Part shown: piece by piece, positions 1 through 39,460 of the stretch | How the letters are laid out: each line of letters begins with the position of its first letter | Numbering within the stretch: the first letter of the stretch is position 1 | Virus record (IMG/VR): IMGVR_UViG_3300009694_000006 | Location: 1 to 39,460 of that record | Direction: 5' to 3' (one strand) | Length of the DNA: 39,460 nt | Source of the DNA: a virus | Program-made: the position numbers and the translations under genes | The notes under the pieces: generated by a model | The model's input: only the letters and a program-made list of their open reading frames with translations | The model's database searches: none | What the model was told of the DNA's origin: nothing

Positions 1-123
1 TGAAGTCAAAGCAGTAACAACTATAGCTACAAAAACAAAAGGAGGAGCATCTGTTAATATCTTAACTCCAACCAATAAAACAGCATTACTTGGAGCTGGT
101 TTAACTTTAGACGAAATCAATCA
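1..123. repeat. Terminal direct repeat, left copy. Identical to 39338-39460. Indicates a circular or permuted genome closure.
   Basis: Base-by-base comparison: tgaagtcaaagcagtaacaac...gacgaaatcaatca occurs at both window ends. The repeat lies inside a coding frame. Confidence 0.95.
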
Positions 124-448
124 AATTCAAAATGATGTTGCTAATTATGGACTAGAAGAAGCATTAAAAGGGATAGAAGATAAAAATGTTATTCAAACTC
201 TTAGAGAAATTTATGGAACAGAAGCTGAAACACCTGAAGATAATGAAACATATTTAAGAGAAAATTTAACAACAAAAGAGCTTAAGAAACTTGCTGATTG
301 GGCTAAAGTATCAAAATGGTGGAGAGGTCGTGCAAAAGATATTAAACAATTCTTCAGTATAGCAAATGCAGATACATTAAGCCAGATTAAATCAGCAGTA
401 GAACAAGGATATACAATTGATGAGATAATTGAATTCTTAGAACAATAG
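2..448 (+). CDS. C-terminal part of the wrap-around virion protein that starts at 38199 (528 aa in total).
   Basis: The frame stays open from the window start to TAG at 446-448. It is in phase with the 38199 ORF once position 39338 is equated with position 1. The next gene starts at 451. Confidence 0.8.
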   Translation, partial: EVKAVTTIATKTKGGASVNILTPTNKTALLGAGLTLDEINQIQNDVANYGLEEALKGIEDKNVIQTLREIYGTEAETPEDNETYLRENLTTKELKKLADWAKVSKWWRGRAKDIKQFFSIANADTLSQIKSAVEQGYTIDEIIEFLEQ

Positions 449-450
449 TT

Positions 451-3400
451 ATGTATACACCAGTAGAACAAAGAAAAAAAATAGTTAAGCAAAAATCTTT
501 TTCTAAATCTGAAAAAAAACAAATTACTATTGAAACAGTTAAAGGTGTTTTAGGTTGGACTAAACCAGAAGATAATCCTTATTTGAAAGTTGCTAAAGAT
601 ATTGCTCAAGGAATTGCTAGAACTGTTGCGTCTGTTGGTATTTCAGCAGGTAATATTCCTAGTAAAATTAAAAGTCAAAGACCGACATTTAAAGAAGAAA
701 TTCCTACACAAGAGACAAAATTAGGTAGAGCAATCTTTGGAGAAACTCCAGTAAGAACAGTCGAAGAAAGAGTTAGACGAACTAAAGAACAAATTAAACC
801 TTATATTGGAGAAAAAATTTCTCAGAAAGTTGCTTTTCCTTTAGTAGGATTAGGCATTGCTATGGATTTAAGTGGGTTCGGAGGAGGAAAGGTTGTTAAA
901 AAAATGACAGAAATACCTGAACAATTTTGGAAAGTAATCGGAAAAGAAAAGAATGCTACTAAAATTGAAGGAATTCTTACAAGTATTGGATTAGATAAAA
1001 AGAATGCTAGATCTTTATCTGAGACTTTTGCTCCATTATCTAAAACAGAAGATCTTAAAAATGCTCTTGTATCTTATAAACCTGTATCTGAAAGAATTCC
1101 ACTTAGTGAGATTATTAAGAAAGAACCAGTTTATTATCATGGAACTAACAATGGTAAAGAAATTGTAAAACAAGGATTTAATCTTTCAAAACTAGGTGAT
1201 AACAGCGGTTATAAGGGAATAATGGGTAATGGTATATATCTTGATATGACACCTAATGCGGAAGGAGCTAAATTATATGGAAAAGATATTCTTGAGGTAA
1301 AACCAAAATCTGGATTAAAATTATTTGAATGGTCGGGAAAAGTATCTGATTTATATCATGAAAAAACTGGATATGGAACTCCTGAAAAAATTACTGAATA
1401 TTTACAATCTCAAGGATATGATGGTGTTAAACTTAATAATCAACAAATGGTTATTTTTAATCCAAAAAATATTGAAAAAGTAAAAATTTCTGGTCAAGGA
1501 ACAGGTGAATTATCTCAGATAAAAGAATCAGAAATTAAACCAGTAAAAAAAGAACCACTTCAGAATGAAACTATTAAATGGATAGATAATTGGGTTTCAG
1601 GGAGTAATAAAAAACCATCTTTGAAAGTTGAACAACAATTATCAAAGTATAAAGGAAATAAACCTGTTACATTATACAGAGCTGTTATTAAAGGAAAAGA
1701 AAAAACTAATGAAATTGAATCTTGGTCTTATTCGAAAGATGGAGCTGAATTTCATGCAGATGTTGGTTTCCCTGAAAATGCTGAATATACCATTATAGAA
1801 AAACAATTTAATCCTGAAGATATTATATTTGATAGTAGACATCTTTCTGAAGATGAACTAAGTTCTTTTTCAGAAAATGCTCTTAGATACTTAGAAACTG
1901 AAAATGAGGTTATTGTTAGAAATAATAAAATTAAAATTCCTAAAACAGGAAATGAAGTAAAAGAAAGTCCAATAGATATTAAATTTCAATCTAAGATTAA
2001 AAATAAAGAATATCTTAAGAAAAATTTCGAAGATGAAGACTTAAAAATAGAAGATTCTGGAAAAAAATATGTGTATCATGCAACTAATAGTAAAAATATT
2101 GAAGAAATTAAACAAGAAAAATTCTATAGAGCACAACCAAAAGGAGAGGGCTTAATAAAAAGAGGAGGAGGAAGTATGTATGGGAATGCTCCTCATTTCA
2201 GTGAAAATCTTGTAACTGCAAAAATGTATGGTGATAATATAATTGAATTTGGAATTAAAGATGGTTCAAATATAAAAAGATTCAAAGGAACATATGATTT
2301 GAATAAAGAAGTAGGAGAATGGGCTGAAAAAACAAAAGGAGCATTTTATAAAAATAATACTGAAGGAAATCAATTAATAGATGATTGGGCTAAGGCAAAC
2401 AAGGTTGATATATTATTTGTTGGACAAGATGGTAGTATTTTTAATCAAAATGCAATTAAAAGATTTGATGATAATAAATCTCTTTTCCCTACAGTTATTC
2501 AAGGTGAAACATTTACAATGGGTCCTTCGACAACAACTTCTCCTACATTAAAAGGGTTGAAAACTGAACTTAAAGCAACTCAAAAAGAAATTAAAAATGC
2601 ACAGATTGCTGCTGAGAAAGCTGCTAAATTAGATGCTAAAGAACAAAAAGTAAGAACAGATGCTTTATCAAAACTTAATAGATATCGAGGTTCTACTGAT
2701 ACAATTGAAGGAGAATTGAAAAATAAAAATCTATCTCAAGAGGATATTGAAAATATAGTTCTTGAAGATGGAACTAAACTACTTGATGCTGCAAAAATAA
2801 AACGTAATAATGATGGTTCTCTTTCAACTGTTATAACTAAAAAAGAACTTGAAGATATCAAAGCTAGTTATACTGATGAAGTGCCGAAACAAAAATGGGA
2901 AAAGAAATCTATACTTGTAAATGCAAAAGAAATTCCTATTAATCTTTTAAAATCAATTGAACTACCTTATTCTTATTTTGAAAGAAAAGGATTATCTTCT
3001 ATCTATGATCAAGTAATTGAATCACAAAGAGATGCTGAATTAATGAAAAGTAGATTAATTGAAAAATTCAAAGATGCTGGTTTATATAAAGAGGGAGGTT
3101 GGTTTACTGCAAATCGTTTTAACTTATCTAAGAATGAAGCTGAAGGAGTATCTGAATATTATCTTGGACATCAAGGACACGGAAAGGAAATTCCTATTAC
3201 AGATTTATCTTCTAATGGACAGAAGTTTGTTAAAGTATTTGATGAAATAATTAATGAAACAACTAAACCATTTTATGAAGTAGCTAGAAGAATGGGAAAG
3301 AATCCTGGAGTTGTTGAAAATTATGCACCAATAATGACAAGAGACGATATAAAACTTGTTGATCAAGGTGGTGGTCAAGATTGGTTATTTAGAAAACATC

Positions 3401-4920
3401 CAGCATTCTTTTCACTTAAAGAAAGAGTTAAAAGAGTACCTAAAGAAATATACGAAACAGATTATAGAAAAGTTGCAAGTCGCTGGTTAGATGGAATAAC
3501 ACAATTTATAACAATGGGTGATACTACTAACCATCTTAAGTATTTAATTAATAGTGATGAATTTAAAAGTTTAATTAAAGAACAAGATTATTCAATTGTT
3601 TCTAATTGGCTTAAAGATATCACAACTCCTCAGATATCAGGTTCATTAGCAGGACAAGCGACAAATGATTTATCTAGATTAATGAGAAAAGGAGTTGCTC
3701 TTGGGTCTCTTGGATTAAACTATGCTACAGTTCTCAAACAGGCATTAACTCAAATACCAATAACTATTATTGAAAAAGCACCTCCTAAATTTAAAAGTAA
3801 ATATGCTGAAGCTTTTGGAATTAATGTTAAAGATTTACCTTCTATTTCTAAGAGAAAAGGAGATATTGCTATATCAGATTTACAAGGTAAAATAGGAAGT
3901 ATTTTTACAGGAGCTATTACACAGTTTGATAAGAAGAATGCTCAATTAGCTATGAATGCTTTACTTGATAAAGAGTATCGTAAATTTTTAAAACAAGGAG
4001 ATGAAATAACTCCAGAAGTAAGAAAAGTAATTGAAAAGACAGCTCAAGATAAAATAGATATGTGGTTTGGAGGTTTCTTTAAAGGACAAAGACCTGAAGC
4101 TTATAGACAAGAATTAGGAAACTTTATTTTAATGTTTACTTATCCTTTGACTTCTCAAGCTAATGGATTTTTCAGACATATGTTAAAAGCTAAAGGTTTT
4201 GTTGGAAACATTAAAGCTGTTGCCGAAGTTCTTGGAGCTGTTGTAGGAATTGCTTATATGGAAAAAGTTATAGAAAATCTAAGTCCTCAATGGAGTGATG
4301 AAAAAGAAATGACAAAAGATATTCTTGTATCTGCAACAGGAAATATTCCAATGGCTGGACAGATTGCTTATGCTATAGAATCAGGACAAGATATGAACGT
4401 ATCTCCTGTTGTAGGAAATATAAATAATATAGTTAGAAATATAAGTAAAGGCGAAGGAGAAAAAGTAGCTTGGAATATTGCTGAAACTATTGGATTACCA
4501 AAACAGATTAGACGAATTAGAGAAGGTCTTGAAATAATGGAAGAAGGCGGCGTTACAGATAGTAACGGAAAAATGATGGCTCCTGTTCAAGATACTATGG
4601 AATATATTCGCGCATTCTTAAGAGGAAAATATGGACCTTTAGCTTCCCAAGATTATATTAGAAATATGGGAGCTGATGCTGAAGATAGAAGATGGTTTTA
4701 TCCTGAAGTTGAATTTTTACAAAATGCTGGAAGTTCAAAACATCCTAAAGATGGAAGTTATAAGAGAAGAGCAGAAATTTATAAAACTTGGGATAAACAA
4801 AAACAAATTGAAATGAGAAATTTTTTAAGTGAAAATCAACAAAAAAAATTAGATAAAGCTCTTCAAGGAAAGTCGACATCTAGTAAGGGCACAAAAGCAT
4901 TATCAGATATTTTTAAATAA
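451..4920 (+). CDS. Giant polyvalent virion/ejection protein (1489 aa), a T7 gp16-like position. The N-terminal third has three ADP-ribosyltransferase-like modules. The C-terminal part is a large hydrophobic/Gly-rich body.
   Basis: PARP-like motifs YYHGT...GIMGNGIYLD...AKLYG (H230). An R-S-E-like set TLYRAV (R410), SWSYS and ETENEVIV (E484, E486). A second H-Y module YVYHAT (H543)...SMYGNAPHF. Sits just before the lysis genes and after other large structural genes. Confidence 0.6.
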   Translation: MYTPVEQRKKIVKQKSFSKSEKKQITIETVKGVLGWTKPEDNPYLKVAKDIAQGIARTVASVGISAGNIPSKIKSQRPTFKEEIPTQETKLGRAIFGETPVRTVEERVRRTKEQIKPYIGEKISQKVAFPLVGLGIAMDLSGFGGGKVVKKMTEIPEQFWKVIGKEKNATKIEGILTSIGLDKKNARSLSETFAPLSKTEDLKNALVSYKPVSERIPLSEIIKKEPVYYHGTNNGKEIVKQGFNLSKLGDNSGYKGIMGNGIYLDMTPNAEGAKLYGKDILEVKPKSGLKLFEWSGKVSDLYHEKTGYGTPEKITEYLQSQGYDGVKLNNQQMVIFNPKNIEKVKISGQGTGELSQIKESEIKPVKKEPLQNETIKWIDNWVSGSNKKPSLKVEQQLSKYKGNKPVTLYRAVIKGKEKTNEIESWSYSKDGAEFHADVGFPENAEYTIIEKQFNPEDIIFDSRHLSEDELSSFSENALRYLETENEVIVRNNKIKIPKTGNEVKESPIDIKFQSKIKNKEYLKKNFEDEDLKIEDSGKKYVYHATNSKNIEEIKQEKFYRAQPKGEGLIKRGGGSMYGNAPHFSENLVTAKMYGDNIIEFGIKDGSNIKRFKGTYDLNKEVGEWAEKTKGAFYKNNTEGNQLIDDWAKANKVDILFVGQDGSIFNQNAIKRFDDNKSLFPTVIQGETFTMGPSTTTSPTLKGLKTELKATQKEIKNAQIAAEKAAKLDAKEQKVRTDALSKLNRYRGSTDTIEGELKNKNLSQEDIENIVLEDGTKLLDAAKIKRNNDGSLSTVITKKELEDIKASYTDEVPKQKWEKKSILVNAKEIPINLLKSIELPYSYFERKGLSSIYDQVIESQRDAELMKSRLIEKFKDAGLYKEGGWFTANRFNLSKNEAEGVSEYYLGHQGHGKEIPITDLSSNGQKFVKVFDEIINETTKPFYEVARRMGKNPGVVENYAPIMTRDDIKLVDQGGGQDWLFRKHPAFFSLKERVKRVPKEIYETDYRKVASRWLDGITQFITMGDTTNHLKYLINSDEFKSLIKEQDYSIVSNWLKDITTPQISGSLAGQATNDLSRLMRKGVALGSLGLNYATVLKQALTQIPITIIEKAPPKFKSKYAEAFGINVKDLPSISKRKGDIAISDLQGKIGSIFTGAITQFDKKNAQLAMNALLDKEYRKFLKQGDEITPEVRKVIEKTAQDKIDMWFGGFFKGQRPEAYRQELGNFILMFTYPLTSQANGFFRHMLKAKGFVGNIKAVAEVLGAVVGIAYMEKVIENLSPQWSDEKEMTKDILVSATGNIPMAGQIAYAIESGQDMNVSPVVGNINNIVRNISKGEGEKVAWNIAETIGLPKQIRRIREGLEIMEEGGVTDSNGKMMAPVQDTMEYIRAFLRGKYGPLASQDYIRNMGADAEDRRWFYPEVEFLQNAGSSKHPKDGSYKRRAEIYKTWDKQKQIEMRNFLSENQQKKLDKALQGKSTSSKGTKALSDIFK

Positions 4921-4922
4921 CT

Positions 4923-5885
4923 ATGCAAAATAATTACGAGGGTTGTAGAGATACACAAACAGAAGAACAGAAATCATTAAACTATAAACTTATTGAAGTG
5001 TGCTCGGCTCCTCAACCAGTTAGTTGGATTGAAAAAACTAATTATAAAAGTTATCCTATTCGTGATCAAGATGGATCATGTCAATGTGTTACAATGACAT
5101 TAGCTACTGAAATGGGGATTATTGCTGAACAGAAGTATGGAACTTTTATAGATTTTTCATCTTGTTTTCCTTACCAGCAACGAAAATATACTAGTTTTAA
5201 AGGTTGCACTTCAGAAGACTTATTCGAAGTATTTCCAAAGATAGGAAATATTCTAGAAATATTAATGCCAAGTCAGAAAATTGGAGAAAATGCTTGTATG
5301 GCAGTTCCTAAACTTAGTTACTATGATGATTTAGCAAAAGTATTTAAAATCAAAAGAATTGCATTACCACTTGATTTTGAAACAGTTGCATCAACAGTTC
5401 AAGCAACAGGAAAAGGTGTTTCAGTTTGGTTTAAGTTTGACCATACAGAATGGACTAATAAACCTCAAGTTTTAGTCTCGAACCCAACAGGAGGACATTC
5501 AGTTACTGTTGTTGATTTTGCTCTTATTAATGGTAAGAAATATCTAGTTATTCAAGATAGCTGGGGAATAAGTTTTGCAGTTCGAGGATTGAGATTTATT
5601 TCAGAAGAATACTTTAAAGCAAGATGTTATCAAGCATCATATTTACTTTCATTTTCAATGCAAACAGAACAAGGAGTAAGACCTACCTATATTAGTAGAT
5701 CAGTTAGTTCAGCAAAAGATTGTTTCAAATGGGAAGGATTATTCCCTACGAATATCGAATCAAATAATGTAGCTGATAACATTTACAAAACAGCTGTAAA
5801 AAGTTTTCAGAAACGATTTGGTTTGACTAGTGATGGGATTGTCGGACCTATTACTCGTCAAAAATTATTAGAATTATATAAATAA
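4923..5885 (+). CDS. Endolysin: papain-fold cysteine peptidase with a C-terminal peptidoglycan-binding domain.
   Basis: Cys motif DGSCQCVTM. His/Asp motifs GGHSVTVVDF and IQDSWG (papain-like NSWG). C-terminal PG_binding_1 signature FQKRFGLTSDGIVGPITRQKL. A holin-like gene follows. Confidence 0.75.
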   Translation: MQNNYEGCRDTQTEEQKSLNYKLIEVCSAPQPVSWIEKTNYKSYPIRDQDGSCQCVTMTLATEMGIIAEQKYGTFIDFSSCFPYQQRKYTSFKGCTSEDLFEVFPKIGNILEILMPSQKIGENACMAVPKLSYYDDLAKVFKIKRIALPLDFETVASTVQATGKGVSVWFKFDHTEWTNKPQVLVSNPTGGHSVTVVDFALINGKKYLVIQDSWGISFAVRGLRFISEEYFKARCYQASYLLSFSMQTEQGVRPTYISRSVSSAKDCFKWEGLFPTNIESNNVADNIYKTAVKSFQKRFGLTSDGIVGPITRQKLLELYK

Positions 5886-5889
5886 AATT

Positions 5890-6135
5890 ATGAGTGATTT
5901 ATTTAAGTTAAATTGGAAAGATTTATTTAACGGAGCAATAATGGCAGTTATTGGAGATGTTGTTCTTTATTTACTTGTTATATTTAAAGAATTATATCAA
6001 TTAGTTATGCAAAATCAACCTTTTCAAATTGAATTGGATTGGCGAGCTATTTTTATAGTAGCAGTATTTTCCTTCTTATCTTATCTAGCAAAAAGATTTT
6101 TCAGCGGAACAACAGGAAGTGTTCTTGTTAAATAA
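5890..6135 (+). CDS. Holin-like small membrane protein (81 aa, two TM segments).
   Basis: Hydrophobic segments GAIMAVIGDVVLYLLVIF and AIFIVAVFSFLSYLA. Lies directly after the endolysin and is followed by a terminator. Confidence 0.6.
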   Translation: MSDLFKLNWKDLFNGAIMAVIGDVVLYLLVIFKELYQLVMQNQPFQIELDWRAIFIVAVFSFLSYLAKRFFSGTTGSVLVK

Positions 6136-6150
6136 TTTAATAGTAAAAAG

Positions 6151-6176
6151 TAACCTTAGAAATAAGGTTATTTTTT
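6151..6176 (+). terminator. Intrinsic terminator ending the late/lysis operon.
   Basis: Stem TAACCTTA, loop GAAA, stem TAAGGTTA, then TTTTTT. Confidence 0.8.
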
Positions 6177-6220
6177 ATTGTATGGTTTAATAATTTAGTT
6201 GTTTTATTGTCTAATATTAA

Positions 6221-6266
6221 TATATTAATAAAGTAGGTTGGATTATTTTTATTTTTATTATATAAT
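6221..6266 (+). promoter_or_regulatory. Early promoter family member 1: -35 TTGGAT (6238-6243), 17-nt spacer, -10 TATAAT (6261-6266).
   Basis: Shares the upstream block TATATTAATAAAGTAGG and identical spacing with the promoters at 13082 and 16484. Confidence 0.65.
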
Positions 6267-6307
6267 TATTTTAATGGTCGATATTAATCACATAAAAATT
6301 AAAAAAA

Positions 6308-6679
6308 ATGGATAATAACGAAAGAATTATAAAAGATGCTCAATTTAGAAAAGGTCTTAGTATAGCATTTTTTAATGCGACTAACTCGGCGATAACCCTT
6401 GTATCGACAGATAAAGAATACTATACAGAAAGTGAATTAAAAGAAAAAATTGTTATGTGGAGAGATTTCTTTTTGAAAGAACATGAAAATTACTATTCAA
6501 AGGTAATTTCACCTATTGGTTGTCTTTATGATAAACAAGAAACAATTAAACTTATCGAAAGTGCAACTGGTATGGAAGATTTGAAAGATATTTGGCTTTC
6601 AATTTCTCAAGATGAAAGAAATGATGCTGATATTATCAAAGTTAAAGATGAAATAAAACAGAAATATGAAAACATTTAG
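6308..6679 (+). CDS. Hypothetical early protein (123 aa).
   Basis: First ORF after early promoter 1. No motif recognised. Confidence 0.5.
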   Translation: MDNNERIIKDAQFRKGLSIAFFNATNSAITLVSTDKEYYTESELKEKIVMWRDFFLKEHENYYSKVISPIGCLYDKQETIKLIESATGMEDLKDIWLSISQDERNDADIIKVKDEIKQKYENI

Positions 6680-7241
6680 TATTGAACATCGAAAACATAT
6701 AAGTGAAAAAATGAAAGGAAATAAAAATGGTTCTTTTAGTAAAGGAATTTCTAGATTAAAACTTAAAGGAGTTTCTAGAACAGATGAAGTTAAAAGAAAA
6801 ATTAGTATTTCTCATAAAGGAAAAAAGTTTTCAAAAGAACATATTCAAAAACTTAGAGAAGCTAGATTAAAAAATCCTAATAGATATTGGTTGGGTAAAA
6901 AAAGACCAGAAATTACAGGTAAGAATAGTAAAGTTTGGGTTAATGGTGATTATAAAAAAGCAGAAAATAAAATGCAAGATTCTGCTTATATGAATTGGTC
7001 TTATTTAGTTAAAAAAAGAGATTTAGGAAAATGTAGATTATTAAATAATGAATGTAAAGGTCGTTTAGAATCACATCATATTTATAGTTGGAGAGAATAT
7101 CCTACACTAAGATATGTTTTAACAAATGGTATAACTTTATGCCAATTTCATCATCCTCGAGGATATGAACAAGAGAAACGAATGATTCCAATATTTCAGG
7201 AATTATTGTCAGTATCAAAAGAAAATATTGAAAATCTTTAA
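6666..7241 (+). CDS. Free-standing HNH homing endonuclease with NUMOD3-like repeats.
   Basis: NUMOD3-like repeats HRKHISEKMKGNKNG and KRKISISHKGKKFSKEHIQKLREA. C-terminal HNH motif ESHHIYSW...NGITLCQFHH. Overlaps both neighbouring genes. Confidence 0.7.
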   Translation: MKTFSIEHRKHISEKMKGNKNGSFSKGISRLKLKGVSRTDEVKRKISISHKGKKFSKEHIQKLREARLKNPNRYWLGKKRPEITGKNSKVWVNGDYKKAENKMQDSAYMNWSYLVKKRDLGKCRLLNNECKGRLESHHIYSWREYPTLRYVLTNGITLCQFHHPRGYEQEKRMIPIFQELLSVSKENIENL

Positions 7242-7839
7242 TGATATAATTCAAGGAACAGATGAATGGTTTCAAAAAAGAAAGGGAAAAATAACTGGAA
7301 CTGTTCTTAAAGATATAATGGGAACTCCTTATAAAAGAAGTGAAGCTATCTATGAAATGATAGGAGATATACTTGCTGAAGGAATTGAAGACCAAAGTGA
7401 AAATCCAATGGCTCGTGGTAATCGTCTTGAACCAGAAGCACGAGCAATGTTTCAATTCGAAAGAAGTAAACAGGTTAAAGAAACAGGAATTACTGAAAAA
7501 GATGGTAATCATCAAATTGCAAGTAGTCCTGATGGTTTAATTGGAGAAAATGAGGCGTTAGAAATTAAATGTATGGGTCGTAAGAATCATGTTAAGTTTT
7601 GGCTTACAAATAAAGTTCCAGATGAATATGAATGGCAAGTAATTCAATATTTTATTGTCAATCCAAAATTGGAAAAACTTTACTTCGTAGGTTATCACCC
7701 TGAAATAACAATTCATCCGATGCACATACTTGAAGTTAAAAGAGATAGTATTCAAACAAAAATACTTACTGCTGAAAAAGCTCAATTAGCATTTTTAACA
7801 GAGGTCAAAAGTATTTTATCAACAATTATAGAATTTTAA
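7228..7839 (+). CDS. YqaJ/lambda-Exo-like recombination exonuclease. Probable TTG start.
   Basis: N-terminal GTDEWFQKRKGKITGT motif and ALEIKC (PD-(D/E)xK). No in-frame ATG precedes the conserved motif. Confidence 0.8.
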   Translation: MKIFNDIIQGTDEWFQKRKGKITGTVLKDIMGTPYKRSEAIYEMIGDILAEGIEDQSENPMARGNRLEPEARAMFQFERSKQVKETGITEKDGNHQIASSPDGLIGENEALEIKCMGRKNHVKFWLTNKVPDEYEWQVIQYFIVNPKLEKLYFVGYHPEITIHPMHILEVKRDSIQTKILTAEKAQLAFLTEVKSILSTIIEF

Positions 7840-7841
7840 TT

Positions 7842-8984
7842 ATGGAAGAAAATCAATTAGCAGTAGTAGTAAAAGAACAAAATCTAGAACCTACTCAAAG
7901 TGATATGCTCTTAAAAAAATTTTCTGGTTTCTTTGAAGAAGCTAGTAAATGGGAAAAAGAAGCTATGGCAATTCAGATAACAGACGAAAGTCAAGTTGAA
8001 GAAATGTCAAAAGCTCGTGAAATAAGATTAGCTCTGAAAGATATTAGAGTTAATGCTGATAAAGTTCGTGTCGGTTTAAAGGAAGGAATTATTCGTCAAG
8101 GAAAAGCTATTGACGGAGTTGCTAATGTTATTAAAGCCCTTATTGTTCCATTAGAGGAACATCTTGAAAAACAAGAAAAGTTTATTGAAAATGCAATAAA
8201 AGAAAAAGAAGAAAAGAAACTTGCAGATAGAACAGAAAGATTGCTTCAGTATGTAGAAGATATTTCATTTTATAATCTTAAAGATATGTCAGATAATGCA
8301 TTTGAAGTTTTACTTTCAAATTCTAAAATGATATTTGATAAGAAAAAAGAAGATGAAAAAATTGCTGAAGAAAAAAGAATTGAACAACAGAAGAAAATTG
8401 ACTTATTCAATGCTAGAAAAATAATGATTGCTCCTTATAGTTTTTTCTTTGATGCTGTTGAAGAAAAGTTAACAGAAGATATGAGTGATGCTCAATTCAA
8501 ATCTTATCTTACAAAATTATCTCATGTTAAAAAAGAATATGATGATGACCAAGAAAAGATTCGTATTGAAAATGAAAAAATGTCTCAGACATTAAAACGA
8601 ATTGAAGAATTAAGAAGTTATAAATATTCTAAAATTGATTTTAATCAAGATGAAATATCTAAAATGAATACTTCTGAGTTTGATAAACTTAGATATTCTA
8701 TAATTGAATCTGATAGAAAAGAATCTGAAAGAATTAAAAAAGAGGAAAACGATAAAATTGCTAAAGAAACTCAAGAAAAGAAAGAAAAAGAAGAAAAAGA
8801 AGAAAAAGAAAGACAAGCAAAACTTGCACCTGAAAAGGATAAATTATTAGCTTATGCTGAAACAATTAGAACAATTCAAGCTCCTGCTGATTTGTCAAAA
8901 GCTGGATTAGAAATTGTTAAACAAGTTGAAGCAAAATTATTAGCAATCTCTCAAGAGATTAAAAGTAAGGTAAAAGAATTATAA
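7842..8984 (+). CDS. Coiled-coil protein (380 aa) in the position of a recombination partner. Function unknown.
   Basis: Long Lys/Glu-rich heptad-like sequence. Lies between the exonuclease and the SSB-like gene. Confidence 0.35.
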   Translation: MEENQLAVVVKEQNLEPTQSDMLLKKFSGFFEEASKWEKEAMAIQITDESQVEEMSKAREIRLALKDIRVNADKVRVGLKEGIIRQGKAIDGVANVIKALIVPLEEHLEKQEKFIENAIKEKEEKKLADRTERLLQYVEDISFYNLKDMSDNAFEVLLSNSKMIFDKKKEDEKIAEEKRIEQQKKIDLFNARKIMIAPYSFFFDAVEEKLTEDMSDAQFKSYLTKLSHVKKEYDDDQEKIRIENEKMSQTLKRIEELRSYKYSKIDFNQDEISKMNTSEFDKLRYSIIESDRKESERIKKEENDKIAKETQEKKEKEEKEEKERQAKLAPEKDKLLAYAETIRTIQAPADLSKAGLEIVKQVEAKLLAISQEIKSKVKEL

Positions 8985-8985
8985 T

Positions 8986-9465
8986 ATGAAAATAGATGTA
9001 AATATGGCGAAGTTTTTAGATAGTGCAGTTGATATTAAACATAAAGATATTGTTACTATTGAATCTGAAGGAAAATGGTATGAATCTCCAAGATTTAAAA
9101 AAGAAGATGGAACACCTACTAACGAGTTTAAGTTAAATATCAAACTTACAAATGGTGAAATTAGAAATGTAACTCTTAACTGGACAAATGTCAAAATGCT
9201 TGTTGAAGGATTAGGAGATGATACAGTTGAATGGATTGGAAAGGAGGTTCGTGCTTGGAAAACAAAAAGTGAAAGAGCAAAGATCGGTTATATTTATTTA
9301 CTAGCTCCTATGGATTGGTCTCGTGATGATACTGGTGAATGGAAAAAAGGTTCTGCTGGTAAAGCAAGTGATAATCAAGATATTTCTAAACAAGATAAAA
9401 CACCAACAGTTCAAGTTGATGAAGAAGATGGTGATATTATCAATCCTGCAGATATTCCTTTCTAA
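8986..9465 (+). CDS. Single-stranded-DNA-binding-like protein with an SSB-type acidic C-terminal tip.
   Basis: Ends ...VDEEDGDIINPADIPF; the bacterial SSB tip is DDDIPF. Sits in the recombination module. Confidence 0.55.
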   Translation: MKIDVNMAKFLDSAVDIKHKDIVTIESEGKWYESPRFKKEDGTPTNEFKLNIKLTNGEIRNVTLNWTNVKMLVEGLGDDTVEWIGKEVRAWKTKSERAKIGYIYLLAPMDWSRDDTGEWKKGSAGKASDNQDISKQDKTPTVQVDEEDGDIINPADIPF

Positions 9466-9470
9466 TCTAT

Positions 9471-10016
9471 ATGAAGATCAACACTCGTAAAAATAAAGAT
9501 GTTGATATGCCTAGTAAGTTTCAAGGAAGATTTTCTAAAGATGGTGGAATGGATTTCGGACCTATTATCAAAATCAAACTTAAACAGTTTATTAAAGATA
9601 ATCCAGGAATGCCATTTACCTTACAACCTACTTATATTGAAAGTGATAAACAAAGAGGTTGGTTTGAAGGAGCACTAGTTACTTTAGTTACGTTTTATCA
9701 GGAAGGAATGGACTATCATAGTTCTAAAGATTTACAAGATGTCAGAGAATGGTTAAAATTAGAGTTTAACGGTAGGTATATTACAATTCATAACAAAGCC
9801 CATATAGTAGGGCAAACCACCAAGCACGCATTGAATAACGGGTTTCTCGATAGGATTGTAGAATGGCTCACAGAAAATTACGCACCTCCGATAGAAGCTC
9901 TTAATCCAGAATCTTATAAACTTTGGAAAAATACAGTTTATCCTTATGGTGGACCCGATAATTACATTGATTATTTAATATCACTTAATTTATTAAGTAA
10001 AAATTATGTCAGATAA
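9471..10016 (+). CDS. Hypothetical protein (181 aa).
   Basis: ORF in the operon. No motif recognised. Confidence 0.45.
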   Translation: MKINTRKNKDVDMPSKFQGRFSKDGGMDFGPIIKIKLKQFIKDNPGMPFTLQPTYIESDKQRGWFEGALVTLVTFYQEGMDYHSSKDLQDVREWLKLEFNGRYITIHNKAHIVGQTTKHALNNGFLDRIVEWLTENYAPPIEALNPESYKLWKNTVYPYGGPDNYIDYLISLNLLSKNYVR

Positions 10017-10167
10017 AAAAGAATTTGAACCAATTCCTAAATTCAACGATCATGGTTCTAGTTGTTCAGGACACGGAAATTTTATGTTAGATTGCACTTA
10101 TGAGAAACAAGAAGATCGACTCTTAATTGCAAAATGTATTGATAATTACATAACAGAAGAAAAATAG
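10006..10167 (+). CDS. Small Cys/His-containing ORF (53 aa), not in the supplied track.
   Basis: ATG 10006 to TAG 10165-10167, translating MSDKKEFEPIPKFNDHGSSCSGHGNFMLDCTYEK.... Fills the gap before 10169. Confidence 0.4.
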   Translation: MSDKKEFEPIPKFNDHGSSCSGHGNFMLDCTYEKQEDRLLIAKCIDNYITEEK

Positions 10168-10168
10168 T

Positions 10169-10951
10169 ATGGCTAAATCACGAATAATAAACACAAAATT
10201 TTGGAGTGATAACTGGGTTAGACGATTAGATAAAATAGATAGATATTTATTTCTATATTTTTTAACTAATGAACATACTAGTATCTGTGGTGTTTATGAA
10301 TTATCACTTGATGTCATGTCTTTTGAAACAGGAATAGAAGAAAAAGAACTTTTAGAAAAATATATTCCACGACTTCAACCTAAAATGATTTACGTTAGAG
10401 GGTGGGTTGTTCTCGCAAACTTCCAAAAACATCAATCATCAACAAGTATTACAGTTCAAAAAGGAATAAAAGTAGAGATTGAAAAAATACCGTTAGATAT
10501 TAAGAAAACAATTGATGATATATATGCTAGTGATATGCTATCTATACCATATCCAGAGCATAACATATATTTAAATTTAAATTTTAATTTAAATTTAAAT
10601 ACTAAACGTATTGTCGGTAAACCGACGATTTCTACTCAAAATAGGAAAAAAGAAAGTAATAATTTATCTTTTAGTGAGAAACCTAAAATTTATTCTTTAA
10701 TAGAAGAAATTAAAAAATTAGAAAATTCCGAAAGACGAGATCTTAACATTATTGCTTTGTTTTTTCGTTATAAAAATCCAGATCTTAAAACCTACGAACA
10801 ATATCAAATTGCACTTACAAGACATTTGAAACCTGCAAAAGCACTTGTCTTGTTTGATAATGAGCAACTTATCAAAGCAATAGAGATTGCTAAGAAAGAA
10901 TATCCTGAGATATATACCTTAGAAACATTATTAAAAATATTAACAAAGTAA
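10169..10951 (+). CDS. Replication initiator/replisome-organizer-like protein.
   Basis: N-terminal FWSDNWVRRLDKIDRYLFLYFLTNEHTSICGVYEL resembles phage replisome-organizer winged-helix N-domains. A central linker is encoded by an AT-only repeat. Confidence 0.45.
   Translation: MAKSRIINTKFWSDNWVRRLDKIDRYLFLYFLTNEHTSICGVYELSLDVMSFETGIEEKELLEKYIPRLQPKMIYVRGWVVLANFQKHQSSTSITVQKGIKVEIEKIPLDIKKTIDDIYASDMLSIPYPEHNIYLNLNFNLNLNTKRIVGKPTISTQNRKKESNNLSFSEKPKIYSLIEEIKKLENSERRDLNIIALFFRYKNPDLKTYEQYQIALTRHLKPAKALVLFDNEQLIKAIEIAKKEYPEIYTLETLLKILTK
10565..10601. repeat. AT-only tandem TTTAAA/AAATTT tract inside the initiator gene. Candidate origin unwinding element.
   Basis: The sequence atatatttaaatttaaattttaatttaaatttaaata has no G or C for 37 nt. 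It encodes the linker YLNLNFNLNLN. Confidence 0.4.
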
Positions 10952-10953
10952 AC

Positions 10954-11175
10954 ATGGTAGCATACATTGGAACAGCATTATTACTCATAGCATATTTAGC
11001 ATTATATTTTGGTAAAACTAATAAATGGTTTTTAATTTTAGATATAATTGCTAGTATTATACTTACGAGTCACGCAATAGAAATTAAAGATATTCCTTTT
11101 ACACTTGTGAATGGAGTTATTACTTTAACTTTAATAGCAAAACTAATCAAAGATTATTATGGGAAGAATAGATAA
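10954..11175 (+). CDS. Small membrane protein (73 aa, 2-3 TM).
   Basis: Hydrophobic throughout: GTALLLIAYLALYF, ILDIIASIILT, VNGVITLTLIA. Confidence 0.45.
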   Translation: MVAYIGTALLLIAYLALYFGKTNKWFLILDIIASIILTSHAIEIKDIPFTLVNGVITLTLIAKLIKDYYGKNR

Positions 11176-11539
11176 ACCAGAATATAAAAAGAAAGAATCA
11201 ATTTATCCAGTTTATACTGCGAAAGATTTCTTTGCCTTAGAAGCTGAATTAGAAAAATTTGCAGTTGATAAAGAGTTACCTTTCTTTGATAGTGATAAAA
11301 GAGAAATAAAACATTTTGTTTCTACTGAAGGAATTCAACAATGGCTTATTGAAAAAGGAGCATTGTCTAATAAAAAAGAATGGTGCGTTAAAAATATTTT
11401 ACTTTTTAAGGAACTAGAAGATAAATTACAACAGTATTCTTTTTGGTGTCGCAAACGAGAATACGCTATTAAACATCAAAATGAGGATTATGATCATCTA
11501 GCAGATCAGATAGAAATTGTAGATGATACTCCATTTTAG
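11159..11539 (+). CDS. Hypothetical protein (126 aa) ending in an SSB-tip-like acidic tail.
   Basis: C-terminus ...QIEIVDDTPF. Confidence 0.45.
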   Translation: MGRIDKPEYKKKESIYPVYTAKDFFALEAELEKFAVDKELPFFDSDKREIKHFVSTEGIQQWLIEKGALSNKKEWCVKNILLFKELEDKLQQYSFWCRKREYAIKHQNEDYDHLADQIEIVDDTPF

Positions 11540-11541
11540 TT

Positions 11542-11919
11542 ATGAACATACAACAAAGAAATCAACGAATTAAAGACTCCAATTTATCAATTCAAGAATT
11601 AGCTAATAAGTATAAAATTAGCTACGAACGAGTTAGACAAATTCTTCGAGATGACAAAGAAAGACAAATAAAACGATTTCTCTTTATTGCTAAAGAATAT
11701 CAAGAAAATGTTTCTAAAATTATTGAAACGGATATAAATAAAGAAATTCAAAGATTAAAAAGTAAAGGTCGAAATAAAATTATAATTATTCAAAAAGTAA
11801 TTTTTATCAAAACTTTGAAAGATACGTATGGAATGTCGCTTTACCGAATTGCTAAGTTATTTGGTAATAGCTACGGCACAATTATTCATCTGTATAAGAA
11901 GGTCGGAATTAAGATATAA
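11542..11919 (+). CDS. HTH DNA-binding protein with a sigma-70 region-4-like motif.
   Basis: SIQELANKYKISYERVRQIL, plus a second HTH-like segment SLYRIAKLFGNSYGTIIHLYKK. Confidence 0.5.
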   Translation: MNIQQRNQRIKDSNLSIQELANKYKISYERVRQILRDDKERQIKRFLFIAKEYQENVSKIIETDINKEIQRLKSKGRNKIIIIQKVIFIKTLKDTYGMSLYRIAKLFGNSYGTIIHLYKKVGIKI

Positions 11920-11981
11920 ATTGTGTATCACTTAGTTTTGAAAGAATAAACCGGATAGATTCCGGTGGTAGAGATAATAAA

Positions 11982-12218
11982 ATGGAAAAATATACAAAGT
12001 ATATCGTTAAATTTTATACAACCGAGTTAAATAATCAAGTTGATAAGATATTAAAAAAATATAATCTTCCTACTGATCAGCAAAAATTAAAACAGTTAGG
12101 TTATAAAATTGTTATAGAAGAAACCGATATTCTTCAGAATAGAATAACAAAAATTCAGTTATATAAAGTCGTTGATCAATCTCAATTCAAACTTACTTAT
12201 GGATTTAGAATAGATTAA
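11982..12218 (+). CDS. Hypothetical protein (78 aa).
   Basis: ORF only. Preceded by the hairpin ACCGGA-TAGAT-TCCGGT at 11950-11966. Confidence 0.4.
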   Translation: MEKYTKYIVKFYTTELNNQVDKILKKYNLPTDQQKLKQLGYKIVIEETDILQNRITKIQLYKVVDQSQFKLTYGFRID

Positions 12219-12219
12219 A

Positions 12220-12561
12220 ATGAGACCAATATCTCCAGCAGTAAAAGCTAAATTAGATGCAGAACTTGATATTTGCGCAGTTGCAGACGGAAATTGCCAA
12301 GGAAGAATCACACGAGAACATACATTGATTTATGGAGGAAAACAGATTGATGAAGTATGGGCTATTATCAAAATCTGTGCTTACCATCATGAAGTAGACG
12401 AATTTCAAGATGGTGGTGGATTAAATAAAGAAAAAAATATTTGGGTGGCACTTAATCGAGCTACAGATCAAGAATTATTAAAGTATTCAAAAGTAATTAA
12501 TTATATCGAAATGAGAAATCGTCTTAATAAAAAATATGGAACCTATATGCCAATTAGTTGA
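12220..12561 (+). CDS. Cys/His-rich protein, possibly an HNH/Rap-like nuclease.
   Basis: CQGRITREHTLIYGG...ICAYHHEV. Confidence 0.3.
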   Translation: MRPISPAVKAKLDAELDICAVADGNCQGRITREHTLIYGGKQIDEVWAIIKICAYHHEVDEFQDGGGLNKEKNIWVALNRATDQELLKYSKVINYIEMRNRLNKKYGTYMPIS

Positions 12562-12733
12562 AGAGTATCATGGATGTGAAGGAAAAGTTATCGAATATGA
12601 TTTAAAGAAGTGGGTTATGTATGATTTTAAAGTTCGAAATTATAAAATGAATCTTTGTGAATATCATTTTAGATTGAAATCTTATCCTGAATCTAAAAGA
12701 GATATATATAAAATTCTAAAGAAAAAATGTTAA
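12536..12733 (+). CDS. Small Cys/His protein (65 aa).
   Basis: CEG...CEYH spacing suggests zinc binding. Overlaps both neighbours. Confidence 0.35.
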   Translation: MEPICQLVEEYHGCEGKVIEYDLKKWVMYDFKVRNYKMNLCEYHFRLKSYPESKRDIYKILKKKC

Positions 12734-13053
12734 AAGAAACAGAAAGTCAAATTCAATCAGCAATTTGTGATTACCTTACATACAAAGGATATTTCTTTTG
12801 GAGACAAAACAATGTCGCAACTATTCAAATTGATAGTTATGGAACAAGAATGAGGAGAATGCCTAAGTATGCTAGAAAAGGAACTCCTGATATTTTTATT
12901 CTTTTGCCTGGTAAAGTTATTTTAATGGAAGTTAAAAGTTCTATCGGACAATTATCAGATGAACAAAAAGAATTGCAAAAAAAATGCGAAGAGTTTCAAA
13001 TTCAGTATTGTGTTGTAAGAAGTATTGACGATGTTCAAAAGTTAGGGTTGTAA
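12727..13053 (+). CDS. VRR-NUC family PD-(D/E)xK nuclease.
   Basis: GTPDIFILLPGKVILMEVKS followed by GQLSDEQ. Confidence 0.75.
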   Translation: MLKETESQIQSAICDYLTYKGYFFWRQNNVATIQIDSYGTRMRRMPKYARKGTPDIFILLPGKVILMEVKSSIGQLSDEQKELQKKCEEFQIQYCVVRSIDDVQKLGL

Positions 13054-13081
13054 AAATTAGAAAGTTATACTGTAATACTCA

Positions 13082-13127
13082 TATATTAAGAAAATAGGTT
13101 GTCCTATATTTTAATATATCATATAAT
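13082..13127 (+). promoter_or_regulatory. Early promoter family member 2: -35 TTGTCC (13099-13104), 17-nt spacer, -10 TATAAT (13122-13127).
   Basis: Upstream block TATATTAAGAAAATAGG and spacing match the promoters at 6221 and 16484. Confidence 0.65.
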
Positions 13128-13134
13128 CGATATT

Positions 13135-13719
13135 ATCGAGGTAAAGAATTTCATTGAAATCTTGATATCAAAAGTAGTAGTAAAGGAGCTTCAACACCCT
13201 TCTACCTAAGTGAAAATAGAGCTTTTGATATTAGGTTTCAGTGAATTTCTTCACTGAGTTAATTTACAACTGGAATATAAGTGCTCAAGAAAGAAAAGCA
13301 ATTAGAAGATGAGATTATAAAACAATAATATACTCATATCAATTTCTTTACTAATCTTCTTTCTTCTTAACATTTCTAGTAACTACATTCTGGTTTAAGA
13401 TAAGTTTTAAATTTAATAGGGTGTGTTAGCTCTCACAAAATTAAGTAGAGTTCAACCCAAATTTAAACAAAAAATCTTTTTCAATATCACTATTGGTATA
13501 AATTAATATCGATTTTTAATTGTCGTGCACGGTTCTGATATTCCAGAAATGGAGTAGAATTAAGAATCATAGTAGCTTTTATGTTACTATCTTTGCTTGA
13601 TAATAACAGATTATAAGCAACTAACACATAGAAGAATTCCGATAATAGTCAGTTATAAAGTTGTAGTGAACCTTTATAATATCCATTCTATTATCGGATT
13701 CTCTCTTGTGTAATAAATT
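13135..13719 (+). ncRNA. Long ORF-free structured leader or non-coding RNA (about 585 nt) upstream of the deazaguanine module.
   Basis: No ORF of 60 aa or more in any frame, and none longer than about 11 codons seen on the + strand. Contains a 28-bp duplex (13146-13174 with 13222-13249), a competing hairpin (13239-13256), and hairpins at 13419-13458, 13570-13591, 13594-13620 and 13634-13701. Confidence 0.45.
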
Positions 13720-14073
13720 ATGAAAGATAAAAAAAGGGTAAAATATAGTTTTAATCAGATGATTAATGATTCTATAGAATTAGCAAATCGTCTTAAATTA
13801 ATAAGTTTTAATTTTAAGAACATTTACTGTTCAACTCTTAATTCTCAAGTATTAGGAATTATTCTTTCAAAGGAATTAGATTTACCTATAATCTATTCTA
13901 AGGCACGAATGTCTGATGAGACACTTATTGTATCTCATCTTATAGGTAGAAAAAATCAGTATAAAAAGCAGAATACTATTGTAGCTTTATTTATTGATAA
14001 AGACTCAAAAGTAAAAGTTGCATATTATTCTCATATCTTAAGAGAAAATCAATGGATAGATTTTACTCGTTAA
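13720..14073 (+). CDS. Degenerate xanthine-guanine phosphoribosyltransferase (Gpt)-like protein (117 aa).
   Basis: KYSFNQMINDSIELANRL, NIYCSTLNSQVLGIILSKELDL and NQWIDF resemble Gpt segments recalled from memory. The PRPP loop position reads TLIVSHLIGRKNQY, with no DD or TGGT. Confidence 0.4.
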   Translation: MKDKKRVKYSFNQMINDSIELANRLKLISFNFKNIYCSTLNSQVLGIILSKELDLPIIYSKARMSDETLIVSHLIGRKNQYKKQNTIVALFIDKDSKVKVAYYSHILRENQWIDFTR

Positions 14074-14083
14074 GATTTATTAA

Positions 14084-14117
14084 TTGACAAGATAATATAT
14101 CTAATTTTAGATATATT
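14084..14117 (+). promoter_or_regulatory. Consensus -35 TTGACA followed by a perfect 11+11 palindrome. Candidate operator or internal promoter before yhhQ.
   Basis: TTGACA at 14084-14089. AATATATCTAA (14094-14104), two central T, then TTAGATATATT (14107-14117). Confidence 0.4.
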
Positions 14118-14132
14118 ATTTAAAAAACTACT

Positions 14133-14834
14133 ATGTTTAAAAACTACAAAGTTACACCAGAGAATATTTCTTCGTTGTATGTTATTATCGCGGGATTGTT
14201 TGTATGTTTCTTAATGATAGCAAATATTGCAGCAAATAGAATGGTATCGTTGCCTTTTGGTATAATTGTTACAGGTGATATCTTTCTATTTCCATTGACC
14301 TATATTTTCGGAGATGTGTTAACAGAAGTTTATGGTTTTAAAAGATCAAGATTAGTAATCTGGTTAGGAATGCTAGCTAATCTTATCATGATCGGTTATT
14401 TTACATTATTAATTAAAACTCCTTTTCCATCAGATTTCGTAGCTAATGATGCGTATAGAACAGTTCTTGGTGTTACACCTATTATTGTTCTTGCTTCTAT
14501 TCTTGCTTTCTTTGCCGGAGAATTCTCAAATTCAGCATCGTTATCAATTATCAAAAAATGGACAAAAGGAAAATTCTTATGGATTAGAACTATTGGTTCT
14601 ACTATTATAGGTCAAATTTTTGACACTTTAACTTTTATGTTTATTGCGTTTAATTTCTTACCTAAAGAATTATTCTGGCAAATGGTTCTTGCTCAATACT
14701 TGTTTAAAGTAATTTATGAGATTTTAGCAACACCTTTGACTTACATGATTGTTAAAAGAATTAAAAAAGTTGAACAGTTAGATACATTCGATTATGGAGT
14801 TAAGTATAATCCATTTTCGTTAAAAATAAAATAA
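14133..14834 (+). CDS. yhhQ: YhhQ/VUT-family queuosine-precursor (preQ0/preQ1) transporter.
   Basis: Multi-TM protein with family motifs FPLTYIFGDVLTEVYG, STIIGQIFDTLTFMFIAF and QYLFKVIYEILATPLTY. Confidence 0.8.
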   Translation: MFKNYKVTPENISSLYVIIAGLFVCFLMIANIAANRMVSLPFGIIVTGDIFLFPLTYIFGDVLTEVYGFKRSRLVIWLGMLANLIMIGYFTLLIKTPFPSDFVANDAYRTVLGVTPIIVLASILAFFAGEFSNSASLSIIKKWTKGKFLWIRTIGSTIIGQIFDTLTFMFIAFNFLPKELFWQMVLAQYLFKVIYEILATPLTYMIVKRIKKVEQLDTFDYGVKYNPFSLKIK

Positions 14835-14838
14835 ATAT

Positions 14839-15705
14839 ATGCGAATTTTTTTTGCAGTTAGTAATTCATCAACATATCTTAATCTCTTAAAAGAAGAAAA
14901 AGTTGATAACGTTTTAATCTCATTTGCTTTTTTCAAAAGTGCATATAAAACAAGAGAAATCTTTGGAGATTATCAACCTAAAAATCTTATTCTTGACTCA
15001 GGAGCATTTTCTGTTTGGAGTAAAGGAGATGAGATAGATATAGATCAATATGCAGTTTTTTGTCAGGATATAATTAAATTATTTTCTGAAACAAACTGCT
15101 ATTGTGTTAACTTAGATGTTATTCCTGGAAAGTTTGGAAAACGACCAACTTCTCAAGAAATAATAGATAGTGCAGAACAAGGATGGAAGAATATGGAATA
15201 TCTTGAATCAAAAGGATTAAAAGTTATTCCGGTATTTCACCAGCATGAAGATTTTTCAGTTCTAGATAAATTAACAAAACACACAGATTACATTGGAGTA
15301 TCACCAGCAAATGATTGCTCAATGGAAGAAAAGTTAAGTTGGCAAGATCAAGTATATTCAATTTTAGTTAAACAACCTGAATTGATTAAAACTCACGGAT
15401 TTGCTGTAACTTCTACAAAACAACTTTACCGATATCCATTATTTTCAGCAGATAGTTCTTCCTGGACTTCTCCTAGTCGTTTTGGAACAATTCCTATTGT
15501 TACAGATGATTTAGAAATGAAAGTAATTAAATATAAAGATAAAACATCTGTAATGAAATACTGGGAGTATATCAAAGATTGGAGTATCGAAAAATTATCT
15601 TCCGAAGATTGGAAAGATAGAATTACATTATCAATCAAGTCGTATTTACTTCTTAATAAGATAGCTAATAAGTTATGGGATAAAAGAGGTATTAAGTGGA
15701 AATAA
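14839..15705 (+). CDS. dpdA: DpdA-like DNA-guanine transglycosylase (TGT superfamily).
   Basis: LILDSGAFSVW motif (TGT/DpdA DSGxF), size 288 aa, adjacent to yhhQ and a ParB-like gene. Confidence 0.6.
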   Translation: MRIFFAVSNSSTYLNLLKEEKVDNVLISFAFFKSAYKTREIFGDYQPKNLILDSGAFSVWSKGDEIDIDQYAVFCQDIIKLFSETNCYCVNLDVIPGKFGKRPTSQEIIDSAEQGWKNMEYLESKGLKVIPVFHQHEDFSVLDKLTKHTDYIGVSPANDCSMEEKLSWQDQVYSILVKQPELIKTHGFAVTSTKQLYRYPLFSADSSSWTSPSRFGTIPIVTDDLEMKVIKYKDKTSVMKYWEYIKDWSIEKLSSEDWKDRITLSIKSYLLLNKIANKLWDKRGIKWK

Positions 15706-15710
15706 AAAAA

Positions 15711-16439
15711 ATGAATAAAGTTATAAGTGAAAATAAAAAATTAGTGACAACAAAGAGAATTGTTCGAATCGATGATATCATTCCAAATCCTTTTAATCCA
15801 AATAAACAATCTGATTATATTTTTCAAAAAATGAAAGATACAATCGAAACAAAAGGATTGTTTGGTTCAATTATTGTTCATGAGTTAGCAGGTATTTATC
15901 AAATACTTGATGGTGAACATAGATGGAAAGCTTGTAGAGAACTTGGATGGAAAGAACTTCCTGTAGAAGTATCTCCTCAATTAGAAGAAAATGATGTTAA
16001 GTTTTGGACTATTTATTTTAACAACACTCACGGAAAAGATGATATTGAAAAACGAGCTAAGTTATTTGAAGAAATAGACGAAGGTCAAGCTCAGTTGCTT
16101 CCTTTCACAGAAGAAGAAATCAAAAACGAAAAAGAACTTTTCAAGTTTGATTTTTCAAAGTATGATGAACAAAAAGAAATATCTGCATTAAAGAAAACAA
16201 ACATGATATCATTTTCTGTTTCAGAAGATATAAAAGAATTGTGGAATAGATGTCTTGAAGTTTGTAAAGAAGATAAAATGGATATTTCAATTATGGTCTA
16301 TCGAATGTGTGATGAGTTCTTAAGAATGAATGATTTTCGTTATAATAAATTTCTTGAAGAAAAAGAACAAAAACGAGTTCAAGATGTCATAGATAAGGAT
16401 ATTAGAAAAGCTAAAGAAAAAGAATTAAATGAAAATTAG
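15711..16439 (+). CDS. ParB N-terminal-domain protein (DpdB-like position).
   Basis: IIPNPFNPNKQ and ILDGEHRWKACRELGW motifs. The ATG at 15711 is preferred over the in-frame GTG at 15696 listed in the track. Confidence 0.7.
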   Translation: MNKVISENKKLVTTKRIVRIDDIIPNPFNPNKQSDYIFQKMKDTIETKGLFGSIIVHELAGIYQILDGEHRWKACRELGWKELPVEVSPQLEENDVKFWTIYFNNTHGKDDIEKRAKLFEEIDEGQAQLLPFTEEEIKNEKELFKFDFSKYDEQKEISALKKTNMISFSVSEDIKELWNRCLEVCKEDKMDISIMVYRMCDEFLRMNDFRYNKFLEEKEQKRVQDVIDKDIRKAKEKELNEN

Positions 16440-16483
16440 TAGGTGGGGATAACTATTTTTTAGTCTTATTTTACAAGATGGTA

Positions 16484-16529
16484 TATATTAATAAAATAGG
16501 TTGTCCTAAAATAAAAAATAGCTTATAAT
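16484..16529 (+). promoter_or_regulatory. Early promoter family member 3: -35 TTGTCC (16501-16506), 17-nt spacer, -10 TATAAT (16524-16529).
   Basis: Upstream block TATATTAATAAAATAGG is nearly identical to that of the 13082 promoter. Confidence 0.65.
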
Positions 16530-16537
16530 ATAATCAA

Positions 16538-16607
16538 GGAGGTATGAATATGGGATAGGACATTTTGGTTACGACTGGAATTATCCTATGTCATATTCCT
16601 CTACTCC
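16538..16607 (+). promoter_or_regulatory. 5' leader hairpin holding the only strong SD-like AAGGAGG I noticed in the genome, plus a 2-4 codon mini-ORF.
   Basis: GAATATG (16546-52) pairs with CATATTC (16592-98). ATAGGA (16555-60) pairs with TCCTAT (16584-89). GGAG (16538-41) pairs with CTCC (16604-07). Mini-ORF is ATG AAT ATG GGA TAG. Confidence 0.4.
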
Positions 16608-16632
16608 GATTATAAATTAAAAAATATTTTTT

Positions 16633-16761
16633 ATGAAAAAAGTAAGAATATTAATTGAAGTGAACGGAGAGGTAAAAAGATTTTTTCTAACAATATGCAA
16701 CGATACTGAATTAGAAAAGATAGTAAATGTGATTTCAAAAGAAATTGCAAATCATAAATAG
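16633..16761 (+). CDS. Small ORF (42 aa), not in the supplied track.
   Basis: Translates MKKVRILIEVNGEVKRFFLTICNDTELEKIVNVISKEIANHK. Fills the promoter-to-gene gap. Confidence 0.4.
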   Translation: MKKVRILIEVNGEVKRFFLTICNDTELEKIVNVISKEIANHK

Positions 16762-16776
16762 TCGAATTATAAATTA

Positions 16777-16833
16777 ACTTGTGTCCTTCTACCTTAGCAG
16801 TTTACTCACAAGTTTTCTGCTAAGGTGAAAGGA
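16777..16833 (+). promoter_or_regulatory. Pseudoknot-capable leader element 10 nt upstream of the 16844 start codon.
   Basis: S1: ACTTGTG (16777-83) pairs with CACAAGT (16807-13). S2: CCTTAGCAG (16792-800) pairs with CTGCTAAGG (16817-25). An extension TCCTT pairs with AAGGA. The S1 3' strand lies in the S2 loop. Confidence 0.45.
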
Positions 16834-16843
16834 ACTTATTAAA

Positions 16844-17080
16844 ATGAAAACAATTAAATTAAGAACAGGAGATTTAGTTTATAAAAAATCTGATAAGAAA
16901 AAAGATATTGGGATAGTTGGTTATACTAAACATTGGTCTTTGATAGAAAATTCAGTTGATGTATATTTTAGAACGAACGCAGATGCTTTAGGATCTCCTT
17001 TGTTATGTGATATTAAAGATCTTGTTTTATTTAAGAAAAGAGAATTGGTCGAAAATTATTGGAAATATATTATTCGATAA
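16844..17080 (+). CDS. Hypothetical protein (78 aa).
   Basis: ORF only. Confidence 0.45.
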   Translation: MKTIKLRTGDLVYKKSDKKKDIGIVGYTKHWSLIENSVDVYFRTNADALGSPLLCDIKDLVLFKKRELVENYWKYIIR

Positions 17081-17086
17081 TAATTT

Positions 17087-17488
17087 ATGGCTGAATATAC
17101 AAAAGAAGAAAAGCAAGAATACTTTAAGAATCTTCGTGAAGAATGGAAATTAAATAAACAACTTGCTGATGATGATACTAGTGCTAAAATGAGATTTGAT
17201 GCAATAATGCGTGAAGCAGAAGGTAAAGTAAGTTGGTATTCATTTTACTGGACATATAAACAAATGGAGAAGCTCGGATTAACTGGTAATCCATATGTTG
17301 ATTGTAAAACTTATGAAGGTTGGAAAAAGGCAGGATTTAAGGTTATAAAGGGCGAGAAATCAAAGATAAATGGTATAACCTGGTTATCATTCTCAGGAAG
17401 AAATCCTAAAACATCAAAAAAGGAAGATGTTGTATATCCTAAACTTTATCATTTATTTCACAGTTCACAAGTTGAACCTATAAAATAA
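17087..17488 (+). CDS. ArdC N-terminal-like (ssDNA-binding, antirestriction-family) protein.
   Basis: YWTYKQMEKLG...YEGWKKAGFKVIKGEKSKINGITWL resembles the ArdC_N pattern W.T..Qa..lG..V.KGEK. Confidence 0.4.
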   Translation: MAEYTKEEKQEYFKNLREEWKLNKQLADDDTSAKMRFDAIMREAEGKVSWYSFYWTYKQMEKLGLTGNPYVDCKTYEGWKKAGFKVIKGEKSKINGITWLSFSGRNPKTSKKEDVVYPKLYHLFHSSQVEPIK

Positions 17489-17724
17489 TGGCTAAACAAA
17501 AAATATCCGAAAAATTATCATATATACAGAAATATCATTTTGATAAATGGTTACAAACTAGACAACGAGTTGCACAAGAAGAGAGTGATAGAAATGCAAT
17601 ATTCTGTGTATGTGGCAAATTGGCAACAGGATTACATGAGTTAAATTGTAGAAAATTTAACGATAGAATAACTAAAATTACTGTTGAAAGAATTGAGAAA
17701 GAATTATCATTAATTTATAAATAA
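17488..17724 (+). CDS. Hypothetical protein (78 aa), possible zinc ribbon.
   Basis: FCVCGK...ELNCRKF. ATGA-type overlap with the upstream gene. Confidence 0.4.
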   Translation: MAKQKISEKLSYIQKYHFDKWLQTRQRVAQEESDRNAIFCVCGKLATGLHELNCRKFNDRITKITVERIEKELSLIYK

Positions 17725-17727
17725 TTT

Positions 17728-18120
17728 ATGAATCAACAAGAAAGAATAGATAGTTTTATAGCAGACTATCAAAAATTAAGAGGAAATGAAGTTGTAGTTA
17801 CAAACGAAACAAAAATAAAAGGCACTTCAATTGATAGAATTTGTCAAATTGACAGTGCAAAACCTTATCGTCGAATGAGACAATGGTTAACAAATGCTCT
17901 TAAGAAAAAAGAAATTGAAGAAGCACAAAATAGTTCACCAAAATTATTCGATAAACCAGTTAAAGAAAAGAAGGTTCGAAAAGCAAAGAAAAATTCAGTA
18001 GAAATTCAAGGAATTGAAATACCTGAATTATTACTAAGTGATATCTTAACCAACTTTAAAATCGGAAAGTTGTCGTTACAAGATACAGTATTTATCATTA
18101 AGCAACACTACAAGAAATAA
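17728..18120 (+). CDS. Hypothetical protein (130 aa).
   Basis: ORF only. Confidence 0.45.
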   Translation: MNQQERIDSFIADYQKLRGNEVVVTNETKIKGTSIDRICQIDSAKPYRRMRQWLTNALKKKEIEEAQNSSPKLFDKPVKEKKVRKAKKNSVEIQGIEIPELLLSDILTNFKIGKLSLQDTVFIIKQHYKK

Positions 18121-18121
18121 T

Positions 18122-18256
18122 ATGAGAAAAGAAGTATTGGCAGAATTTAGAAAAAAGCATTTTTGGAGAGGGTTCTATGTTTGCTTGTTTTTTATAACAT
18201 TACCAATCGTAGCCTTCTTCATGATAGTCGTTAATTTATTAGTTAAAAACATATAA
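18122..18256 (+). CDS. Small membrane protein (44 aa), not in the supplied track.
   Basis: Translates MRKEVLAEFRKKHFWRGFYVCLFFITLPIVAFFMIVVNLLVKNI. Fills the gap exactly. Confidence 0.45.
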   Translation: MRKEVLAEFRKKHFWRGFYVCLFFITLPIVAFFMIVVNLLVKNI

Positions 18257-18261
18257 TTTTT

Positions 18262-18534
18262 ATGGCAAAAGTAGTAAAAAAAGAAGTTAAAAAAATAGTT
18301 TGGGATAGTAAGTTAGATAAAGAAATAATTAAATTTAAAAAAGATGCACTTACAAATAAGAATGTTTCAATTTGTATGGTAACAACAAATAAGAAAAACC
18401 AAACAGAAACTCTTATTCTTAATCACGGTGGAAATAATAAGATATTTATTCTAGCATTTCTTGAAGGAATTAAAAGAACTAATCCAGGAATACTTAAGAG
18501 TTTAGCATTAGATATGTTAACTATGTTAAAGTAA
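18262..18534 (+). CDS. Hypothetical protein (90 aa).
   Basis: ORF only. Confidence 0.45.
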   Translation: MAKVVKKEVKKIVWDSKLDKEIIKFKKDALTNKNVSICMVTTNKKNQTETLILNHGGNNKIFILAFLEGIKRTNPGILKSLALDMLTMLK

Positions 18535-18535
18535 T

Positions 18536-18865
18536 ATGAATATAGAAGAATCACAAAAATGTTCAGATTGTAATGGAATTGGAGAAGTTTCTACAATGGA
18601 AAGTGTATATCCTGGCACTCCTGATTCTCATATACAGGCACCTGTTGGTTCAGAAACCTGCAATAACTGTAACGGAACAGGATTAGAAGAAGATAACGAA
18701 TTAGTTAAAAGTAGAATAGTCGACAATTTAACTCAAGAACAAGAAACTAAACTTAAAGAAGAACATTCTAAAAGCTATACAGGCACAGATGATGATATGC
18801 CTAATAAGTTTGAAGAATGGTTAGTTGAATTAAGTTTAGATGAATTGTTAAAGATTTTGTTATGA
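18536..18865 (+). CDS. Protein with DnaJ-type CxxCxGxG zinc-finger repeats.
   Basis: CSDCNGIG and CNNCNGTG. Confidence 0.5.
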   Translation: MNIEESQKCSDCNGIGEVSTMESVYPGTPDSHIQAPVGSETCNNCNGTGLEEDNELVKSRIVDNLTQEQETKLKEEHSKSYTGTDDDMPNKFEEWLVELSLDELLKILL

Positions 18866-19275
18866 AGACAAAAAAAGTATCAAAAGAACAATTAAAAGGA
18901 ATAGTTTCAAATATAATGGAATTTGAAACAGATGAATTGCTTGAAAAAGCAGTTAATAGTTTATTTGAAGGATATTCAGTTATTGTTGATGCAGTTTGTT
19001 ACATTGGAAATGGGAGATATGTAGATAAAAAATCAAAGAAAAGGTATAAATATAAAATGATAGTTCCAATACTTGATAATTATAATAATCTTTATTCAAC
19101 TGATTTATATCAAGAAAATTCATCAAATGCAATAATGGCTAAATATGCAATTTATCGTGCAACAAGACAAAAAGTAGTTGATGTCGTTGCAGGAATTAAA
19201 ACAGATTATTCATTAAATAGATTTGATTTTGGTTATAAAAATGGTGAATATGGAATTTTTAAAATGATAAGATGA
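18862..19275 (+). CDS. Hypothetical protein (137 aa).
   Basis: ORF only. Confidence 0.45.
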   Translation: MKTKKVSKEQLKGIVSNIMEFETDELLEKAVNSLFEGYSVIVDAVCYIGNGRYVDKKSKKRYKYKMIVPILDNYNNLYSTDLYQENSSNAIMAKYAIYRATRQKVVDVVAGIKTDYSLNRFDFGYKNGEYGIFKMIR

Positions 19276-19349
19276 CTTTATTAAACTTTATAATTGAAGG
19301 ATATCAACAAGGAAAGATAAAAATTATCTCGAAGGAAGTTCATAAGTAA
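19272..19349 (+). pseudogene. Truncated, frameshifted paralog of gene 19742-19945.
   Basis: MTLLNFIIEGYQQGKIKIISKEV compares with MMLLNCIINDYKENKLKIISKNV. Nucleotide similarity (AAGTAAAAGA...) continues past the stop in another frame. Confidence 0.5.
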
Positions 19350-19430
19350 AAGAAAATGAGAAATTTATAAAAGATAAAGTTACTGAATCAATAAAACAAA
19401 AGTTTAATTTAGAAGAATAATCTCCCTCTC

Positions 19431-19560
19431 CCCCTATCTAATGAGTTAGTGTGTTGATAAGCCCGTCAGTTCAAGTGTGGTTCGCCACCTGTTCCTACTA
19501 GCTAGCATAGAATGGACAACTTGAACGGGGTTACCAGCACATTAACCATTATTTATAGGG
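19431..19560 (+). ncRNA. GC-rich structured RNA of about 130 nt, class unknown.
   Basis: Closing stem CCCTAT/ATAGGG. A near-continuous rod (19439-19476 with 19519-19551) ends in a three-way junction. One arm is a GTGG-TTCG-CCAC tetraloop hairpin (19477-19488) and the other a second hairpin (19490-19518). Local GC is far above the genome background. Confidence 0.6.
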
Positions 19561-19577
19561 ATGATGAATAAAAATGT

Positions 19578-19745
19578 ATGAAGTTAACACAATTACAGGT
19601 AAGAACTATTTTAAAAGTTCATAAAGATCAAAGAATAGGACAATTTCTATATAATGTTTTCTTTGGATTAGATATATTTAACTTAAGTGACAAAGAGTTT
19701 ATCAAAAAATTAGAAGATTATCAACATATAAATAAAAAACAATGA
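19578..19745 (+). CDS. Small ORF (55 aa), not in the supplied track.
   Basis: Translates MKLTQLQVRTILKVHKDQRIGQFLYNVFFGLDIFNLSDKEFIKKLEDYQHINKKQ. Its stop overlaps the ATG of the next gene (ATGATG). Confidence 0.45.
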   Translation: MKLTQLQVRTILKVHKDQRIGQFLYNVFFGLDIFNLSDKEFIKKLEDYQHINKKQ

Positions 19746-19945
19746 TGTTACTTAACTGTATAATTAATGACTATAAAGAAAATAAACTTAAAATTATAAG
19801 TAAAAATGTTTTCTGTCGTAAAAGTAAAAGATGTAGAGAAGTTATTAAAAAATTATATTTTTTACAATACGATAATGGAGATATTCGAAGAATCGGAAGA
19901 AAAGAACGAGAAATATTACAATCTATCAATAAAATAACCTCATAA
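19742..19945 (+). CDS. Hypothetical basic protein (67 aa).
   Basis: ORF. Intact paralog of 19272-19349. Confidence 0.45.
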   Translation: MMLLNCIINDYKENKLKIISKNVFCRKSKRCREVIKKLYFLQYDNGDIRRIGRKEREILQSINKITS

Positions 19946-19960
19946 GCGAGGTTATTTTTT
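19931..19960. terminator. Bidirectional intrinsic terminator between convergent genes.
   Basis: AAAATAACCTC, loop ATAAGC, GAGGTTATTTT. A-run and T-run flank the stem. Confidence 0.75.
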
Positions 19961-20189
19961 AGTTTAGAAACTTGTAAAGCCTTTTAATTTTTGGATTTAC
20001 ATTCTCATAGTGTTTCATTTTAGATATTCTCAGAATTAACATGATTATATCATAGAAGTCTTTATCAAAGAAAATAGAATGAATCATTTTTTCTTTTTGT
20101 TCGTCTATGTATAATAAATTTTCTGGGATAGATTTTCCACCATTACATCTATTCTTAATGTGATGATAAACATTTTTTTTCTTTTTCAT
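19959..20189 (-). CDS. Small HNH endonuclease (76 aa). The only convincing minus-strand gene.
   Basis: YHHIKNRCNGGKSIPENLLYIDEQKEKMIHSIF matches HH...GG...N...H. Confidence 0.6.
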   Translation of the reverse strand: MKKKKNVYHHIKNRCNGGKSIPENLLYIDEQKEKMIHSIFFDKDFYDIIMLILRISKMKHYENVNPKIKRLYKFLN

Positions 20190-20227
20190 AGCTCAAAGAT
20201 CTATTTGTTTTATCAATTATAGCATAT

Positions 20228-20256
20228 TTGATTTTTTATCAAAAATATCTTATAAT
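20228..20256 (+). promoter_or_regulatory. Late promoter family member 1: -35 TTGATT, 17-nt spacer, -10 TATAAT.
   Basis: Shares the 20-nt block AAAAATATCTTATAATAT(G/A)TATAT with 25510-25533. Confidence 0.55.
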
Positions 20257-20282
20257 ATGTATATACTATTTTAAATAAAAAC

Positions 20283-22022
20283 ATGAACATAATAAAAATA
20301 ATTGAACAAGAATTAACTGATTACGAAAGTAAATCAGTTGAAATCTCAGAATCAGTTCATCGTTCAGCATATAAAAGAATTAAAAGAATAGCATTTTTTG
20401 AAAATCAAGGAGGAGAAGATTCAAAGATAGATGAGCTAGGTCAATATCAATACTGGTTAAATCCAATTAAAATTTATATAGATTCAACAGTTAAAAGTCT
20501 TCGTATCGATACAAAAAACTTTCTAGTATTTTCAACAGCTCCTGTTGAAGATTTCCCTGCTGTATTTACTACTAATTGTGCTCTTAAAGACTACTTGTTT
20601 GATAGTAACAGAGATTCACAACTTAAAGAAGATATAGAATACTATGTAGGTTGGGGAAATAATTTATGGCGAAAACTTGAAAGTGGATACGAACTTTGTG
20701 ATTTATCGAATACATTTGTTATCAATCAATCAGCAAGAACAGTTAATGACACAGTAATTATTGAAAGACATCAATTAACTCAATCTCAGCTTAGAGAAAA
20801 AGAAGGAATATTTCAAAATATTGATAAAGTAATTAAAGAATGTGGGAATAAAACATTTAGTTCAACTCGTAAAACAACTACAGAAACAACATCTAATCCA
20901 ATGTATGAAATATACGTAAGAATGGGAGAAGTATCAGAAAAAGATTTATTTGAAGCACAAGGTAAAGAAGGAGGAGATAAAGATAAATTTCTACTTGCTA
21001 GAATAGTTACAGCAGGTCTTCAAAAATCAGGTAAAGACGATAGTAAGTTTATCTTATTTGCTGAACCTTTTGGTAAAAAGAAAATGTCAGACTTTTATAA
21101 AGAAGCACATCTTGGCAATTATCACGGAACTTGGCTACGAGAAGGTATATATGAAACATTTTTTGATTACATAATTGCTATTAGAGAAATAGATAATTCT
21201 ATTCAAGAGGGTTTAAATTGGGCTTCTAAAGTAATTTTTGCTTCATCTGATAATAAAACATTTCAAAATATAAGAACAGATATTGAAAATGGTCGAATGA
21301 TTAATTCAAAAGACTTACGTCAAGTAGATGTAAGACTTCAAAACTTAGATCAACTTATTTCTCGTCGTAATAATCTTATTGAAGAAATGGATAAAGTTGC
21401 TCATTCATTTGAAGTTATTCAAGGAGATACACCACCTTCTGGAGTTCCTCTAGGAACAACAATGGCAATGAATGAAAATGCTAATAAATATTTCATTGAA
21501 ATAAGACAAAAGTTAACTATAGCATATAAACATATCTACAAAGAATGGGAGTTACCAAGGATAGTTAAAGATTTAAAATCTCAAGATATCATTAGAGTAA
21601 CAGGAGATGTTTCAATAATTGATTCATTTAGAAAGTTAGCAGTAGATTTCTGGTATAATCAAAACTTAGTTAAAATTGGACCTCACACCCCTGAAATGAG
21701 AGAGCAATTAAAAATAGAAAAGTTAGCTGAATTAACTCAATATGAACCATTAATAGAAAATATGCCAGAAATATGGGATAATGTATTGAAACGATTATAT
21801 ATTACTATTACAGGTGAAAATATGGATCTCACAGAAAATCTTACAACAATTTCTAATTTACTACAGTATGAGACTGATTCATTTCGTCGAGCATATTTAT
21901 TAGATAGAATTTACGCTATTAAGAACATTCCAATTCCACCAGCACCAAAGCCAACAGTTCAACCAACAGCACCAACAGCACCAATAGCACCACAGACACT
22001 TACTCCAATAGCACAAACATAA
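20283..22022 (+). CDS. Putative portal protein (579 aa).
   Basis: Size, first gene of the late operon, Pro-rich C-terminal tail PIPPAPKPTVQPTAPTAPIAPQ. No specific motif recognised. Confidence 0.45.
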   Translation: MNIIKIIEQELTDYESKSVEISESVHRSAYKRIKRIAFFENQGGEDSKIDELGQYQYWLNPIKIYIDSTVKSLRIDTKNFLVFSTAPVEDFPAVFTTNCALKDYLFDSNRDSQLKEDIEYYVGWGNNLWRKLESGYELCDLSNTFVINQSARTVNDTVIIERHQLTQSQLREKEGIFQNIDKVIKECGNKTFSSTRKTTTETTSNPMYEIYVRMGEVSEKDLFEAQGKEGGDKDKFLLARIVTAGLQKSGKDDSKFILFAEPFGKKKMSDFYKEAHLGNYHGTWLREGIYETFFDYIIAIREIDNSIQEGLNWASKVIFASSDNKTFQNIRTDIENGRMINSKDLRQVDVRLQNLDQLISRRNNLIEEMDKVAHSFEVIQGDTPPSGVPLGTTMAMNENANKYFIEIRQKLTIAYKHIYKEWELPRIVKDLKSQDIIRVTGDVSIIDSFRKLAVDFWYNQNLVKIGPHTPEMREQLKIEKLAELTQYEPLIENMPEIWDNVLKRLYITITGENMDLTENLTTISNLLQYETDSFRRAYLLDRIYAIKNIPIPPAPKPTVQPTAPTAPIAPQTLTPIAQT

Positions 22023-22231
22023 TGAGAATAGATGAAAAAAAAAGAGAAGACTTAGAACAAAAAGTATTAGAATCAGAAAATAATATTGCGATGGATAGTA
22101 ATTTACAAAGTAGAAAGGAAATGGCAGATATGTTTGAAAGAATGGTTAGTCCAGAATATCAAGAAGAAAGAAGAATTCACAACAATAGAAAGAAATTTAT
22201 TAAAAACATTATAAACAAAGTCGGTTTATAA
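22022..22231 (+). CDS. Hypothetical protein (69 aa).
   Basis: ORF only. Confidence 0.4.
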   Translation: MRIDEKKREDLEQKVLESENNIAMDSNLQSRKEMADMFERMVSPEYQEERRIHNNRKKFIKNIINKVGL

Positions 22232-22250
22232 ATTATAATTAGAAGAAAAT

Positions 22251-22730
22251 ATGTTAGTAAAACAAAAAAGAGAATATTTTATTAGTTTGTATCAGAAGTT
22301 AAGTTATTTTGGAGAATTAAAAGGTGCTCGTTTTTCGTTTATAATTGCAAGAAATAAAGAAATTATTTCAAAAGAATTAGATAAAGTTCGTAAAATGGCT
22401 GAAGTTCCAGAAACTTACAAAGAATATGATAAAGCTCGTGTAGCAGTTAATGAAAAATATTGTTTAAGAGATAATGATGGAAAACCTGTTATTAAAAATA
22501 ATGAATATCAAATATTAGTTGATAAACAAGAATTACTTGATAAAGAAATTGACGAGTTAAAAGAAACTTATAAAGAAGTTGTTGAAGAACATGAAAGTCA
22601 AAAGGTTGAAATCGACGATTTCTGTAAAGAAGAAATAGAATTAGACCTTATTGAAATTCCTTTGAAGTTTATTCCTGAAAGTATTACAGTAGATCAAATG
22701 GAAATATTATCCAAAATAGTTAAAGAATAA
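22251..22730 (+). CDS. Acidic coiled-coil protein (159 aa).
   Basis: Glu/Lys-rich helical sequence. Confidence 0.4.
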   Translation: MLVKQKREYFISLYQKLSYFGELKGARFSFIIARNKEIISKELDKVRKMAEVPETYKEYDKARVAVNEKYCLRDNDGKPVIKNNEYQILVDKQELLDKEIDELKETYKEVVEEHESQKVEIDDFCKEEIELDLIEIPLKFIPESITVDQMEILSKIVKE

Positions 22731-22731
22731 C

Positions 22732-22974
22732 ATGAACATAAAAGAATTATATCAAAGTCCATCAGGTAAAGCTATTAGAACACTTTTAGAATCTACTATT
22801 AATTCGATTAATATAGTAACAGATATAGATAAAAATTTACCTCCTGATATGATTGCTATTGAAGTCTTAGCTAGAATTAAAGCAATTGAAATGATGAATA
22901 ATATATTACAATTAACACAACCAGAAGACAAATCTGAATTACATCCAAATGGAAACAAAAAATATGGTCTCTAA
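22732..22974 (+). CDS. Hypothetical protein (80 aa).
   Basis: ORF only. Confidence 0.4.
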   Translation: MNIKELYQSPSGKAIRTLLESTINSINIVTDIDKNLPPDMIAIEVLARIKAIEMMNNILQLTQPEDKSELHPNGNKKYGL

Positions 22975-23197
22975 AAAAGAAAAAACAATTAAAGATCTTA
23001 TTCCAGAAATAAAAATAGATAAAGAATTAAAGGAAATGAAAGAAGACAAATTTGCACTTCAAAGAATGGCAGAGAAACTTCGAGAAGTGTGTGGCGATAA
23101 ATATGTCTTTCTACTATTTGATGCAAATCATGCTCCTAAAATTGGAGACACATTAACAATTAATAATCTAAGTGCTACATTTCGAAAAAGAAAATGA
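22949..23197 (+). CDS. Hypothetical protein (82 aa).
   Basis: ORF only. Confidence 0.4.
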   Translation: METKNMVSKKEKTIKDLIPEIKIDKELKEMKEDKFALQRMAEKLREVCGDKYVFLLFDANHAPKIGDTLTINNLSATFRKRK

Positions 23198-23550
23198 AAA
23201 AAATATACACAACATTAAGAATTGGTAATCAAGGAAGAAAGTATGTAGGAGTTAACATTGGTAATTATCAATTAGAAATTCCAGGTAGACAAATAACAGG
23301 AACGAAAACTAAATCAGTTTCAGTTCCTGGTTACTCAAGGGCAAAAACAGTTAGTTATAATCCAGCCAATTATGCTAAGACACGAATGGCAGGAACAGTA
23401 TATGGTAATCAAGACCAATCAATCAAAAAAACAAAAACAATAGTTAGACAAACACCAAGTAAAATGGTTATCAAAACTACTAAGTATGGACCAGCTAACT
23501 ATTATGGAAGACAGTCGAAAATGATTACTAAAAAAGTAATAAAGAGATGA
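23194..23550 (+). CDS. Highly basic Lys/Thr/Gly-rich protein (118 aa), possibly DNA-binding or virion-internal.
   Basis: Strongly basic composition. PANY repeats (NPANYAKTR, GPANYYGRQ). Confidence 0.4.
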   Translation: MKKIYTTLRIGNQGRKYVGVNIGNYQLEIPGRQITGTKTKSVSVPGYSRAKTVSYNPANYAKTRMAGTVYGNQDQSIKKTKTIVRQTPSKMVIKTTKYGPANYYGRQSKMITKKVIKR

Positions 23551-23623
23551 TTATTGGATTAATAGTACTATTTGGATATGTTGCTTTCATTATTAGTGGA
23601 ACAATTTATTTTACAATTAAGTT

Positions 23624-24049
23624 ATGGCAATAAGAGGAAGACCAACAAAATACAATTTTAAAAAACTAGATAAACTCGTAGATGAATATTTAGCTACTTG
23701 TATTGATGAATACAAAACAGACAAGTTTCCTGATGGAACAGTTAAGACAAGATTAATTGTTAACCTTCCTACTTTTGAAGGATTCATGATATTTACAGAC
23801 ATTGCATCTACAACATTTTATGAATGGAAAGAGAAACATAAGGAATTTGCGGAGTCTTTGAATAGAATCTTATTTAGACAGAAACAAGAATTAATTAATA
23901 AAGGAACTTCTGGTGAATACAATAGCACTATTGGAAAGTTAATTCTATCAGCTAATCACGGAATGCGTGAAAAGTCTGATGTTACTTCAGACGATAAACC
24001 AATACAGTCGAATACTATAGTAGTTAAGCGAATGGATAAAGATGAATAG
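23624..24049 (+). CDS. terS: Terminase small subunit.
   Basis: N-terminal RGRPTKY, HTH-like PTFEGFMIFTDIASTTFYEWKEKHKEF, upstream of terL. Confidence 0.75.
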   Translation: MAIRGRPTKYNFKKLDKLVDEYLATCIDEYKTDKFPDGTVKTRLIVNLPTFEGFMIFTDIASTTFYEWKEKHKEFAESLNRILFRQKQELINKGTSGEYNSTIGKLILSANHGMREKSDVTSDDKPIQSNTIVVKRMDKDE

Positions 24050-24161
24050 ACTAAAAATATTCTTATTTCCTTTTTGTATTATTCTTTTCTTTCCGTTACT
24101 TGCTATACTTGGTAAAAATAAAACAGATAACTTTATTGATTGGGTTACGGAAGAATTATGA
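24042..24161 (+). CDS. Small membrane ORF (39 aa) between terS and terL, not in the supplied track.
   Basis: Translates MNRLKIFLFPFCIILFFPLLAILGKNKTDNFIDWVTEEL. Its TGA overlaps the terL ATG (ATGA). Confidence 0.35.
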   Translation: MNRLKIFLFPFCIILFFPLLAILGKNKTDNFIDWVTEEL

Positions 24162-25498
24162 AGCAAATAGTTAATGAAAAGTATATTGATATGTTTCCTA
24201 TACCAAAAGGAATCCGCTATGTTATCTTAATTGGTGGACGAGGTGCTGGACGTTCTACAGTATCATCACAATATAGCTTAGCCAACTTAGTGGCTCCTAA
24301 TTATTTTAGAGGGGCTTTTATGCGTTCTGTATATGCTGATATAAGAGAATCATGTTATAAAGAAATAACAGATAGAATGGACGAGCAGGAAGTTACAAAT
24401 AAAATGAAAATCAATGATAACGAAATGGAAATAACTTATGGACTCAATAGTCTAAAAGCTCATGCATTTCGTAAATCATCTTCAGGACACTCAGCTAAAC
24501 TTAAATCGTTGGCATCATACAATCAAGTATGGATAGAAGAAGCTGAAGAAACAGGTGAACAAGAGTTTATGACACTAGACGATACCTTAAGAACGACAAA
24601 AGGAAACATTAATATCATTTTATCTCTTAACCCTCCATCAAAAAATCATTGGATAATATCAAGATGGTTTGACTTATCTCAAGCATACGAAGAAGATGGA
24701 ATTACTCCAATCAAAGGATTTTATACTCTTAAACTTAAAGACGATGTTAAAGATGTCTTATTTATTAATACAAACTACAAAGATAACATCGTTAACTTAG
24801 ATGCTCATACTATACAACGATACGAAAAGTATAAAGAAACTAAACCAGATTACTATTATCAAATGATAAGAGGCTTGGTTCCTGAAACAGTTCGTGGTAA
24901 AATATATAAAAATTGGAAGATAATAGATAGTATTCCACATGAAGCAAGACTTGTAAGGCGTGGGATGGACTTTGGTTGGTTTCCAGACCCTATGTGTCTC
25001 GTTGATATTTACTATTACAATGGCGGTTATATCATTGATGAATTACTTTACGGGACAATGATTAAGAATAGAACTATTGCAGATACGATTGCTATTCAAA
25101 ATGAACCAGATATCTTATGTGTTGCTGACGAAGCTGAACCAAAATCAATTGATGAAATATCTGATCTTGGAATAAATATTGAAGGATGTCCGAAGGGTAA
25201 AGGATCAGTATCATATGGAATCAAAACAGTTGCAGGATTAAAGATATCAGTTACTAGACGCTCAAAGAATGTTATTATATCATATGAAAATTATGCTTGG
25301 AAAGAAGATAAAGATGGAAATCCAACAGGTGAACCAAGTCATGAATACTCACACGCCATGGATGCTATAAGGTATCCTTTAGTGTCTTTGGTCGATAGTA
25401 GAATGGATCCAGAAAGAGAAGCTAAACAACAGATTGAGGTAGTAGTCAGGCGGGATAAGTATAAAAAAGATCAATCAAGAAAGTTTGGAACATCATAA
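24158..25498 (+). CDS. terL: Terminase large subunit.
   Basis: Walker A GGRGAGRST, Walker B VWIEEAEE, nuclease Asp motifs GMDFGW and HAMDAIRY. The ATG at 24158 is preferred over the TTG at 24140 in the track. Confidence 0.9.
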   Translation: MKQIVNEKYIDMFPIPKGIRYVILIGGRGAGRSTVSSQYSLANLVAPNYFRGAFMRSVYADIRESCYKEITDRMDEQEVTNKMKINDNEMEITYGLNSLKAHAFRKSSSGHSAKLKSLASYNQVWIEEAEETGEQEFMTLDDTLRTTKGNINIILSLNPPSKNHWIISRWFDLSQAYEEDGITPIKGFYTLKLKDDVKDVLFINTNYKDNIVNLDAHTIQRYEKYKETKPDYYYQMIRGLVPETVRGKIYKNWKIIDSIPHEARLVRRGMDFGWFPDPMCLVDIYYYNGGYIIDELLYGTMIKNRTIADTIAIQNEPDILCVADEAEPKSIDEISDLGINIEGCPKGKGSVSYGIKTVAGLKISVTRRSKNVIISYENYAWKEDKDGNPTGEPSHEYSHAMDAIRYPLVSLVDSRMDPEREAKQQIEVVVRRDKYKKDQSRKFGTS

Positions 25499-25499
25499 T

Positions 25500-25528
25500 T
25501 TGGAGTTTTAAAAAAAATATCTTATAAT
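25500..25528 (+). promoter_or_regulatory. Late promoter family member 2: -35 TTGGAG, 17-nt spacer, -10 TATAAT.
   Basis: Shares the AAAAATATCTTATAATAT block with 20238-20262. The -10 ends 6 nt before the ATG at 25535. Confidence 0.55.
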
Positions 25529-25534
25529 ATATAT

Positions 25535-25852
25535 ATGGAAACAAAAAAATACAAAATAATTGGTAAAATAGAGATAGTAACAGAAGAAGGAAAAGGAACT
25601 GGAAAGTTTCTTGCAAAGAATTCAATTCATGAGATACCTGAAGAATTAGGTAGTAAATGGGTTGAAAATGGTGATGCAATATTAGTAGAAGATAAGTTAG
25701 ATAAAGACGAAGAGAAAACAGATGCTACCGAAATTAAGGTGTATAACAAAGATAATCAGGTAGTAAGAGTTTATAGTAAGGCAGTTCATGGTAAAAATTT
25801 TATAAAGTTAGCAAAGGAATTTACAGTTAAGAAAGGTTATTCATTGAAATAA
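25535..25852 (+). CDS. Hypothetical protein (105 aa).
   Basis: ORF. Possibly translated from a leaderless mRNA. Confidence 0.45.
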   Translation: METKKYKIIGKIEIVTEEGKGTGKFLAKNSIHEIPEELGSKWVENGDAILVEDKLDKDEEKTDATEIKVYNKDNQVVRVYSKAVHGKNFIKLAKEFTVKKGYSLK

Positions 25853-25860
25853 TAATAAAT

Positions 25861-25941
25861 AAACCCTTGTAACACATTTCTGCTTTGCAGTATGTGCTGT
25901 ATGCCTATATCTTACTTACAAGGGTTTGGTATAGGCAAACA
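25861..25941 (+). ncRNA. Structured RNA element with interleaved stems upstream of a terminator.
   Basis: S1: AAACCCTTGTAA (25861-72) pairs with TTACAAGGGTTT (25916-27). S2: GCCTATA (25903-09) pairs with TATAGGC (25930-36). Inner hairpin CACAT..CTGC-TTT-GCAG..ATGTG at 25873-25896. Confidence 0.4.
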
Positions 25942-25968
25942 GTGGATACTACAAATATCCACTTTTTT
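25942..25968 (+). terminator. Intrinsic terminator.
   Basis: GTGGATA, loop CTACAAA, TATCCAC, then TTTTTT. Confidence 0.8.
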
Positions 25969-26015
25969 ATTAGAGCTGACAAGCTCGCTAATCAACCGAA
26001 AGGTTAAAAAATATT

Positions 26016-26633
26016 ATGGATGATAATCTAAAGCCTACACAGGAGGAATTACAAGAGGAAGAGAATGCTCTTAAAGAATCCAAAGTAGACGAAATTCGTA
26101 GCTCGGTAATCGAGAAATACGGATTAGAAGAAGGAGAAAACGATGAACTTATCGACAAGTTGACAAAAGACATTGTAGCTCAACAAAAGTCTTTTGGTAA
26201 AGTGGTCTCCCAGAAAAAGTCTTGGAGAGAAAAAGCTCTCAATTCTATAAAGAAAGAGGGTGTAAAAAAAGAAGATAAGAATCTTACCCCAGAGGAAATT
26301 CGCCAACAGGCAGAATCTGCTATTGAGGAAAAGTTTATCAAACGAGATTTAGACGATTTAGAAGTTTCTGATACTCTTAAAGAAGAAGTTAAGAAACTAG
26401 CTAAACTTAAAGGTCTAAGTATTCGTCAAGCTTTTAAAGATCCTTATATTGCTTTCCTAAAAACTCAAGAAGACAATGAGAAGAAACTAGACAAATCAAT
26501 TATTACGGGTAAAAAGAATGGAAAACCTACTCTCGTTGATCCTACCAAAGCATTAAATCCTGATGACTTTGACTTTTCTACAGCGGAAGGACGAAAAGCA
26601 TGGGAAGACGCGAAGAAAGCTAAAACAAAATAG
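26016..26633 (+). CDS. Putative scaffolding protein (205 aa).
   Basis: Highly charged helical protein directly upstream of the capsid gene. Confidence 0.5.
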   Translation: MDDNLKPTQEELQEEENALKESKVDEIRSSVIEKYGLEEGENDELIDKLTKDIVAQQKSFGKVVSQKKSWREKALNSIKKEGVKKEDKNLTPEEIRQQAESAIEEKFIKRDLDDLEVSDTLKEEVKKLAKLKGLSIRQAFKDPYIAFLKTQEDNEKKLDKSIITGKKNGKPTLVDPTKALNPDDFDFSTAEGRKAWEDAKKAKTK

Positions 26634-26686
26634 TTTATCATAGTTATTGGTTGTCTATTAAAATATTATAATTAATTTTATTAAAA

Positions 26687-27880
26687 ATGGACGACATAAA
26701 ACTAGAATTTTGGGGAGACATGCAGAAGACTCTTTGGGTTGAAAACTCAGCTTTGAATGTTCTCTCTAATAGCCAACTAGAGGGCTTAATCTCTACAGAT
26801 GGACGTAAAGCACACAAGCCAGTAATTTCATTACCACATTCCGGAACTTATACCCCTTACGCAGATATTTCTTTCAATAGAAAGACTGCTTCAAAACAAA
26901 CACTTGAAGTTAATACTTTCTCTTATGCCGCAGATGAAATAGATATTACAGACAAGAATCAAACAAGATATCCTTTGACCGAAACTGCTGCATCTGACCA
27001 AATGAAGACTCACAATAACAAGATTGAACAACTTGTTATGAGCAAGATTTCTGGAGCTACTCATATTATTCAAGGAACTGGTAATACAACTTTAACAGTT
27101 GATACTACAAGTATTTTCGACATCTTTGAAGAGTCTGATACAAAGCTTGGTTCAGTAGATGCTCCTTTTGAGAATCGTATTGCTATCTTTGGACCTCACG
27201 TTGTTGCAACAATCCGAAAAGCAAAGTCTCAAAGAGAGACAGGAATGGGAGATATGATACTTGCAAATGGTATCGTAGGATCTTGGAACGGATATAGAAT
27301 TATTCAAAACAATAACTTGCCTTACAAAGCAACATTGACAATGGATACAAATCCAACAGCAGCTGATACAGTAACGATTGCTGGTGTTACATTTGAATTC
27401 GTGGCAGCTTTGGCAAACGTTTCTTCAACTTCATACATTGCAGTTGTAATTGGAAACGCAGTTGCTGATACAAGACTTAACCTTAAGAATGCTATTATCG
27501 GAAATGCAGCTACAAAAGATTCAACTTGGGCAGAAGCTACTGGTTCAGTTGGAACAAATCATCGATTTGTCCTTTCTGAAAAGAGAGGAATTGCAATAAC
27601 AAATGCTGAAGCTATGGCTTTAACTGGTTATGGTGATATAGTTGTATCTGAAACATTTACAGCGGCAACAAACGTTTGGTCAGCACAAGAACAAACAGCA
27701 ATAATGGGTGTTGCTGGAATGATAGACTTAGTTCTTCAAATTCAAGAAATTGAAACAACTAAGAAAGAAAAAGGTTTTGCTGATCTAGTAAAATCTTTGA
27801 TCGGTGTTGGAACTTACATGTTTGACGACGGTGCTCGTGTCGCAGTGAAAGTTCGTGTTAATGCTAGTGCTTGGAAATAG
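26687..27880 (+). CDS. Putative major capsid protein (397 aa).
   Basis: Size, position after the scaffold-like gene, Ala/Thr/Gly-rich soluble protein, followed by stable hairpins. Confidence 0.55.
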   Translation: MDDIKLEFWGDMQKTLWVENSALNVLSNSQLEGLISTDGRKAHKPVISLPHSGTYTPYADISFNRKTASKQTLEVNTFSYAADEIDITDKNQTRYPLTETAASDQMKTHNNKIEQLVMSKISGATHIIQGTGNTTLTVDTTSIFDIFEESDTKLGSVDAPFENRIAIFGPHVVATIRKAKSQRETGMGDMILANGIVGSWNGYRIIQNNNLPYKATLTMDTNPTAADTVTIAGVTFEFVAALANVSSTSYIAVVIGNAVADTRLNLKNAIIGNAATKDSTWAEATGSVGTNHRFVLSEKRGIAITNAEAMALTGYGDIVVSETFTAATNVWSAQEQTAIMGVAGMIDLVLQIQEIETTKKEKGFADLVKSLIGVGTYMFDDGARVAVKVRVNASAWK

Positions 27881-28004
27881 ACTAGAACCTAACCTTTATG
27901 GGTTGGGTAAGGTGCTAGAAGGTCGATATTCTAGCATCACATCCAACTCATAATCGGTAAGTGATTATAAATTATTAATCCTCTCGAAAGAGACAAAAAT
28001 ATAT

Positions 28005-28310
28005 ATGAAATTTTTAAATCGTGGACTTAAAATAAAATCAGGAAATGAAAAAGCATTAATAGCTAACAATGTTACTGCTTCACATCTTGTAGCTTTTGCA
28101 GGAACAGCATCAGGTGGAACAACAGCAACTCGTGCTTATACAATAACAGGAGTATTAGCAACAGATATTGTTACTTGTGCAATTAGAGCATCTCAAAATG
28201 CTACTACAATTCAAAAAGCAACTCTTACTGCTAACACTTTAACAGTTATATTTGCCGCAGATCCTGGAACAGGAACAACTGTTGATTATCAAATTCTTAG
28301 AGCAATTTAA
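28005..28310 (+). CDS. Small Thr/Ala-rich virion protein (101 aa).
   Basis: Position in the structural operon. Beta-rich composition. Confidence 0.4.
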   Translation: MKFLNRGLKIKSGNEKALIANNVTASHLVAFAGTASGGTTATRAYTITGVLATDIVTCAIRASQNATTIQKATLTANTLTVIFAADPGTGTTVDYQILRAI

Positions 28311-28321
28311 CTTAAATTTAT

Positions 28322-28663
28322 ATGTACACATCATTAAAAAGATTAGCTAGTGGAAAAGGATTAGGTAATACAAATTATACTCTTTCTACTACAATAGGGA
28401 AAAAGCTACTCATAGATGAAGTTGTAGTTGCTTATTCTGCTGCACCTACTCAAACAGGAGTTACAATCGCCTTAGATTCAGGTTTAGGGGCTGACTATGA
28501 TGCAACCCTTTTGGCTGGGACAGCAAATGCTCGTTATACAGTTTATCCAGTAGATCTTAAAACACCTTTTATTCTTTTGGAAAATGACTCATTAAAAGTA
28601 ACAGCACCAGCAGGAGGCGGAGTAATAACAGCTACAATTAGTATCATAGGTAGAGAGTTATAA
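28322..28663 (+). CDS. Small virion protein (113 aa).
   Basis: Position in the structural operon. Confidence 0.4.
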   Translation: MYTSLKRLASGKGLGNTNYTLSTTIGKKLLIDEVVVAYSAAPTQTGVTIALDSGLGADYDATLLAGTANARYTVYPVDLKTPFILLENDSLKVTAPAGGGVITATISIIGREL

Positions 28664-28665
28664 TT

Positions 28666-28923
28666 ATGGCAACGTGGATAAACAAACTTAAACAACTCCT
28701 TATAGGATTTTTAGGAACCCACGATAACAAGTATATTATAACGGATAAAGGATTGAAGATTATTATTTTCGATAGATCTTTTCTACAAAGTTTAAAGACT
28801 GCTACCAGCTTTAGTAGTAAAAGCAAAAATATTACATCGTTTACAAACAAAGATATTAACTCAACTTCTTTCACGAATAAGAATAAACATAGTTCAATTT
28901 GGAGTAACATAAATAAATCATAG
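28666..28923 (+). CDS. Low-complexity Ser/Asn/Lys-rich protein (85 aa).
   Basis: ORF with repeats ITSFTNKD and STSFTNKN. Tightly packed before the fibre gene. Confidence 0.3.
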   Translation: MATWINKLKQLLIGFLGTHDNKYIITDKGLKIIIFDRSFLQSLKTATSFSSKSKNITSFTNKDINSTSFTNKNKHSSIWSNINKS

Positions 28924-28924
28924 T

Positions 28925-31900
28925 ATGGACAACGATAAGATACAAATTAAAGACTTAGATACCGAAACTCCAGTAGCCGAAGATTACTTAGTTTTTCAGA
29001 AAGCTACTGGAGATAACGAAGTATATAAATCTCCTAAATCTGAGATTGAGGGACATGATGCTTACGTATACATAGCCTATGCAGATGCTGATGATGGAAC
29101 TGGATTTACTCTTGTCTTTAATGCAACTAAGGATTATATTGCTATTCTATCAAGTGAGATTGAAATTCCTTCTCCTGTAGTAGGAGATTTTGCTGGTTTA
29201 TGGAAAAATTATAAAGGAGAACATGGAGATGCCGCAACAAACGATGTAGGAACAGTAACTAAACTAGCACCAGATGCTACTCCAACAATAGTTAATGTTG
29301 GAACTATTTATCACGCTATTTATGATTTTGGTATTCCTAAAGGTTCAACAATTTATTCAACAGTAGGAATTCCAGATGTATCAGTTGGAATGAATGGAGA
29401 TTGGGCGTTTGATACTTCAGTTAATTCTTATGTTTACTATAAATCAGCTGGAGCTTGGGCACTAGTTAATAGTAACAAAGGTGCTCAAGGTGATACAGGT
29501 GCTAAGATTGTCAGTGTTGTATTCTCTGGCAATGATATGGTATTTACCTTAGACGATTCTACAACTGTTATATTAACTGATGCTAAGACAGATTTAAAAG
29601 GAGATACAGGTGCTAAGATAATTAGTGCTTCTTTTGTTGGAAATGACTTAGTTTTTGTCTTAGATGACTCATCAACAGTTACATTAGTTGGTGCTTTAAC
29701 TTCTTTGAAGGGAGATAAAGGAGATACTGGTAATCCTGGAATGGTTTGGAAAGATGTTTATGTAGGTGCAACAACTTATGATATCAATGATGTAGTCTAT
29801 TATCTTGGAAGTTCTTATATTTGTATTCATGAATCAACAGGAAACTTACCTACAGATATTAATTTTTGGAATCTAGTTGCTATAAAAGGTGATCCAGGAG
29901 CCGGATCTGGAGATGTATTAGGACCCGCAAGTTCTGTTGATGCTAATATTGTAATATTTGATGGAATTACAGGTAAAATTATTAAAGATAGTTCAACAAA
30001 AGTTTCTGATTTAGCAACTATCACTCAATTAAATCTTAAACAAACAGCATTTCCAGGATTAGACGAAACAACTCCAGTAACAATTTCAATAGATTATACA
30101 ACTAGAATATTAACTGTTACACCAATAGGAGCATCTTTTAATGTCTTTACTGATGGAGGAGGTGTAACAACTAAATATACAAAAATTGGAGCAGTTAATT
30201 TTCCTGCTTTTACAGATACTTCAGGAATATGGTATTTTAGTTTTGATCAAAGTGGAAATCCAATAGCTTCTCAGACTGAGCCATCTAGTTATCGTATCTA
30301 TGCTCCTATTTATCGTATTCTTTGGAACAGCACATTAAGTGGTTCTGCTAAAGCTATTACAGAAGCATATGAAATTCACCCAAATAATATCTCTGGTTCA
30401 GATCATGATTGGAAACATAAATATGGTGCAGTATGGAAAAGTGGTGGAATTTTAGCAAATTCTGCTCTTGCAGTAGGAACACCTAACGCAAGTGGATTAA
30501 ATACTTGTGTAGGATTAACTACATTGGTTAATCTTGATGATAACTTAGAATATACAATAACTAATTCAACTGGAGGATTAACTTGGCAACAAGATTTAGG
30601 AGAGGTAACTCCTGCTAATATAACAGTATCGAATAGTGCTTTGATGCAAATTCGTTATCAAAATGCTAGTGGTGTCCAATTTATACTTCCAGCTACAAGA
30701 TTTCCATTTGATTTTACAAGTAATGTTCCTAATTATATAACATCAACAGGGGTAAGAACTCCAGTTCCAGATAAAAGATTTTTCGTTTATTTTATAACTT
30801 CTATTCAAGACCCTAGAAATGGAACAGCAATTAAATTATGGTCAGCTCCTGCTAGTTATGGAACAATTGTAAATGCTCGTGCTGTAAATTGGTCTGATAT
30901 GCAAGCTACATATCCTGTTGTTGCAGATAAAGAAGTTAGACCTCTTTATAGAATGATTTTTGAATATAGAGCTTCTTATAGTACAGCTGTAAAAGGTTCT
31001 GTGTTAAGAGAAGTTCAAGATATAAGAGTTGCTCAAGTAACAGCAACAACTGCTTCAACTGGTTCAATGCCAGCTTCAAGTGTAACTTTTGTTCCTATTG
31101 GAGGTATTTCATCAACAAATGTTCAAAGTGCTTTAGAAGAGTTAGATACAGAAAAAGTTCCTTACACTGGTGCAACAAGTGCAGTAAATTTAGGTGCTCA
31201 CAATCTTACTGTTGATACAAATACATTGTTTGTAGATTCAACGAATCATAGAGTTGGGATAGGAACTACTTCACCATCAGCATTATTACATGGAGTTGCG
31301 GGTGTTTCAGATTTTAGATTTTCTCAAGGTGCAGCTGATCTTACTCCAACCATGTCTGTTATAAATACTAGTTCTGGAGGTAAAGCTGCTGCTTTGCTTG
31401 CTGGTACATCTGGTTCTGCATTTGATTTTGATTCTTCTGGTGGATTTTATATACAGAGTGATACAAAGGCAAACTTTTTGGCAAATAATCTTGGAACTGG
31501 ATCTATTTTAATGACTGTATTGGGAAGTGGAAATGTTGGAATTGGAAATGCTTTTCCAGCAACAAATCTTGATATCACAGGAACAGGTGGCTCTCCATCT
31601 GGAACACCTTCTTTCCCAGTTAGAATTGTATCTGGAACAAACACTAATCCTGGTATAGTTTTTGAACGAAGTGATGCAAGTAAATTTGTAAATCTTTGGA
31701 CGGGAAGCGGAGCAGCGGTGTTAGGATTTACTGATACTGCTTCAAGACTAGCTATTGGAACTTATTCTTACGCAAATAGATATTCTACTGGTTTCCCAAC
31801 AACTGAAATTTTATCTATTCTTCCTAGTGGTAATGTAGGAATAGGTTTAACAGCTCCAACTGCACGACTTCATTTAACAGCTGGAACTGCTGTTGCATCA

Positions 31901-33343
31901 TCAGCACCATTAAAATTTACATCTGGAGTATTGTTAGACACTCCTGAAAATGGAGCAGTAGAATTCGATAATTCTCATTTCTATGTAACAATAGGAGGAG
32001 TTCGCTATCAACTAGATCAACAAGGTGGAGGTGGAAGATCTGTATTAACTGAAGCATCAAATGCAACACCAAGTATAGATACCAATACTTACAATATGTA
32101 TAAACTAACTGCTCAATCAGGAGCAATTAGTTCATTTACAACAAATTTATCTGGAACACCTAGTGATGGAGATGATTTACGTATTGAGATTACACCTACA
32201 GCTACGTCGTTATCGTTTATAGATGCAACTCAAGCAATTTCAAGTTCGGCAACAGCTTTTTCAGCTACTAAACCAGCAAATACAGCTGATGGAGATATTA
32301 TGTTTGCTATGGTTTCAATTAATAGTTCAACCGCAATAATAACCGCGCCAGCAGGCTGGACTTTATTAGATCAAATACCAGGAAGTAATTATTGCTTATA
32401 TTACAAGATAGCTTCTTCTGAAGGAACATATTATACGTGGAGTTTCTCACAATCTGTAGCACTTCGAATTACAACTAGTACTTTTAGATGTCCTAATTTA
32501 AATACATCTTATCCTATTTCTATAGCTAAATACAGAAGTTATAACGACGGAACAACTGCTATAAAATATAGTAATATATTTACAACTAAAACAAATAATG
32601 CTGTTATAGCATTTGGGTTAGCTTATATTAATACAAATGTAACTTTTAATCCACCTTCGGGTTTTACAGAAGATTATGAGCAAGGAGATACTACTACAAG
32701 ATTTTGGCATGAAATTTCACATCAGTTGTATTCTACAACAGGAGATACAGGAGAAATTCAAGGAACTCTATCAAATAGAGTTCCTAAATATTCATGGATA
32801 GTTGTATTAAATACATCAATTAATATAACTTGGGGAACATCCTTTGAAGGGTTAAACTATGATTTACCAACTTCTATCTCTGACACTACTGTTATTGATT
32901 TACAGTGGAATAGCACAAGAGGAAAATGGGGAATGATAGGAGGAAGCAATTTTAAACCAAATTATGGAAATACTAAAACTTCTGGAATATTTATGAGACA
33001 ACTTAATACTCCTTCAAATACTCAATATATTTATCATGGATTAGGAAAAGCGCCAAAACGAATTAAATTTAGTTGGAAATTTGCTAGTGATACAGATAAT
33101 ATAGCTATAGGAGAAGGAATATGGACTTATTCTTCTGAACAGTTCTATCAATTAGCTTATGTTGATGCTTCAGGCAGTTCTAGTCAACTTTATGACTCTA
33201 CTTCAGCAATAAATATTAGAAATTCTTTACAATATTGTTGCGCAGTTGTTATATCTGTTGATTCTGAAAAAATCAGATTAGATTGGACATTTAATACTGG
33301 GGCAAGTGGTACTGGTGTATATATTATATGGGAAGCCGAATAA
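28925..33343 (+). CDS. Tail fibre/spike protein (1472 aa) with short collagen-like G-X-Y runs.
   Basis: GAQGDTGAK, KGDTGAK and KGDKGDTGNPG triplets. A 37-aa tandem repeat. Long Gly/Thr/Ser-rich beta-type sequence. Confidence 0.7.
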   Translation: MDNDKIQIKDLDTETPVAEDYLVFQKATGDNEVYKSPKSEIEGHDAYVYIAYADADDGTGFTLVFNATKDYIAILSSEIEIPSPVVGDFAGLWKNYKGEHGDAATNDVGTVTKLAPDATPTIVNVGTIYHAIYDFGIPKGSTIYSTVGIPDVSVGMNGDWAFDTSVNSYVYYKSAGAWALVNSNKGAQGDTGAKIVSVVFSGNDMVFTLDDSTTVILTDAKTDLKGDTGAKIISASFVGNDLVFVLDDSSTVTLVGALTSLKGDKGDTGNPGMVWKDVYVGATTYDINDVVYYLGSSYICIHESTGNLPTDINFWNLVAIKGDPGAGSGDVLGPASSVDANIVIFDGITGKIIKDSSTKVSDLATITQLNLKQTAFPGLDETTPVTISIDYTTRILTVTPIGASFNVFTDGGGVTTKYTKIGAVNFPAFTDTSGIWYFSFDQSGNPIASQTEPSSYRIYAPIYRILWNSTLSGSAKAITEAYEIHPNNISGSDHDWKHKYGAVWKSGGILANSALAVGTPNASGLNTCVGLTTLVNLDDNLEYTITNSTGGLTWQQDLGEVTPANITVSNSALMQIRYQNASGVQFILPATRFPFDFTSNVPNYITSTGVRTPVPDKRFFVYFITSIQDPRNGTAIKLWSAPASYGTIVNARAVNWSDMQATYPVVADKEVRPLYRMIFEYRASYSTAVKGSVLREVQDIRVAQVTATTASTGSMPASSVTFVPIGGISSTNVQSALEELDTEKVPYTGATSAVNLGAHNLTVDTNTLFVDSTNHRVGIGTTSPSALLHGVAGVSDFRFSQGAADLTPTMSVINTSSGGKAAALLAGTSGSAFDFDSSGGFYIQSDTKANFLANNLGTGSILMTVLGSGNVGIGNAFPATNLDITGTGGSPSGTPSFPVRIVSGTNTNPGIVFERSDASKFVNLWTGSGAAVLGFTDTASRLAIGTYSYANRYSTGFPTTEILSILPSGNVGIGLTAPTARLHLTAGTAVASSAPLKFTSGVLLDTPENGAVEFDNSHFYVTIGGVRYQLDQQGGGGRSVLTEASNATPSIDTNTYNMYKLTAQSGAISSFTTNLSGTPSDGDDLRIEITPTATSLSFIDATQAISSSATAFSATKPANTADGDIMFAMVSINSSTAIITAPAGWTLLDQIPGSNYCLYYKIASSEGTYYTWSFSQSVALRITTSTFRCPNLNTSYPISIAKYRSYNDGTTAIKYSNIFTTKTNNAVIAFGLAYINTNVTFNPPSGFTEDYEQGDTTTRFWHEISHQLYSTTGDTGEIQGTLSNRVPKYSWIVVLNTSINITWGTSFEGLNYDLPTSISDTTVIDLQWNSTRGKWGMIGGSNFKPNYGNTKTSGIFMRQLNTPSNTQYIYHGLGKAPKRIKFSWKFASDTDNIAIGEGIWTYSSEQFYQLAYVDASGSSSQLYDSTSAINIRNSLQYCCAVVISVDSEKIRLDWTFNTGASGTGVYIIWEAE
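29489..29710 (+). repeat. Two tandem 111-nt (37-aa) repeats inside the fibre gene.
   Basis: Units start ggtgatacaggtgctaagat (29489) and ggagatacaggtgctaagat (29600). A third G-X-Y start is at 29711. Confidence 0.8.
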
Positions 33344-33378
33344 TAACATTTAAAAAAATTATTAATTAACTTATAAGT

Positions 33379-33600
33379 ATGTCAAAACTATTAACAGAGA
33401 TAAAAGAAAATTGGATCCTAATATTATTCGTTGGAAGCTTAATTGTAGGTTGGACTACTTTTAACAACCGTTTAACAGTTGTCGAAAGTGAGACTCAAGA
33501 AAACACTGAAACATTATCACAAATTGCTACAATGAAAGAAGATATCGCTGTTATTAAAATAAACGTCGAATATTTAAAAGATAATATTAGAAACAATTAA
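33379..33600 (+). CDS. Membrane-anchored coiled-coil protein (73 aa).
   Basis: N-terminal TM segment WILILFVGSLIVGWTTF followed by helical sequence. Confidence 0.4.
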   Translation: MSKLLTEIKENWILILFVGSLIVGWTTFNNRLTVVESETQENTETLSQIATMKEDIAVIKINVEYLKDNIRNN

Positions 33601-33605
33601 AATAT

Positions 33606-34328
33606 ATGATATTTAATCACCTAACAAGTAAACAGACATTATACGCAGATGCTTTATACTGGAGTGGAGCTAATTCTGCTACCTATTTAATTGATGATTT
33701 TACACGAAATGCGAACTTTGCATATGATAGAGTTGTTAGTTTAATTCAAAAAAATGATACTCGATGGAAATGGAGTGATAGTAATAACTCTACACAAGAT
33801 ATTGCAACAACAGATATCGTTGCTAATCAAGATAATTATACGATGGAAGTTGAGCATTTAAAAATTTTAAGAGTTAGAATGAAAAAATCAGATGGTTCTT
33901 TCATTACTCTTATTCCTATTGATAGACGACAAGCTGATGATGATCTACTTAATACTTATGGAGATCCAAAGTATTATGATAAACAAGGAATGTCTCTTAA
34001 ACCATTACCTATTCCTAATTACAGTTCTACTGCAGGATTAGAAGTGGAATTTCAAGGAGGACCTAATTACTTTCTAGTAACAGATACAACTAAAGAACCT
34101 GGATTTAATTCTCTATTTCATCGTCTTATTTCATTATATGCTTCTTATGATTGGTTACTTGAAAATGCTACAGCTAAAAATCCGATGTTGCATAAGATAT
34201 TAAGAGTTGAAAAACGTATTGCTGAAATGGAAGCTGATTTAGAAGATCATTATGTTAATAGAGATGTTGATGACGCTCCAACACTTAGACCTAAACGAGT
34301 TAATAGAAATAATGGATTATCACTATAA
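33606..34328 (+). CDS. Structural protein (240 aa), possibly an adaptor or tail tubular A-like protein by synteny.
   Basis: Position directly before the 1063-aa tail protein, analogous to T7 gp11/gp12 order. Confidence 0.3.
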   Translation: MIFNHLTSKQTLYADALYWSGANSATYLIDDFTRNANFAYDRVVSLIQKNDTRWKWSDSNNSTQDIATTDIVANQDNYTMEVEHLKILRVRMKKSDGSFITLIPIDRRQADDDLLNTYGDPKYYDKQGMSLKPLPIPNYSSTAGLEVEFQGGPNYFLVTDTTKEPGFNSLFHRLISLYASYDWLLENATAKNPMLHKILRVEKRIAEMEADLEDHYVNRDVDDAPTLRPKRVNRNNGLSL

Positions 34329-34331
34329 ATT

Positions 34332-37300
34332 ATGAACACACCACTTTTTCCAAATGGAATAACAGGATTATCAGATACAAAGTTTTCTGGTTCAAGAGGA
34401 AACGCTTATAGGTTAGTAGGCGTGGATTTTCGTAGTGAACCTGGAGTTATCAAAGCTCATCAAAAACTAAAGAAAATCTCAGGTTCAACTGTTACAGAAT
34501 TATGTAAAGATTCTATCGATGTATCAGATGGTTCAAAACTATGGTTTTCATCAGAAAGTGGTAAAATATGGAGACAAGTTGGAGATGCTTTTACTTTAAT
34601 TCATACAGTTAATCCAGTTACTGATTATAAAGAACCTAATTCAATTGTAAGTGGAGTTTTCGATGATCCAGATAATGAAACAGGGATCACAATGTCTATT
34701 GCTGAAAATGATGCTGTTTATGGAACTTTTGATTCAATAGATAGTGCGATTGATGTAACTCAGGGAATAGAAAATTCATTAATTAATCTTGATGATACTT
34801 ATTATATTCTTGCTTATGCTGGCGCTGGTGGTGATGGATATCTTCAATCTTTTACATTAAATTCTACTACAGGAGCATATACTCCCGTAGAAAATTTCGA
34901 ACATGATACTGATAATGGAAGAGATAATTCTCTTTGTAGAATAGATAATACTCATTTTATATTAGCTTATAATGGAGGAGCATCTCAAAATGGAATAATA
35001 AAAACATTTAGTGGAACAACAGTATTTACTCAAATTGGAAATTTAACACATGATTCAACAACAACAGGACCTGGATATAATTCTCTTATTCAACTTGATG
35101 CTACTCACTATGCTCTTGCTTATTCAGGAGGAGTAGCTCGTCATGGTTATATTAAAATATTTACAGTAGATGGATCTTATGGAGTTACACAAACAAGTCA
35201 ATTGATTCATGATAGTTCAGGAGCTACATATGGACATAAACTTATTAAAATAGATTCTACCCATTTGATGTTAGCTTATACAGATAATACAACTGCTCAA
35301 AAGATTAAAACATTTTCTATTGATGGTTCATATAATGTGACCGAAATTTATTCTTTATCTCATTTAACTACTGGAAATATTGATCAGGGATTAACTCAGA
35401 TTGATGCTACTCATTATGCTTGGATTGGATTAACATCAGCTAGAAATCTTATAAAGGTATTTACTATTGATGGATCATATAATATAACTGAAACATTTAG
35501 TTTAGATGTTGGAAGTAGTAGTTATTCTTATAATTTAATACGAACAGATGATACCCATCTTCTTCTAGTTCTTGGTTCAAGTCTTGCAGGAACCATTAAA
35601 AGCTTTGAGATTAATTCATCTTTTGAATTAAGAGAATTAAGTTCTTATGATTATAGTTCATTAAATAATTTTGAAGTTTCTGTTATAAGAGCAGGAAGAA
35701 GAATTCTTGTTGTATTTGCAGTAAATGGTTTAAATTATCTTTCTACGATTACAATGACAGAGACATACGCTAACGGAATTGTTCTTAATCCATCTGGAAC
35801 TGATAAAATTAAACTAATTGCAAGTACTTCTATCTCTCAAAAAACAATGAGTAGCAATTATCTTAAAAAAACTATTAAAATTCCATCAGGATATAGTAAT
35901 TTAGAAGTTGTTGTAATTGCAGGTAGAGCAGTAGGAGAAACATATCCACCACTTGGAGCAACAGTTGCAGGAAATGCTATGACTCAAATTGTAAATAGAA
36001 CTTCCGCTTATGGTTTTAAATGTAGTTCTGCTTATTATAGCTATGTTAATCCTACAGTTGGAGATAGTGAGATTTCTGTCGATTTTGGAGGAACACTTTC
36101 TTATACTTATGCTATTATTTTAGTATTTAAAAATGTTCATCAAACAACTCCATATTCAACAACTATATTTGATTATGGTTGGAAAGATTACTTAAAGTTG
36201 CCAGGAGATACTAATAATCAATTAAGAATTGGAGCATTTCTAAGTAAAGTAAATCCTCATTACCAAGGTGAATTACAAGATACTTTGGCGATAAATGAGA
36301 TTGCTGAAGAAACAAATAGATATACTCTTTCAGTATCATGTAGAGATTATAATATTGGAACCGCTAAAATCTTAAGTGCTGAAGAATTTTCATATACTCA
36401 ACAAGAAGTAGTTGGAACAGAAACTATAGAATATAAACCGGAAGAACAAATTTCAAAGATTTATTATACTAATGAAAGTGTGTTATTTGCTGTTCCTATT
36501 GATAAGATTACAGATTGGGCGAATAATGTTGAAACGATAGGAGTATTTCATAACGGAGATGATACTTATCATTCAATGGTAAAACAAAATCTTGAACTAT
36601 TTATTGGAGATAAAATTGTATTAGCAAAAGTTAATACTAATGGAACTTTCATTCAAGAGACATCTCTTAACATCGCTAGTCCTGAACGTATTCAAGTCCT
36701 TTCAACATTTGATACAGATATACTTATTGGAACAAAAGACACTAATAGAGCTCGAGTATTACGTTGGGATACATTTTCGGATTCTTGGCTTGCTGATGAT
36801 GATGTTATGGAAACCGGTATTAATGCTTTTATAAAGGACGATAACTATACTTACGTTTCAGCTGGTGATTATGGTAGAATATATTTTTACAATGGTGAGA
36901 AACTTAATATTCAAAAGAGAATACCTGGAACTTGGGACTCTACTCATAAAGCAACTATCAAAGAAAATGCAGTTGGTTATTATATGGGAAATCCAGTATT
37001 CGGATTATCAAATGTATTAAATAATCCAGCATTAGAAGGAGTTTATGGTTTTGGAAATTATGACGAAAAATATGTTAAAGCTATGTCTCTTGATTATCCG
37101 TTACCCACAAATGAATTCACAGGTGTGGATATTGGATGTCTAATGGTTAATGGAGCTGATATGTATGTTGCTTATAAGACAGTAACAGATGTAGGAATTG
37201 CTAAAATAGATTCAGCAAATAAATATGCTACTGCTTATATTGAATCAATGATGCTTACTTCACTTCAAGATAGAAATGAAGATTCTATGGTAGAAGGAGT

Positions 37301-37523
37301 TTGTGTAGATTATATTACATTACCAGCAGGAACCAGTATTGCAATTTCAGCTAAAACCAAATACGATACTTCATATGTATCACAAGCAGTTGTAACAGAT
37401 ACAGATAAAATGACAGTTAAAACTAAAGCTAATCTTCCTAAAGTTGTTAATTTACAAGTTAAAATAGATCTCATTTCTACAGGAAATTATAGTCCTGAGA
37501 TAGAGAATATTGGAATATTATAA
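34332..37523 (+). CDS. Large tail protein (1063 aa) with an internal beta-propeller-like repeat array.
   Basis: Six to seven repeats of about 50 aa with the motif (I/L)D.TH..LAY...G.IK.F. Confidence 0.55.
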   Translation: MNTPLFPNGITGLSDTKFSGSRGNAYRLVGVDFRSEPGVIKAHQKLKKISGSTVTELCKDSIDVSDGSKLWFSSESGKIWRQVGDAFTLIHTVNPVTDYKEPNSIVSGVFDDPDNETGITMSIAENDAVYGTFDSIDSAIDVTQGIENSLINLDDTYYILAYAGAGGDGYLQSFTLNSTTGAYTPVENFEHDTDNGRDNSLCRIDNTHFILAYNGGASQNGIIKTFSGTTVFTQIGNLTHDSTTTGPGYNSLIQLDATHYALAYSGGVARHGYIKIFTVDGSYGVTQTSQLIHDSSGATYGHKLIKIDSTHLMLAYTDNTTAQKIKTFSIDGSYNVTEIYSLSHLTTGNIDQGLTQIDATHYAWIGLTSARNLIKVFTIDGSYNITETFSLDVGSSSYSYNLIRTDDTHLLLVLGSSLAGTIKSFEINSSFELRELSSYDYSSLNNFEVSVIRAGRRILVVFAVNGLNYLSTITMTETYANGIVLNPSGTDKIKLIASTSISQKTMSSNYLKKTIKIPSGYSNLEVVVIAGRAVGETYPPLGATVAGNAMTQIVNRTSAYGFKCSSAYYSYVNPTVGDSEISVDFGGTLSYTYAIILVFKNVHQTTPYSTTIFDYGWKDYLKLPGDTNNQLRIGAFLSKVNPHYQGELQDTLAINEIAEETNRYTLSVSCRDYNIGTAKILSAEEFSYTQQEVVGTETIEYKPEEQISKIYYTNESVLFAVPIDKITDWANNVETIGVFHNGDDTYHSMVKQNLELFIGDKIVLAKVNTNGTFIQETSLNIASPERIQVLSTFDTDILIGTKDTNRARVLRWDTFSDSWLADDDVMETGINAFIKDDNYTYVSAGDYGRIYFYNGEKLNIQKRIPGTWDSTHKATIKENAVGYYMGNPVFGLSNVLNNPALEGVYGFGNYDEKYVKAMSLDYPLPTNEFTGVDIGCLMVNGADMYVAYKTVTDVGIAKIDSANKYATAYIESMMLTSLQDRNEDSMVEGVCVDYITLPAGTSIAISAKTKYDTSYVSQAVVTDTDKMTVKTKANLPKVVNLQVKIDLISTGNYSPEIENIGIL

Positions 37524-38161
37524 TGCAAGATCCAACAATTCAAAACAATATTAATAATACAGATACAGAATTGAAACACAGAAGAAAGGGTGGAGCATTT
37601 GATATGTTTGCTCGTATTCTTAGAGGTGTAAATAAGATCATTTTTAACACTGGAACAGTTATGAACGATAGACCAGGACTTAAACAACCAGGAGGATCAA
37701 CTAGTGGATTTACAGATTCTCAAAGTGTTTTCGAACTTTATCAAGAAATTGTTCCTAAAAAGAATAACTTTAATTTTATTGTTATTGGCAAAAAGGCAAA
37801 TCAAGAAAAAACAAATACAAACTATATTGAAATCTCAGCTAACTCAAGATCAGATGAAGCAAATATTGCGAATGGACAAGTTATGTTATCTTTAGCTAGA
37901 GATGGAGTTCTTTATGATGCAGGAATAAGTATTTTAGAAGCTTCTAACTATCCAGATTTATTTCCTGGGTCTGGTGCTCGTATACAACTAGTAGGAGAAG
38001 GAATTGGAGGAGGTATTTCAATAGCTTATCCTAAAGATGATGGAACCTATTACATGGTAGTTGTAGATAATGATGGAATACAAATGTATGGATTACCTAC
38101 TGTAAAACCAACAGGATCAAATCAATTATGGAAAAGTGGCGAATATGTTAAAATAACCTAG
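37523..38161 (+). CDS. Virion protein (212 aa), in a T7 gp14-like position.
   Basis: ATGA-type overlap with the upstream gene. Synteny only. Confidence 0.35.
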   Translation: MQDPTIQNNINNTDTELKHRRKGGAFDMFARILRGVNKIIFNTGTVMNDRPGLKQPGGSTSGFTDSQSVFELYQEIVPKKNNFNFIVIGKKANQEKTNTNYIEISANSRSDEANIANGQVMLSLARDGVLYDAGISILEASNYPDLFPGSGARIQLVGEGIGGGISIAYPKDDGTYYMVVVDNDGIQMYGLPTVKPTGSNQLWKSGEYVKIT

Positions 38162-38198
38162 GAAATTATTAAGAAGTATTATATAATATATAAGATAT

Positions 38199-39460
38199 AT
38201 GACACAAACTTACAATAGAAATACAACAACCGCCGAATTTGGAAATAGAAATCAAGCTGTTGCGGATTTACAAAAATATCTAAATACAAAAGGAGCAAAT
38301 CTTAAAGTCGATAGTATGTATGGACCTTTGACTCAAGAAGCTGTTAAAAAATATGGAACTCCTCCTGCTACAACAACTAATGTTTCCAAACTTGAAAGCC
38401 CTGTTCCTGCTACAAATTTAAGACCTACAACAAATGTTAATTTGCCTACTGTTGAAGCTCCTGATGTTTATAAAAATTACACAACTTCTCTTGCGTCAAA
38501 TGTTGATACTTTAAGAAAGAACTTAGAAACTACTTATAAAACTCAATCTGAAGATCTTGCATCAAAGAGAGAAAAGTTAATGAAAGAGCAGAAACAAATT
38601 ACGAAAGAAATGAATCCTGAAGAACGAGCAACTTATGAACAAGAAAATAGAATTAAACAACAAGAATTGAATGCCGCAGAAGTCGCTTCAGGAACATTGC
38701 AATCAGATTTTATGAAACGACGCAAGTTATCAAGCGAATTAGAAAATCTTCTAAATCAAAGTAATTCTTTAATTGCTGAAGAAAAAGGAATGCCTTTAGC
38801 TCAAAGAGTAGTTACAGCTCGAACGGCTAATACATTAAGTGATATTGCTTCTAGAACCGGTGTTATTGAAGCAACCTTTTCAGCACTTGATGGAAATATA
38901 ACTCAATCTTATAACTTAATTGATAAAGCAAAAGAGACTGTATCTGCAGATTGGCAAGATAAGTTAACTTATTATGATACGTTGCTTGATTTGAATAAAC
39001 AAGGATTACTTGATATTGATACTGAAAGTAAGGATATAGCTCAAAAACAAGTAGGATTACTTGAATCAGATCTTAAGAAAGTAACTGAAACATCTGATTA
39101 TATTAAAGAATTAATGATTGATCCTGAATCTGCTCAATTCTTAGCTGATTCGGGTGTAAAACTTACAGATAGTATTGAACAAATAAATACTAAACTTGCA
39201 ACTCAATCTAAAGCTCAACAAATAATTGACACTAAAAACGAAATGATAAAAGATGGATATACTTATATTCCATTTCCTAGTTCAACAGCTGGTTTAGTTT
39301 CTATTACAGCTGGAGATAAAACTTTATGGTTTAAACCTGAAGTCAAAGCAGTAACAACTATAGCTACAAAAACAAAAGGAGGAGCATCTGTTAATATCTT
39401 AACTCCAACCAATAAAACAGCATTACTTGGAGCTGGTTTAACTTTAGACGAAATCAATCA
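38199..39460 (+). CDS. N-terminal part of the wrap-around virion protein: peptidoglycan-binding domain, Pro/Thr linker and long coiled coil. Continues at 124-448.
   Basis: Not in the supplied track because there is no stop before the window end. I translated it without stops from ATG 38199. Contains FGNRNQAVADLQKYLNTKGANLKVDSMYGPLTQEAVKKYG, matching the PG_binding_1 pattern. Confidence 0.75.
   Translation, partial: MTQTYNRNTTTAEFGNRNQAVADLQKYLNTKGANLKVDSMYGPLTQEAVKKYGTPPATTTNVSKLESPVPATNLRPTTNVNLPTVEAPDVYKNYTTSLASNVDTLRKNLETTYKTQSEDLASKREKLMKEQKQITKEMNPEERATYEQENRIKQQELNAAEVASGTLQSDFMKRRKLSSELENLLNQSNSLIAEEKGMPLAQRVVTARTANTLSDIASRTGVIEATFSALDGNITQSYNLIDKAKETVSADWQDKLTYYDTLLDLNKQGLLDIDTESKDIAQKQVGLLESDLKKVTETSDYIKELMIDPESAQFLADSGVKLTDSIEQINTKLATQSKAQQIIDTKNEMIKDGYTYIPFPSSTAGLVSITAGDKTLWFKPEVKAVTTIATKTKGGASVNILTPTNKTALLGAGLTLDEIN
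39338..39460. repeat. Terminal direct repeat, right copy of 1-123.
   Basis: Identical 123 nt. Confidence 0.95.

Follow-up and report, generated by a model that had tools for sequence, protein, structure and literature searches.

Polyvalent proteins are encoded among the late virion genes of phages and are predicted to be injected (PMC5512222; PMC9503650), and ADP-ribosyltransferases (ARTs) are their commonest protein-modifying domain, present in 1 to 12 copies per protein (Iyer et al. 2017, PMC5512222). The model case of an ART that is packaged in the head and injected is Alt, and ARTs of its R-S-E (Alt/VIP2) type were stated as not seen in genuine polyvalent proteins (PMC5512222). A4 gp28, a cyanopodophage pre-ejectosome protein, has, besides its enzymatic domains, an alpha+beta domain left unassigned (PMC12002296).

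The stretch of DNA analyzed here (39,460 nucleotides; the window) comes from an uncultured phage with a circular assembly of ~39.3 kb and 30% GC. Its ORF at 451-4920 encodes a giant protein built from an N-terminal domain, three middle modules (a, b, and c), and an 800-aa C-terminal body, as follows.

451..4920, + strand: whole ORF, ATG start, 1489 aa; putative ejection protein, giant, modular, and of polyvalent type
451..1095, + strand: conserved N-terminal domain (aa 1-215) including a hydrophobic stretch (aa 127-145); putative packaging/anchor module
1099..1500, + strand: module a (aa 217-350), PARP/ART-PolyVal-type ART fold; H230, Y263, Y276, Q332, N337
1576..1965, + strand: module b (aa 376-505), small R-S-ExE-type, candidate minimal ART; R410, S424, W425, E484-N-E486
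2050..2520, + strand: module c (aa 534-690, core ~555-672), ART fold; R560 on strand 1, GNAPHF on strand 2, Y593, D660
2521..4917, + strand: C-terminal body (aa 691-1489), putatively the structural part of the ejection protein that forms a channel

The ORF called in the first-pass annotation is real, on the + strand and with an ATG start, and all ten motifs quoted there were located where it had placed them. Most of these motifs exceed chance because they are conserved across the module families, which comprise four a-type, eleven b-type, and six c-type modules in the family alignments and are three separate sequence families, not repeats of one. The whole protein gave zero direct matches in Pfam, PHROGs, and PDB-sequence searches and zero tblastn matches among 50,697 deposited phage genomes, and modules a, b, and c had no direct match to the Pfam ART families even at E ≤10. 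The ART-PolyVal polyvalent proteins (PF18760, Tox-ART-HYD2-like) are likewise giant, multidomain, encoded among late virion genes, equipped with one to many ARTs, rapidly shuffled, and predicted to be injected with the DNA. In contrast to them, the window protein has no PF18760, LPD (including LPD38), MPTase, or processing peptidase match, and its three different ART-like families carry the triads H-Y-Q, R-S-ExE, and R-x-D instead of the published H-Y-D.

The N-terminal domain is common to at least 10 other giant proteins. By BLAST it is 39-53% identical to the N termini of P0002, P0005-7, and P0009-13, giant proteins that otherwise differ; one of them, P0012, has Pfam ART-PolyVal (PF18760) together with LPD38. 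The C-terminal body is common to orthologues; it is 78% identical in P0002, 65% in L008, 58% in L009, and 43% in P0003, and no PDB, Pfam, or LPD38 relationship was found for it. It had been described as having Gly-rich and hydrophobic segments; hydropathy analysis confirmed the latter, with 19-residue hydrophobic stretches at aa 1250-1268 and aa 1291-1309 (the third, aa 127-145, being that of the N-terminal domain), whereas a Gly content of 7.5% did not bear out the former. The slot between the N-terminal domain and the body is hypervariable, and BLAST maps showed that relatives fill it with different effectors, such as a single H-type ART in P0002 and in L008 and an R-type ART in L009. In the orthologue P0003, an SLT-like lytic transglycosylase domain, located at the N terminus, takes the place of the ART modules. 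T7 gp16 likewise has an SLT domain at its N terminus.

The giant gene belongs to a conserved gene order (adaptor-like, 1063 aa, 212 aa, PG-binding protein, giant, endolysin), represented in the window by the following neighbors.

33606..34328, + strand: head-to-tail adaptor-like protein, 240 aa, 62% identical to the 240-aa protein of L003
34332..37523, + strand: protein of 1063 aa at the nozzle position; L001 and L003 have syntenic counterparts, 42-62% identical
37523..38161, + strand: 212-aa conserved neighbor, candidate small internal protein
38199..39460 and on past the window end to nt 448, + strand: PG-binding-like ORF, directly upstream of the giant gene
4923..5885, + strand: endolysin-like, papain-like peptidase plus PG_binding_1, directly downstream of the giant gene

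One of three aligned adaptor orthologues, A9, matched PF24175 SU10_adaptor (E 5.9e-7), and L003's 240-aa protein matched it weakly in a precomputed Pfam table; the window's own copy gave no match, and the 1063-aa protein had no family match. The PG-binding-like ORF (~528 aa after removal of a 123-bp end repeat) has a peptidoglycan-binding-like N terminus followed by a long helical region and is 61% identical to a 525-aa protein of L003 which has LysM. In L001, too, an endolysin-like gene neighbors the giant gene. The proposed T7 gp16-type position was supported, in that the gene lies in a late virion gene block, at the place occupied in T7 by gp13-gp16. Like T7 gp16 and other podovirus internal-core proteins (~1300-1500 aa), the window protein has hydrophobic body segments and enzymatic-type modules N-terminal to a long body, and, as for gp16, its gene follows those for an adaptor, a nozzle-position protein, and two smaller proteins. 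It differs from gp16 in that its effectors are ART-like rather than lytic transglycosylases, and no sequence similarity to T7 gp16 or any characterized ejection protein was detected. The conserved gene order and the SLT-like domain of P0003 both support a T7 gp16-like ejected protein. Because the phage is uncultured, we infer the packaging of the giant protein, as we do its ejection, catalysis, and targets, whereas its modular architecture, the conservation of residues within the module families, the ART-like fold similarity of a and c, and the synteny were shown directly. We consider it probable that this is a polyvalent-type internal virion (ejection) protein of a podovirus-like phage, its slot holding three ART-superfamily modules, and that it acts as an ejected effector.

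A protein that is not ejected could instead be structural (external tail or baseplate-like), serve as a ruler of the tape-measure kind, or modify proteins of the host or the phage late, in the cytoplasm, while particles assemble, in the way that T4 ModA and ModB are active without being packaged. The adjoining endolysin gene and the failure to find homology to proteins shown to be ejected would suit such a role, as would the reading of the morphotype from one adaptor-family match in an orthologue, made because the portal gene was not identified in this genome. However, sheath, tube, and tape-measure signatures are absent, the genes that follow the SU10/T7 gp11-type adaptor are ordered as in a podovirus internal-core block, P0003 shares its type of N terminus with gp16, module c is similar to a chain of a solved pre-ejectosome (see below), and ART-PolyVal and LPD38, which typify phage polyvalent proteins, occur in relatives sharing the N-terminal domain. 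We regard a nonejected protein as very improbable.

Module a carries the motifs YYHGT (aa 228-232, nt 1132-1146), IVKQGF (aa 238-243), GIMGNGIYLD (aa 256-265), and AKLYG (aa 273-277), and H230, Y263, and Y276 are invariant in all four a-type modules. In the strand-5 columns, within LNNQQMVIFN (aa 328-337, nt 1432-1461), Q332 occupies the catalytic-acid position and N337 the strand end, where all other aligned modules carry at least one acid. The module is 90% identical to that of P0004, a protein otherwise unrelated, and 44-47% identical to modules of P0008 and P0014. The P0014 module scored E 2.5e-6 against PF18760 and E 1.4e-5 against PARP, both just under cut-offs; homologue matches to Pfam ART models fall under the Pfam gathering scores. 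With a-family profiles, the only significant PDB matches were PARP catalytic domains, aligned across the H...GxGIY...A..Y region; an a-only profile reached PARPs at an E of only ~0.2, the links of module a to PARP and ART-PolyVal running via P0014. These profile matches and the position of Q332 agree with the original suggestion of a PARP-like module with a possible H-Y-Q triad. Since the published clade name is H-Y-[EDQ] (PMC9503650), Q at the acid position is an accepted variant. Without an acidic catalytic residue, module a would more likely be a weak mono-ART or a pseudo-enzyme that binds NAD+/ADP-ribose.

Modules a and c are related, with an hhalign probability of 91% (E 1e-6) between the families and a BLAST E value of 8e-9 between P0004 (a-type) and P0015 (c-type). 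The top Foldseek match of the module c AF2 model (pLDDT 74) was 9k3a_B from the cyanophage A4 pre-ejectosome (E 1.8e-4, probability 1.00, TMq 0.47), followed by AcrIF11 (6kyf), tankyrases, PARP4, PARP2, Xre-RES, and Tpt1; 6KYF was confirmed as the ART AcrIF11. The module had been proposed as a second H-Y type, of which the ART fold was upheld by hhalign and Foldseek but the H-Y assignment to YVYHAT (aa 540-545, nt 2068-2085) was not. This motif lies upstream of the conserved c core, in a segment of pLDDT <50, and its His is found in only two of the six c-type modules. It was ruled out as the source of the strand-1 residue because the profile-profile alignment, the P0004-P0015 BLAST alignment, and the AF2 model agree in assigning strand 1 to R560, the arginine of the conserved FYR(A/G)Q. 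The second motif, SMYGNAPHF, spans aa 575-583. R560, N579, Y593, and N665 are invariant (6/6), and the catalytic-acid position, D660 here, is D or E in every member. We read module c, with its three-helix insertion, as an R-x-D variant of the fold seen in a-type modules. An arginine on strand 1 is non-canonical in the clade of module c.

Chain B of 9k3a is presumably A4 gp28, and its match to module c is known at whole-chain level. The A4 protein was seen experimentally inside the capsid, with helical bundles and enzymatic domains; no sequence similarity between the two was detected, and the LT and M23 peptidoglycan hydrolases of gp28 are absent from the window protein. AcrIF11, the second-best match (TMt 0.53, TMq 0.47, E 0.12, not significant), likewise has a small H-Y-D-type ART core broken by a variable helical region, but it is free-standing (~140 aa), outside any virion protein, and has H where module c has R on strand 1.

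Module b carries TLYRAV (aa 407-412, nt 1669-1686), SWSYS (aa 424-428), and ETENEVIV (aa 482-489, nt 1894-1917). S424, W425, and E486 are conserved in 11/11 aligned members and R410 and E484 in 10/11, so that the motif part of the proposed R-S-E assignment was sustained, while the ART fold drew sub-significant structural matches and no profile link. The AF2 model is confident (pLDDT 82.7, pTM 0.75) and has the order beta1(R)-beta2(S)-helix-beta3-beta4-...-beta5(ExE). It resembles R-S-E ARTs in that strand 1 bears R, strand 2 bears S-x-S ahead of a helix, and the last core strand opens with ExE. R-S-E toxins and T4 ModA/ModB dominate its sub-threshold structural matches (TM 0.3-0.46): the top PDB matches in Foldseek were Vis, EcPltA, CDTa, C3larvin, iota toxin, cholera toxin, and TreX/TreTu, R-S-E ARTs accounted for 11 of the first 37, and BFVD matches included ModA, ModB, and ART-annotated phage proteins at non-significant scores. 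It is plausible that module b is an R-S-ExE ART.

Alternatively, only a and c would be ART folds, and b an unrelated small alpha/beta domain, an uncharacterized "large polyvalent-protein-associated domain" with R/S/ExE by convergence or chance. No PDB match in Foldseek was significant (best E 0.23, TM 0.3-0.43), the best BFVD matches were uncharacterized proteins, the b-type family was absent from Pfam, PHROGs, and PDB-sequence searches, and Pfam and PDB profiles gave no link to any known ART. The core is ~100 residues, and its R and S lie 14 residues apart, far closer than in classical R-S-E toxins. Modules of b-type adjoin a/c-type ARTs in three proteins (window, P0021, and P0024), a pattern that an accessory domain would also give. 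Matches mostly to R-S-E ARTs of several families and to ModA and ModB would nevertheless be unlikely for a random alpha/beta domain, in the predicted secondary structure R, S, and ExE fall on the same strands as in ARTs, and the weak hhalign match between b and c (probability 4%) is in register over beta1, beta2, the helix, and beta3. We judge an unrelated module b to be unlikely, though a contender to be reckoned with.

A further question is whether the modules, if ART-derived, are catalytically dead, serving as spacers or as NAD+/ADP-ribose/target binders in a pre-ejectosome with a purely mechanical role (capsid core and trans-envelope channel). Module a has no acid at either strand-5 position, the canonical His is absent from most (4/6) c-type modules, no window module reaches the Pfam ART models, and the best match of module c is a structural pre-ejectosome component whose alpha+beta domain was given no enzymatic role by its authors (PMC12002296). 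Set against this, Q is accepted in the H-Y-[EDQ] clade name (PMC9503650), and R, S, and ExE are retained by 10-11 of the 11 b-type members and R and the acid by 6/6 of the c type, the pattern expected of active sites. Stand-alone b-type proteins (127-232 aa) argue for autonomous activity, and rapid module swapping in the slot is what arms-race effectors typically show, unlike spacers. Dead modules appear rather improbable.

For an ejected effector, the scaffold (aa 1-215 and aa 691-1489) would pack the protein into the capsid alongside the neighboring small internal proteins and later help to form a trans-envelope conduit, the protein being ejected before or together with the DNA. Modules b and c, which have the full set of catalytic-type residues, may then use host NAD+ to ADP-ribosylate host proteins, likely transcription/translation machinery or defense complexes, which would favor take-over or block immunity in the manner of T4 Alt and AcrIF11. 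By analogy with AcrIF11, a counter-defense role is plausible for an effector delivered this early. The first-pass annotation had called three ARTs in one protein unusual, which was overstated because one to twelve are reported per polyvalent protein (PMC5512222). Multi-ART proteins are already known; two of the three modules here are unusual variants.

The first 123 bp of the window are repeated exactly and in direct orientation at its end (positions 1-123 and 39338-39460), and the window is therefore a circular assembly, the complete genome of a phage of ~39,337 bp with 30% GC. All ORFs of at least 100 aa lie on the + strand except for two, both of which overlap larger + strand ORFs. The giant ORF at 451-4920 (+) was found to be genuine, with an ATG start and 1489 aa, and every motif quoted for it in the first-pass annotation was recovered in place. 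The RNA fold at the gene start was unremarkable (z = -0.6), and the protein contains no cysteine. Searches with the full protein returned nothing usable from Pfam (E ≤10), PHROGs or PDB sequences, and tblastn against 50,697 deposited phage genomes gave no match. Among 5.8 billion clustered proteins, 13 relatives were found, every one of them giant (976-1541 aa). BLAST mapping of the relatives revealed a mosaic of five blocks, each with an independent set of homologues (P numbers denote homologous proteins and L numbers the contigs of relatives). Three of the five are effector-like modules (a, aa 217-350; b, aa 376-505; c, aa 534-690), and all three are ADP-ribosyltransferase (ART)-like rather than biochemically disparate. 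The regions mapped by BLAST include the following.

Regions of the 1489-aa protein (ORF 451-4920, + strand) shared with relatives
aa 1-235: N-terminal domain, 39-53% identity to P0002, P0005-7 and P0009-13
aa 217-386: module a block, 90% identity to P0004 and 44-47% to modules in P0008 and P0014
aa 534-1489: in common with P0002, 66% identity
aa 680-1489: in common with P0003, 40% identity

Outside module a, P0004 is unrelated to the window protein, and the region in common with P0012 is the N-terminal domain only. P0012 carries the Pfam domains ART-PolyVal (PF18760) and LPD38, and P0008 carries LPD38; both domains are signatures of phage polyvalent proteins (PMC5512222).

P0002, P0003, L008 and L009 share the C-terminal body (aa 691-1489) at 43-78% identity, and it matched nothing in the PDB. 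Hydrophobic 19-mers are located in the body at aa 1250-1268 and 1291-1309 and in the N-terminal domain at aa 127-145. An LPD38-like identity of the body was rejected, as hhalign with the part of P0008 and P0012 that holds LPD38 gave a probability of 0.1%. Between the N-terminal anchor and the body, P0002 and L008 hold one H-type ART, L009 holds an R-type ART plus other modules, and the window protein holds three modules. The region is a hypervariable effector slot. In P0005, which has the same N-terminal domain, the slot (aa 535-690) contains a "ParB C-terminal domain" (phrog_2579, E 5.5e-28), and thus it accepts non-ART effectors. The N terminus of P0003 has an SLT-like lytic transglycosylase domain (E 5.8e-4) and no ART module; T7 gp16 likewise has an SLT-type domain.

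The gene order around the giant gene is conserved in L001/L002, which encode P0003, and in L003/L004, which encode P0002, as follows.

Conserved gene order
fibre-like protein
240-aa protein
~1100-aa protein
~212-248-aa protein
~525-aa protein with LysM or peptidoglycan (PG)-binding domain
giant protein
endolysin

In the window, the giant gene lies between the adaptor-like, 1063-aa, 212-aa and PG-binding genes and the endolysin gene, and this order is kept in L001 and L003. One of three aligned 240-aa orthologues matched PF24175 (SU10 adaptor; E 5.9e-7), and the precomputed Pfam table lists PF24175 for the 240-aa protein of L003; the adaptor profile found nothing in the PDB. The conserved arrangement is that of T7-like podoviruses, with adaptor, then nozzle, then internal core proteins. 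A tape-measure or tail-fibre identity for the giant protein was considered and rejected, as it has no such signatures and its gene comes after the adaptor-type gene. Across the genome, PHROGs and Pfam recognized no portal protein, and the 579-aa ORF upstream of terminase (20283-22022), the 1063-aa ORF and a 380-aa ORF had no family match. The ORF running from 38199 to 39460 and on to 448 crosses the window ends and encodes ~528 aa, with a PG-binding-like N terminus (…LKVDSMYGPLTQEAVKKYG…) ahead of a long helical stretch; LysM is present in its L003 orthologue. In a gp15-like slot, the protein may serve as a second one for ejection or for engaging the cell wall. The endolysin-like protein (4923-5885) combines a papain-family N-terminal domain (Peptidase_C1-like, E 1.4e-3) with a C-terminal PG_binding_1 domain; the L001 lysin has the same architecture, and L003 has a Glyco_hydro_19 lysin at this place.

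In module a, H230, Y263 of the GxGIY motif and Y276 of AKLYG are invariant across the four a-type modules. The a-type module of P0014 matched ART-PolyVal (E 2.5e-6) over profile positions 6-129 of 140 with 28.7 bits, short of the gathering cut-off of 31.2 bits, and matched the PARP Pfam model (E 1.4e-5) with 25.2 bits, below the cut-off of 26.7. By comparison, the ART of P0012 scores 40.4 bits against PF18760; modules a and c of the window gave no match to this profile. A mixed profile built from seven a/c-type modules retrieved 30 PDB chains (E 1e-3 to 8e-2), all of which were PARP catalytic domains, with tankyrases ranked first (E ~1e-3) and PARP10 next. The alignment spanned HG(S/T)...GF...GxGIY...A..Y, including the H and Y motifs, and the a-only profile returned the same PARP list at E ~0.2. 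These lines of evidence, each weak individually, are consistent in pointing to a PARP-type similarity of modules a and c, and the prediction of an ART fold for module a is well supported.

In an alignment of 15 modules, the column pairing with the PARP catalytic Glu was occupied by Q332 in the window protein, by Q in P0004 and P0008 and by E in P0014. The earlier suggestion that module a is an H-Y-Q variant was correct because Q332 aligns with this column. Modules without the first acid have D in a second, strand-end column, the only exceptions among the 15 being window module a (Q332, N337) and its 90% identical twin in P0004, which lack both acids. The published clade name is H-Y-[EDQ] (PMC9503650), so that Q is included, and the third position is indeed occupied by Q332 in module a and D660 in module c. 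The published H-Y-D pattern of the PF18760 type is not matched by module a, which has H230 and Y263 but Q332 and N337. Full activity of module a is doubtful, and the module is possibly a pseudo-enzyme.

For module c, a search of representative sequences found five relatives with 39-56% identity, mostly at the C termini of other large proteins. Among the six family members the invariant residues are R560 of F-Y-R-(G/A)-Q, G578 and N579 (the GN of GN.PHF), A590 and Y593. The helical insert, YRYNTETNQ.I..WAK.N.[VI]D, is strongly conserved, and (D/E)660-G-x-[IV]-F-N665 is a further family invariant, with D or E at position 660 in 6/6. Module c, with R560, F584 (the F of GNAPHF) and D660, does not match the PF18760 H-Y-D pattern. 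The His of YVYHAT, which had been put forward as the catalytic His, was present in just two of the six, and four results place R560 on strand 1 instead. Comparison of the a and c families with hhalign (probability 91%, E 1e-6, 107 columns) paired YYHGT of a with FYRAQ of c, and BLAST of the a-type P0004 against the c-type P0015 gave the same pairing (E 8e-9). In the AF2 model of module c (pLDDT 74), KFYRA forms strand 1 and YVYHAT lies in the tail (pLDDT <50). The contrary result came from BLASTP of window module a against module c, which pairs both His motifs (E 0.002), and the YVYHAT segment also fits the PARP1 pattern HGS-helix-GLRIAP. The assignment of YVYHAT to strand 1 is outweighed by the family alignment, the hhalign comparison, the BLAST pairing of P0004 with P0015 and the AF2 model, which agree on R560. 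The YVYHAT His may be an optional or lineage-specific extra element. Also in favour of R560, R-for-H substitutions recur among the ART modules of P0021 and of the giant orthologue in L009. The c-only profile gave only chance matches in the PDB, and a scan of IMG/VR with the c alignment found no relatives.

When the module c model was compared with the PDB by Foldseek, the top match was 9k3a_B, "Cyanophage A4 pre-ejectosome" (E 1.8e-4, probability 1.00, TMq 0.47), followed by 6kyf (E 0.12, TMt 0.53). Later matches included tankyrase-1 and -2, PARP4 and PARP2 (E 0.1-2) as well as the Xre-RES toxin, Tpt1/KptA and RhsP2. The 6KYF structure is that of the ART AcrIF11, which has Csy1 as its ADP-ribosylation target and D115 as its catalytic residue. 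Module c is therefore an ART fold. Its catalytic position carries a conserved acid, and it shares with AcrIF11 the presence of a helical insertion. The earlier description of module c as an H-Y ART thus holds for the fold but not for the His/YVYHAT assignment. The 1058-aa gp28 of A4 forms the middle layer of the pre-ejectosome and comprises a lytic transglycosylase, an M23 peptidase and an alpha+beta domain without assigned function. We infer that it is this alpha+beta domain that module c matches. Because the module c model matches 9k3a_B and its next matches are ARTs, the alpha+beta domain of gp28 may be an unrecognized ART-like fold.

Modules b and c were modelled separately; MAFFT over aa 215-700 misplaced b-type fragments, and a-type strand 5, onto c. 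For module b, exhaustive phmmer of 1.84 billion representatives with aa 380-700 as the query found five relatives, and a profile search added four more.

Relatives of module b
stand-alone proteins of 127-232 aa: P0020, P0022 and P0025-28
modules within giant proteins: P0021, P0023 and P0024 (two copies)

In the 11-sequence alignment, L408, S424, W425 and E486 are invariant (11/11), and Y409, R410, E484 and P455 are each present in 10/11. At the level of sequence this conservation is exactly the R / S-x-S / E-x-E pattern. With strand positions taken from the AF2 model, module b has the R-S-E motif arrangement of R in strand 1, S-x-S in strand 2 and [QE]-x-E before strand 5. The model is confident (pLDDT 82.7, pTM 0.75), and its elements are ordered helix-helix-beta1(LYR)-beta2(SWS)-helix-beta3-beta4-helices-beta5(ExE-VIV). 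Pfam scans of seven b-type members were empty, and both b-family profiles gave only chance matches in the PDB (urease, DgcZ). In Foldseek searches of the PDB, the best match to module b was nonsignificant (E 0.23), with TM values of 0.3-0.43. R-S-E ARTs of several families nevertheless dominated the list, with 11 of the first 37 matches; among them were Vis (three entries), EcPltA, CDTa, C3larvin, iota toxin Ia, cholera toxin A1 and the Rhs toxins TreX and TreTu. In the BFVD structure database the best matches were uncharacterized phage proteins (E 2.5e-4, TMq 0.59), followed by a polyvalent-associated protein and an "ADP ribosyltransferase domain" protein (E 0.047), with T4-type ModB and ModA at E 0.14 and 0.22, respectively. 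The hhalign comparison of b with c was weak (probability 4%, P 0.009) and in register over beta1, beta2, the helix and beta3. Module b is probably a minimal R-S-E-type ART, of a family that searches of Pfam, PHROGs and PDB sequences did not recover. Thus, of the R-S-E assignment proposed earlier, the conserved R/S/ExE set stands, but a significant fold or profile match to ARTs was not obtained. In the proposed domain-wise Foldseek check, module c finds ARTs and the A4 chain (only 9k3a_B being significant), and module b finds R-S-E ARTs at sub-significant scores.

Polyvalent proteins were defined in 2017 by Iyer et al., who found no protein-modifying domain in them more often than ARTs (H-Y-D, Tox-ART-HYD2-like), counted between one and twelve ART copies in a protein, and proposed that they act in an Alt-like way after injection (PMC5512222). 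Head-packaging of ARTs was reiterated in a 2022 survey (PMC9503650). Given the published concept and this multiplicity, a multi-ART polyvalent protein was therefore already known. Like such proteins, the window protein is a large polypeptide with several effector-like domains, all ART-like, and its gene belongs to the late virion block; neither an LPD (LPD38, for example) nor an MPTase processing peptidase was found in it (Pfam, E ≤10), and LPD38 is carried only by relatives that share the N-terminal domain. Its gene has the position of gp16, downstream of the adaptor and nozzle together with smaller core proteins, and no sequence homology to gp16 or another characterized ejection protein was found in PHROGs, Pfam, the PDB or deposited phages. 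The protein is thus predicted to work like a polyvalent protein and like gp16, and by sequence it is filed under neither. It differs from the proteins of Iyer et al. in combining three different ART-type families, in having the noncanonical triads H-Y-Q and R-x-D rather than H-Y-D, in carrying an R-S-ExE-type mini-module whose family is missing from Pfam, PHROGs and PDB sequences, and in its structural link to a solved pre-ejectosome.

The observation of three ART-like modules in one giant protein is confirmed, and its interpretation in the first-pass annotation is partly supported; the most likely explanation is a putative polyvalent ejection protein that would be injected into the host and deliver ART effectors. 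Judging from their conserved residues, modules b and c are the likely active enzymes. A more far-reaching proposal, which we consider rather unlikely as a whole, is that b represents the smallest R-S-ExE ART (core ~100 residues), occurring both as stand-alone phage or mobile-element proteins (127-232 aa) and as a cassette in giant injected proteins, that c and the alpha+beta domain of A4 gp28 are R-variant ARTs built into podovirus ejectosomes, and that one phage delivers three mechanistically different ARTs to several host targets in the first seconds. If this were true, the R-S-ExE type would be present in polyvalent proteins, in which R-S-E ARTs of the Alt/VIP2 kind had not been seen when genuine members were surveyed in 2017 (PMC5512222). 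An active module b would lower the minimum size of R-S-E ARTs. What happens in the first minutes of an infection is decided by injected effectors, and, as T4 Alt and AcrIF11 illustrate, one ART is enough to reprogramme transcription or to disable CRISPR. A podovirus ejection protein that carries three different ART-type modules in one hypervariable slot would join the bioinformatic concept of polyvalent proteins to the structurally defined A4 pre-ejectosome, and in modules b and c it would offer compact candidate enzymes for taking over the host or countering its defences. Should the modules prove inactive, the protein would be one more member of the published class.

The b-type relatives were found in varied settings. 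The contig (L005) encoding the stand-alone protein P0022 (8001-8384) also encodes a trypsin-like protease and three Ser/Thr protein kinases, a setting with no obvious phage structural context. The giant protein P0023 also contains a pol-beta-type nucleotidyltransferase. In the giant proteins P0024 (1513 aa) and P0021 (1449 aa), b-type modules lie near a/c-type ART-like modules, and the two types may work together; in P0024 an ART-like segment (~aa 938-1081) lies between the two b copies (aa 835-932 and 1123-1210).

Follow-up and report, generated by a model that had tools for sequence, protein, structure and literature searches.

We describe a family of large structured RNA, new to annotation, that a phage genome almost certainly encodes in a 666-nt gap between two genes; the window analysed here comprises the whole 39,460 nt of the stretch. 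In this genome the RNA is about 575 nt long (~13134-13711, + strand), with a conserved promoter directly upstream and no terminator before the deazaguanine cassette that follows. A hairpin at the 5' end (P1) is optional, as is a peripheral domain; the 5' core is enclosed by a helix that joins strands 230 nt from each other, and the loop of a 3' hairpin pairs with the loop of hairpin H7. The evidence for the family comes from 10 distinct sequences of a single clade of uncultivated phages with fixed synteny, so that the association with the cassette does not count as independent evidence, and the family is narrow.

The gap (13054-13719) runs from the stop codon of a VRR-NUC gene (12727-13053) to the ATG of a 117-aa gene at 13720. 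It had been described from the sequence as free of ORFs and as the largest non-coding stretch of the genome, and both descriptions hold: the inner ORFs of 23-45 aa vary in frame and position among relatives, and the next gaps measure 404 nt and then about 300-340 nt. An apparent ORF-free stretch of 1.3 kb at the window end belongs to a long ORF that continues through the junction of the circular assembly. A semi-conserved ORF of 25-30 aa lying over helices H5-H7 was considered and rejected, being missing in three lineages and carrying compensatory substitutions. Ten distinct metagenomic relatives have a gap of 580-785 nt at the same position, between VRR-NUC and a PRTase-like/YhhQ/DpdA/ParB-like cassette, and nucleotide identity to them is 69-83% in the gap versus 68-83% in the flanking coding genes. 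The original prediction had held that stems without conservation or covariation in related phages, or an intact gene at this locus in them, would speak against a structured RNA. The region is kept and its stems covary, and none of the relatives has an intact gene at the position of the gap. The RNA is AT-rich (27% G+C) and confined to one phage clade.

The genes and promoters that frame the RNA are as follows.

12727-13053, + strand: VRR-NUC nuclease gene, the conserved upstream neighbour (Pfam PF08774, E = 1.1e-5)
13085-13127, + strand: conserved promoter, with extended -35 AAAATAGGTTGTCC, 17-nt spacer and -10 TATAAT (consensus scan, conservation)
13720-14073, + strand: 117-aa gene, degenerate phosphoribosyltransferase-like, first after the RNA and without a Pfam hit of its own
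14133-14834, + strand: Vut_1/YhhQ-family transporter, preQ0 salvage (PF02592, E = 1.4e-48)
14839-15705, + strand: DpdA-like DNA-guanine transglycosylase (PHROG 887, queuine tRNA-ribosyltransferase, E = 3.5e-48)
15696-16439, + strand: ParB_N-domain protein (PF02195, E = 3.3e-11)
16497-16529, + strand: second promoter copy of the same class, at the downstream edge of the cassette

VRR-NUC lies directly upstream in all relatives that reach it, and homologues of the 117-aa protein (64-79% identity) always follow directly after the RNA. This protein is 25% identical to a 131-aa protein of a distant relative, L123, which matches PF00156; its acidic PRPP-loop residues are not conserved. YhhQ is a preQ0 transporter with homologues in phages (PMC6884629), and DpdB, a ParB-like ATPase, is needed together with DpdA (PMC10164549); the ParB_N-domain protein is thus a candidate for a DpdB-like partner of DpdA. 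The phage identity of the window is given by matches to terminase (a conventional large terminase), capsid and tail fibre.

No large gap follows VRR-NUC in relatives without the deazaguanine cassette (L208, L001, L005). In L003 and L125 the gap after VRR-NUC is not structured (z = +0.55 and -1.4). The RNA was not found in other phages bearing DpdA or YhhQ (L006-L008). L123, which has a full preQ0/preQ1 gene set, carries a different structured, RNA-like gap of 591 nt in the same place (z = -9.5). Each of two covariance models of the RNA, R1 (built on the 3' domain) and R2, was run on 12-13 sources (the window, L121 and related phage loci) and recovered nothing but family members; since neither model matched L123 or other phage loci, homology of the two structured gaps cannot be shown.

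The promoter proposed at 13099-13127 (TTGTCC-17-TATAAT) was recovered by a consensus scan and, together with its extended -35, is kept in all relatives reaching that far; judged from its position, transcription would start near 13134. A scan for terminator-like sites found none 3' of 13258. The copy at 16497 likewise precedes a long hairpin and a structured leader (z = -6.3). An antisense promoter-like site (13342-13314, - strand) lies in a segment that is not kept in relatives.

Compared with shuffled sequences, the minimum free energy of the full-length RNA gave z = -7.1 for the + strand and -5.1 for the - strand. Local z-scores over 300 nt are among the best of the genome, yet they do not single out the gap, and covariation is therefore the decisive evidence. 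The consensus structure, computed with RNAalifold and supported by pair counts in the alignment, has 132 pairs in 18 helices, with 93.3% of cells paired against 36-46% when the partners are slid. Changes on both sides were counted at 42 pairs versus 17 +/- 3 in shuffled alignments, and 0 of 500 shuffles reached the observed value. Across the alignment G:U cells far outnumber A:C cells (106 versus 16), which identifies the folded species as the + strand RNA. The RNA also contains long, nearly invariant unpaired stretches, and two of its domains have been gained or lost between lineages in the manner of the peripheral domains of large RNAs. The earlier claim that a promoter drives a transcript rich in base pairs just ahead of the deazaguanine module is supported. 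The elements of the fold, all on the + strand, are listed below.

13139-13256, + strand: P1, long irregular 5' hairpin (base 13139-13142/13253-13256 and 13146-13157/13238-13249, on to 13174/13222; tip variable)
13239-13256, + strand: small hairpin CAGTGAA-TTTC-TTCACTG, terminator-like with a weak tail, overlapping the 3' arm of P1 and mutually exclusive with it
13259-13506, + strand: 5' core domain, closed by the long-range helix Pa (13259-13266/13499-13506)
13268-13276/13387-13395, + strand: Pb, 5' core helix
13280-13285/13378-13384, + strand: Pc, 5' core helix
13288-13293/13372-13377, + strand: Pd, 5' core helix
13296-13300, + strand: AAGCA, candidate pseudoknot partner of TGCTT (13594-13598), 97.8% paired
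13304-13309/13362-13367, + strand: H3, 5' core, tip variable
13397-13402/13473-13478, + strand: Pe, 5' core helix
13406-13414/13459-13467, + strand: H4, covarying
13419-13422/13455-13458, + strand: H5, covarying
13428-13434/13445-13452, + strand: H6, 5' core helix
13481-13484/13493-13496, + strand: H7, covarying
13487-13492, + strand: H7 loop UCACUA, 5' partner of a loop-loop (kissing) contact with 13664-13669
13513-13566, + strand: variable peripheral domain (stem 13513-13521/13558-13566, inner hairpin at about 13541-13554)
13524-13531, + strand: conserved unpaired palindrome CGTGCACG within the peripheral domain
13570-13589, + strand: H8 hairpin (13570-13576/13583-13589), 90% paired, 2 pairs with compensatory change
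13624-13711, + strand: 3' composite hairpin (H9a 13624-13628/13707-13711, H9b 13638-13648/13688-13698, H9c 13653-13660/13672-13679)
13664-13669, + strand: UAGUGA in the 3' hairpin loop, partner of the H7 loop

In the 5' core, the strands of Pa, 230 nt apart, show compensatory changes in three lineages (L013, L017 and L118). The complementarity noted earlier between a purine and a pyrimidine tract is partly borne out: 13304-13309 pairs with 13362-13367 and covaries, but 13288-13293 pairs with 13372-13377 instead. Likewise, three of the further hairpins that had been listed covary (13419-13458, 13481-13496 and 13570-13589), but the one at 13594-13620 is not supported, since half of the relatives no longer have its G-C pairs. 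The pairing of the H7 loop with the 3' hairpin loop (13487-13492/13664-13669) holds in all 10 sequences; a C-G pair is replaced by U-A in L118, and also in L017/L121 after shifting one alignment gap, and an A-U pair becomes G-U in L018/L021. L017/L121 and L118 are related, so this covariation may represent a single evolutionary event. Another partner for the 3' loop, GUUACUAC (13378-13385), was rejected, its pairing being broken in the window and in L118 while the H7 pairing is intact everywhere, as was a long-range pairing of 13389-13393 with 13491-13495, which is mostly G-U wobble and competes with the well-supported H7. The candidate pseudoknot of AAGCA with TGCTT is neither supported nor refuted by covariation, because both strands are nearly invariant; the local alternative to it is the hairpin at 13594-13620.

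At the 5' end, the predicted 28-bp duplex (13146-13174/13222-13249) is real, corresponding to the base and middle of P1, with compensatory changes in the alignment. P1 folds as a single hairpin of 104-163 nt in 9 of the 10 lineages (the window and 8 others), and covariation is seen in its conserved base, the tip being variable. The whole P1 region, including the small hairpin, has been cleanly deleted in L015/L016, leaving the closing CAGU/ACUG; this precise deletion marks P1 as an optional domain. Where present, the small hairpin varies as G-U, G-C and A-U among relatives, and its tail, only UUAAUUUA, pairs in helix Pa. The small hairpin is exactly as predicted. The attenuator logic proposed for it and the duplex calls for mutually exclusive antiterminator and terminator hairpins followed by a U tract: the two structures do exclude each other and both are kept in relatives, but the tail is weak and this sole attenuator-like element of the RNA is dispensable, having been deleted in L015/L016. 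P1 provides a duplex of the length that RNase III calls for (~20 bp or more) in the window and 8 other lineages, and the modelled hairpin could be an RNase III site or a 5' protective hairpin. An RNase III processing platform, one of the alternatives raised at the outset, is possible for P1 only.

The peripheral domain is missing in L018 and L021 and shorter in L011, L117 and L013; its stem is 94% paired, without covariation. The strongest covariation is found in the 3' domain, where 16 of 24 pairs have changed on both sides, including 9 of the 11 in 13638-13648/13688-13698; the loop of this hairpin, GUUGUAGUGAACC, is nearly invariant. The composite 3' stem of the original prediction, which had placed its end 19 nt before the ATG, is confirmed; since the stem extends outward to 13624-13628/13707-13711, it ends 8 nt before the ATG. 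The 3' helix stops 8-10 nt short of a start codon lacking a Shine-Dalgarno sequence in 7 of the 9 lineages that extend to it; one sub-lineage (L017/L121/L118) carries an inserted hairpin element, roughly 75-115 nt long, that separates the RNA from the ATG. Sequestration of the start codon was not seen, the predicted accessibility of the start region at 13720 being average (0.50, rank 19 of 47 genes).

Scans with Rfam models, including preQ1-I, -II and -III, ROOL and GOLLD as suggested with the original prediction, matched the RNA to no known family. No Rfam 15 model reached its gathering score in the whole window, and permissive scans (the region at E <= 10, eight relatives at E <= 1) returned chance matches to microRNA and snoRNA models only (E >= 0.03). 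The preQ1-I (RF00522), preQ1-II (RF01054) and preQ1-III (RF02680) models gave nothing at E <= 10 in 12950-13800 or at E <= 1 in the eight relatives, and the ROOL (RF03087), GOLLD (RF01998) and group I/II intron models gave no match in the window or region scans, nor did the ROOL model in the eight relatives. In the 39.5-kb window ARAGORN detected no tRNA genes. Rfam scans of six phage loci at a greater distance and of 20 bacterial YhhQ loci yielded only chance matches and, in the bacterial loci, three tRNAs; none of these 20 loci, the closest bacterial ones, has a preQ1 riboswitch. A blastn search of INPHARED with 2.2 kb had no match; the genome closest by its terminase, MW202577 (51% identity), is laid out differently and has neither the cassette nor the VRR-NUC gap. 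Protein-seeded scans of IMG/VR (117-aa protein, VRR-NUC, DpdA, YhhQ) found only distant phages without the RNA, and a 15-mer scan of IMG/VR yielded 92 loci, in none of which nhmmer detected it. A pattern scan of metagenomes recovered two true members (L117 and L118) and two chance matches; the same kind of scan of a genome collection was empty, so that no prophage or host was found.

What such an RNA does is less firmly indicated than its existence. The explanation that we prefer, as plausible but short of probable, is that the RNA represents a new family of large phage RNAs acting autonomously, transcribed together with the deazaguanine cassette and probably functionally tied to it. The folded core would act as an RNA in its own right, as a compact particle or RNP, possibly oligomeric through the complementary loops and the unpaired palindrome CGUGCACG (13524-13531), oligomerisation being purely conjectural; its mode of action would resemble that of ROOL and GOLLD rather than that of a metabolite switch. 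It would be made as the promoter-proximal part of the cassette transcript and either freed by processing at the long P1 duplex or left attached, and its function would probably be linked to the deazaguanine cassette with which it co-occurs. The architecture goes beyond that of known leaders (18 helices, the long-range Pa, a covarying loop-loop contact), and there is no expression platform, given the missing 3' terminator, the average start access, the 75-115-nt insertion and the deletable P1. Against this explanation, the RNA forms in physical terms the 5' UTR of an operon, and conserved structures in 5' UTRs mostly serve cis-regulation; L006-L008 have DpdA or YhhQ without the RNA.

A giant cis-regulatory leader, the main rival, is a real possibility, though on balance an unlikely one. 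In response to a signal that it senses, the RNA would tune elongation of the transcript, stability of the mRNA or the rate at which the cassette is translated; candidate signals are a 7-deazaguanine precursor, PRPP, guanine, or a protein of the cassette or host, for example DpdA or TGT binding an anticodon-loop-like UGU hairpin. Its place fits well: it lies immediately 5' of the cassette and on its strand, starts behind a promoter of its own and has no terminator. The approach of the 3' helix to the start codon fits too. The co-occurrence with the cassette, the analogous structured gap before the deazaguanine genes of L123 and the conserved alternative pairing of P1 and the small hairpin point the same way. 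Weighing against it are the want of a known aptamer, of a terminator after the core and of an unusually occluded start codon, together with the element inserted before the ATG in one sub-lineage, the dispensability of the switch-like P1 and the 20 bacterial YhhQ loci without a preQ1 riboswitch. Also, in size and complexity the RNA exceeds known riboswitches and T-boxes several-fold. A classical riboswitch in particular is not supported, for want of a terminator and of any unusual occlusion at the start codon; nor is the preQ1-type or other known riboswitch entertained earlier, given these two observations and the Rfam scans, in which no such family reached even E = 0.7 in the region or eight relatives.

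We consider it improbable that the RNA is a generic platform for mRNA 5' processing or stability, in which long hairpins after a promoter protect the transcript or serve RNase III and the fold is otherwise functionless. The P1 duplex of about 28 bp just past the start site and the hairpin behind the 16497 promoter would suit such a role, but it accounts at most for P1, which is dispensable, and does not explain a conserved core of ~450 nt that includes long-range helices, the covarying contact between loops and invariant unpaired segments.

A replication origin with a structured primer transcript, as in ColE1 RNA II or the promoter-dependent origins of T7 and T4, is very unlikely. An AT-rich non-coding segment of about 575 nt behind a promoter, at the border between modules, recalls such origins, and the length is similar to that of RNA II; however, the G:U bias and compensatory changes indicate that RNA folding has been under selection throughout the segment, neither iterons nor direct repeat families were found, the antisense promoter-like site is not conserved, the cumulative GC skew has no inflection at the gap, and cassette-less relatives lack the gap. 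The G:U to A:C ratio and the lack of iterons speak equally against the DNA-level ori or pac region that had been offered as an alternative.

There is a slim chance that the RNA is a diverged member of a known family, whether preQ1 riboswitch, ROOL, GOLLD or an ORF-less group I/II intron. It is phage-encoded, near ROOL in size and followed by preQ0-related genes, but no Rfam 15 model reached its gathering score in the window, permissive scans gave chance matches and tRNA genes are absent; ROOL membership, suggested earlier on grounds of length, founders on the unmatched covariance model and these missing tRNA genes. An intron is excluded because the flanking genes are complete, VRR-NUC having its own stop codon and homologues of the same length, and the ATG of the 117-aa gene being conserved. 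Finally, a decayed pseudogene or neutral spacer, for which nothing speaks except the absence of an ORF, is contradicted by the alignment, in which the gap is as conserved as its neighbouring genes, substitutions are compensatory rather than codon-like and no relative has a gene at this position.

Among the alternatives initially proposed, then, a large phage ncRNA fits best. Bacterial and phage RNAs longer than ~400 nt with elaborate conserved folds are few, among them the rRNAs, RNase P RNA, tmRNA, introns, OLE, GOLLD, ROOL and HEARO. To our knowledge, each of these whose function is understood revealed new biochemistry or architecture; new ones are rare, and we know of none yet linked to DNA hypermodification.

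Like the gap RNA, ROOL is phage-encoded, about 580 nt long and very highly structured, with covarying loop-loop contacts and a poorly conserved internal region (PMC12286853). Unlike ROOL, which often lies with tRNA islands, the gap RNA has no tRNA genes nearby, does not match RF03087 even at E = 10, is 27% G+C, is found in one phage clade, and leads a specific gene cassette with a dedicated promoter. ROOL molecules assemble into an RNA-only multimer, a nanocage. GOLLD is also a large ornate phage RNA, conserved at the 3' end and more variable at the 5' end (PMC12286853), and in the gap RNA the 5' hairpin P1 is likewise variable or absent; GOLLD exceeds 800 nt, however, and the gap RNA, at about 575 nt, neither matches its model nor lies near tRNA genes. 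In both ROOL and GOLLD the covarying kissing loops proved to be intermolecular (PMC12286853).

As with the preQ1 riboswitches (I-III), the genes downstream of the gap RNA handle bases of the preQ0/preQ1 type, but the RNA matches no class and has no expression platform. It is 6 to 15 times larger than these riboswitches, which in bacteria control transporters of the YhhQ family, the point from which the idea of a ligand-sensing leader had started. The pRNA of phi29 offers a parallel for the loop contact: its two complementary loops covary between related phages, and their pairing is intermolecular and builds a ring. This pRNA, of about 120-174 nt, belongs to the packaging motor of a phage that replicates by protein priming; the phage studied here has a conventional large terminase. 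The c-di-GMP-II riboswitch and group I intron of Clostridioides difficile provide a precedent for a multi-domain catalytic or regulatory 5' leader of roughly 600 nt, but the gap RNA matches no riboswitch or intron model.

The gap RNA is well defined, with a promoter, ~18 helices, a long-range closing helix, a loop-loop contact and two optional domains, and its size puts it within reach of cryo-EM and chemical probing. The cassette for preQ0 salvage and DpdA DNA modification gives it a clear genetic partner, such as ROOL and GOLLD do not have, and so allows a concrete functional hypothesis. The RNA might take part in 7-deazaguanine hypermodification of phage DNA, either as a working component or as its dedicated sensor, binding for example DpdA, the PRTase-like protein or a 7-deazaguanine base; we put this forward as a speculative and rather doubtful proposal. 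If it were true, this would be the first large structured RNA tied to a DNA-modification pathway, and the 591-nt structured gap of L123, unrelated as it looks, would join it as the second example of that functional class.

The 666-nt gap at 13054-13719 of the window holds a conserved, folded RNA, which represents a new family of the large ornate phage RNA type in an unusual, testable genetic context. The window is an AT-rich tailed-phage genome (about 29% G+C) with all genes on the + strand and PHROG matches to large terminase, major head and tail fibre proteins. Bases 1-123 recur identically at 39338-39460, and the window is therefore a circular assembly of about 39.3 kb. The 3' end looks empty but is occupied by a long ORF crossing the circular junction (from about 38200 to 4920), in which a frame open for 424 codons probably runs on into the 1489-aa ORF at 451-4920, giving a protein of roughly 2000 aa without a PHROG match. 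Because that end is coding, the gap is indeed the biggest non-coding stretch, as originally predicted; the next ones are 404 nt and about 300-340 nt. Its neighbours are as follows:

Upstream of the gap, + strand: VRR-NUC gene
13720-14073, + strand: 117-aa gene, read as degenerate phosphoribosyltransferase (PRTase)-like, directly downstream of the gap
Next, + strand: Vut_1/YhhQ transporter gene
Next, + strand: DpdA-type transglycosylase gene
Next, + strand: ParB_N protein gene

YhhQ is a preQ0 transporter with phage homologues (PMC6884629), and preQ0 insertion into DNA is carried out by DpdA with the ParB-like ATPase DpdB (PMC10164549). Given these published roles, the block 3' of the gap is, by analogy, a 7-deazaguanine DNA-modification cassette of the salvage type. 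The short 117-aa protein appears to be a degenerate PRTase, with the acidic residues of the PRPP loop replaced (VSHLI--G here vs VVDDIIDTG in the homologue from the distant contig L123), and it has perhaps lost its activity or been repurposed.

Nothing resembling the locus was found in cultured-phage records or in IMG/VR. A search with the 117-aa protein gave nine clusters (64-100% identity), and their contigs, together with a metagenome DNA-pattern scan and a VRR-NUC homologue look-up, yielded ten distinct versions of the locus, all belonging to a single clade in which gene order is fixed. All ten have an ORF-poor gap of 580-785 nt between VRR-NUC and the 117-aa gene, alignable over its full length, promoter and extended -35 included, and as similar to the window in nucleotide sequence (69-83%) as the flanking coding genes (68-83%). 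No small ORF in the gap is conserved among the relatives.

Manual extension of the RNAalifold prediction for the ten sequences gave a consensus structure of 18 helices and 132 base pairs, with the following main parts:

13139-13256, + strand: P1, long 5' hairpin, base conserved and tip variable, in nine lineages
13259-13266 with 13499-13506, + strand: helix Pa, closing the 5' core domain
13513-13566, + strand: peripheral domain, absent from two lineages and shorter in three others
Between the peripheral domain and H9, + strand: hairpin H8
13624-13711, + strand: H9, 3' composite hairpin, with the densest covariation of all

Standard pairs fill 93.3% of cells, as against 36-46% when partners are slid by 1-3 columns. 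Both-side changes occur at 42 pairs, compared with 17 +/- 3 in column shuffles (0 of 500 reach 42) and 6-13 in slid versions. G:U cells number 106 and A:C cells 16, so that the folded species is the + strand RNA; a - strand fold or DNA-level symmetry is thereby ruled out. Three lineages carry compensatory changes in Pa, within which lie the Pb/Pc/Pd/H3 arm, the Pe/H4/H5/H6 arm and hairpin H7; P1 is cleanly deleted in two independent samples (L015/L016). Thus conservation and covariation, by which the original prediction could be judged, are both present, and an intact gene at this position in relatives is absent. The elements it had listed all lie where it had placed them, including the TTGTCC-17-TATAAT promoter at 13099-13127; one of its hairpins, 13594-13620, is not supported by the alignment. 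A candidate pseudoknot, 13296-13300 with 13594-13598, is invariant, so covariation gives no verdict on it.

In all ten sequences UAGUGA (13664-13669) of the nearly invariant H9 loop, GUUGUAGUGAACC, pairs with UCACUA (13487-13492) of the H7 loop. C-G becomes U-A in L118, and also in L017/L121 once one alignment gap is shifted, while A-U becomes G-U in L018/L021. Since L017/L121 and L118 are related, a single compensatory event is possible, and the contact appears well supported but not proven. The optional peripheral domain contains an unpaired 8-nt palindrome at 13524-13531, CGUGCACG (CGTGCACG), conserved in six of the ten lineages, which cannot fold back on itself and might allow two RNAs to dimerise.

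Whole-gap folding gave z = -7.1 for the + strand and -5.1 for the - strand, and the gap's three windows rank 2nd, 8th and 25th of 262 in a genome-wide scan of 300-nt windows. Several coding windows score near them, and folding energy by itself is therefore not decisive. The strongest match to the sigma-70 consensus here points antisense into the RNA (13342-13314, - strand; TTGATA-17-TATAAT, 11/12); it falls in a segment that the relatives do not share, with an 8-nt insertion absent from them, so that it is probably a chance match. Other windows at z -4.0 to -4.5 (31501-31800, 27751-28050, 10501-10800 and 19801-20100) lie within or between genes.

No Rfam 15 family was matched, whether the window was scanned with gathering thresholds, the region with E <= 10 or eight relatives with E <= 1, which excludes recognisable members of the preQ1-I, -II, -III, purine, ROOL, GOLLD, raiA, intron and self-cleaving ribozyme families. 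A real promoter-driven structured RNA stands from the original interpretation; the known riboswitch (preQ1-I/-II/-III or purine) falls on the Rfam 15 result, as does ROOL membership, with tRNA genes also absent from the window. No tandem or iterated repeats were found.

Our first-ranked reading, held tentatively, is an autonomous folded RNA, which would perhaps be oligomeric via its complementary loops and the palindrome; we infer its start site, 3' end, processing and any oligomerisation. Its size, many helices, loop-loop contact and optional domains are of the kind seen in large autonomous RNAs such as ROOL and GOLLD, in which kissing loops that covary turned out to bridge separate molecules (PMC12286853). 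The next most likely reading, not far behind, is a giant cis-regulatory leader. In physical terms the RNA makes up the 5' UTR of the cassette mRNA, which favours a cis-regulator, and it has a dedicated promoter, no terminator-like sites after 13258 and a helix, H9a, that stops 8 nt short of the ATG. However, the conserved core has no downstream terminator, and the start region of the 117-aa gene has a predicted unpaired probability of 0.50, ordinary for the phage (rank 19 of 47). L017/L121 and L118 have a hairpin element of roughly 75-115 nt inserted between the RNA and the ATG. The alternative pairings of the P1 3' arm and hairpin 13239-13256, all that resembles an attenuator here, are dispensable. 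Long-range closure and long invariant single strands are likewise features of large autonomous RNAs rather than of a classical switch, and on this evidence the autonomous RNA is placed above the leader. The inserted element (L121, 2944-3060; L118, 427-505, - strand; L017, about 967-1062) has a long closing stem in which GGUGUAUCUAUACCC pairs with GG(A/G)UAU(G/A)GAUACAUC.

The 117-aa gene adjoins the RNA in every case. In three related contigs (L208, L001, L005) packaging or other genes come straight after VRR-NUC, and both the cassette and a large gap are absent. In contig L123, a more distant relative of higher GC whose VRR-NUC is 50% identical, VRR-NUC precedes an ORF-free gap of 591 nt (5220-5810) with its own sigma-70-like promoter site and a predicted folding z of -9.5, stronger than that of the window gap; HNH-like and QueE-like genes follow, then QueD, a PRTase, FolE, QueC and QueF. 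Neither Rfam nor two covariance models built for the RNA matched this gap, so that it is either unrelated or too diverged to be recognised; it may be a second large RNA that accompanies deazaguanine genes. A gap of this kind is absent from the other DpdA- or YhhQ-bearing phages. Taken together, the joint absence of cassette and gap, the L123 gap and the bracketing of the cassette by two same-class promoter copies (13095 and 16497) suggest, but do not prove, that the RNA is functionally part of the deazaguanine module, which is the basis for reading it as tied to 7-deazaguanine DNA modification.

A scan of 20 bacterial YhhQ loci at Rfam gathering score found no preQ1 riboswitch. The nearest cellular YhhQ homologues (L128-L207; 51-59% identity) are mostly from Syntrophomonadaceae and other anaerobic-digester Bacillota MAGs, a weak pointer to the host. 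A Shine-Dalgarno sequence is recognisable at 0 of 48 gene starts in the window, where leaders are A/U-rich, which points to a host with SD-independent initiation. The conserved promoters are sigma-70-like, not Bacteroidota-like, despite these gene starts, and 11542-11919 encodes a small protein that matches sigma-70 region 4.

The second promoter of the class, TAGGTTGTCC-N17-TATAAT at 16497-16529, heads the 404-nt gap (16440-16843), where a long hairpin immediately follows the start site. The gap folds with z = -6.3 and contains a second strong hairpin and a 42-aa ORF that is called in relatives too; it may be either a further structured leader or the gene of a small protein.

Follow-up and report, generated by a model that had tools for sequence, protein, structure and literature searches.

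The window, i. e. the whole stretch of DNA that was analyzed, comprises 39,460 nucleotides of a virus (IMG/VR record IMGVR_UViG_3300009694_000006). Between positions 13720 and 16439, it contains four consecutive open reading frames on the plus strand, as a preliminary description of the sequence had stated. Together with their surroundings, the following features can be delineated:

13720-14073, plus strand: predicted pseudo-PRTase of 117 aa (family profile, motif alignment, synteny).
14133-14834, plus strand: YhhQ/COG1738-type queuosine-precursor (preQ0/preQ1) transporter of 233 aa (Vut_1, TIGR00697).
14839-15705, plus strand: DpdA1-type DNA-guanine transglycosylase of 288 aa (phrog_887, DpdA1 pairwise matches).
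15696-16439, plus strand: ParB-N domain protein of 247 aa when read from GTG (ParB_N, Noc, Spo0J).
13081-13127, plus strand: promoter-like 47-nt repeat, probably where transcription of the module begins (TTGTCC-N17-TATAAT at 13099-13127).
13128-13719, plus strand: ORF-free leader of ~590 nt with structured RNA elements, conserved in five phages.
16483-16529, plus strand: next copy of the promoter-like repeat (repeat match), marking the downstream boundary of the module.
1-123, identical to 39338-39460, no strand: terminal direct repeat of 123 nt that supports genome completeness.

The 233-, 288- and 247-aa proteins can be firmly assigned, and none of the four module proteins matches a PADLOC model. 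Completeness of the genome, as claimed before, is borne out by the exact 123-nt terminal repeat, which leaves a genome of ~39,337 bp; the window protein is also found on 10 contigs of the 20-50 kb class, the two shown measuring 39,565 and 39,942 bp. The promoter-like repeat is present in three copies (at 6220, 13081 and 16483), with a core that is invariant among five related phages; taken together, promoter-like matches are no more frequent in the AT-rich DNA of the window than expected by chance. The leader encodes no plus-strand ORF of at least 40 aa and folds into a long, imperfect hairpin (~13150-13245), a terminator-like hairpin (13237-13258), a third one at ~13581-13609 and a further long one (~13624-13711) that ends 8 nt upstream of the first start codon. 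It aligns over its full length with that of L002 (70 % identity), and RNAalifold detects compensatory changes in 14 of 42 pairs. The leader matches neither an Rfam family nor a preQ1 riboswitch, it is free of QueE and QueD relics, and matches of a dedicated covariance model are confined to the window lineage.

The 288-aa protein, previously described as DpdA-like, proved to be of the DpdA1 type. It matches phrog_887 (3.5e-48) and, pairwise, DpdA1 of CAjan (E 3e-21) and phiSM (6e-36) as well as the Mufasa8 protein (2e-47), with no pairwise match to DpdA3. Its AF2 model is a TIM barrel (pLDDT 92), for which Foldseek retrieves phage DpdAs from BFVD, including the Mufasa8 'TGT' (TM 0.83, E 2e-22), and only generic TIM barrels from the PDB; Pfam TGT and PDB sequence profiles were not reached. 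Candidate active-site residues invariant in 48 homologs are D53 and F57 (LDSGAFS), D93 (NLDVIP), H134-Q135-H136, the HGFAVT segment at 186-191 and D205 (DSSSW). The DpdA1 clusters of CAjan, 9g and phiSM encode a homologous transglycosylase with the same motifs. In addition, phiSM harbors a ParB-like gene after DpdA1 and CAjan a YhhQ gene within its cluster, as does the window, although the window YhhQ and CAjan gp41 are unrelated at BLAST level. Unlike these three clusters, the window lacks FolE, QueD, QueE, QueC, QueF and Gat-QueC, and it adds the pseudo-PRTase and the long structured leader.

[quoted passage not shown] Syntenic relatives (L009, L011 and L016), by contrast, carry the full cluster QueE-QueD-PRTase-FolE-QueC-QueF-DpdA-ParB, with 67, 60 and 39 % identity to the window for DpdA, ParB and PRTase, respectively. 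The 117-aa protein aligns with the relatives' intact PRTase encoded between QueD and FolE (E 5e-23) and is syntenic with that of L011, while YqaJ and VRR-NUC, the flanking genes, keep the same order in window and relatives. Hence, precursor synthesis was lost in the window lineage, which acquired YhhQ and retained the PRTase in a dead form. Of the five biosynthetic genes, not even relics are left anywhere in the window, a YhhQ of cellular origin stands in their place, none of the active-site motifs of DpdA is missing, and downstream of it the ParB-N gene has been preserved. As far as can be judged from the sequence, the region is likely a single operon that represents a precursor-salvage version of a DpdA1-type system, derived from a full-cluster ancestor and equipped with a maintained dead PRTase. 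This supports the proposed 7-deazaguanine DNA-modification module without a precursor-synthesis gene. The four-gene operon probably swaps guanine of the phage DNA for an imported 7-deazaguanine base. In this process, DpdA would act after replication, and the modified DNA would be protected from restriction. Among the bases that could be inserted, preQ1 is the most likely, since QueF is located directly upstream of DpdA in the closest relatives (L016-L020), with preQ0 as a further possibility.

Import is attributed to the 233-aa protein, for which the suggested YhhQ-type function finds support in Pfam Vut_1 (1.4e-48) and TIGR00697 'queuosine precursor transporter' (115 bits versus a cut-off of 51). 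Its nearest cellular homologs (50-59 % identity) stem from Syntrophomonadaceae-type Bacillota MAGs, and 29 of 80 cellular loci have the homolog within ~4 kb of QueF, in most cases as its immediate neighbor. Among DpdA loci, YhhQ and Que genes exclude each other: three of 80 loci contain YhhQ, and none of these contains Que genes. A second, distant lineage is organized as YhhQ-DpdA-ParB without any PRTase-like gene. As the YhhQs of the two salvage lineages are only 27.5 % identical, the transporter was apparently gained independently in each. It would raise intracellular preQ0/preQ1 on top of the host's own production. DpdA without synthesis genes is also known from DpdA-only phages such as Mycobacterium phage Orion and Salmonella phage 7-11; such a constellation depends on salvage, and salvage of precursors from the host or from outside has been predicted for these phages (PMC5699537, PMC6884629). 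The same studies already anticipated phage YhhQ genes, so that the earlier concept of a salvage-only module stands as regards the missing synthesis genes, but is not new. Compared to the DpdA-only phages, the dedicated transporter directly upstream of DpdA makes salvage explicit, and one can retrace for each gene how the module arose from a full preQ1 cluster.

It is improbable that import is not needed at all and that DpdA draws on the preQ0/preQ1 of the host cytoplasm, with YhhQ as an auxiliary of little relevance for DNA modification. Deletion of yhhQ in CAjan left the modification unchanged (PMC7544227), phage YhhQ was found to be uncorrelated with phage groups (Hutinet 2019), and the window protein misses the cut-off of the E. 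coli-type equivalog NF008406 (44.9 versus 252 bits). However, CAjan is not an equivalent comparison, because it possesses the full synthesis pathway. Moreover, YhhQ occurs among DpdA relatives only where all Que genes are absent (three of three loci plus the window lineage), was gained twice directly upstream of DpdA, reaches twice the TIGR00697 cut-off and has cellular homologs that pair with QueF.

The 117-aa protein shows no direct match in Pfam, NCBIfam, PHROGs, PADLOC or PDB sequences. Its proposed Gpt fold nevertheless holds on three lines of evidence. A family profile searched against the PDB best matches H. pylori XGHPRT (E 0.009), Foldseek with the poor AF2 model (pLDDT 58, C-terminus below 50) ranks XGPRTs first, and hhalign connects the family to 43 intact small phage PRTases (99.5 %, E 1e-22), which in turn match solved purine PRTases (E 5e-22 to 5e-13), including XGPRT/Gpt enzymes (down to 5e-22). 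The fold is shared with XGPRT/Gpt (E. coli 1A95/1NUL, Yersinia 5XTK, H. pylori 7KL6) and with archaeal purine PRTases (1VDM, 4Z1O); the sequences align colinearly, also across the WI(x)F segment with its purine-stacking Trp (Trp134 in E. coli). This residue is kept as W112, aligned with the Trp of XGPRT's WIEQPW motif. In contrast, three other motifs of XGPRT/Gpt, namely the PPi loop, the PRPP loop (DD..DTG.T) and the PWE, are all gone: residues 39-42 read TLNS in place of PRGG, residues 72-80 SHLIGRKNQ in place of DDIxDTGxT, and the C-terminus WIDFTR in place of WIVFPWE. The Gpt motif cited in the preliminary description, FIVIDDLVDTGGTA, is found verbatim in Yersinia XGPRT and is replaced by TLIVSHLIGRKNQY in the window; hence, the noted loss of the PRPP loop is real and extends to the two other motifs. 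Furthermore, the protein lacks the ~20-27 residues that separate the second strand from the PRPP-loop strand in the solved XGPRT and archaeal enzymes, and it is short (117 aa versus ~152 for XGPRT).

Judging from these replacements, the 117-aa protein is a predicted pseudoenzyme, catalytically dead and under purifying selection. For each of 10 pairs, dN/dS stays far below 1 (0.12-0.37), which argues for a maintained pseudoenzyme. It would perform no chemistry and is most likely kept as a non-catalytic purine/deazapurine-base-binding or structural subunit working together with DpdA or YhhQ; the suggested role as a base-binding or hand-off factor is possible. Since the second YhhQ-DpdA-ParB lineage has no PRTase-like gene, the PRTase is dispensable for salvage as such and does not belong to the core of the salvage cassette. 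This lineage, the destroyed catalytic loops, the low-confidence model and an omega above that of YhhQ (0.07-0.21) could also be taken to mean that the gene is a decaying remnant without function and that YhhQ, DpdA and ParB alone form the working module. Such decay is unlikely, however. The ORF is open in all five sequences with available DNA and intact in all nine known variants (64-79 % identical), whereas a substitution-only simulation of neutral decay at 18 % divergence leaves it open in merely 1.5 % of trials (P = 0.015). In addition, its omega is close to that of the neighboring VRR-NUC gene, and the degenerate motifs themselves are conserved among the nine variants, with H73 and G76 invariant and S72 conserved.

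For the last gene, gene callers disagree about the start, an alternative ATG at 15711 yielding 242 aa. The predicted ParB N-domain is evident from ParB_N (3.3e-11) and from the best PDB matches, Noc (7nfu, 1.5e-9) and Spo0J (6sdk, 4.6e-5). The protein had been compared to DpdB, the ParB-fold ATPase that is required by bacterial DpdA, carries a DGQQR motif and is a member of the DndB/SspE branch (PMC10164549). As in the Dpd system of Salmonella Montevideo (PMC10164549), a TGT-like transglycosylase is combined with a ParB-superfamily partner, and the catalytic Asp/Phe/Asp/His/Asp constellation appears conserved. However, the window DpdA is much shorter, without the large Ins8 insertion, the DpdC-K restriction part is absent, and the partner is of the classical ParB/Noc type with a GxxRxxA box (GEHRWKA, G73-A79). 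An assignment as DpdB ortholog was rejected on the basis of this box, the Noc/Spo0J matches and the lack of a PADLOC model. The comparison thus stands for partnership with DpdA, but not for descent, and the 247-aa protein is at most an analogue of DpdB. Of 27 short DpdA genes, 23 have a ParB gene no more than 3 kb away, versus one of 53 long ones, and a ParB gene adjoins DpdA in L002, L009/L011, Mufasa8, phiSM and 21 of 80 viral loci. The ParB-N protein would act as a DNA-loading or NTP-dependent helper, as DpdB does for bacterial DpdA. That the protein is instead a generic DNA-binding, partition or nuclease protein without a role in base exchange appears quite unlikely: ParB-N proteins are common in phages beside many unrelated DNA-modifying enzymes (PMC12783734), and this one also matches methyltransferase N-terminal domains and is no DpdB ortholog, yet its tight link to the short DpdA1 branch spans phages of Actinobacteria and Bacteroidota as well as metagenomic phages with DpdAs down to ~25-30 % identity. 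Overlapping or abutting DpdA and ParB genes suggest translational coupling, and besides the DpdB precedent, phiSM DpdA1 is inactive when expressed alone (PMC10516641).

The degenerate PRTase is not the isolated oddity that it first seemed, as its family is widespread in viral deazaguanine clusters. The small purine PRTase is a common, so far undiscussed member of these clusters: Que or DpdA genes are nearby in 68 of 80 viral loci, and 42 of 61 small PRTases adjoin or are fused to FolE, with nine fusion ORFs; P0042 is a fusion. PRTases of the same family, labeled 'phosphoribosyl transferase', are found in Cellulophaga phage phiST, inside the cluster of Flavobacterium phage immuto and in the Campylobacter phages CP220, CPt10 and F379 (hhalign 99.5 %). 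All of these are encoded in or near 7-deazaguanine clusters and keep the catalytic motifs, and most adjoin or are fused to FolE, whereas the window carries a dead form in a genome without FolE. Each of the three phages with full substitution (CP220, phiST and immuto; PMC10516641) possesses the PRTase. Descent in synteny from such an intact enzyme speaks against the earlier idea of a new enzyme, and new chemistry on the PRTase scaffold, e. g. on preQ0/preQ1 or a nucleotide via His73, is very unlikely despite purifying selection, conserved replacement residues (S72, H73, G76) and an operon shared with base-handling proteins, given that all PRPP-, Mg- and PPi-binding elements of type I PRTases are gone, no motif of known enzymes is recognized (Pfam, NCBIfam, PHROGs, PADLOC) and residue conservation carries little information in a tiny, young family whose nine sequences share 64 % identity or more.

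For the intact ancestral PRTase, conversion of guanine into GMP is the most likely reaction, which would clear the guanine released by DpdA and supply GTP for FolE; alternatively, it could phosphoribosylate deazapurines. Even the 'intact' small PRTases might not be ordinary enzymes, since all of them lack the ~20-27-residue segment of the solved enzymes. A partly degenerate PRTase within a complete cluster (P0014) indicates that FolE loss is not the sole route to degeneration. A similar gene setting is found for the deazapurine PRTases of toyocamycin and tubercidin biosynthesis, which are likewise encoded beside FolE/QueD/QueE-type genes, with PF00156 recorded in tubercidin clusters (bioRxiv 10.64898/2026.04.15.718813). 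The deazapurine nucleotides that these PRTases produce are destined for secondary metabolites, and the clusters are devoid of DpdA.

The module consists of four genuine, closely packed open reading frames (ORFs), which all lie on the plus strand, as the preliminary description had reported:

13720-14073, plus strand, ORF of the Gpt-fold pseudo-phosphoribosyltransferase (pseudo-PRTase), 117 aa
14133-14834, plus strand, ORF of the YhhQ protein, 233 aa
14839-15705, plus strand, ORF of the DpdA protein, 288 aa
15696-16439, plus strand, ORF of the ParB-N protein, 247 aa from a GTG start

For the last of these, gene callers disagree on the start, as an ATG five codons 3′ of the GTG would give a protein of 242 aa. 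The window is AT-rich (GC ~26-37 %) and carries almost every gene on the same strand. Its two ends consist of an identical 123-nt direct repeat (1-123 = 39338-39460), which represents either true direct terminal repeats or the overlap of a circular assembly. Since, in addition, the identical 117-aa protein was found on 10 contigs of the 20-50 kb class (the two shown measure 39,565 and 39,942 bp), the genome can be considered complete at ~39.3 kb (about 39,337 bp). A megablast search with the module region against GenBank phages returned no close relative. The first interpretation of the locus holds for a salvage module that contains a dead Gpt-like protein, but neither for the ParB protein as a DpdB ortholog nor for the PRTase as an isolated novelty, and the system is a variant of known phage DpdA1 modification systems.

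The assignment of 14839-15705 as a DpdA-like transglycosylase was confirmed by several lines of evidence. The protein matches phrog_887 ('queuine tRNA-ribosyltransferase') at 3.5e-48, and BLASTP connects it with CAjan DpdA1, an enzyme validated by experiment (E 3e-21, 31 % identity over 175 aa), with phiSM DpdA1 (6e-36) and with Mufasa8 gp90 (2e-47), while DpdA3 of phage immuto (gp206) shows no similarity (E ~1). More than 650 homologs were retrieved, many on 40-47-kb contigs, and tblastn matched 197 phage records. The canonical TGT (PF01702) and bacterial DpdA models in Pfam, NCBIfam and PADLOC did not match, and a sequence-profile search of the PDB gave neither a TGT nor a DpdA. An AF2 model built with 48 homologs (pLDDT 92) displays a (beta/alpha)8 barrel, for which Foldseek found only generic TIM barrels and no TGT or DpdA among the top 50 PDB matches. 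The structural placement rests instead on the predicted viral structures of BFVD, in which phage DpdAs were recovered (Mufasa8 with TM 0.83-0.86 and E 2e-22); the prototypic DpdA2, from Vibrio phage nt-1, was also matched at 1.4e-8. Invariant in the 48 homologs are LDSGAFS (D53, F57), NLDVIP (D93), FHQHED (H134-H136), HGFAVT and DSSSW (D205), and the active-site motifs align with those of CAjan. The bacterial DpdA active site comprises Asp95/Phe99/Asp130/His181/Asp256 (PMC10164549). Judged by motif and spacing, D53/F57/D93/H134-H136/D205 would correspond to these residues and may provide a catalytic Asp (acid/base), a gating Phe at +4, substrate-binding Asp and His residues and the nucleophilic Asp. 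Further down the BFVD matches (rank 36), the 424-aa viral 'ParB/Sulfiredoxin' protein A0A6J5RUN9 covers ~310 columns of the DpdA model with a TM of 0.42 and, to go by this structural match, may be a DpdA-ParB fusion.

At least one gene for preQ0/preQ1 synthesis (Que gene) accompanies the DpdA relative in 72 of 80 viral loci. The window itself encodes none, as had been claimed before and as three methods, including Pfam scans of 49 ORFs, now agree. With tblastn, the five enzymes of a close relative gave no hit (best E 0.29), neither as relics of QueE and QueD in a 666-nt ORF-free stretch nor as relics of any Que gene elsewhere in the window. The closest differently organised relative is a 39.4-kb IMG/VR genome (L009/L011/L016), whose DpdA, ParB and PRTase are 67 %, 60 % and 39 % identical to those of the window and which is colinear with it from YqaJ through VRR-NUC. 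Between VRR-NUC and DpdA, this relative carries QueE-(65 aa)-QueD-PRTase(133 aa, intact)-FolE-QueC-QueF, an order that recurs in other relatives. From this comparison, the window lineage lacks the five genes, has a transporter where FolE-QueC-QueF stood, and contains a dead PRTase. The four-gene order of the window is also present in L002 and partly in the shorter L012 and L013, all of which are diverged members of the same lineage.

The 233-aa protein had been called a YhhQ-type importer, and both relevant models support this, with Pfam Vut_1 at 1.4e-48 (165.5 bits, cut-off 27.2) and TIGR00697 'queuosine precursor transporter' at 115.2 bits (cut-off 50.95); the equivalog of the E. coli type, NF008406, was not reached (44.9 bits vs 252). 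By its sequence, the protein is a YhhQ/COG1738 queuosine-precursor transporter with predicted preQ0/preQ1 transport. Its gene lies directly upstream of DpdA. The nearest cellular homologs (50-59 % identical) come mostly from Syntrophomonadaceae and related anaerobic Bacillota metagenome-assembled genomes (MAGs), and the best cellular match, L096, is an ordinary bacterial locus. In 29 of 80 loci of cellular homologs (42-59 % identity), QueF is found within ~4 kb, in most cases as the immediate neighbour, and a YhhQ-QueF neighbourhood is the classic pairing for preQ0 salvage. Across L096-L175, the homologs cluster in MAGs of Syntrophomonas, Syntrophomonadaceae, Syntrophaceticus and Pelotomaculum, a taxonomy that may point to an anaerobic-digester setting and to the group of a donor or host; a host assignment is unsupported given the GC content of 44-47 % in these MAGs vs 29 % in the phage.

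Salvage has been proposed for DpdA-only phages, and YhhQ noted in phages and dpd clusters, in the literature (PMC5699537, PMC6884629), and in CAjan, which possesses the full synthesis pathway, deletion of yhhQ had no effect (PMC7544227). None of the 80 viral DpdA loci combines YhhQ with Que genes. A second, distant lineage, L023 (6266-8498)/L026/L032 from IMG/VR sample 3300045988, has the arrangement YhhQ-DpdA-ParB, and neither Que genes nor a PRTase-like gene were detected in it. Its DpdA is ~34 % identical to that of the window and its YhhQ only 27.5 %, the latter value indicating that salvage cassettes arose at least two times. The de novo pathway can be cleanly replaced by a transporter, which has happened at least twice, and one such lineage keeps a dead PRTase under selection.

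The 247-aa protein contains a ParB_N domain (3.3e-11), and its gene abuts DpdA. Noc, Spo0J and ParB are its best PDB matches, and its GEHRWKA lines up with GERRWRA, the CTP-binding box. It shares the N-terminal CTPase-type domain with GxxRxxA box of chromosomal ParB/Noc, but the match is limited to residues 19-99, and neither the central HTH DNA-binding domain nor the C-terminal dimerisation domain of ParB/Noc is matched; the scores stay far below the cut-offs of TIGR00180 (33.9 vs 58.45) and TIGR04285 (46.2 vs 315). DpdB, a ParB-fold ATPase, is needed by bacterial DpdA (PMC10164549), and the preliminary description had seen its counterpart in the phage protein. The likeness holds insofar as this too is a ParB-superfamily protein encoded beside dpdA. 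Bacterial DpdB, however, has the motif DGQQR and falls into the DndB/SspE branch, while the phage protein reads DGEHRWKA (GxxRxxA) and is Noc/Spo0J-like; together with the lack of any match to PADLOC models, this excludes orthology. At most, the predicted protein is an analogue of DpdB.

What stands is the association with DpdA. A ParB-N gene occurs within 3 kb in 24 of 80 viral DpdA loci (directly adjacent in 21), and the distribution is strongly uneven: 23 of the 27 loci with a DpdA ORF shorter than 300 aa have one, vs a single locus among the 53 with a longer DpdA. The same pairing is present in phiSM (CEPG_00053/00052) and Mufasa8 (gp90/gp91). Other phage DNA-modifying enzymes are likewise accompanied by ParB-N proteins of unknown role (PMC12783734), and phiSM DpdA1 was inactive when expressed alone (PMC10516641). 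A ParB-N protein that is near-obligate beside short DpdA1 may be the missing cofactor of such enzymes.

The 117-aa protein was more difficult to place. Direct searches of Pfam, NCBIfam, PHROGs, PADLOC and PDB sequences yielded nothing meaningful, and PF00156 did not match even at E up to 1, so that the Pfam gathering threshold was not reached. The PRTase fold became accessible only via a family profile and intermediate sequences. The family comprises nine metagenomic proteins with 64-100 % identity, and its profile retrieved H. pylori XGHPRT (7KL6) as the best of 177,635 PDB sequences (E 0.009) in a colinear alignment that pairs qWIDF with eWIDF. The AF2 model is of low confidence (pLDDT 58), with XGPRTs as top Foldseek matches (E ~1e-3 to 1e-2, TM ~0.4-0.45). 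An exhaustive HMMER search added 52 more distant relatives, mostly of 120-150 aa, most of which keep the PRTase motifs IYGIPRGGL, TLIVDDIxDTGxT and WIVFPWE and match Pfam Pribosyltran. The degenerate family profile aligned with 43 intact small PRTases in hhalign (99.5 %, E 1e-22, 113 columns), and for the intact small-PRTase profile in turn, the E values against solved purine PRTases ranged from 5e-22 (1VDM) to 5e-13 (E. coli XGPRT). Family profile, Foldseek and the bridge via intact small PRTases thus bear out the Gpt-fold call for 13720-14073.

The Gpt motif that had been given for comparison, FIVIDDLVDTGGTA, is correct and occurs verbatim in Yersinia XGPRT. As noticed at the outset, the PRPP loop is gone, DDIsDTGxT having become SHLIGRKNQ (VSHLIGRKNQ vs VDDIsDTGxT). 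The PPi loop is lost as well, with PRGG replaced by TLNS (CSTLNSQ aligned with GIPRGGL), and the protein terminates directly after WIDF, without PWE. PRPP-dependent phosphoribosyl transfer is therefore predicted to be absent. W112 aligns with the Trp of XGPRT WIEQPW, which we take to be the purine-stacking Trp134 known from E. coli XGPRT structures, and is kept in eight of the nine family members, the ninth having Tyr.

The preliminary description had further noted that a catalytically degenerate PRTase fold is not known from the described phage deazaguanine toolkits. In 68 of the best 80 IMG/VR loci from a census seeded with intact small PRTases, Que or DpdA genes lie within 8 kb, namely FolE in 61, QueE in 61, QueD in 55 and QueC in 42 loci. 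The dead PRTase is accordingly no isolated novelty; it belongs, in degenerated form, to a component that is widespread in such clusters. Of the 61 loci with FolE, 42 have the PRTase at a distance of ≤150 nt or fused to it. Fusions of PRTase and FolE were seen in nine ORFs of 298-349 aa (L204, L211, L218, L221, L222, L235, L244, L249 and L250), and P0042 is an additional one. All small phage PRTases, intact or not, lack a segment of 20-27 residues that the solved purine PRTases 1VDM, 4Z1O, 7KL6 and 5XTK have, in the alignments, between the second strand and the strand of the PRPP loop. They form a 'mini-PRTase' class with at most putative catalytic competence. Two variants of other kinds are P0040, a MazG-PRTase fusion, and P0054 (L257 404-778), a partly degenerate mini-PRTase immediately upstream of the gene for a family A DNA polymerase.

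Small PRTases are also encoded by GenBank phages, including the Campylobacter phages CP220, CPt10, CP21 and F379, phage phiST of Cellulophaga and Flavobacterium phage immuto, in the last of which the gene sits inside the deazaguanine cluster. One member of the Campylobacter-phage family is annotated 'purine phosphoribosyltransferase / queuosine biosynthesis protein'. A full-text search that combined PRTase terms with DpdA or deazaguanine, with Crippen et al. 2019 lying outside the search, returned no paper discussing a link. In CP220, phiST and immuto, all G is reported to be replaced (PMC10516641), and all three possess a small PRTase. The same 2023 NAR paper does not mention YhhQ or ParB and contains no terms beginning with 'PRT' or 'ribosyltransferase'.

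A plausible function can be proposed for the intact enzymes. Guanine is set free by TGT-type enzymes, which can also re-insert it. An intact Gpt-like PRTase could turn the guanine released by DpdA into GMP, which would pull the base exchange forward, and GMP could be returned via GTP to FolE. Such recycling would explain the adjacency and fusion of PRTase and FolE. The conserved Asp of DDIxD would fit an N7-bearing purine substrate if the mechanism of 6-oxopurine PRTases is taken as a model. Alternatively, by analogy with the tubercidin/toyocamycin pathways, the intact small PRTase may phosphoribosylate deazapurines instead. The mini Gpt-like PRTase emerges as a frequent and often FolE-fused cluster member.

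The pseudo-PRTase itself is a pseudoenzyme that is being maintained, with its constraint somewhat relaxed. Its dN/dS amounts to 0.12-0.37 (10 pairs from five members with DNA), compared with 0.07-0.21 for YhhQ and 0.24-0.43 for the neighbouring VRR-NUC gene. In a neutral simulation with substitutions only, run to 18 % divergence, 1.5 % of the trials left the ORF open; it is open in all five copies with DNA. Between the window (13720-14073) and L002 (1392-1742), its dS of 0.42 is below half of the ~1.0-1.2 that the three neighbouring genes show when these two genomes are compared, possibly due to recent recombination or to an RNA-level constraint overlapping the coding sequence.

What this protein does can be narrowed down in part. 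It is no core component of salvage, as the second salvage lineage manages without any PRTase-like gene. The idea of its degeneration as a simple consequence of FolE loss is weakened by P0014 (L258 6001-6372), in which PRGG is changed to VDIES and DD to AG inside a complete QueF-QueE-QueD-PRT-FolE-QueC cluster. The catalytic motifs were consequently lost more than once and not only in connection with FolE loss, so that some member of the PRTase family may have a non-catalytic role. Scans for further pseudo-PRTase genes confirmed none of 600 pattern matches in metagenome contigs and gave only an intact ortholog in IMG/VR. Conceivably, the pseudo-PRTase serves the modification machinery as a dedicated subunit that binds the base without catalysis, while its intact relatives act as general 'guanine sink and recycler' and thereby permit high or complete G replacement in phages such as CP220, phiST and immuto, although we consider this joint reading rather unlikely. 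In a base-binding subunit, the purine pocket with W112 would be preserved, and the exchange of the N7-contacting Asp for Gly76 could leave space for a 7-substituent; the protein might then either deliver preQ0/preQ1 from import to DpdA or take up the guanine set free by DpdA. If the joint reading were true, a base-binding or guanine-sink PRTase and a ParB-N helper would be two unrecognised components of the phage 7-deazaguanine toolkit. For any non-catalytic role, a dead PRTase under selection offers a natural separation-of-function allele.

Research on the 7-deazaguanine modification of phage DNA is active, with a view to anti-restriction biology and to tools for modified DNA. The present locus bears on the inactivity of lone DpdAs (phiSM DpdA1, DpdA3, DpdA4), on complete G replacement and on the base source of 'DpdA-only' phages. 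Its most useful outcome lies in two family-level leads, the ParB-N helper and the mini-PRTase beside FolE, in addition to the selected, catalytically dead allele.

Upstream of the module and elsewhere in the window, the following elements were recognised:

6220-6266, 13081-13127 and 16483-16529, promoter-like 47-nt repeat (TTGTCC-N17-TATAAT), core conserved in related phages
20226-20264 and 25498-25536, second promoter-like intergenic repeat family, ending in TATCTTATAATAT
13128-13719, leader without ORF, ~590 nt, conserved in all five lineage members
~13150-13245, 5′ leader hairpin, absent from L013
13237-13258, terminator-like leader hairpin
~13581-13609, covarying leader hairpin
~13624-13711, long covarying leader hairpin, ending 8 nt before the start codon

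The module is bracketed by the copies of the 47-nt repeat at 13081-13127 and 16483-16529, and the two promoter-like families probably represent temporal promoter classes. Compensatory changes were found in 14 of 42 predicted leader pairs. A preQ1 or other riboswitch or a tRNA was sought as an explanation for the leader, and none was found: no Rfam family matched it, and the preQ1 riboswitches RF00522, RF01054 and RF02680 were absent from the window at gathering score and from 12900-14200 at E up to 10. A covariance model of the leader hairpins, run against 1.15 Mb of related loci, matched only the five training phages, so this is not a widespread element. As to its function, an attenuator, a riboswitch-like leader and an sRNA are all conceivable; under the joint reading of the PRTases given above, the covarying RNA might sense the same base as the pseudo-PRTase.

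A few minor observations concern the related clusters and the remaining genome. L010, a relative in which no PRTase is detectable, has an unassigned 207-aa ORF (3898-4521) within its cluster, between QueC and QueF. Some cluster FolE genes are unusually long (in the context of P0081, ENA ERZ1426851; L020 3666-4718; L031 5188-6594), and one example of 315 aa shows a weak HNH match, which suggests a homing-endonuclease or intein-like insertion. The window contains three very large ORFs at 451-4920 (1489 aa), 28925-33343 (1472 aa) and 34332-37523 (1063 aa). Pfam gave no match for the first, and none of the ten Pfam families from a batch scan of later genes resembles a match to the 1472-aa or 1063-aa ORF; presumably, the products of all three serve a podovirus-like phage as virion or ejection proteins.

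Follow-up and report, generated by a model that had tools for sequence, protein, structure and literature searches.

A GC island within an AT-rich genome is a classic mark of structural RNA genes. The early mRNAs of phages T7 (at the R sites) and SP82 undergo processing at intergenic hairpins. The pRNA of the phi29 family (RF00044) is ~120 nt long; its 5′ and 3′ ends pair into a helix, beyond which a three-way junction carries two hairpins. The rod is short, the arms are long, and a loop is capable of intermolecular pairing. MITEs such as RUP and Correia are 100–150 bp in length and almost entirely self-complementary. Y RNAs, including those of the YrlA type, are 80–130 nt long and have a long stem made from their 5′ and 3′ ends, a GNCGAAN0-1G motif near the 5′ end that contacts Ro/Rsr, and a tRNA-like domain composed of a T-arm, a D-arm, and an acceptor-like stem, while their gene adjoins the gene for Ro60/Rsr (TROVE), the protein that they bind and to which they tether an effector (Chen et al. 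2014, PMC4201824). The criteria for Y RNA membership used below were taken from that work.

The window, i.e., the whole 39,460-nt stretch of viral DNA that was analyzed, contains a sense-strand, non-coding element that is real, statistically exceptional, and outside the described RNA classes. Since the first 123 nt of the window are identical to the last 123 nt, the genome is either a 39,337-bp circle or terminally redundant. Nearly all genes of the phage are carried by the plus strand. Early genes code for a YqaJ exonuclease, a DnaD-like loader, a VRR-NUC protein, a ParB_N protein, a YhhQ/Vut_1 transporter, and a DpdA-like transglycosylase, among others; late genes include those for TerS (GP3_package), TerL (Terminase_3), and the major head protein. 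No Shine-Dalgarno sequences were found in the genes of the phage, and the Bacteroidetes-type promoter motif TAnnTTTG is not enriched. The coordinates of the features discussed below are collected in Table 1.

Table 1. Features of the element and its surroundings (window coordinates).
Feature	Position	Strand	Description or basis
Structured element	19431–19560	+	~37-bp end-closed rod and tight three-way junction
Rod, 5′ strand	19432–19476	+	Pair list
Rod, 3′ strand	19519–19560	+	Pair list
Junction arm 1, hairpin GUGG-UUCG-CCAC	19477–19488	+	4 bp, UUCG tetraloop, G-C closing pair
Junction arm 2, hairpin with 7-nt loop GCUAGCA	19490–19518	+	RNA fold
Pyrimidine tract TCTCCCTCTCCCCC	19421–19434	+	Directly read; GC 71%
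Accessory cassette (putative insertion), ~390 nt	19343–19732	+	blastn against the closest relative, L008
Remnant of the 5′ end of an ORF67-family gene	19267–19342	+	25 codons, MTLLNFIIEGYQQGKIKIISKEVHK*
ORF55, orphan small gene	19578–19745	+	18 nt 3′ of the element
ORF67, full-length, last gene of the early unit	19742–19945	+	Small gene family common to L008
Early promoter-like repeat, nearest upstream	16483–16529	+	TTGTCC-17-TATAAT, ATAGG-N4-CCTA palindrome
Late promoter-like repeat	20226–20264	+	TTGATT-17-TATAAT; family D10, second copy at 25498–25536
Intrinsic terminator closing the early unit	19931–19958	+	Family D16, twin at 6147–6182

ORF137 and ORF55 are separated by a gap of 302 nt that holds the element. 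All genes of this operon are on the plus strand, and the element has the sense orientation within the last early unit, in agreement with its assignment to the early region in the initial annotation. The early/late boundary is marked by the late promoter-like repeat, which is located ~670 nt 3′ of the element and precedes the gene for a conserved 579-aa late protein. No σ70-like promoter was found directly upstream of the element. The transcript that carries it presumably starts at the nearest copy of a 47-nt early promoter-like repeat (family D2), present three times in the genome, at 6220, 13081, and 16483. The element also has no terminator of its own: the only one returned by a terminator scan of the region is that of the early unit, 370 nt downstream, and no U tract is present in the sequence that follows the element, AUGAUGAAUAAAAAUG. 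Two other long rods, at 13138–13256 (z = −5.9, also fork-tipped) and 16529–16614 (z = −4.5), begin right after early promoter repeats and have a GC content of 33–35%. In other phages, homologs of ORF137 have accessory or anti-defence genes (Tad2-like, Tad4) as neighbors.

The helices listed in the initial annotation were all recovered at the stated coordinates. The closing stem (19432–37 with 19555–60) is followed by helices 19439–43 with 19547–51 and 19445–48 with 19543–46, by a 12-position helix (19449–60 with 19531–42) containing a single A × C mismatch (19457/19534) and two G-U pairs, and by helices CCCGU with ACGGG and UCAAGU with ACUUGA, which end in the three-way junction with its UUCG and GCUAGCA hairpins. 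The RNAfold pair list contains 49 base pairs, 46 Watson–Crick and 3 G-U, which involve 98 of the 130 nucleotides (75%), so an earlier description of the segment as having almost no unpaired sequence was an overstatement. The helical segments of the rod measure, in order, 6, 5, 12, 3, 5, and 6 bp (19432–37, 19439–43, 19445–56, 19458–60, 19462–66, and 19471–76 on the 5′ strand), and are interrupted by single-base bulges, the A × C mismatch, a G × G mismatch, and one 4-nt bulge; on the 5′ strand, the bulged or mismatched positions are C19438, A19444, A19457, G19461, and CAGU at 19467–70. The junction is tight, with linkers of 0, 1, and 0 nt, C19489 being the sole linker base. Junction arm 2 (29 nt) consists of a 5-bp stem, a 3 × 3 internal loop, and a 3-bp stem that carries the loop, and contains an 8-nt palindrome, CUAGCUAG, at 19498–19505. 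The pyrimidine tract noticed earlier directly 5′ of the element is indeed there; only its last three C residues are paired, and with them the closing stem begins. It occurs once in the whole window, and no purine tract complementary to it with three or fewer mismatches was found in the window.

The predicted stability of the element is exceptional. Its minimum free energy (MFE) is −52.6 kcal/mol, compared with −31.4 ± 3.8 kcal/mol for 200 dinucleotide-shuffled sequences (z = −5.5), none of which folded as well. The centroid coincides with the MFE structure, i.e., there is a single dominant fold. When 130-nt windows were folded on either strand across the whole 39.5 kb, the most stable one was that of the element (−51.4; mean −19.0, sd 5.9). 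The minus strand of the element also folds well (z = −4.1), as does the element when treated as single-stranded DNA (z = −5.4), and thermodynamics alone is therefore no proof that the element functions at the level of the plus-strand RNA.

The composition of the element sets it apart from its surroundings. The GC content of the 130 nt is 44.6% against 30.1% genome-wide and 17–22% in the immediate flanks and in the rest of the cassette; the value near 50% given in the initial annotation applies to the apical 70 nt only (52.9%). The most GC-rich 130-nt stretch of the window (19411–19540, 46.9%) overlaps the element. Because the remaining cassette is AT-rich, the GC island belongs to the element and not to a foreign block of high GC content. 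Stop codons are present in all six frames across the element, and no ORF of at least 30 aa overlaps it, which bears out the earlier statement that the segment is not covered by a gene and rejects the idea of a coding remnant. The possibility, raised beforehand as one that would refute an RNA, that the segment is a coding fragment from a donor of higher GC content finds no support, since every frame contains stops and the one 23-nt match to a coding region is probably due to chance.

No known RNA class accounts for the element, as had been supposed. No match to Rfam 15, whose families include riboswitches, ribozymes, pRNA, 6S, SRP, and sRNAs, was obtained at the gathering threshold anywhere in the window, and searches of 401-nt and 161-nt segments at E ≤ 10 returned spurious snoRNA and rRNA matches only (E > 1). 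ARAGORN found no tRNA or tmRNA gene in the window, in line with the absence of a cloverleaf reported earlier. The earlier proposal that self-cleavage be considered was not borne out: there is no match to any Rfam ribozyme, and a hammerhead-type ribozyme was rejected because of the absence of CUGAUGA and GAAA core motifs and because of the 0-, 1-, and 0-nt junction linkers.

The comparison with Y RNAs of the YrlA type (RF02553) reveals likeness in architecture and none in sequence. Like them, the element, at 130 nt, has its ends closed into a rod, here of ~37 bp, with a separate apical module, forms a GC-rich island, and is operon-encoded; it would be processed from a longer precursor. In contrast, the RF02553 covariance model gives no match at E ≤ 10 in either the 401-nt or the 161-nt search; the tetranucleotide CGAA occurs nowhere on the plus strand of the element, and the GNCGAAN0-1G motif is consequently absent; and the place of a T-arm, a D-arm, and an acceptor-like domain is taken by an apical module in which a UUCG hairpin of 4 bp and a palindromic-loop hairpin meet at a three-way junction, the hairpin loops being UUCG and GCUAGCA. 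Pfam scans of 30 window proteins detected no TROVE domain; for another 18 proteins the comparison was with PHROGs only, and ORFs shorter than 90 aa were partly covered. The proposed resemblance is one of logic and not one of sequence membership in the Y RNA family.

Features in common with phi29 pRNA are a comparable size, an end helix leading into a three-way junction with two hairpins, a self-complementary loop (GCUAGC) capable of intermolecular pairing, and a distance of a few hundred nucleotides from head-assembly genes. The element differs in having a long rod and short arms. A phi29-type pRNA role does not fit, given that no RF00044 match was obtained and that the phage encodes a classical TerS/TerL terminase and no phi29-type ATPase. 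The element agrees with MITEs in size, self-complementarity, deviant composition, and location at a recombination junction, and disagrees with them in being present in a single copy in the window and in none of 109 further loci or of the phage, plasmid, IMG/VR, and GTDB sequences searched (see below), and in the lack of a detectable cognate transposase. While the element does have inverted arms, no direct repeat was seen flanking positions 19431 and 19560.

Several other roles were considered and rejected. An intrinsic terminator would require a U tract after the element; an attP site and a retron msr-msd would call for an integrase and a reverse transcriptase, respectively, and scans of 48 proteins revealed neither of these enzymes, nor a transposase. 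A pac or cos site was dismissed on account of the circular assembly of the genome and the distance of 4 kb to the terminase genes, and an antitermination element since the late genes possess their own repeated promoter.

Searches for homologs showed that the element is a singleton, found only in clonal copies of one phage. The identical phage is present in ~10 JGI, ENA, and Logan contigs, and the one contig for which DNA was retrieved (L006, 6,414 bp) does not differ from the window at any base; clusters of the phage proteins at 90% identity contain one sequence each. BLAST of the element against a phage collection (50,697 records) and a plasmid collection (72,556 plasmids) returned just AT-rich chance matches of 19–39 nt. 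Exact-pattern scans were run over IMG/VR with four pieces of the element and over GTDB genomes with one piece. The GTDB scan and one of the four IMG/VR scans gave no matches; the identities found in the others were isolated patches of 18–23 nt without the remaining structure. A 20-nt match in contig L005 has no rod around it, and the adjoining HNH genes are unrelated; a 23-nt match in L110 lies inside a 144-aa ORF on the opposite strand, and 18-nt matches in L108 and L109 lie in coding-looking sequence. All four were judged to be due to chance, and all were rejected by a covariance model. This model, R1, was built from the single available sequence and run over 109 further loci (~665 kb) that had been obtained via the conserved 579-aa late protein (4 IMG/VR, 80 metagenome, 12 GTDB, and 2 Logan contigs), via ORF137 homologs (6 loci), and via the pattern scans. 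Only the window copy was found. The homologs with compensatory changes that the initial annotation had called for are therefore absent from every relative and collection searched, and there is no covariation support for the element.

Alignment with the closest relative, L008 (81% identity in the conserved late protein), suggests how the element was acquired. Colinearity between the two phages begins only at 19733, from where they are 77% identical over 2.2 kb, including ORF67, a small HNH gene, and the late gene; the L008 contig ends just downstream of the expected position of the element. Immediately 5′ of the cassette, positions 19267–19342 are 86.8% identical to positions 192–267 of L008, the start of its 73-aa gene, while only 47 of 76 positions are identical to the start of the window's own ORF67. 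This remnant is, judging from the alignment, a recombination scar at the left edge of the cassette. With L008 homology on the 5′ side in the form of the remnant and again from 19733 onwards, 19343–19732 is read as an insertion relative to the L008 lineage that probably arose by recombination with a donor. The resulting 76-nt diverged repeat (19267–19342 and 19737–19812) flanks the cassette rather than the element. The cassette contains a 78-nt AT-rich stretch, the pyrimidine tract, the element, and ORF55. Among 5.8 billion proteins, ORF55 matches only itself, and no PHROG match was obtained; its AlphaFold2 model, with three helices, is of low confidence (pLDDT 66) and too poor for a fold search. 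Searches of IMG/VR with ORF55 and ORF67 gave no matches. As an insertion flanked by a leftover gene copy, the cassette makes the element behave as an exchangeable accessory unit.

Structured RNAs of other kinds are present in related phages. In the sister phage L009 (72% identity in the late protein), a rod-closed RNA (4402–4504 of the L009 contig) occupies an intergenic gap close to where the early operon ends, one gene ahead of the late gene. It contains a T-arm, GTTGGTTCAAATCCAAC, a D-arm, CCTCAGTGGTAGAGG, and, between them, a closed acceptor-like hairpin, and has a GC content of 46% against a background of 32%. Its match to Rfam YrlA (33 bits, E = 1e−5) is below the gathering score of 69. 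Alignment of L009 with another sister phage, L002, shows that this RNA exactly replaces a 53-aa ORF of L002. A regular-expression search for the T-arm and D-arm found them in L009 only. In L003 (69% identity in the late protein), a 180-nt RNA with a 22-bp closing helix (z = −5.1) and no match in Rfam follows immediately on a promoter-like repeat and precedes a re-duplicated gene leader. Pairwise alignments of the element with the RNAs of L003 and L009 were no better than those obtained with shuffled sequence. What the three RNAs have in common is an end-closed architecture, GC enrichment, and location in the last part of the early operon, all of them upstream of the same late gene, from which they differ in distance (L009, ~0.5 kb; window, 0.7 kb; L003, ~2.1 kb).

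The evidence that the element is a functional structured RNA is indirect, and consists of the GC island, the sense-strand location in the operon, and the structured RNAs in sister phages; status as a new functional small RNA is plausible. The reading that we favor, and hold tentatively, is that the element is an accessory, stable, protein-binding small RNA that is excised from the early transcript and has a Y RNA-like mode of action. The element would be transcribed from the plus strand as part of a polycistronic early message that probably extends from the promoter-like repeat at 16.5 kb to the terminator at the end of the early unit. This message may be cut or trimmed to the base of the closed rod to yield a stable RNA of ~130 nt, which could bind a host or phage protein in trans, as a decoy or a scaffold. 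The rod would shield the RNA ends, and the junction with its UUCG and palindromic-loop hairpins would serve as the recognition module, with a possible role in host takeover or anti-defence. Such a small RNA is suggested by the stability and definition of the fold, by a GC content well above that of the adjacent DNA and of the other rods, by the position on the sense strand with stops in every frame, by the cassette that is absent from L008 and adjoins a residual 5′-end duplicate of the downstream gene, and by the location of ORF137 homologs among accessory and anti-defence genes elsewhere. The YrlA-like tRNA mimic that L009 carries in place of the ORF of L002, and the third, unrelated rod-closed RNA of L003, point in the same direction. 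Against it stand the lack of any homolog, and hence of covariation, the lack of a promoter and terminator of its own, the absence of all Y RNA sequence hallmarks tested, and the fact that only 3 G-U pairs separate the plus-strand RNA from the minus strand or DNA. In addition, long rods serve elsewhere in this phage as plain 5′ leaders, which makes a simpler, cis-acting role plausible for the element as well. In that role, the main rival reading and in our view a somewhat less likely one, no trans-acting RNA would be made, and the ~37-bp rod would be a candidate RNase III-type cleavage site or a protective stem in the early mRNA, uncoupling the ORF55–ORF67 message from upstream genes and shielding the new ends. 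The element has the structure and setting expected of an RNase III-type processing hairpin, with at least ~20 bp of dsRNA in an intergenic position of a polycistronic transcript, and, like the T7 and SP82 hairpins, it is a long imperfect rod in a gap of a co-directional early operon without its own promoter or terminator, in a genome that has other such rods. A 12-bp perfect helix within ~37 stacked pairs, the two rods that follow early promoter repeats, one of them fork-tipped, and an absence of sequence conservation among relatives that would suit a purely structural requirement are all consistent with processing, as is the established cleavage of early mRNAs in T7 and SP82. However, the element is far more GC-rich than necessary and than the other rods, which are AT-rich, simple leaders; its tight three-way junction and UUCG hairpin are more elaborate than a cleavage site requires; and it travels in a cassette with an orphan gene and is not a fixed feature of the operon. 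RNase III cleavage, moreover, is not predictable from sequence.

Two further explanations, each improbable and to about the same degree, dispense with a functional RNA. In one, the element is an inverted repeat that acts as double-stranded or cruciform DNA, with two 45-bp arms around a 42-bp center, and could serve as a site for protein binding, recombination, or replication, or be what is left of a miniature inverted-repeat mobile element. The near-equal folding of the minus strand and of single-stranded DNA, the preponderance of Watson–Crick pairs (46 of 49), the location at a recombination junction, and two small palindromes in the center, GTGGTTCGCCAC and CTAGCTAG, fit this explanation, whereas the single genomic copy with none in the phage, plasmid, IMG/VR, or GTDB collections, the absence of a target-site duplication at the ends of the element and of mobility enzymes (integrase, transposase, reverse transcriptase) among the scanned proteins, packaging by a TerS/TerL system encoded 4 kb away, and the absence of a GC-skew switch at the element do not. 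The transition-type imperfections, three of which give a G-U pair in the plus strand and one an A-C mismatch, are weak evidence against DNA-level action. In the other explanation, the element has no function and is a hitch-hiking palindrome that was generated by recombination or template switching when the cassette was built and has not yet decayed. In keeping with this, the element is a singleton in a clonal phage population, shows no demonstrable conservation, and adjoins a gene remnant and an obvious scar of recombination. Yet a neutral local palindrome would be expected to have the ~20% GC of the flanks and not 45%, bulges, G-U pairs, and a three-way junction are unlike a fresh, perfect hairpin duplication, and relatives, too, have structured RNAs near the end of the early operon, one of which is recognizably YrlA-like. 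Finally, a self-cleaving ribozyme, or a ligand-sensing leader (riboswitch) controlling ORF55, is very unlikely: although the element has a size and a three-way junction that would suit a small ribozyme or aptamer and lies just upstream of ORF55, the 161-nt search at E ≤ 10 produced no Rfam ribozyme or riboswitch match, hammerhead core motifs are absent, the near-zero linkers leave no obvious pocket, no terminator/anti-terminator alternative was found, and the phage genes have no Shine-Dalgarno sequence to sequester.

A broader proposal, which we regard as rather doubtful, is that the element is the founder of a new class of stable small RNAs of phages, defined by an end-closed rod, a tight three-way junction, and a self-complementary loop, and encoded in an exchangeable non-coding RNA region near the end of the early operon in this phage group. 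A comparable position would be filled by the YrlA-like mimic in L009, with the third rod-closed RNA further upstream in L003, and the cassettes could be RNA 'morons' that bind host proteins and divert them, such as RNA-repair, RNA-decay, or RNA-sensing defence factors. Given the singleton status of the element, our claim stays modest. Were the element to be an mRNA processing hairpin only, it would be part of the ordinary plumbing of phage gene expression. If it acts in trans as a small RNA, the few protein-binding small RNAs that phages are known to encode would be joined by a new family, and the element, taken together with the L009 and L003 RNAs, would mean that structured RNAs are swapped in early operons in the same way as accessory protein genes are. 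The idea that RNA decoys take part in host takeover or anti-defence could then be put directly to the test in this uncultured phage group.

The window ends in an exact terminal overlap of 123 nt (positions 1-123 are identical to 39338-39460), and the genome is therefore 39,337 bp long, either as a closed circle or with terminal redundancy. Repeats resembling early promoters, late promoters and terminators were found along it (see the table below); in the early promoter-like repeats, an ATAGG-N4-CCTAT palindrome overlaps the TTGTCC-17-TATAAT sequence. Taken together, these promoter- and terminator-like families map out the transcription of the phage. Two long RNA rods each start no more than about 10 nt from one of the early promoter-like repeats, and are therefore probably 5' leader structures.

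Features located in the window and in related or fetched loci (z, folding energy relative to shuffled sequence)
Feature	Location	Strand	Evidence or remark
Early promoter-like repeats (3)	window 6220-6266, 13081-13127, 16483-16529		TTGTCC-17-TATAAT
Late promoter-like repeats (2)	window 20226-20264, 25498-25536		
Twin terminator-like repeats	window 6147-6182, 19931-19966		
Long RNA rod, forked tip	window 13138-13256	+	z = -5.9
Long RNA rod	window 16529-16614	+	z = -4.5
191-aa endonuclease-like protein	window 6666-7241	+	weak PHROG matches to homing or HNH endonucleases (lowest E = 8.4e-7)
76-aa HNH-like gene	window 19959-20189	-	sequence motif only
YhhQ/Vut_1 queuosine-precursor transporter	window 14133-14834	+	Pfam, 1.4e-48
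DpdA/TGT-like transglycosylase	window 14839-15705	+	phrog_887, 3.5e-48
YrlA-like tRNA mimic	L009 4395-4504	+	sister phage, Logan SRR30464925_3509
180-nt structured RNA	L003 1687-1866	+	IMGVR_UViG_3300014204_003852
ORF137-homolog/anti-Thoeris loci	L090 5919-6239; L093 2887-3252		

Structured RNAs were also found in related phages. The YrlA-like RNA of sister phage L009 consists of a rod, a T-arm, a closed acceptor-like hairpin and a D-arm, and matched Rfam RF02553 with a score of 33 bits (E = 1e-5), short of the gathering score of 69. An rsr gene was not seen in the 11.7 kb of L009 examined, and in another sister phage, L002, the position of this RNA is taken by a 53-aa ORF. In a third relative, L003, a 22-bp helix closes the 180-nt RNA (z = -5.1), which had no Rfam match. 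This RNA directly follows the second copy (1642-1683) of a 42-nt repeat resembling a promoter, the first copy of which spans 845-886; a re-duplicated leader, AACAGAGATTAGGAAATAAGAGATT-ATG, comes after the RNA. An RtcB-like RNA ligase motif, HQGYGMPIGGV, is encoded by a more distant relative (L048 380-550). GC-rich long hairpins, preceded by repeated AAGGTGGCA motifs, are present 3' of the late gene in two other relatives (L056 3780-3900 and L068 3384-3503).

Two unrelated IMG/VR contigs share short exact identities with parts of the GC-rich element: 20 nt in an intergenic segment beside an unrelated HNH gene (L005 2979-2998), and 23 nt within a 144-aa ORF of the opposite strand (L110 3757-3779). 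Both are probably chance matches, although the 23-nt one exceeds the expected length. In the window itself, the 191-aa endonuclease-like protein had a NUMOD3 match marginally below the Pfam cut-off, and the 76-aa HNH-like gene, the sole minus-strand gene, is flanked by the early terminator and the late promoter.

ORF137 lies directly upstream of the element, and its homologs in other phages share early regions with Tad2-like and Tad4 (anti-Thoeris) genes, which hints that the neighbourhood of ORF137 is an accessory or anti-defence region.

Metagenome-assembled genomes with late-protein relatives belong to Clostridia, Proteobacteria, Patescibacteria and Acidobacteria, and indicate no single host group. 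Shine-Dalgarno motifs are nearly absent from the 25 nt upstream of window genes (3 of 41 starts, all weak), and A/T-rich leaders are found in their place; thus, translation initiation in the host probably does not rely on a Shine-Dalgarno sequence. GGCC is missing from the window (0 vs. 19 expected), and GTAC (8 vs. 105) and ACGT (25 vs. 105) are strongly avoided. The YhhQ/Vut_1 transporter gene adjoins that of the DpdA/TGT-like transglycosylase, an arrangement of predicted genes which suggests that the phage DNA may carry a 7-deazaguanine modification.
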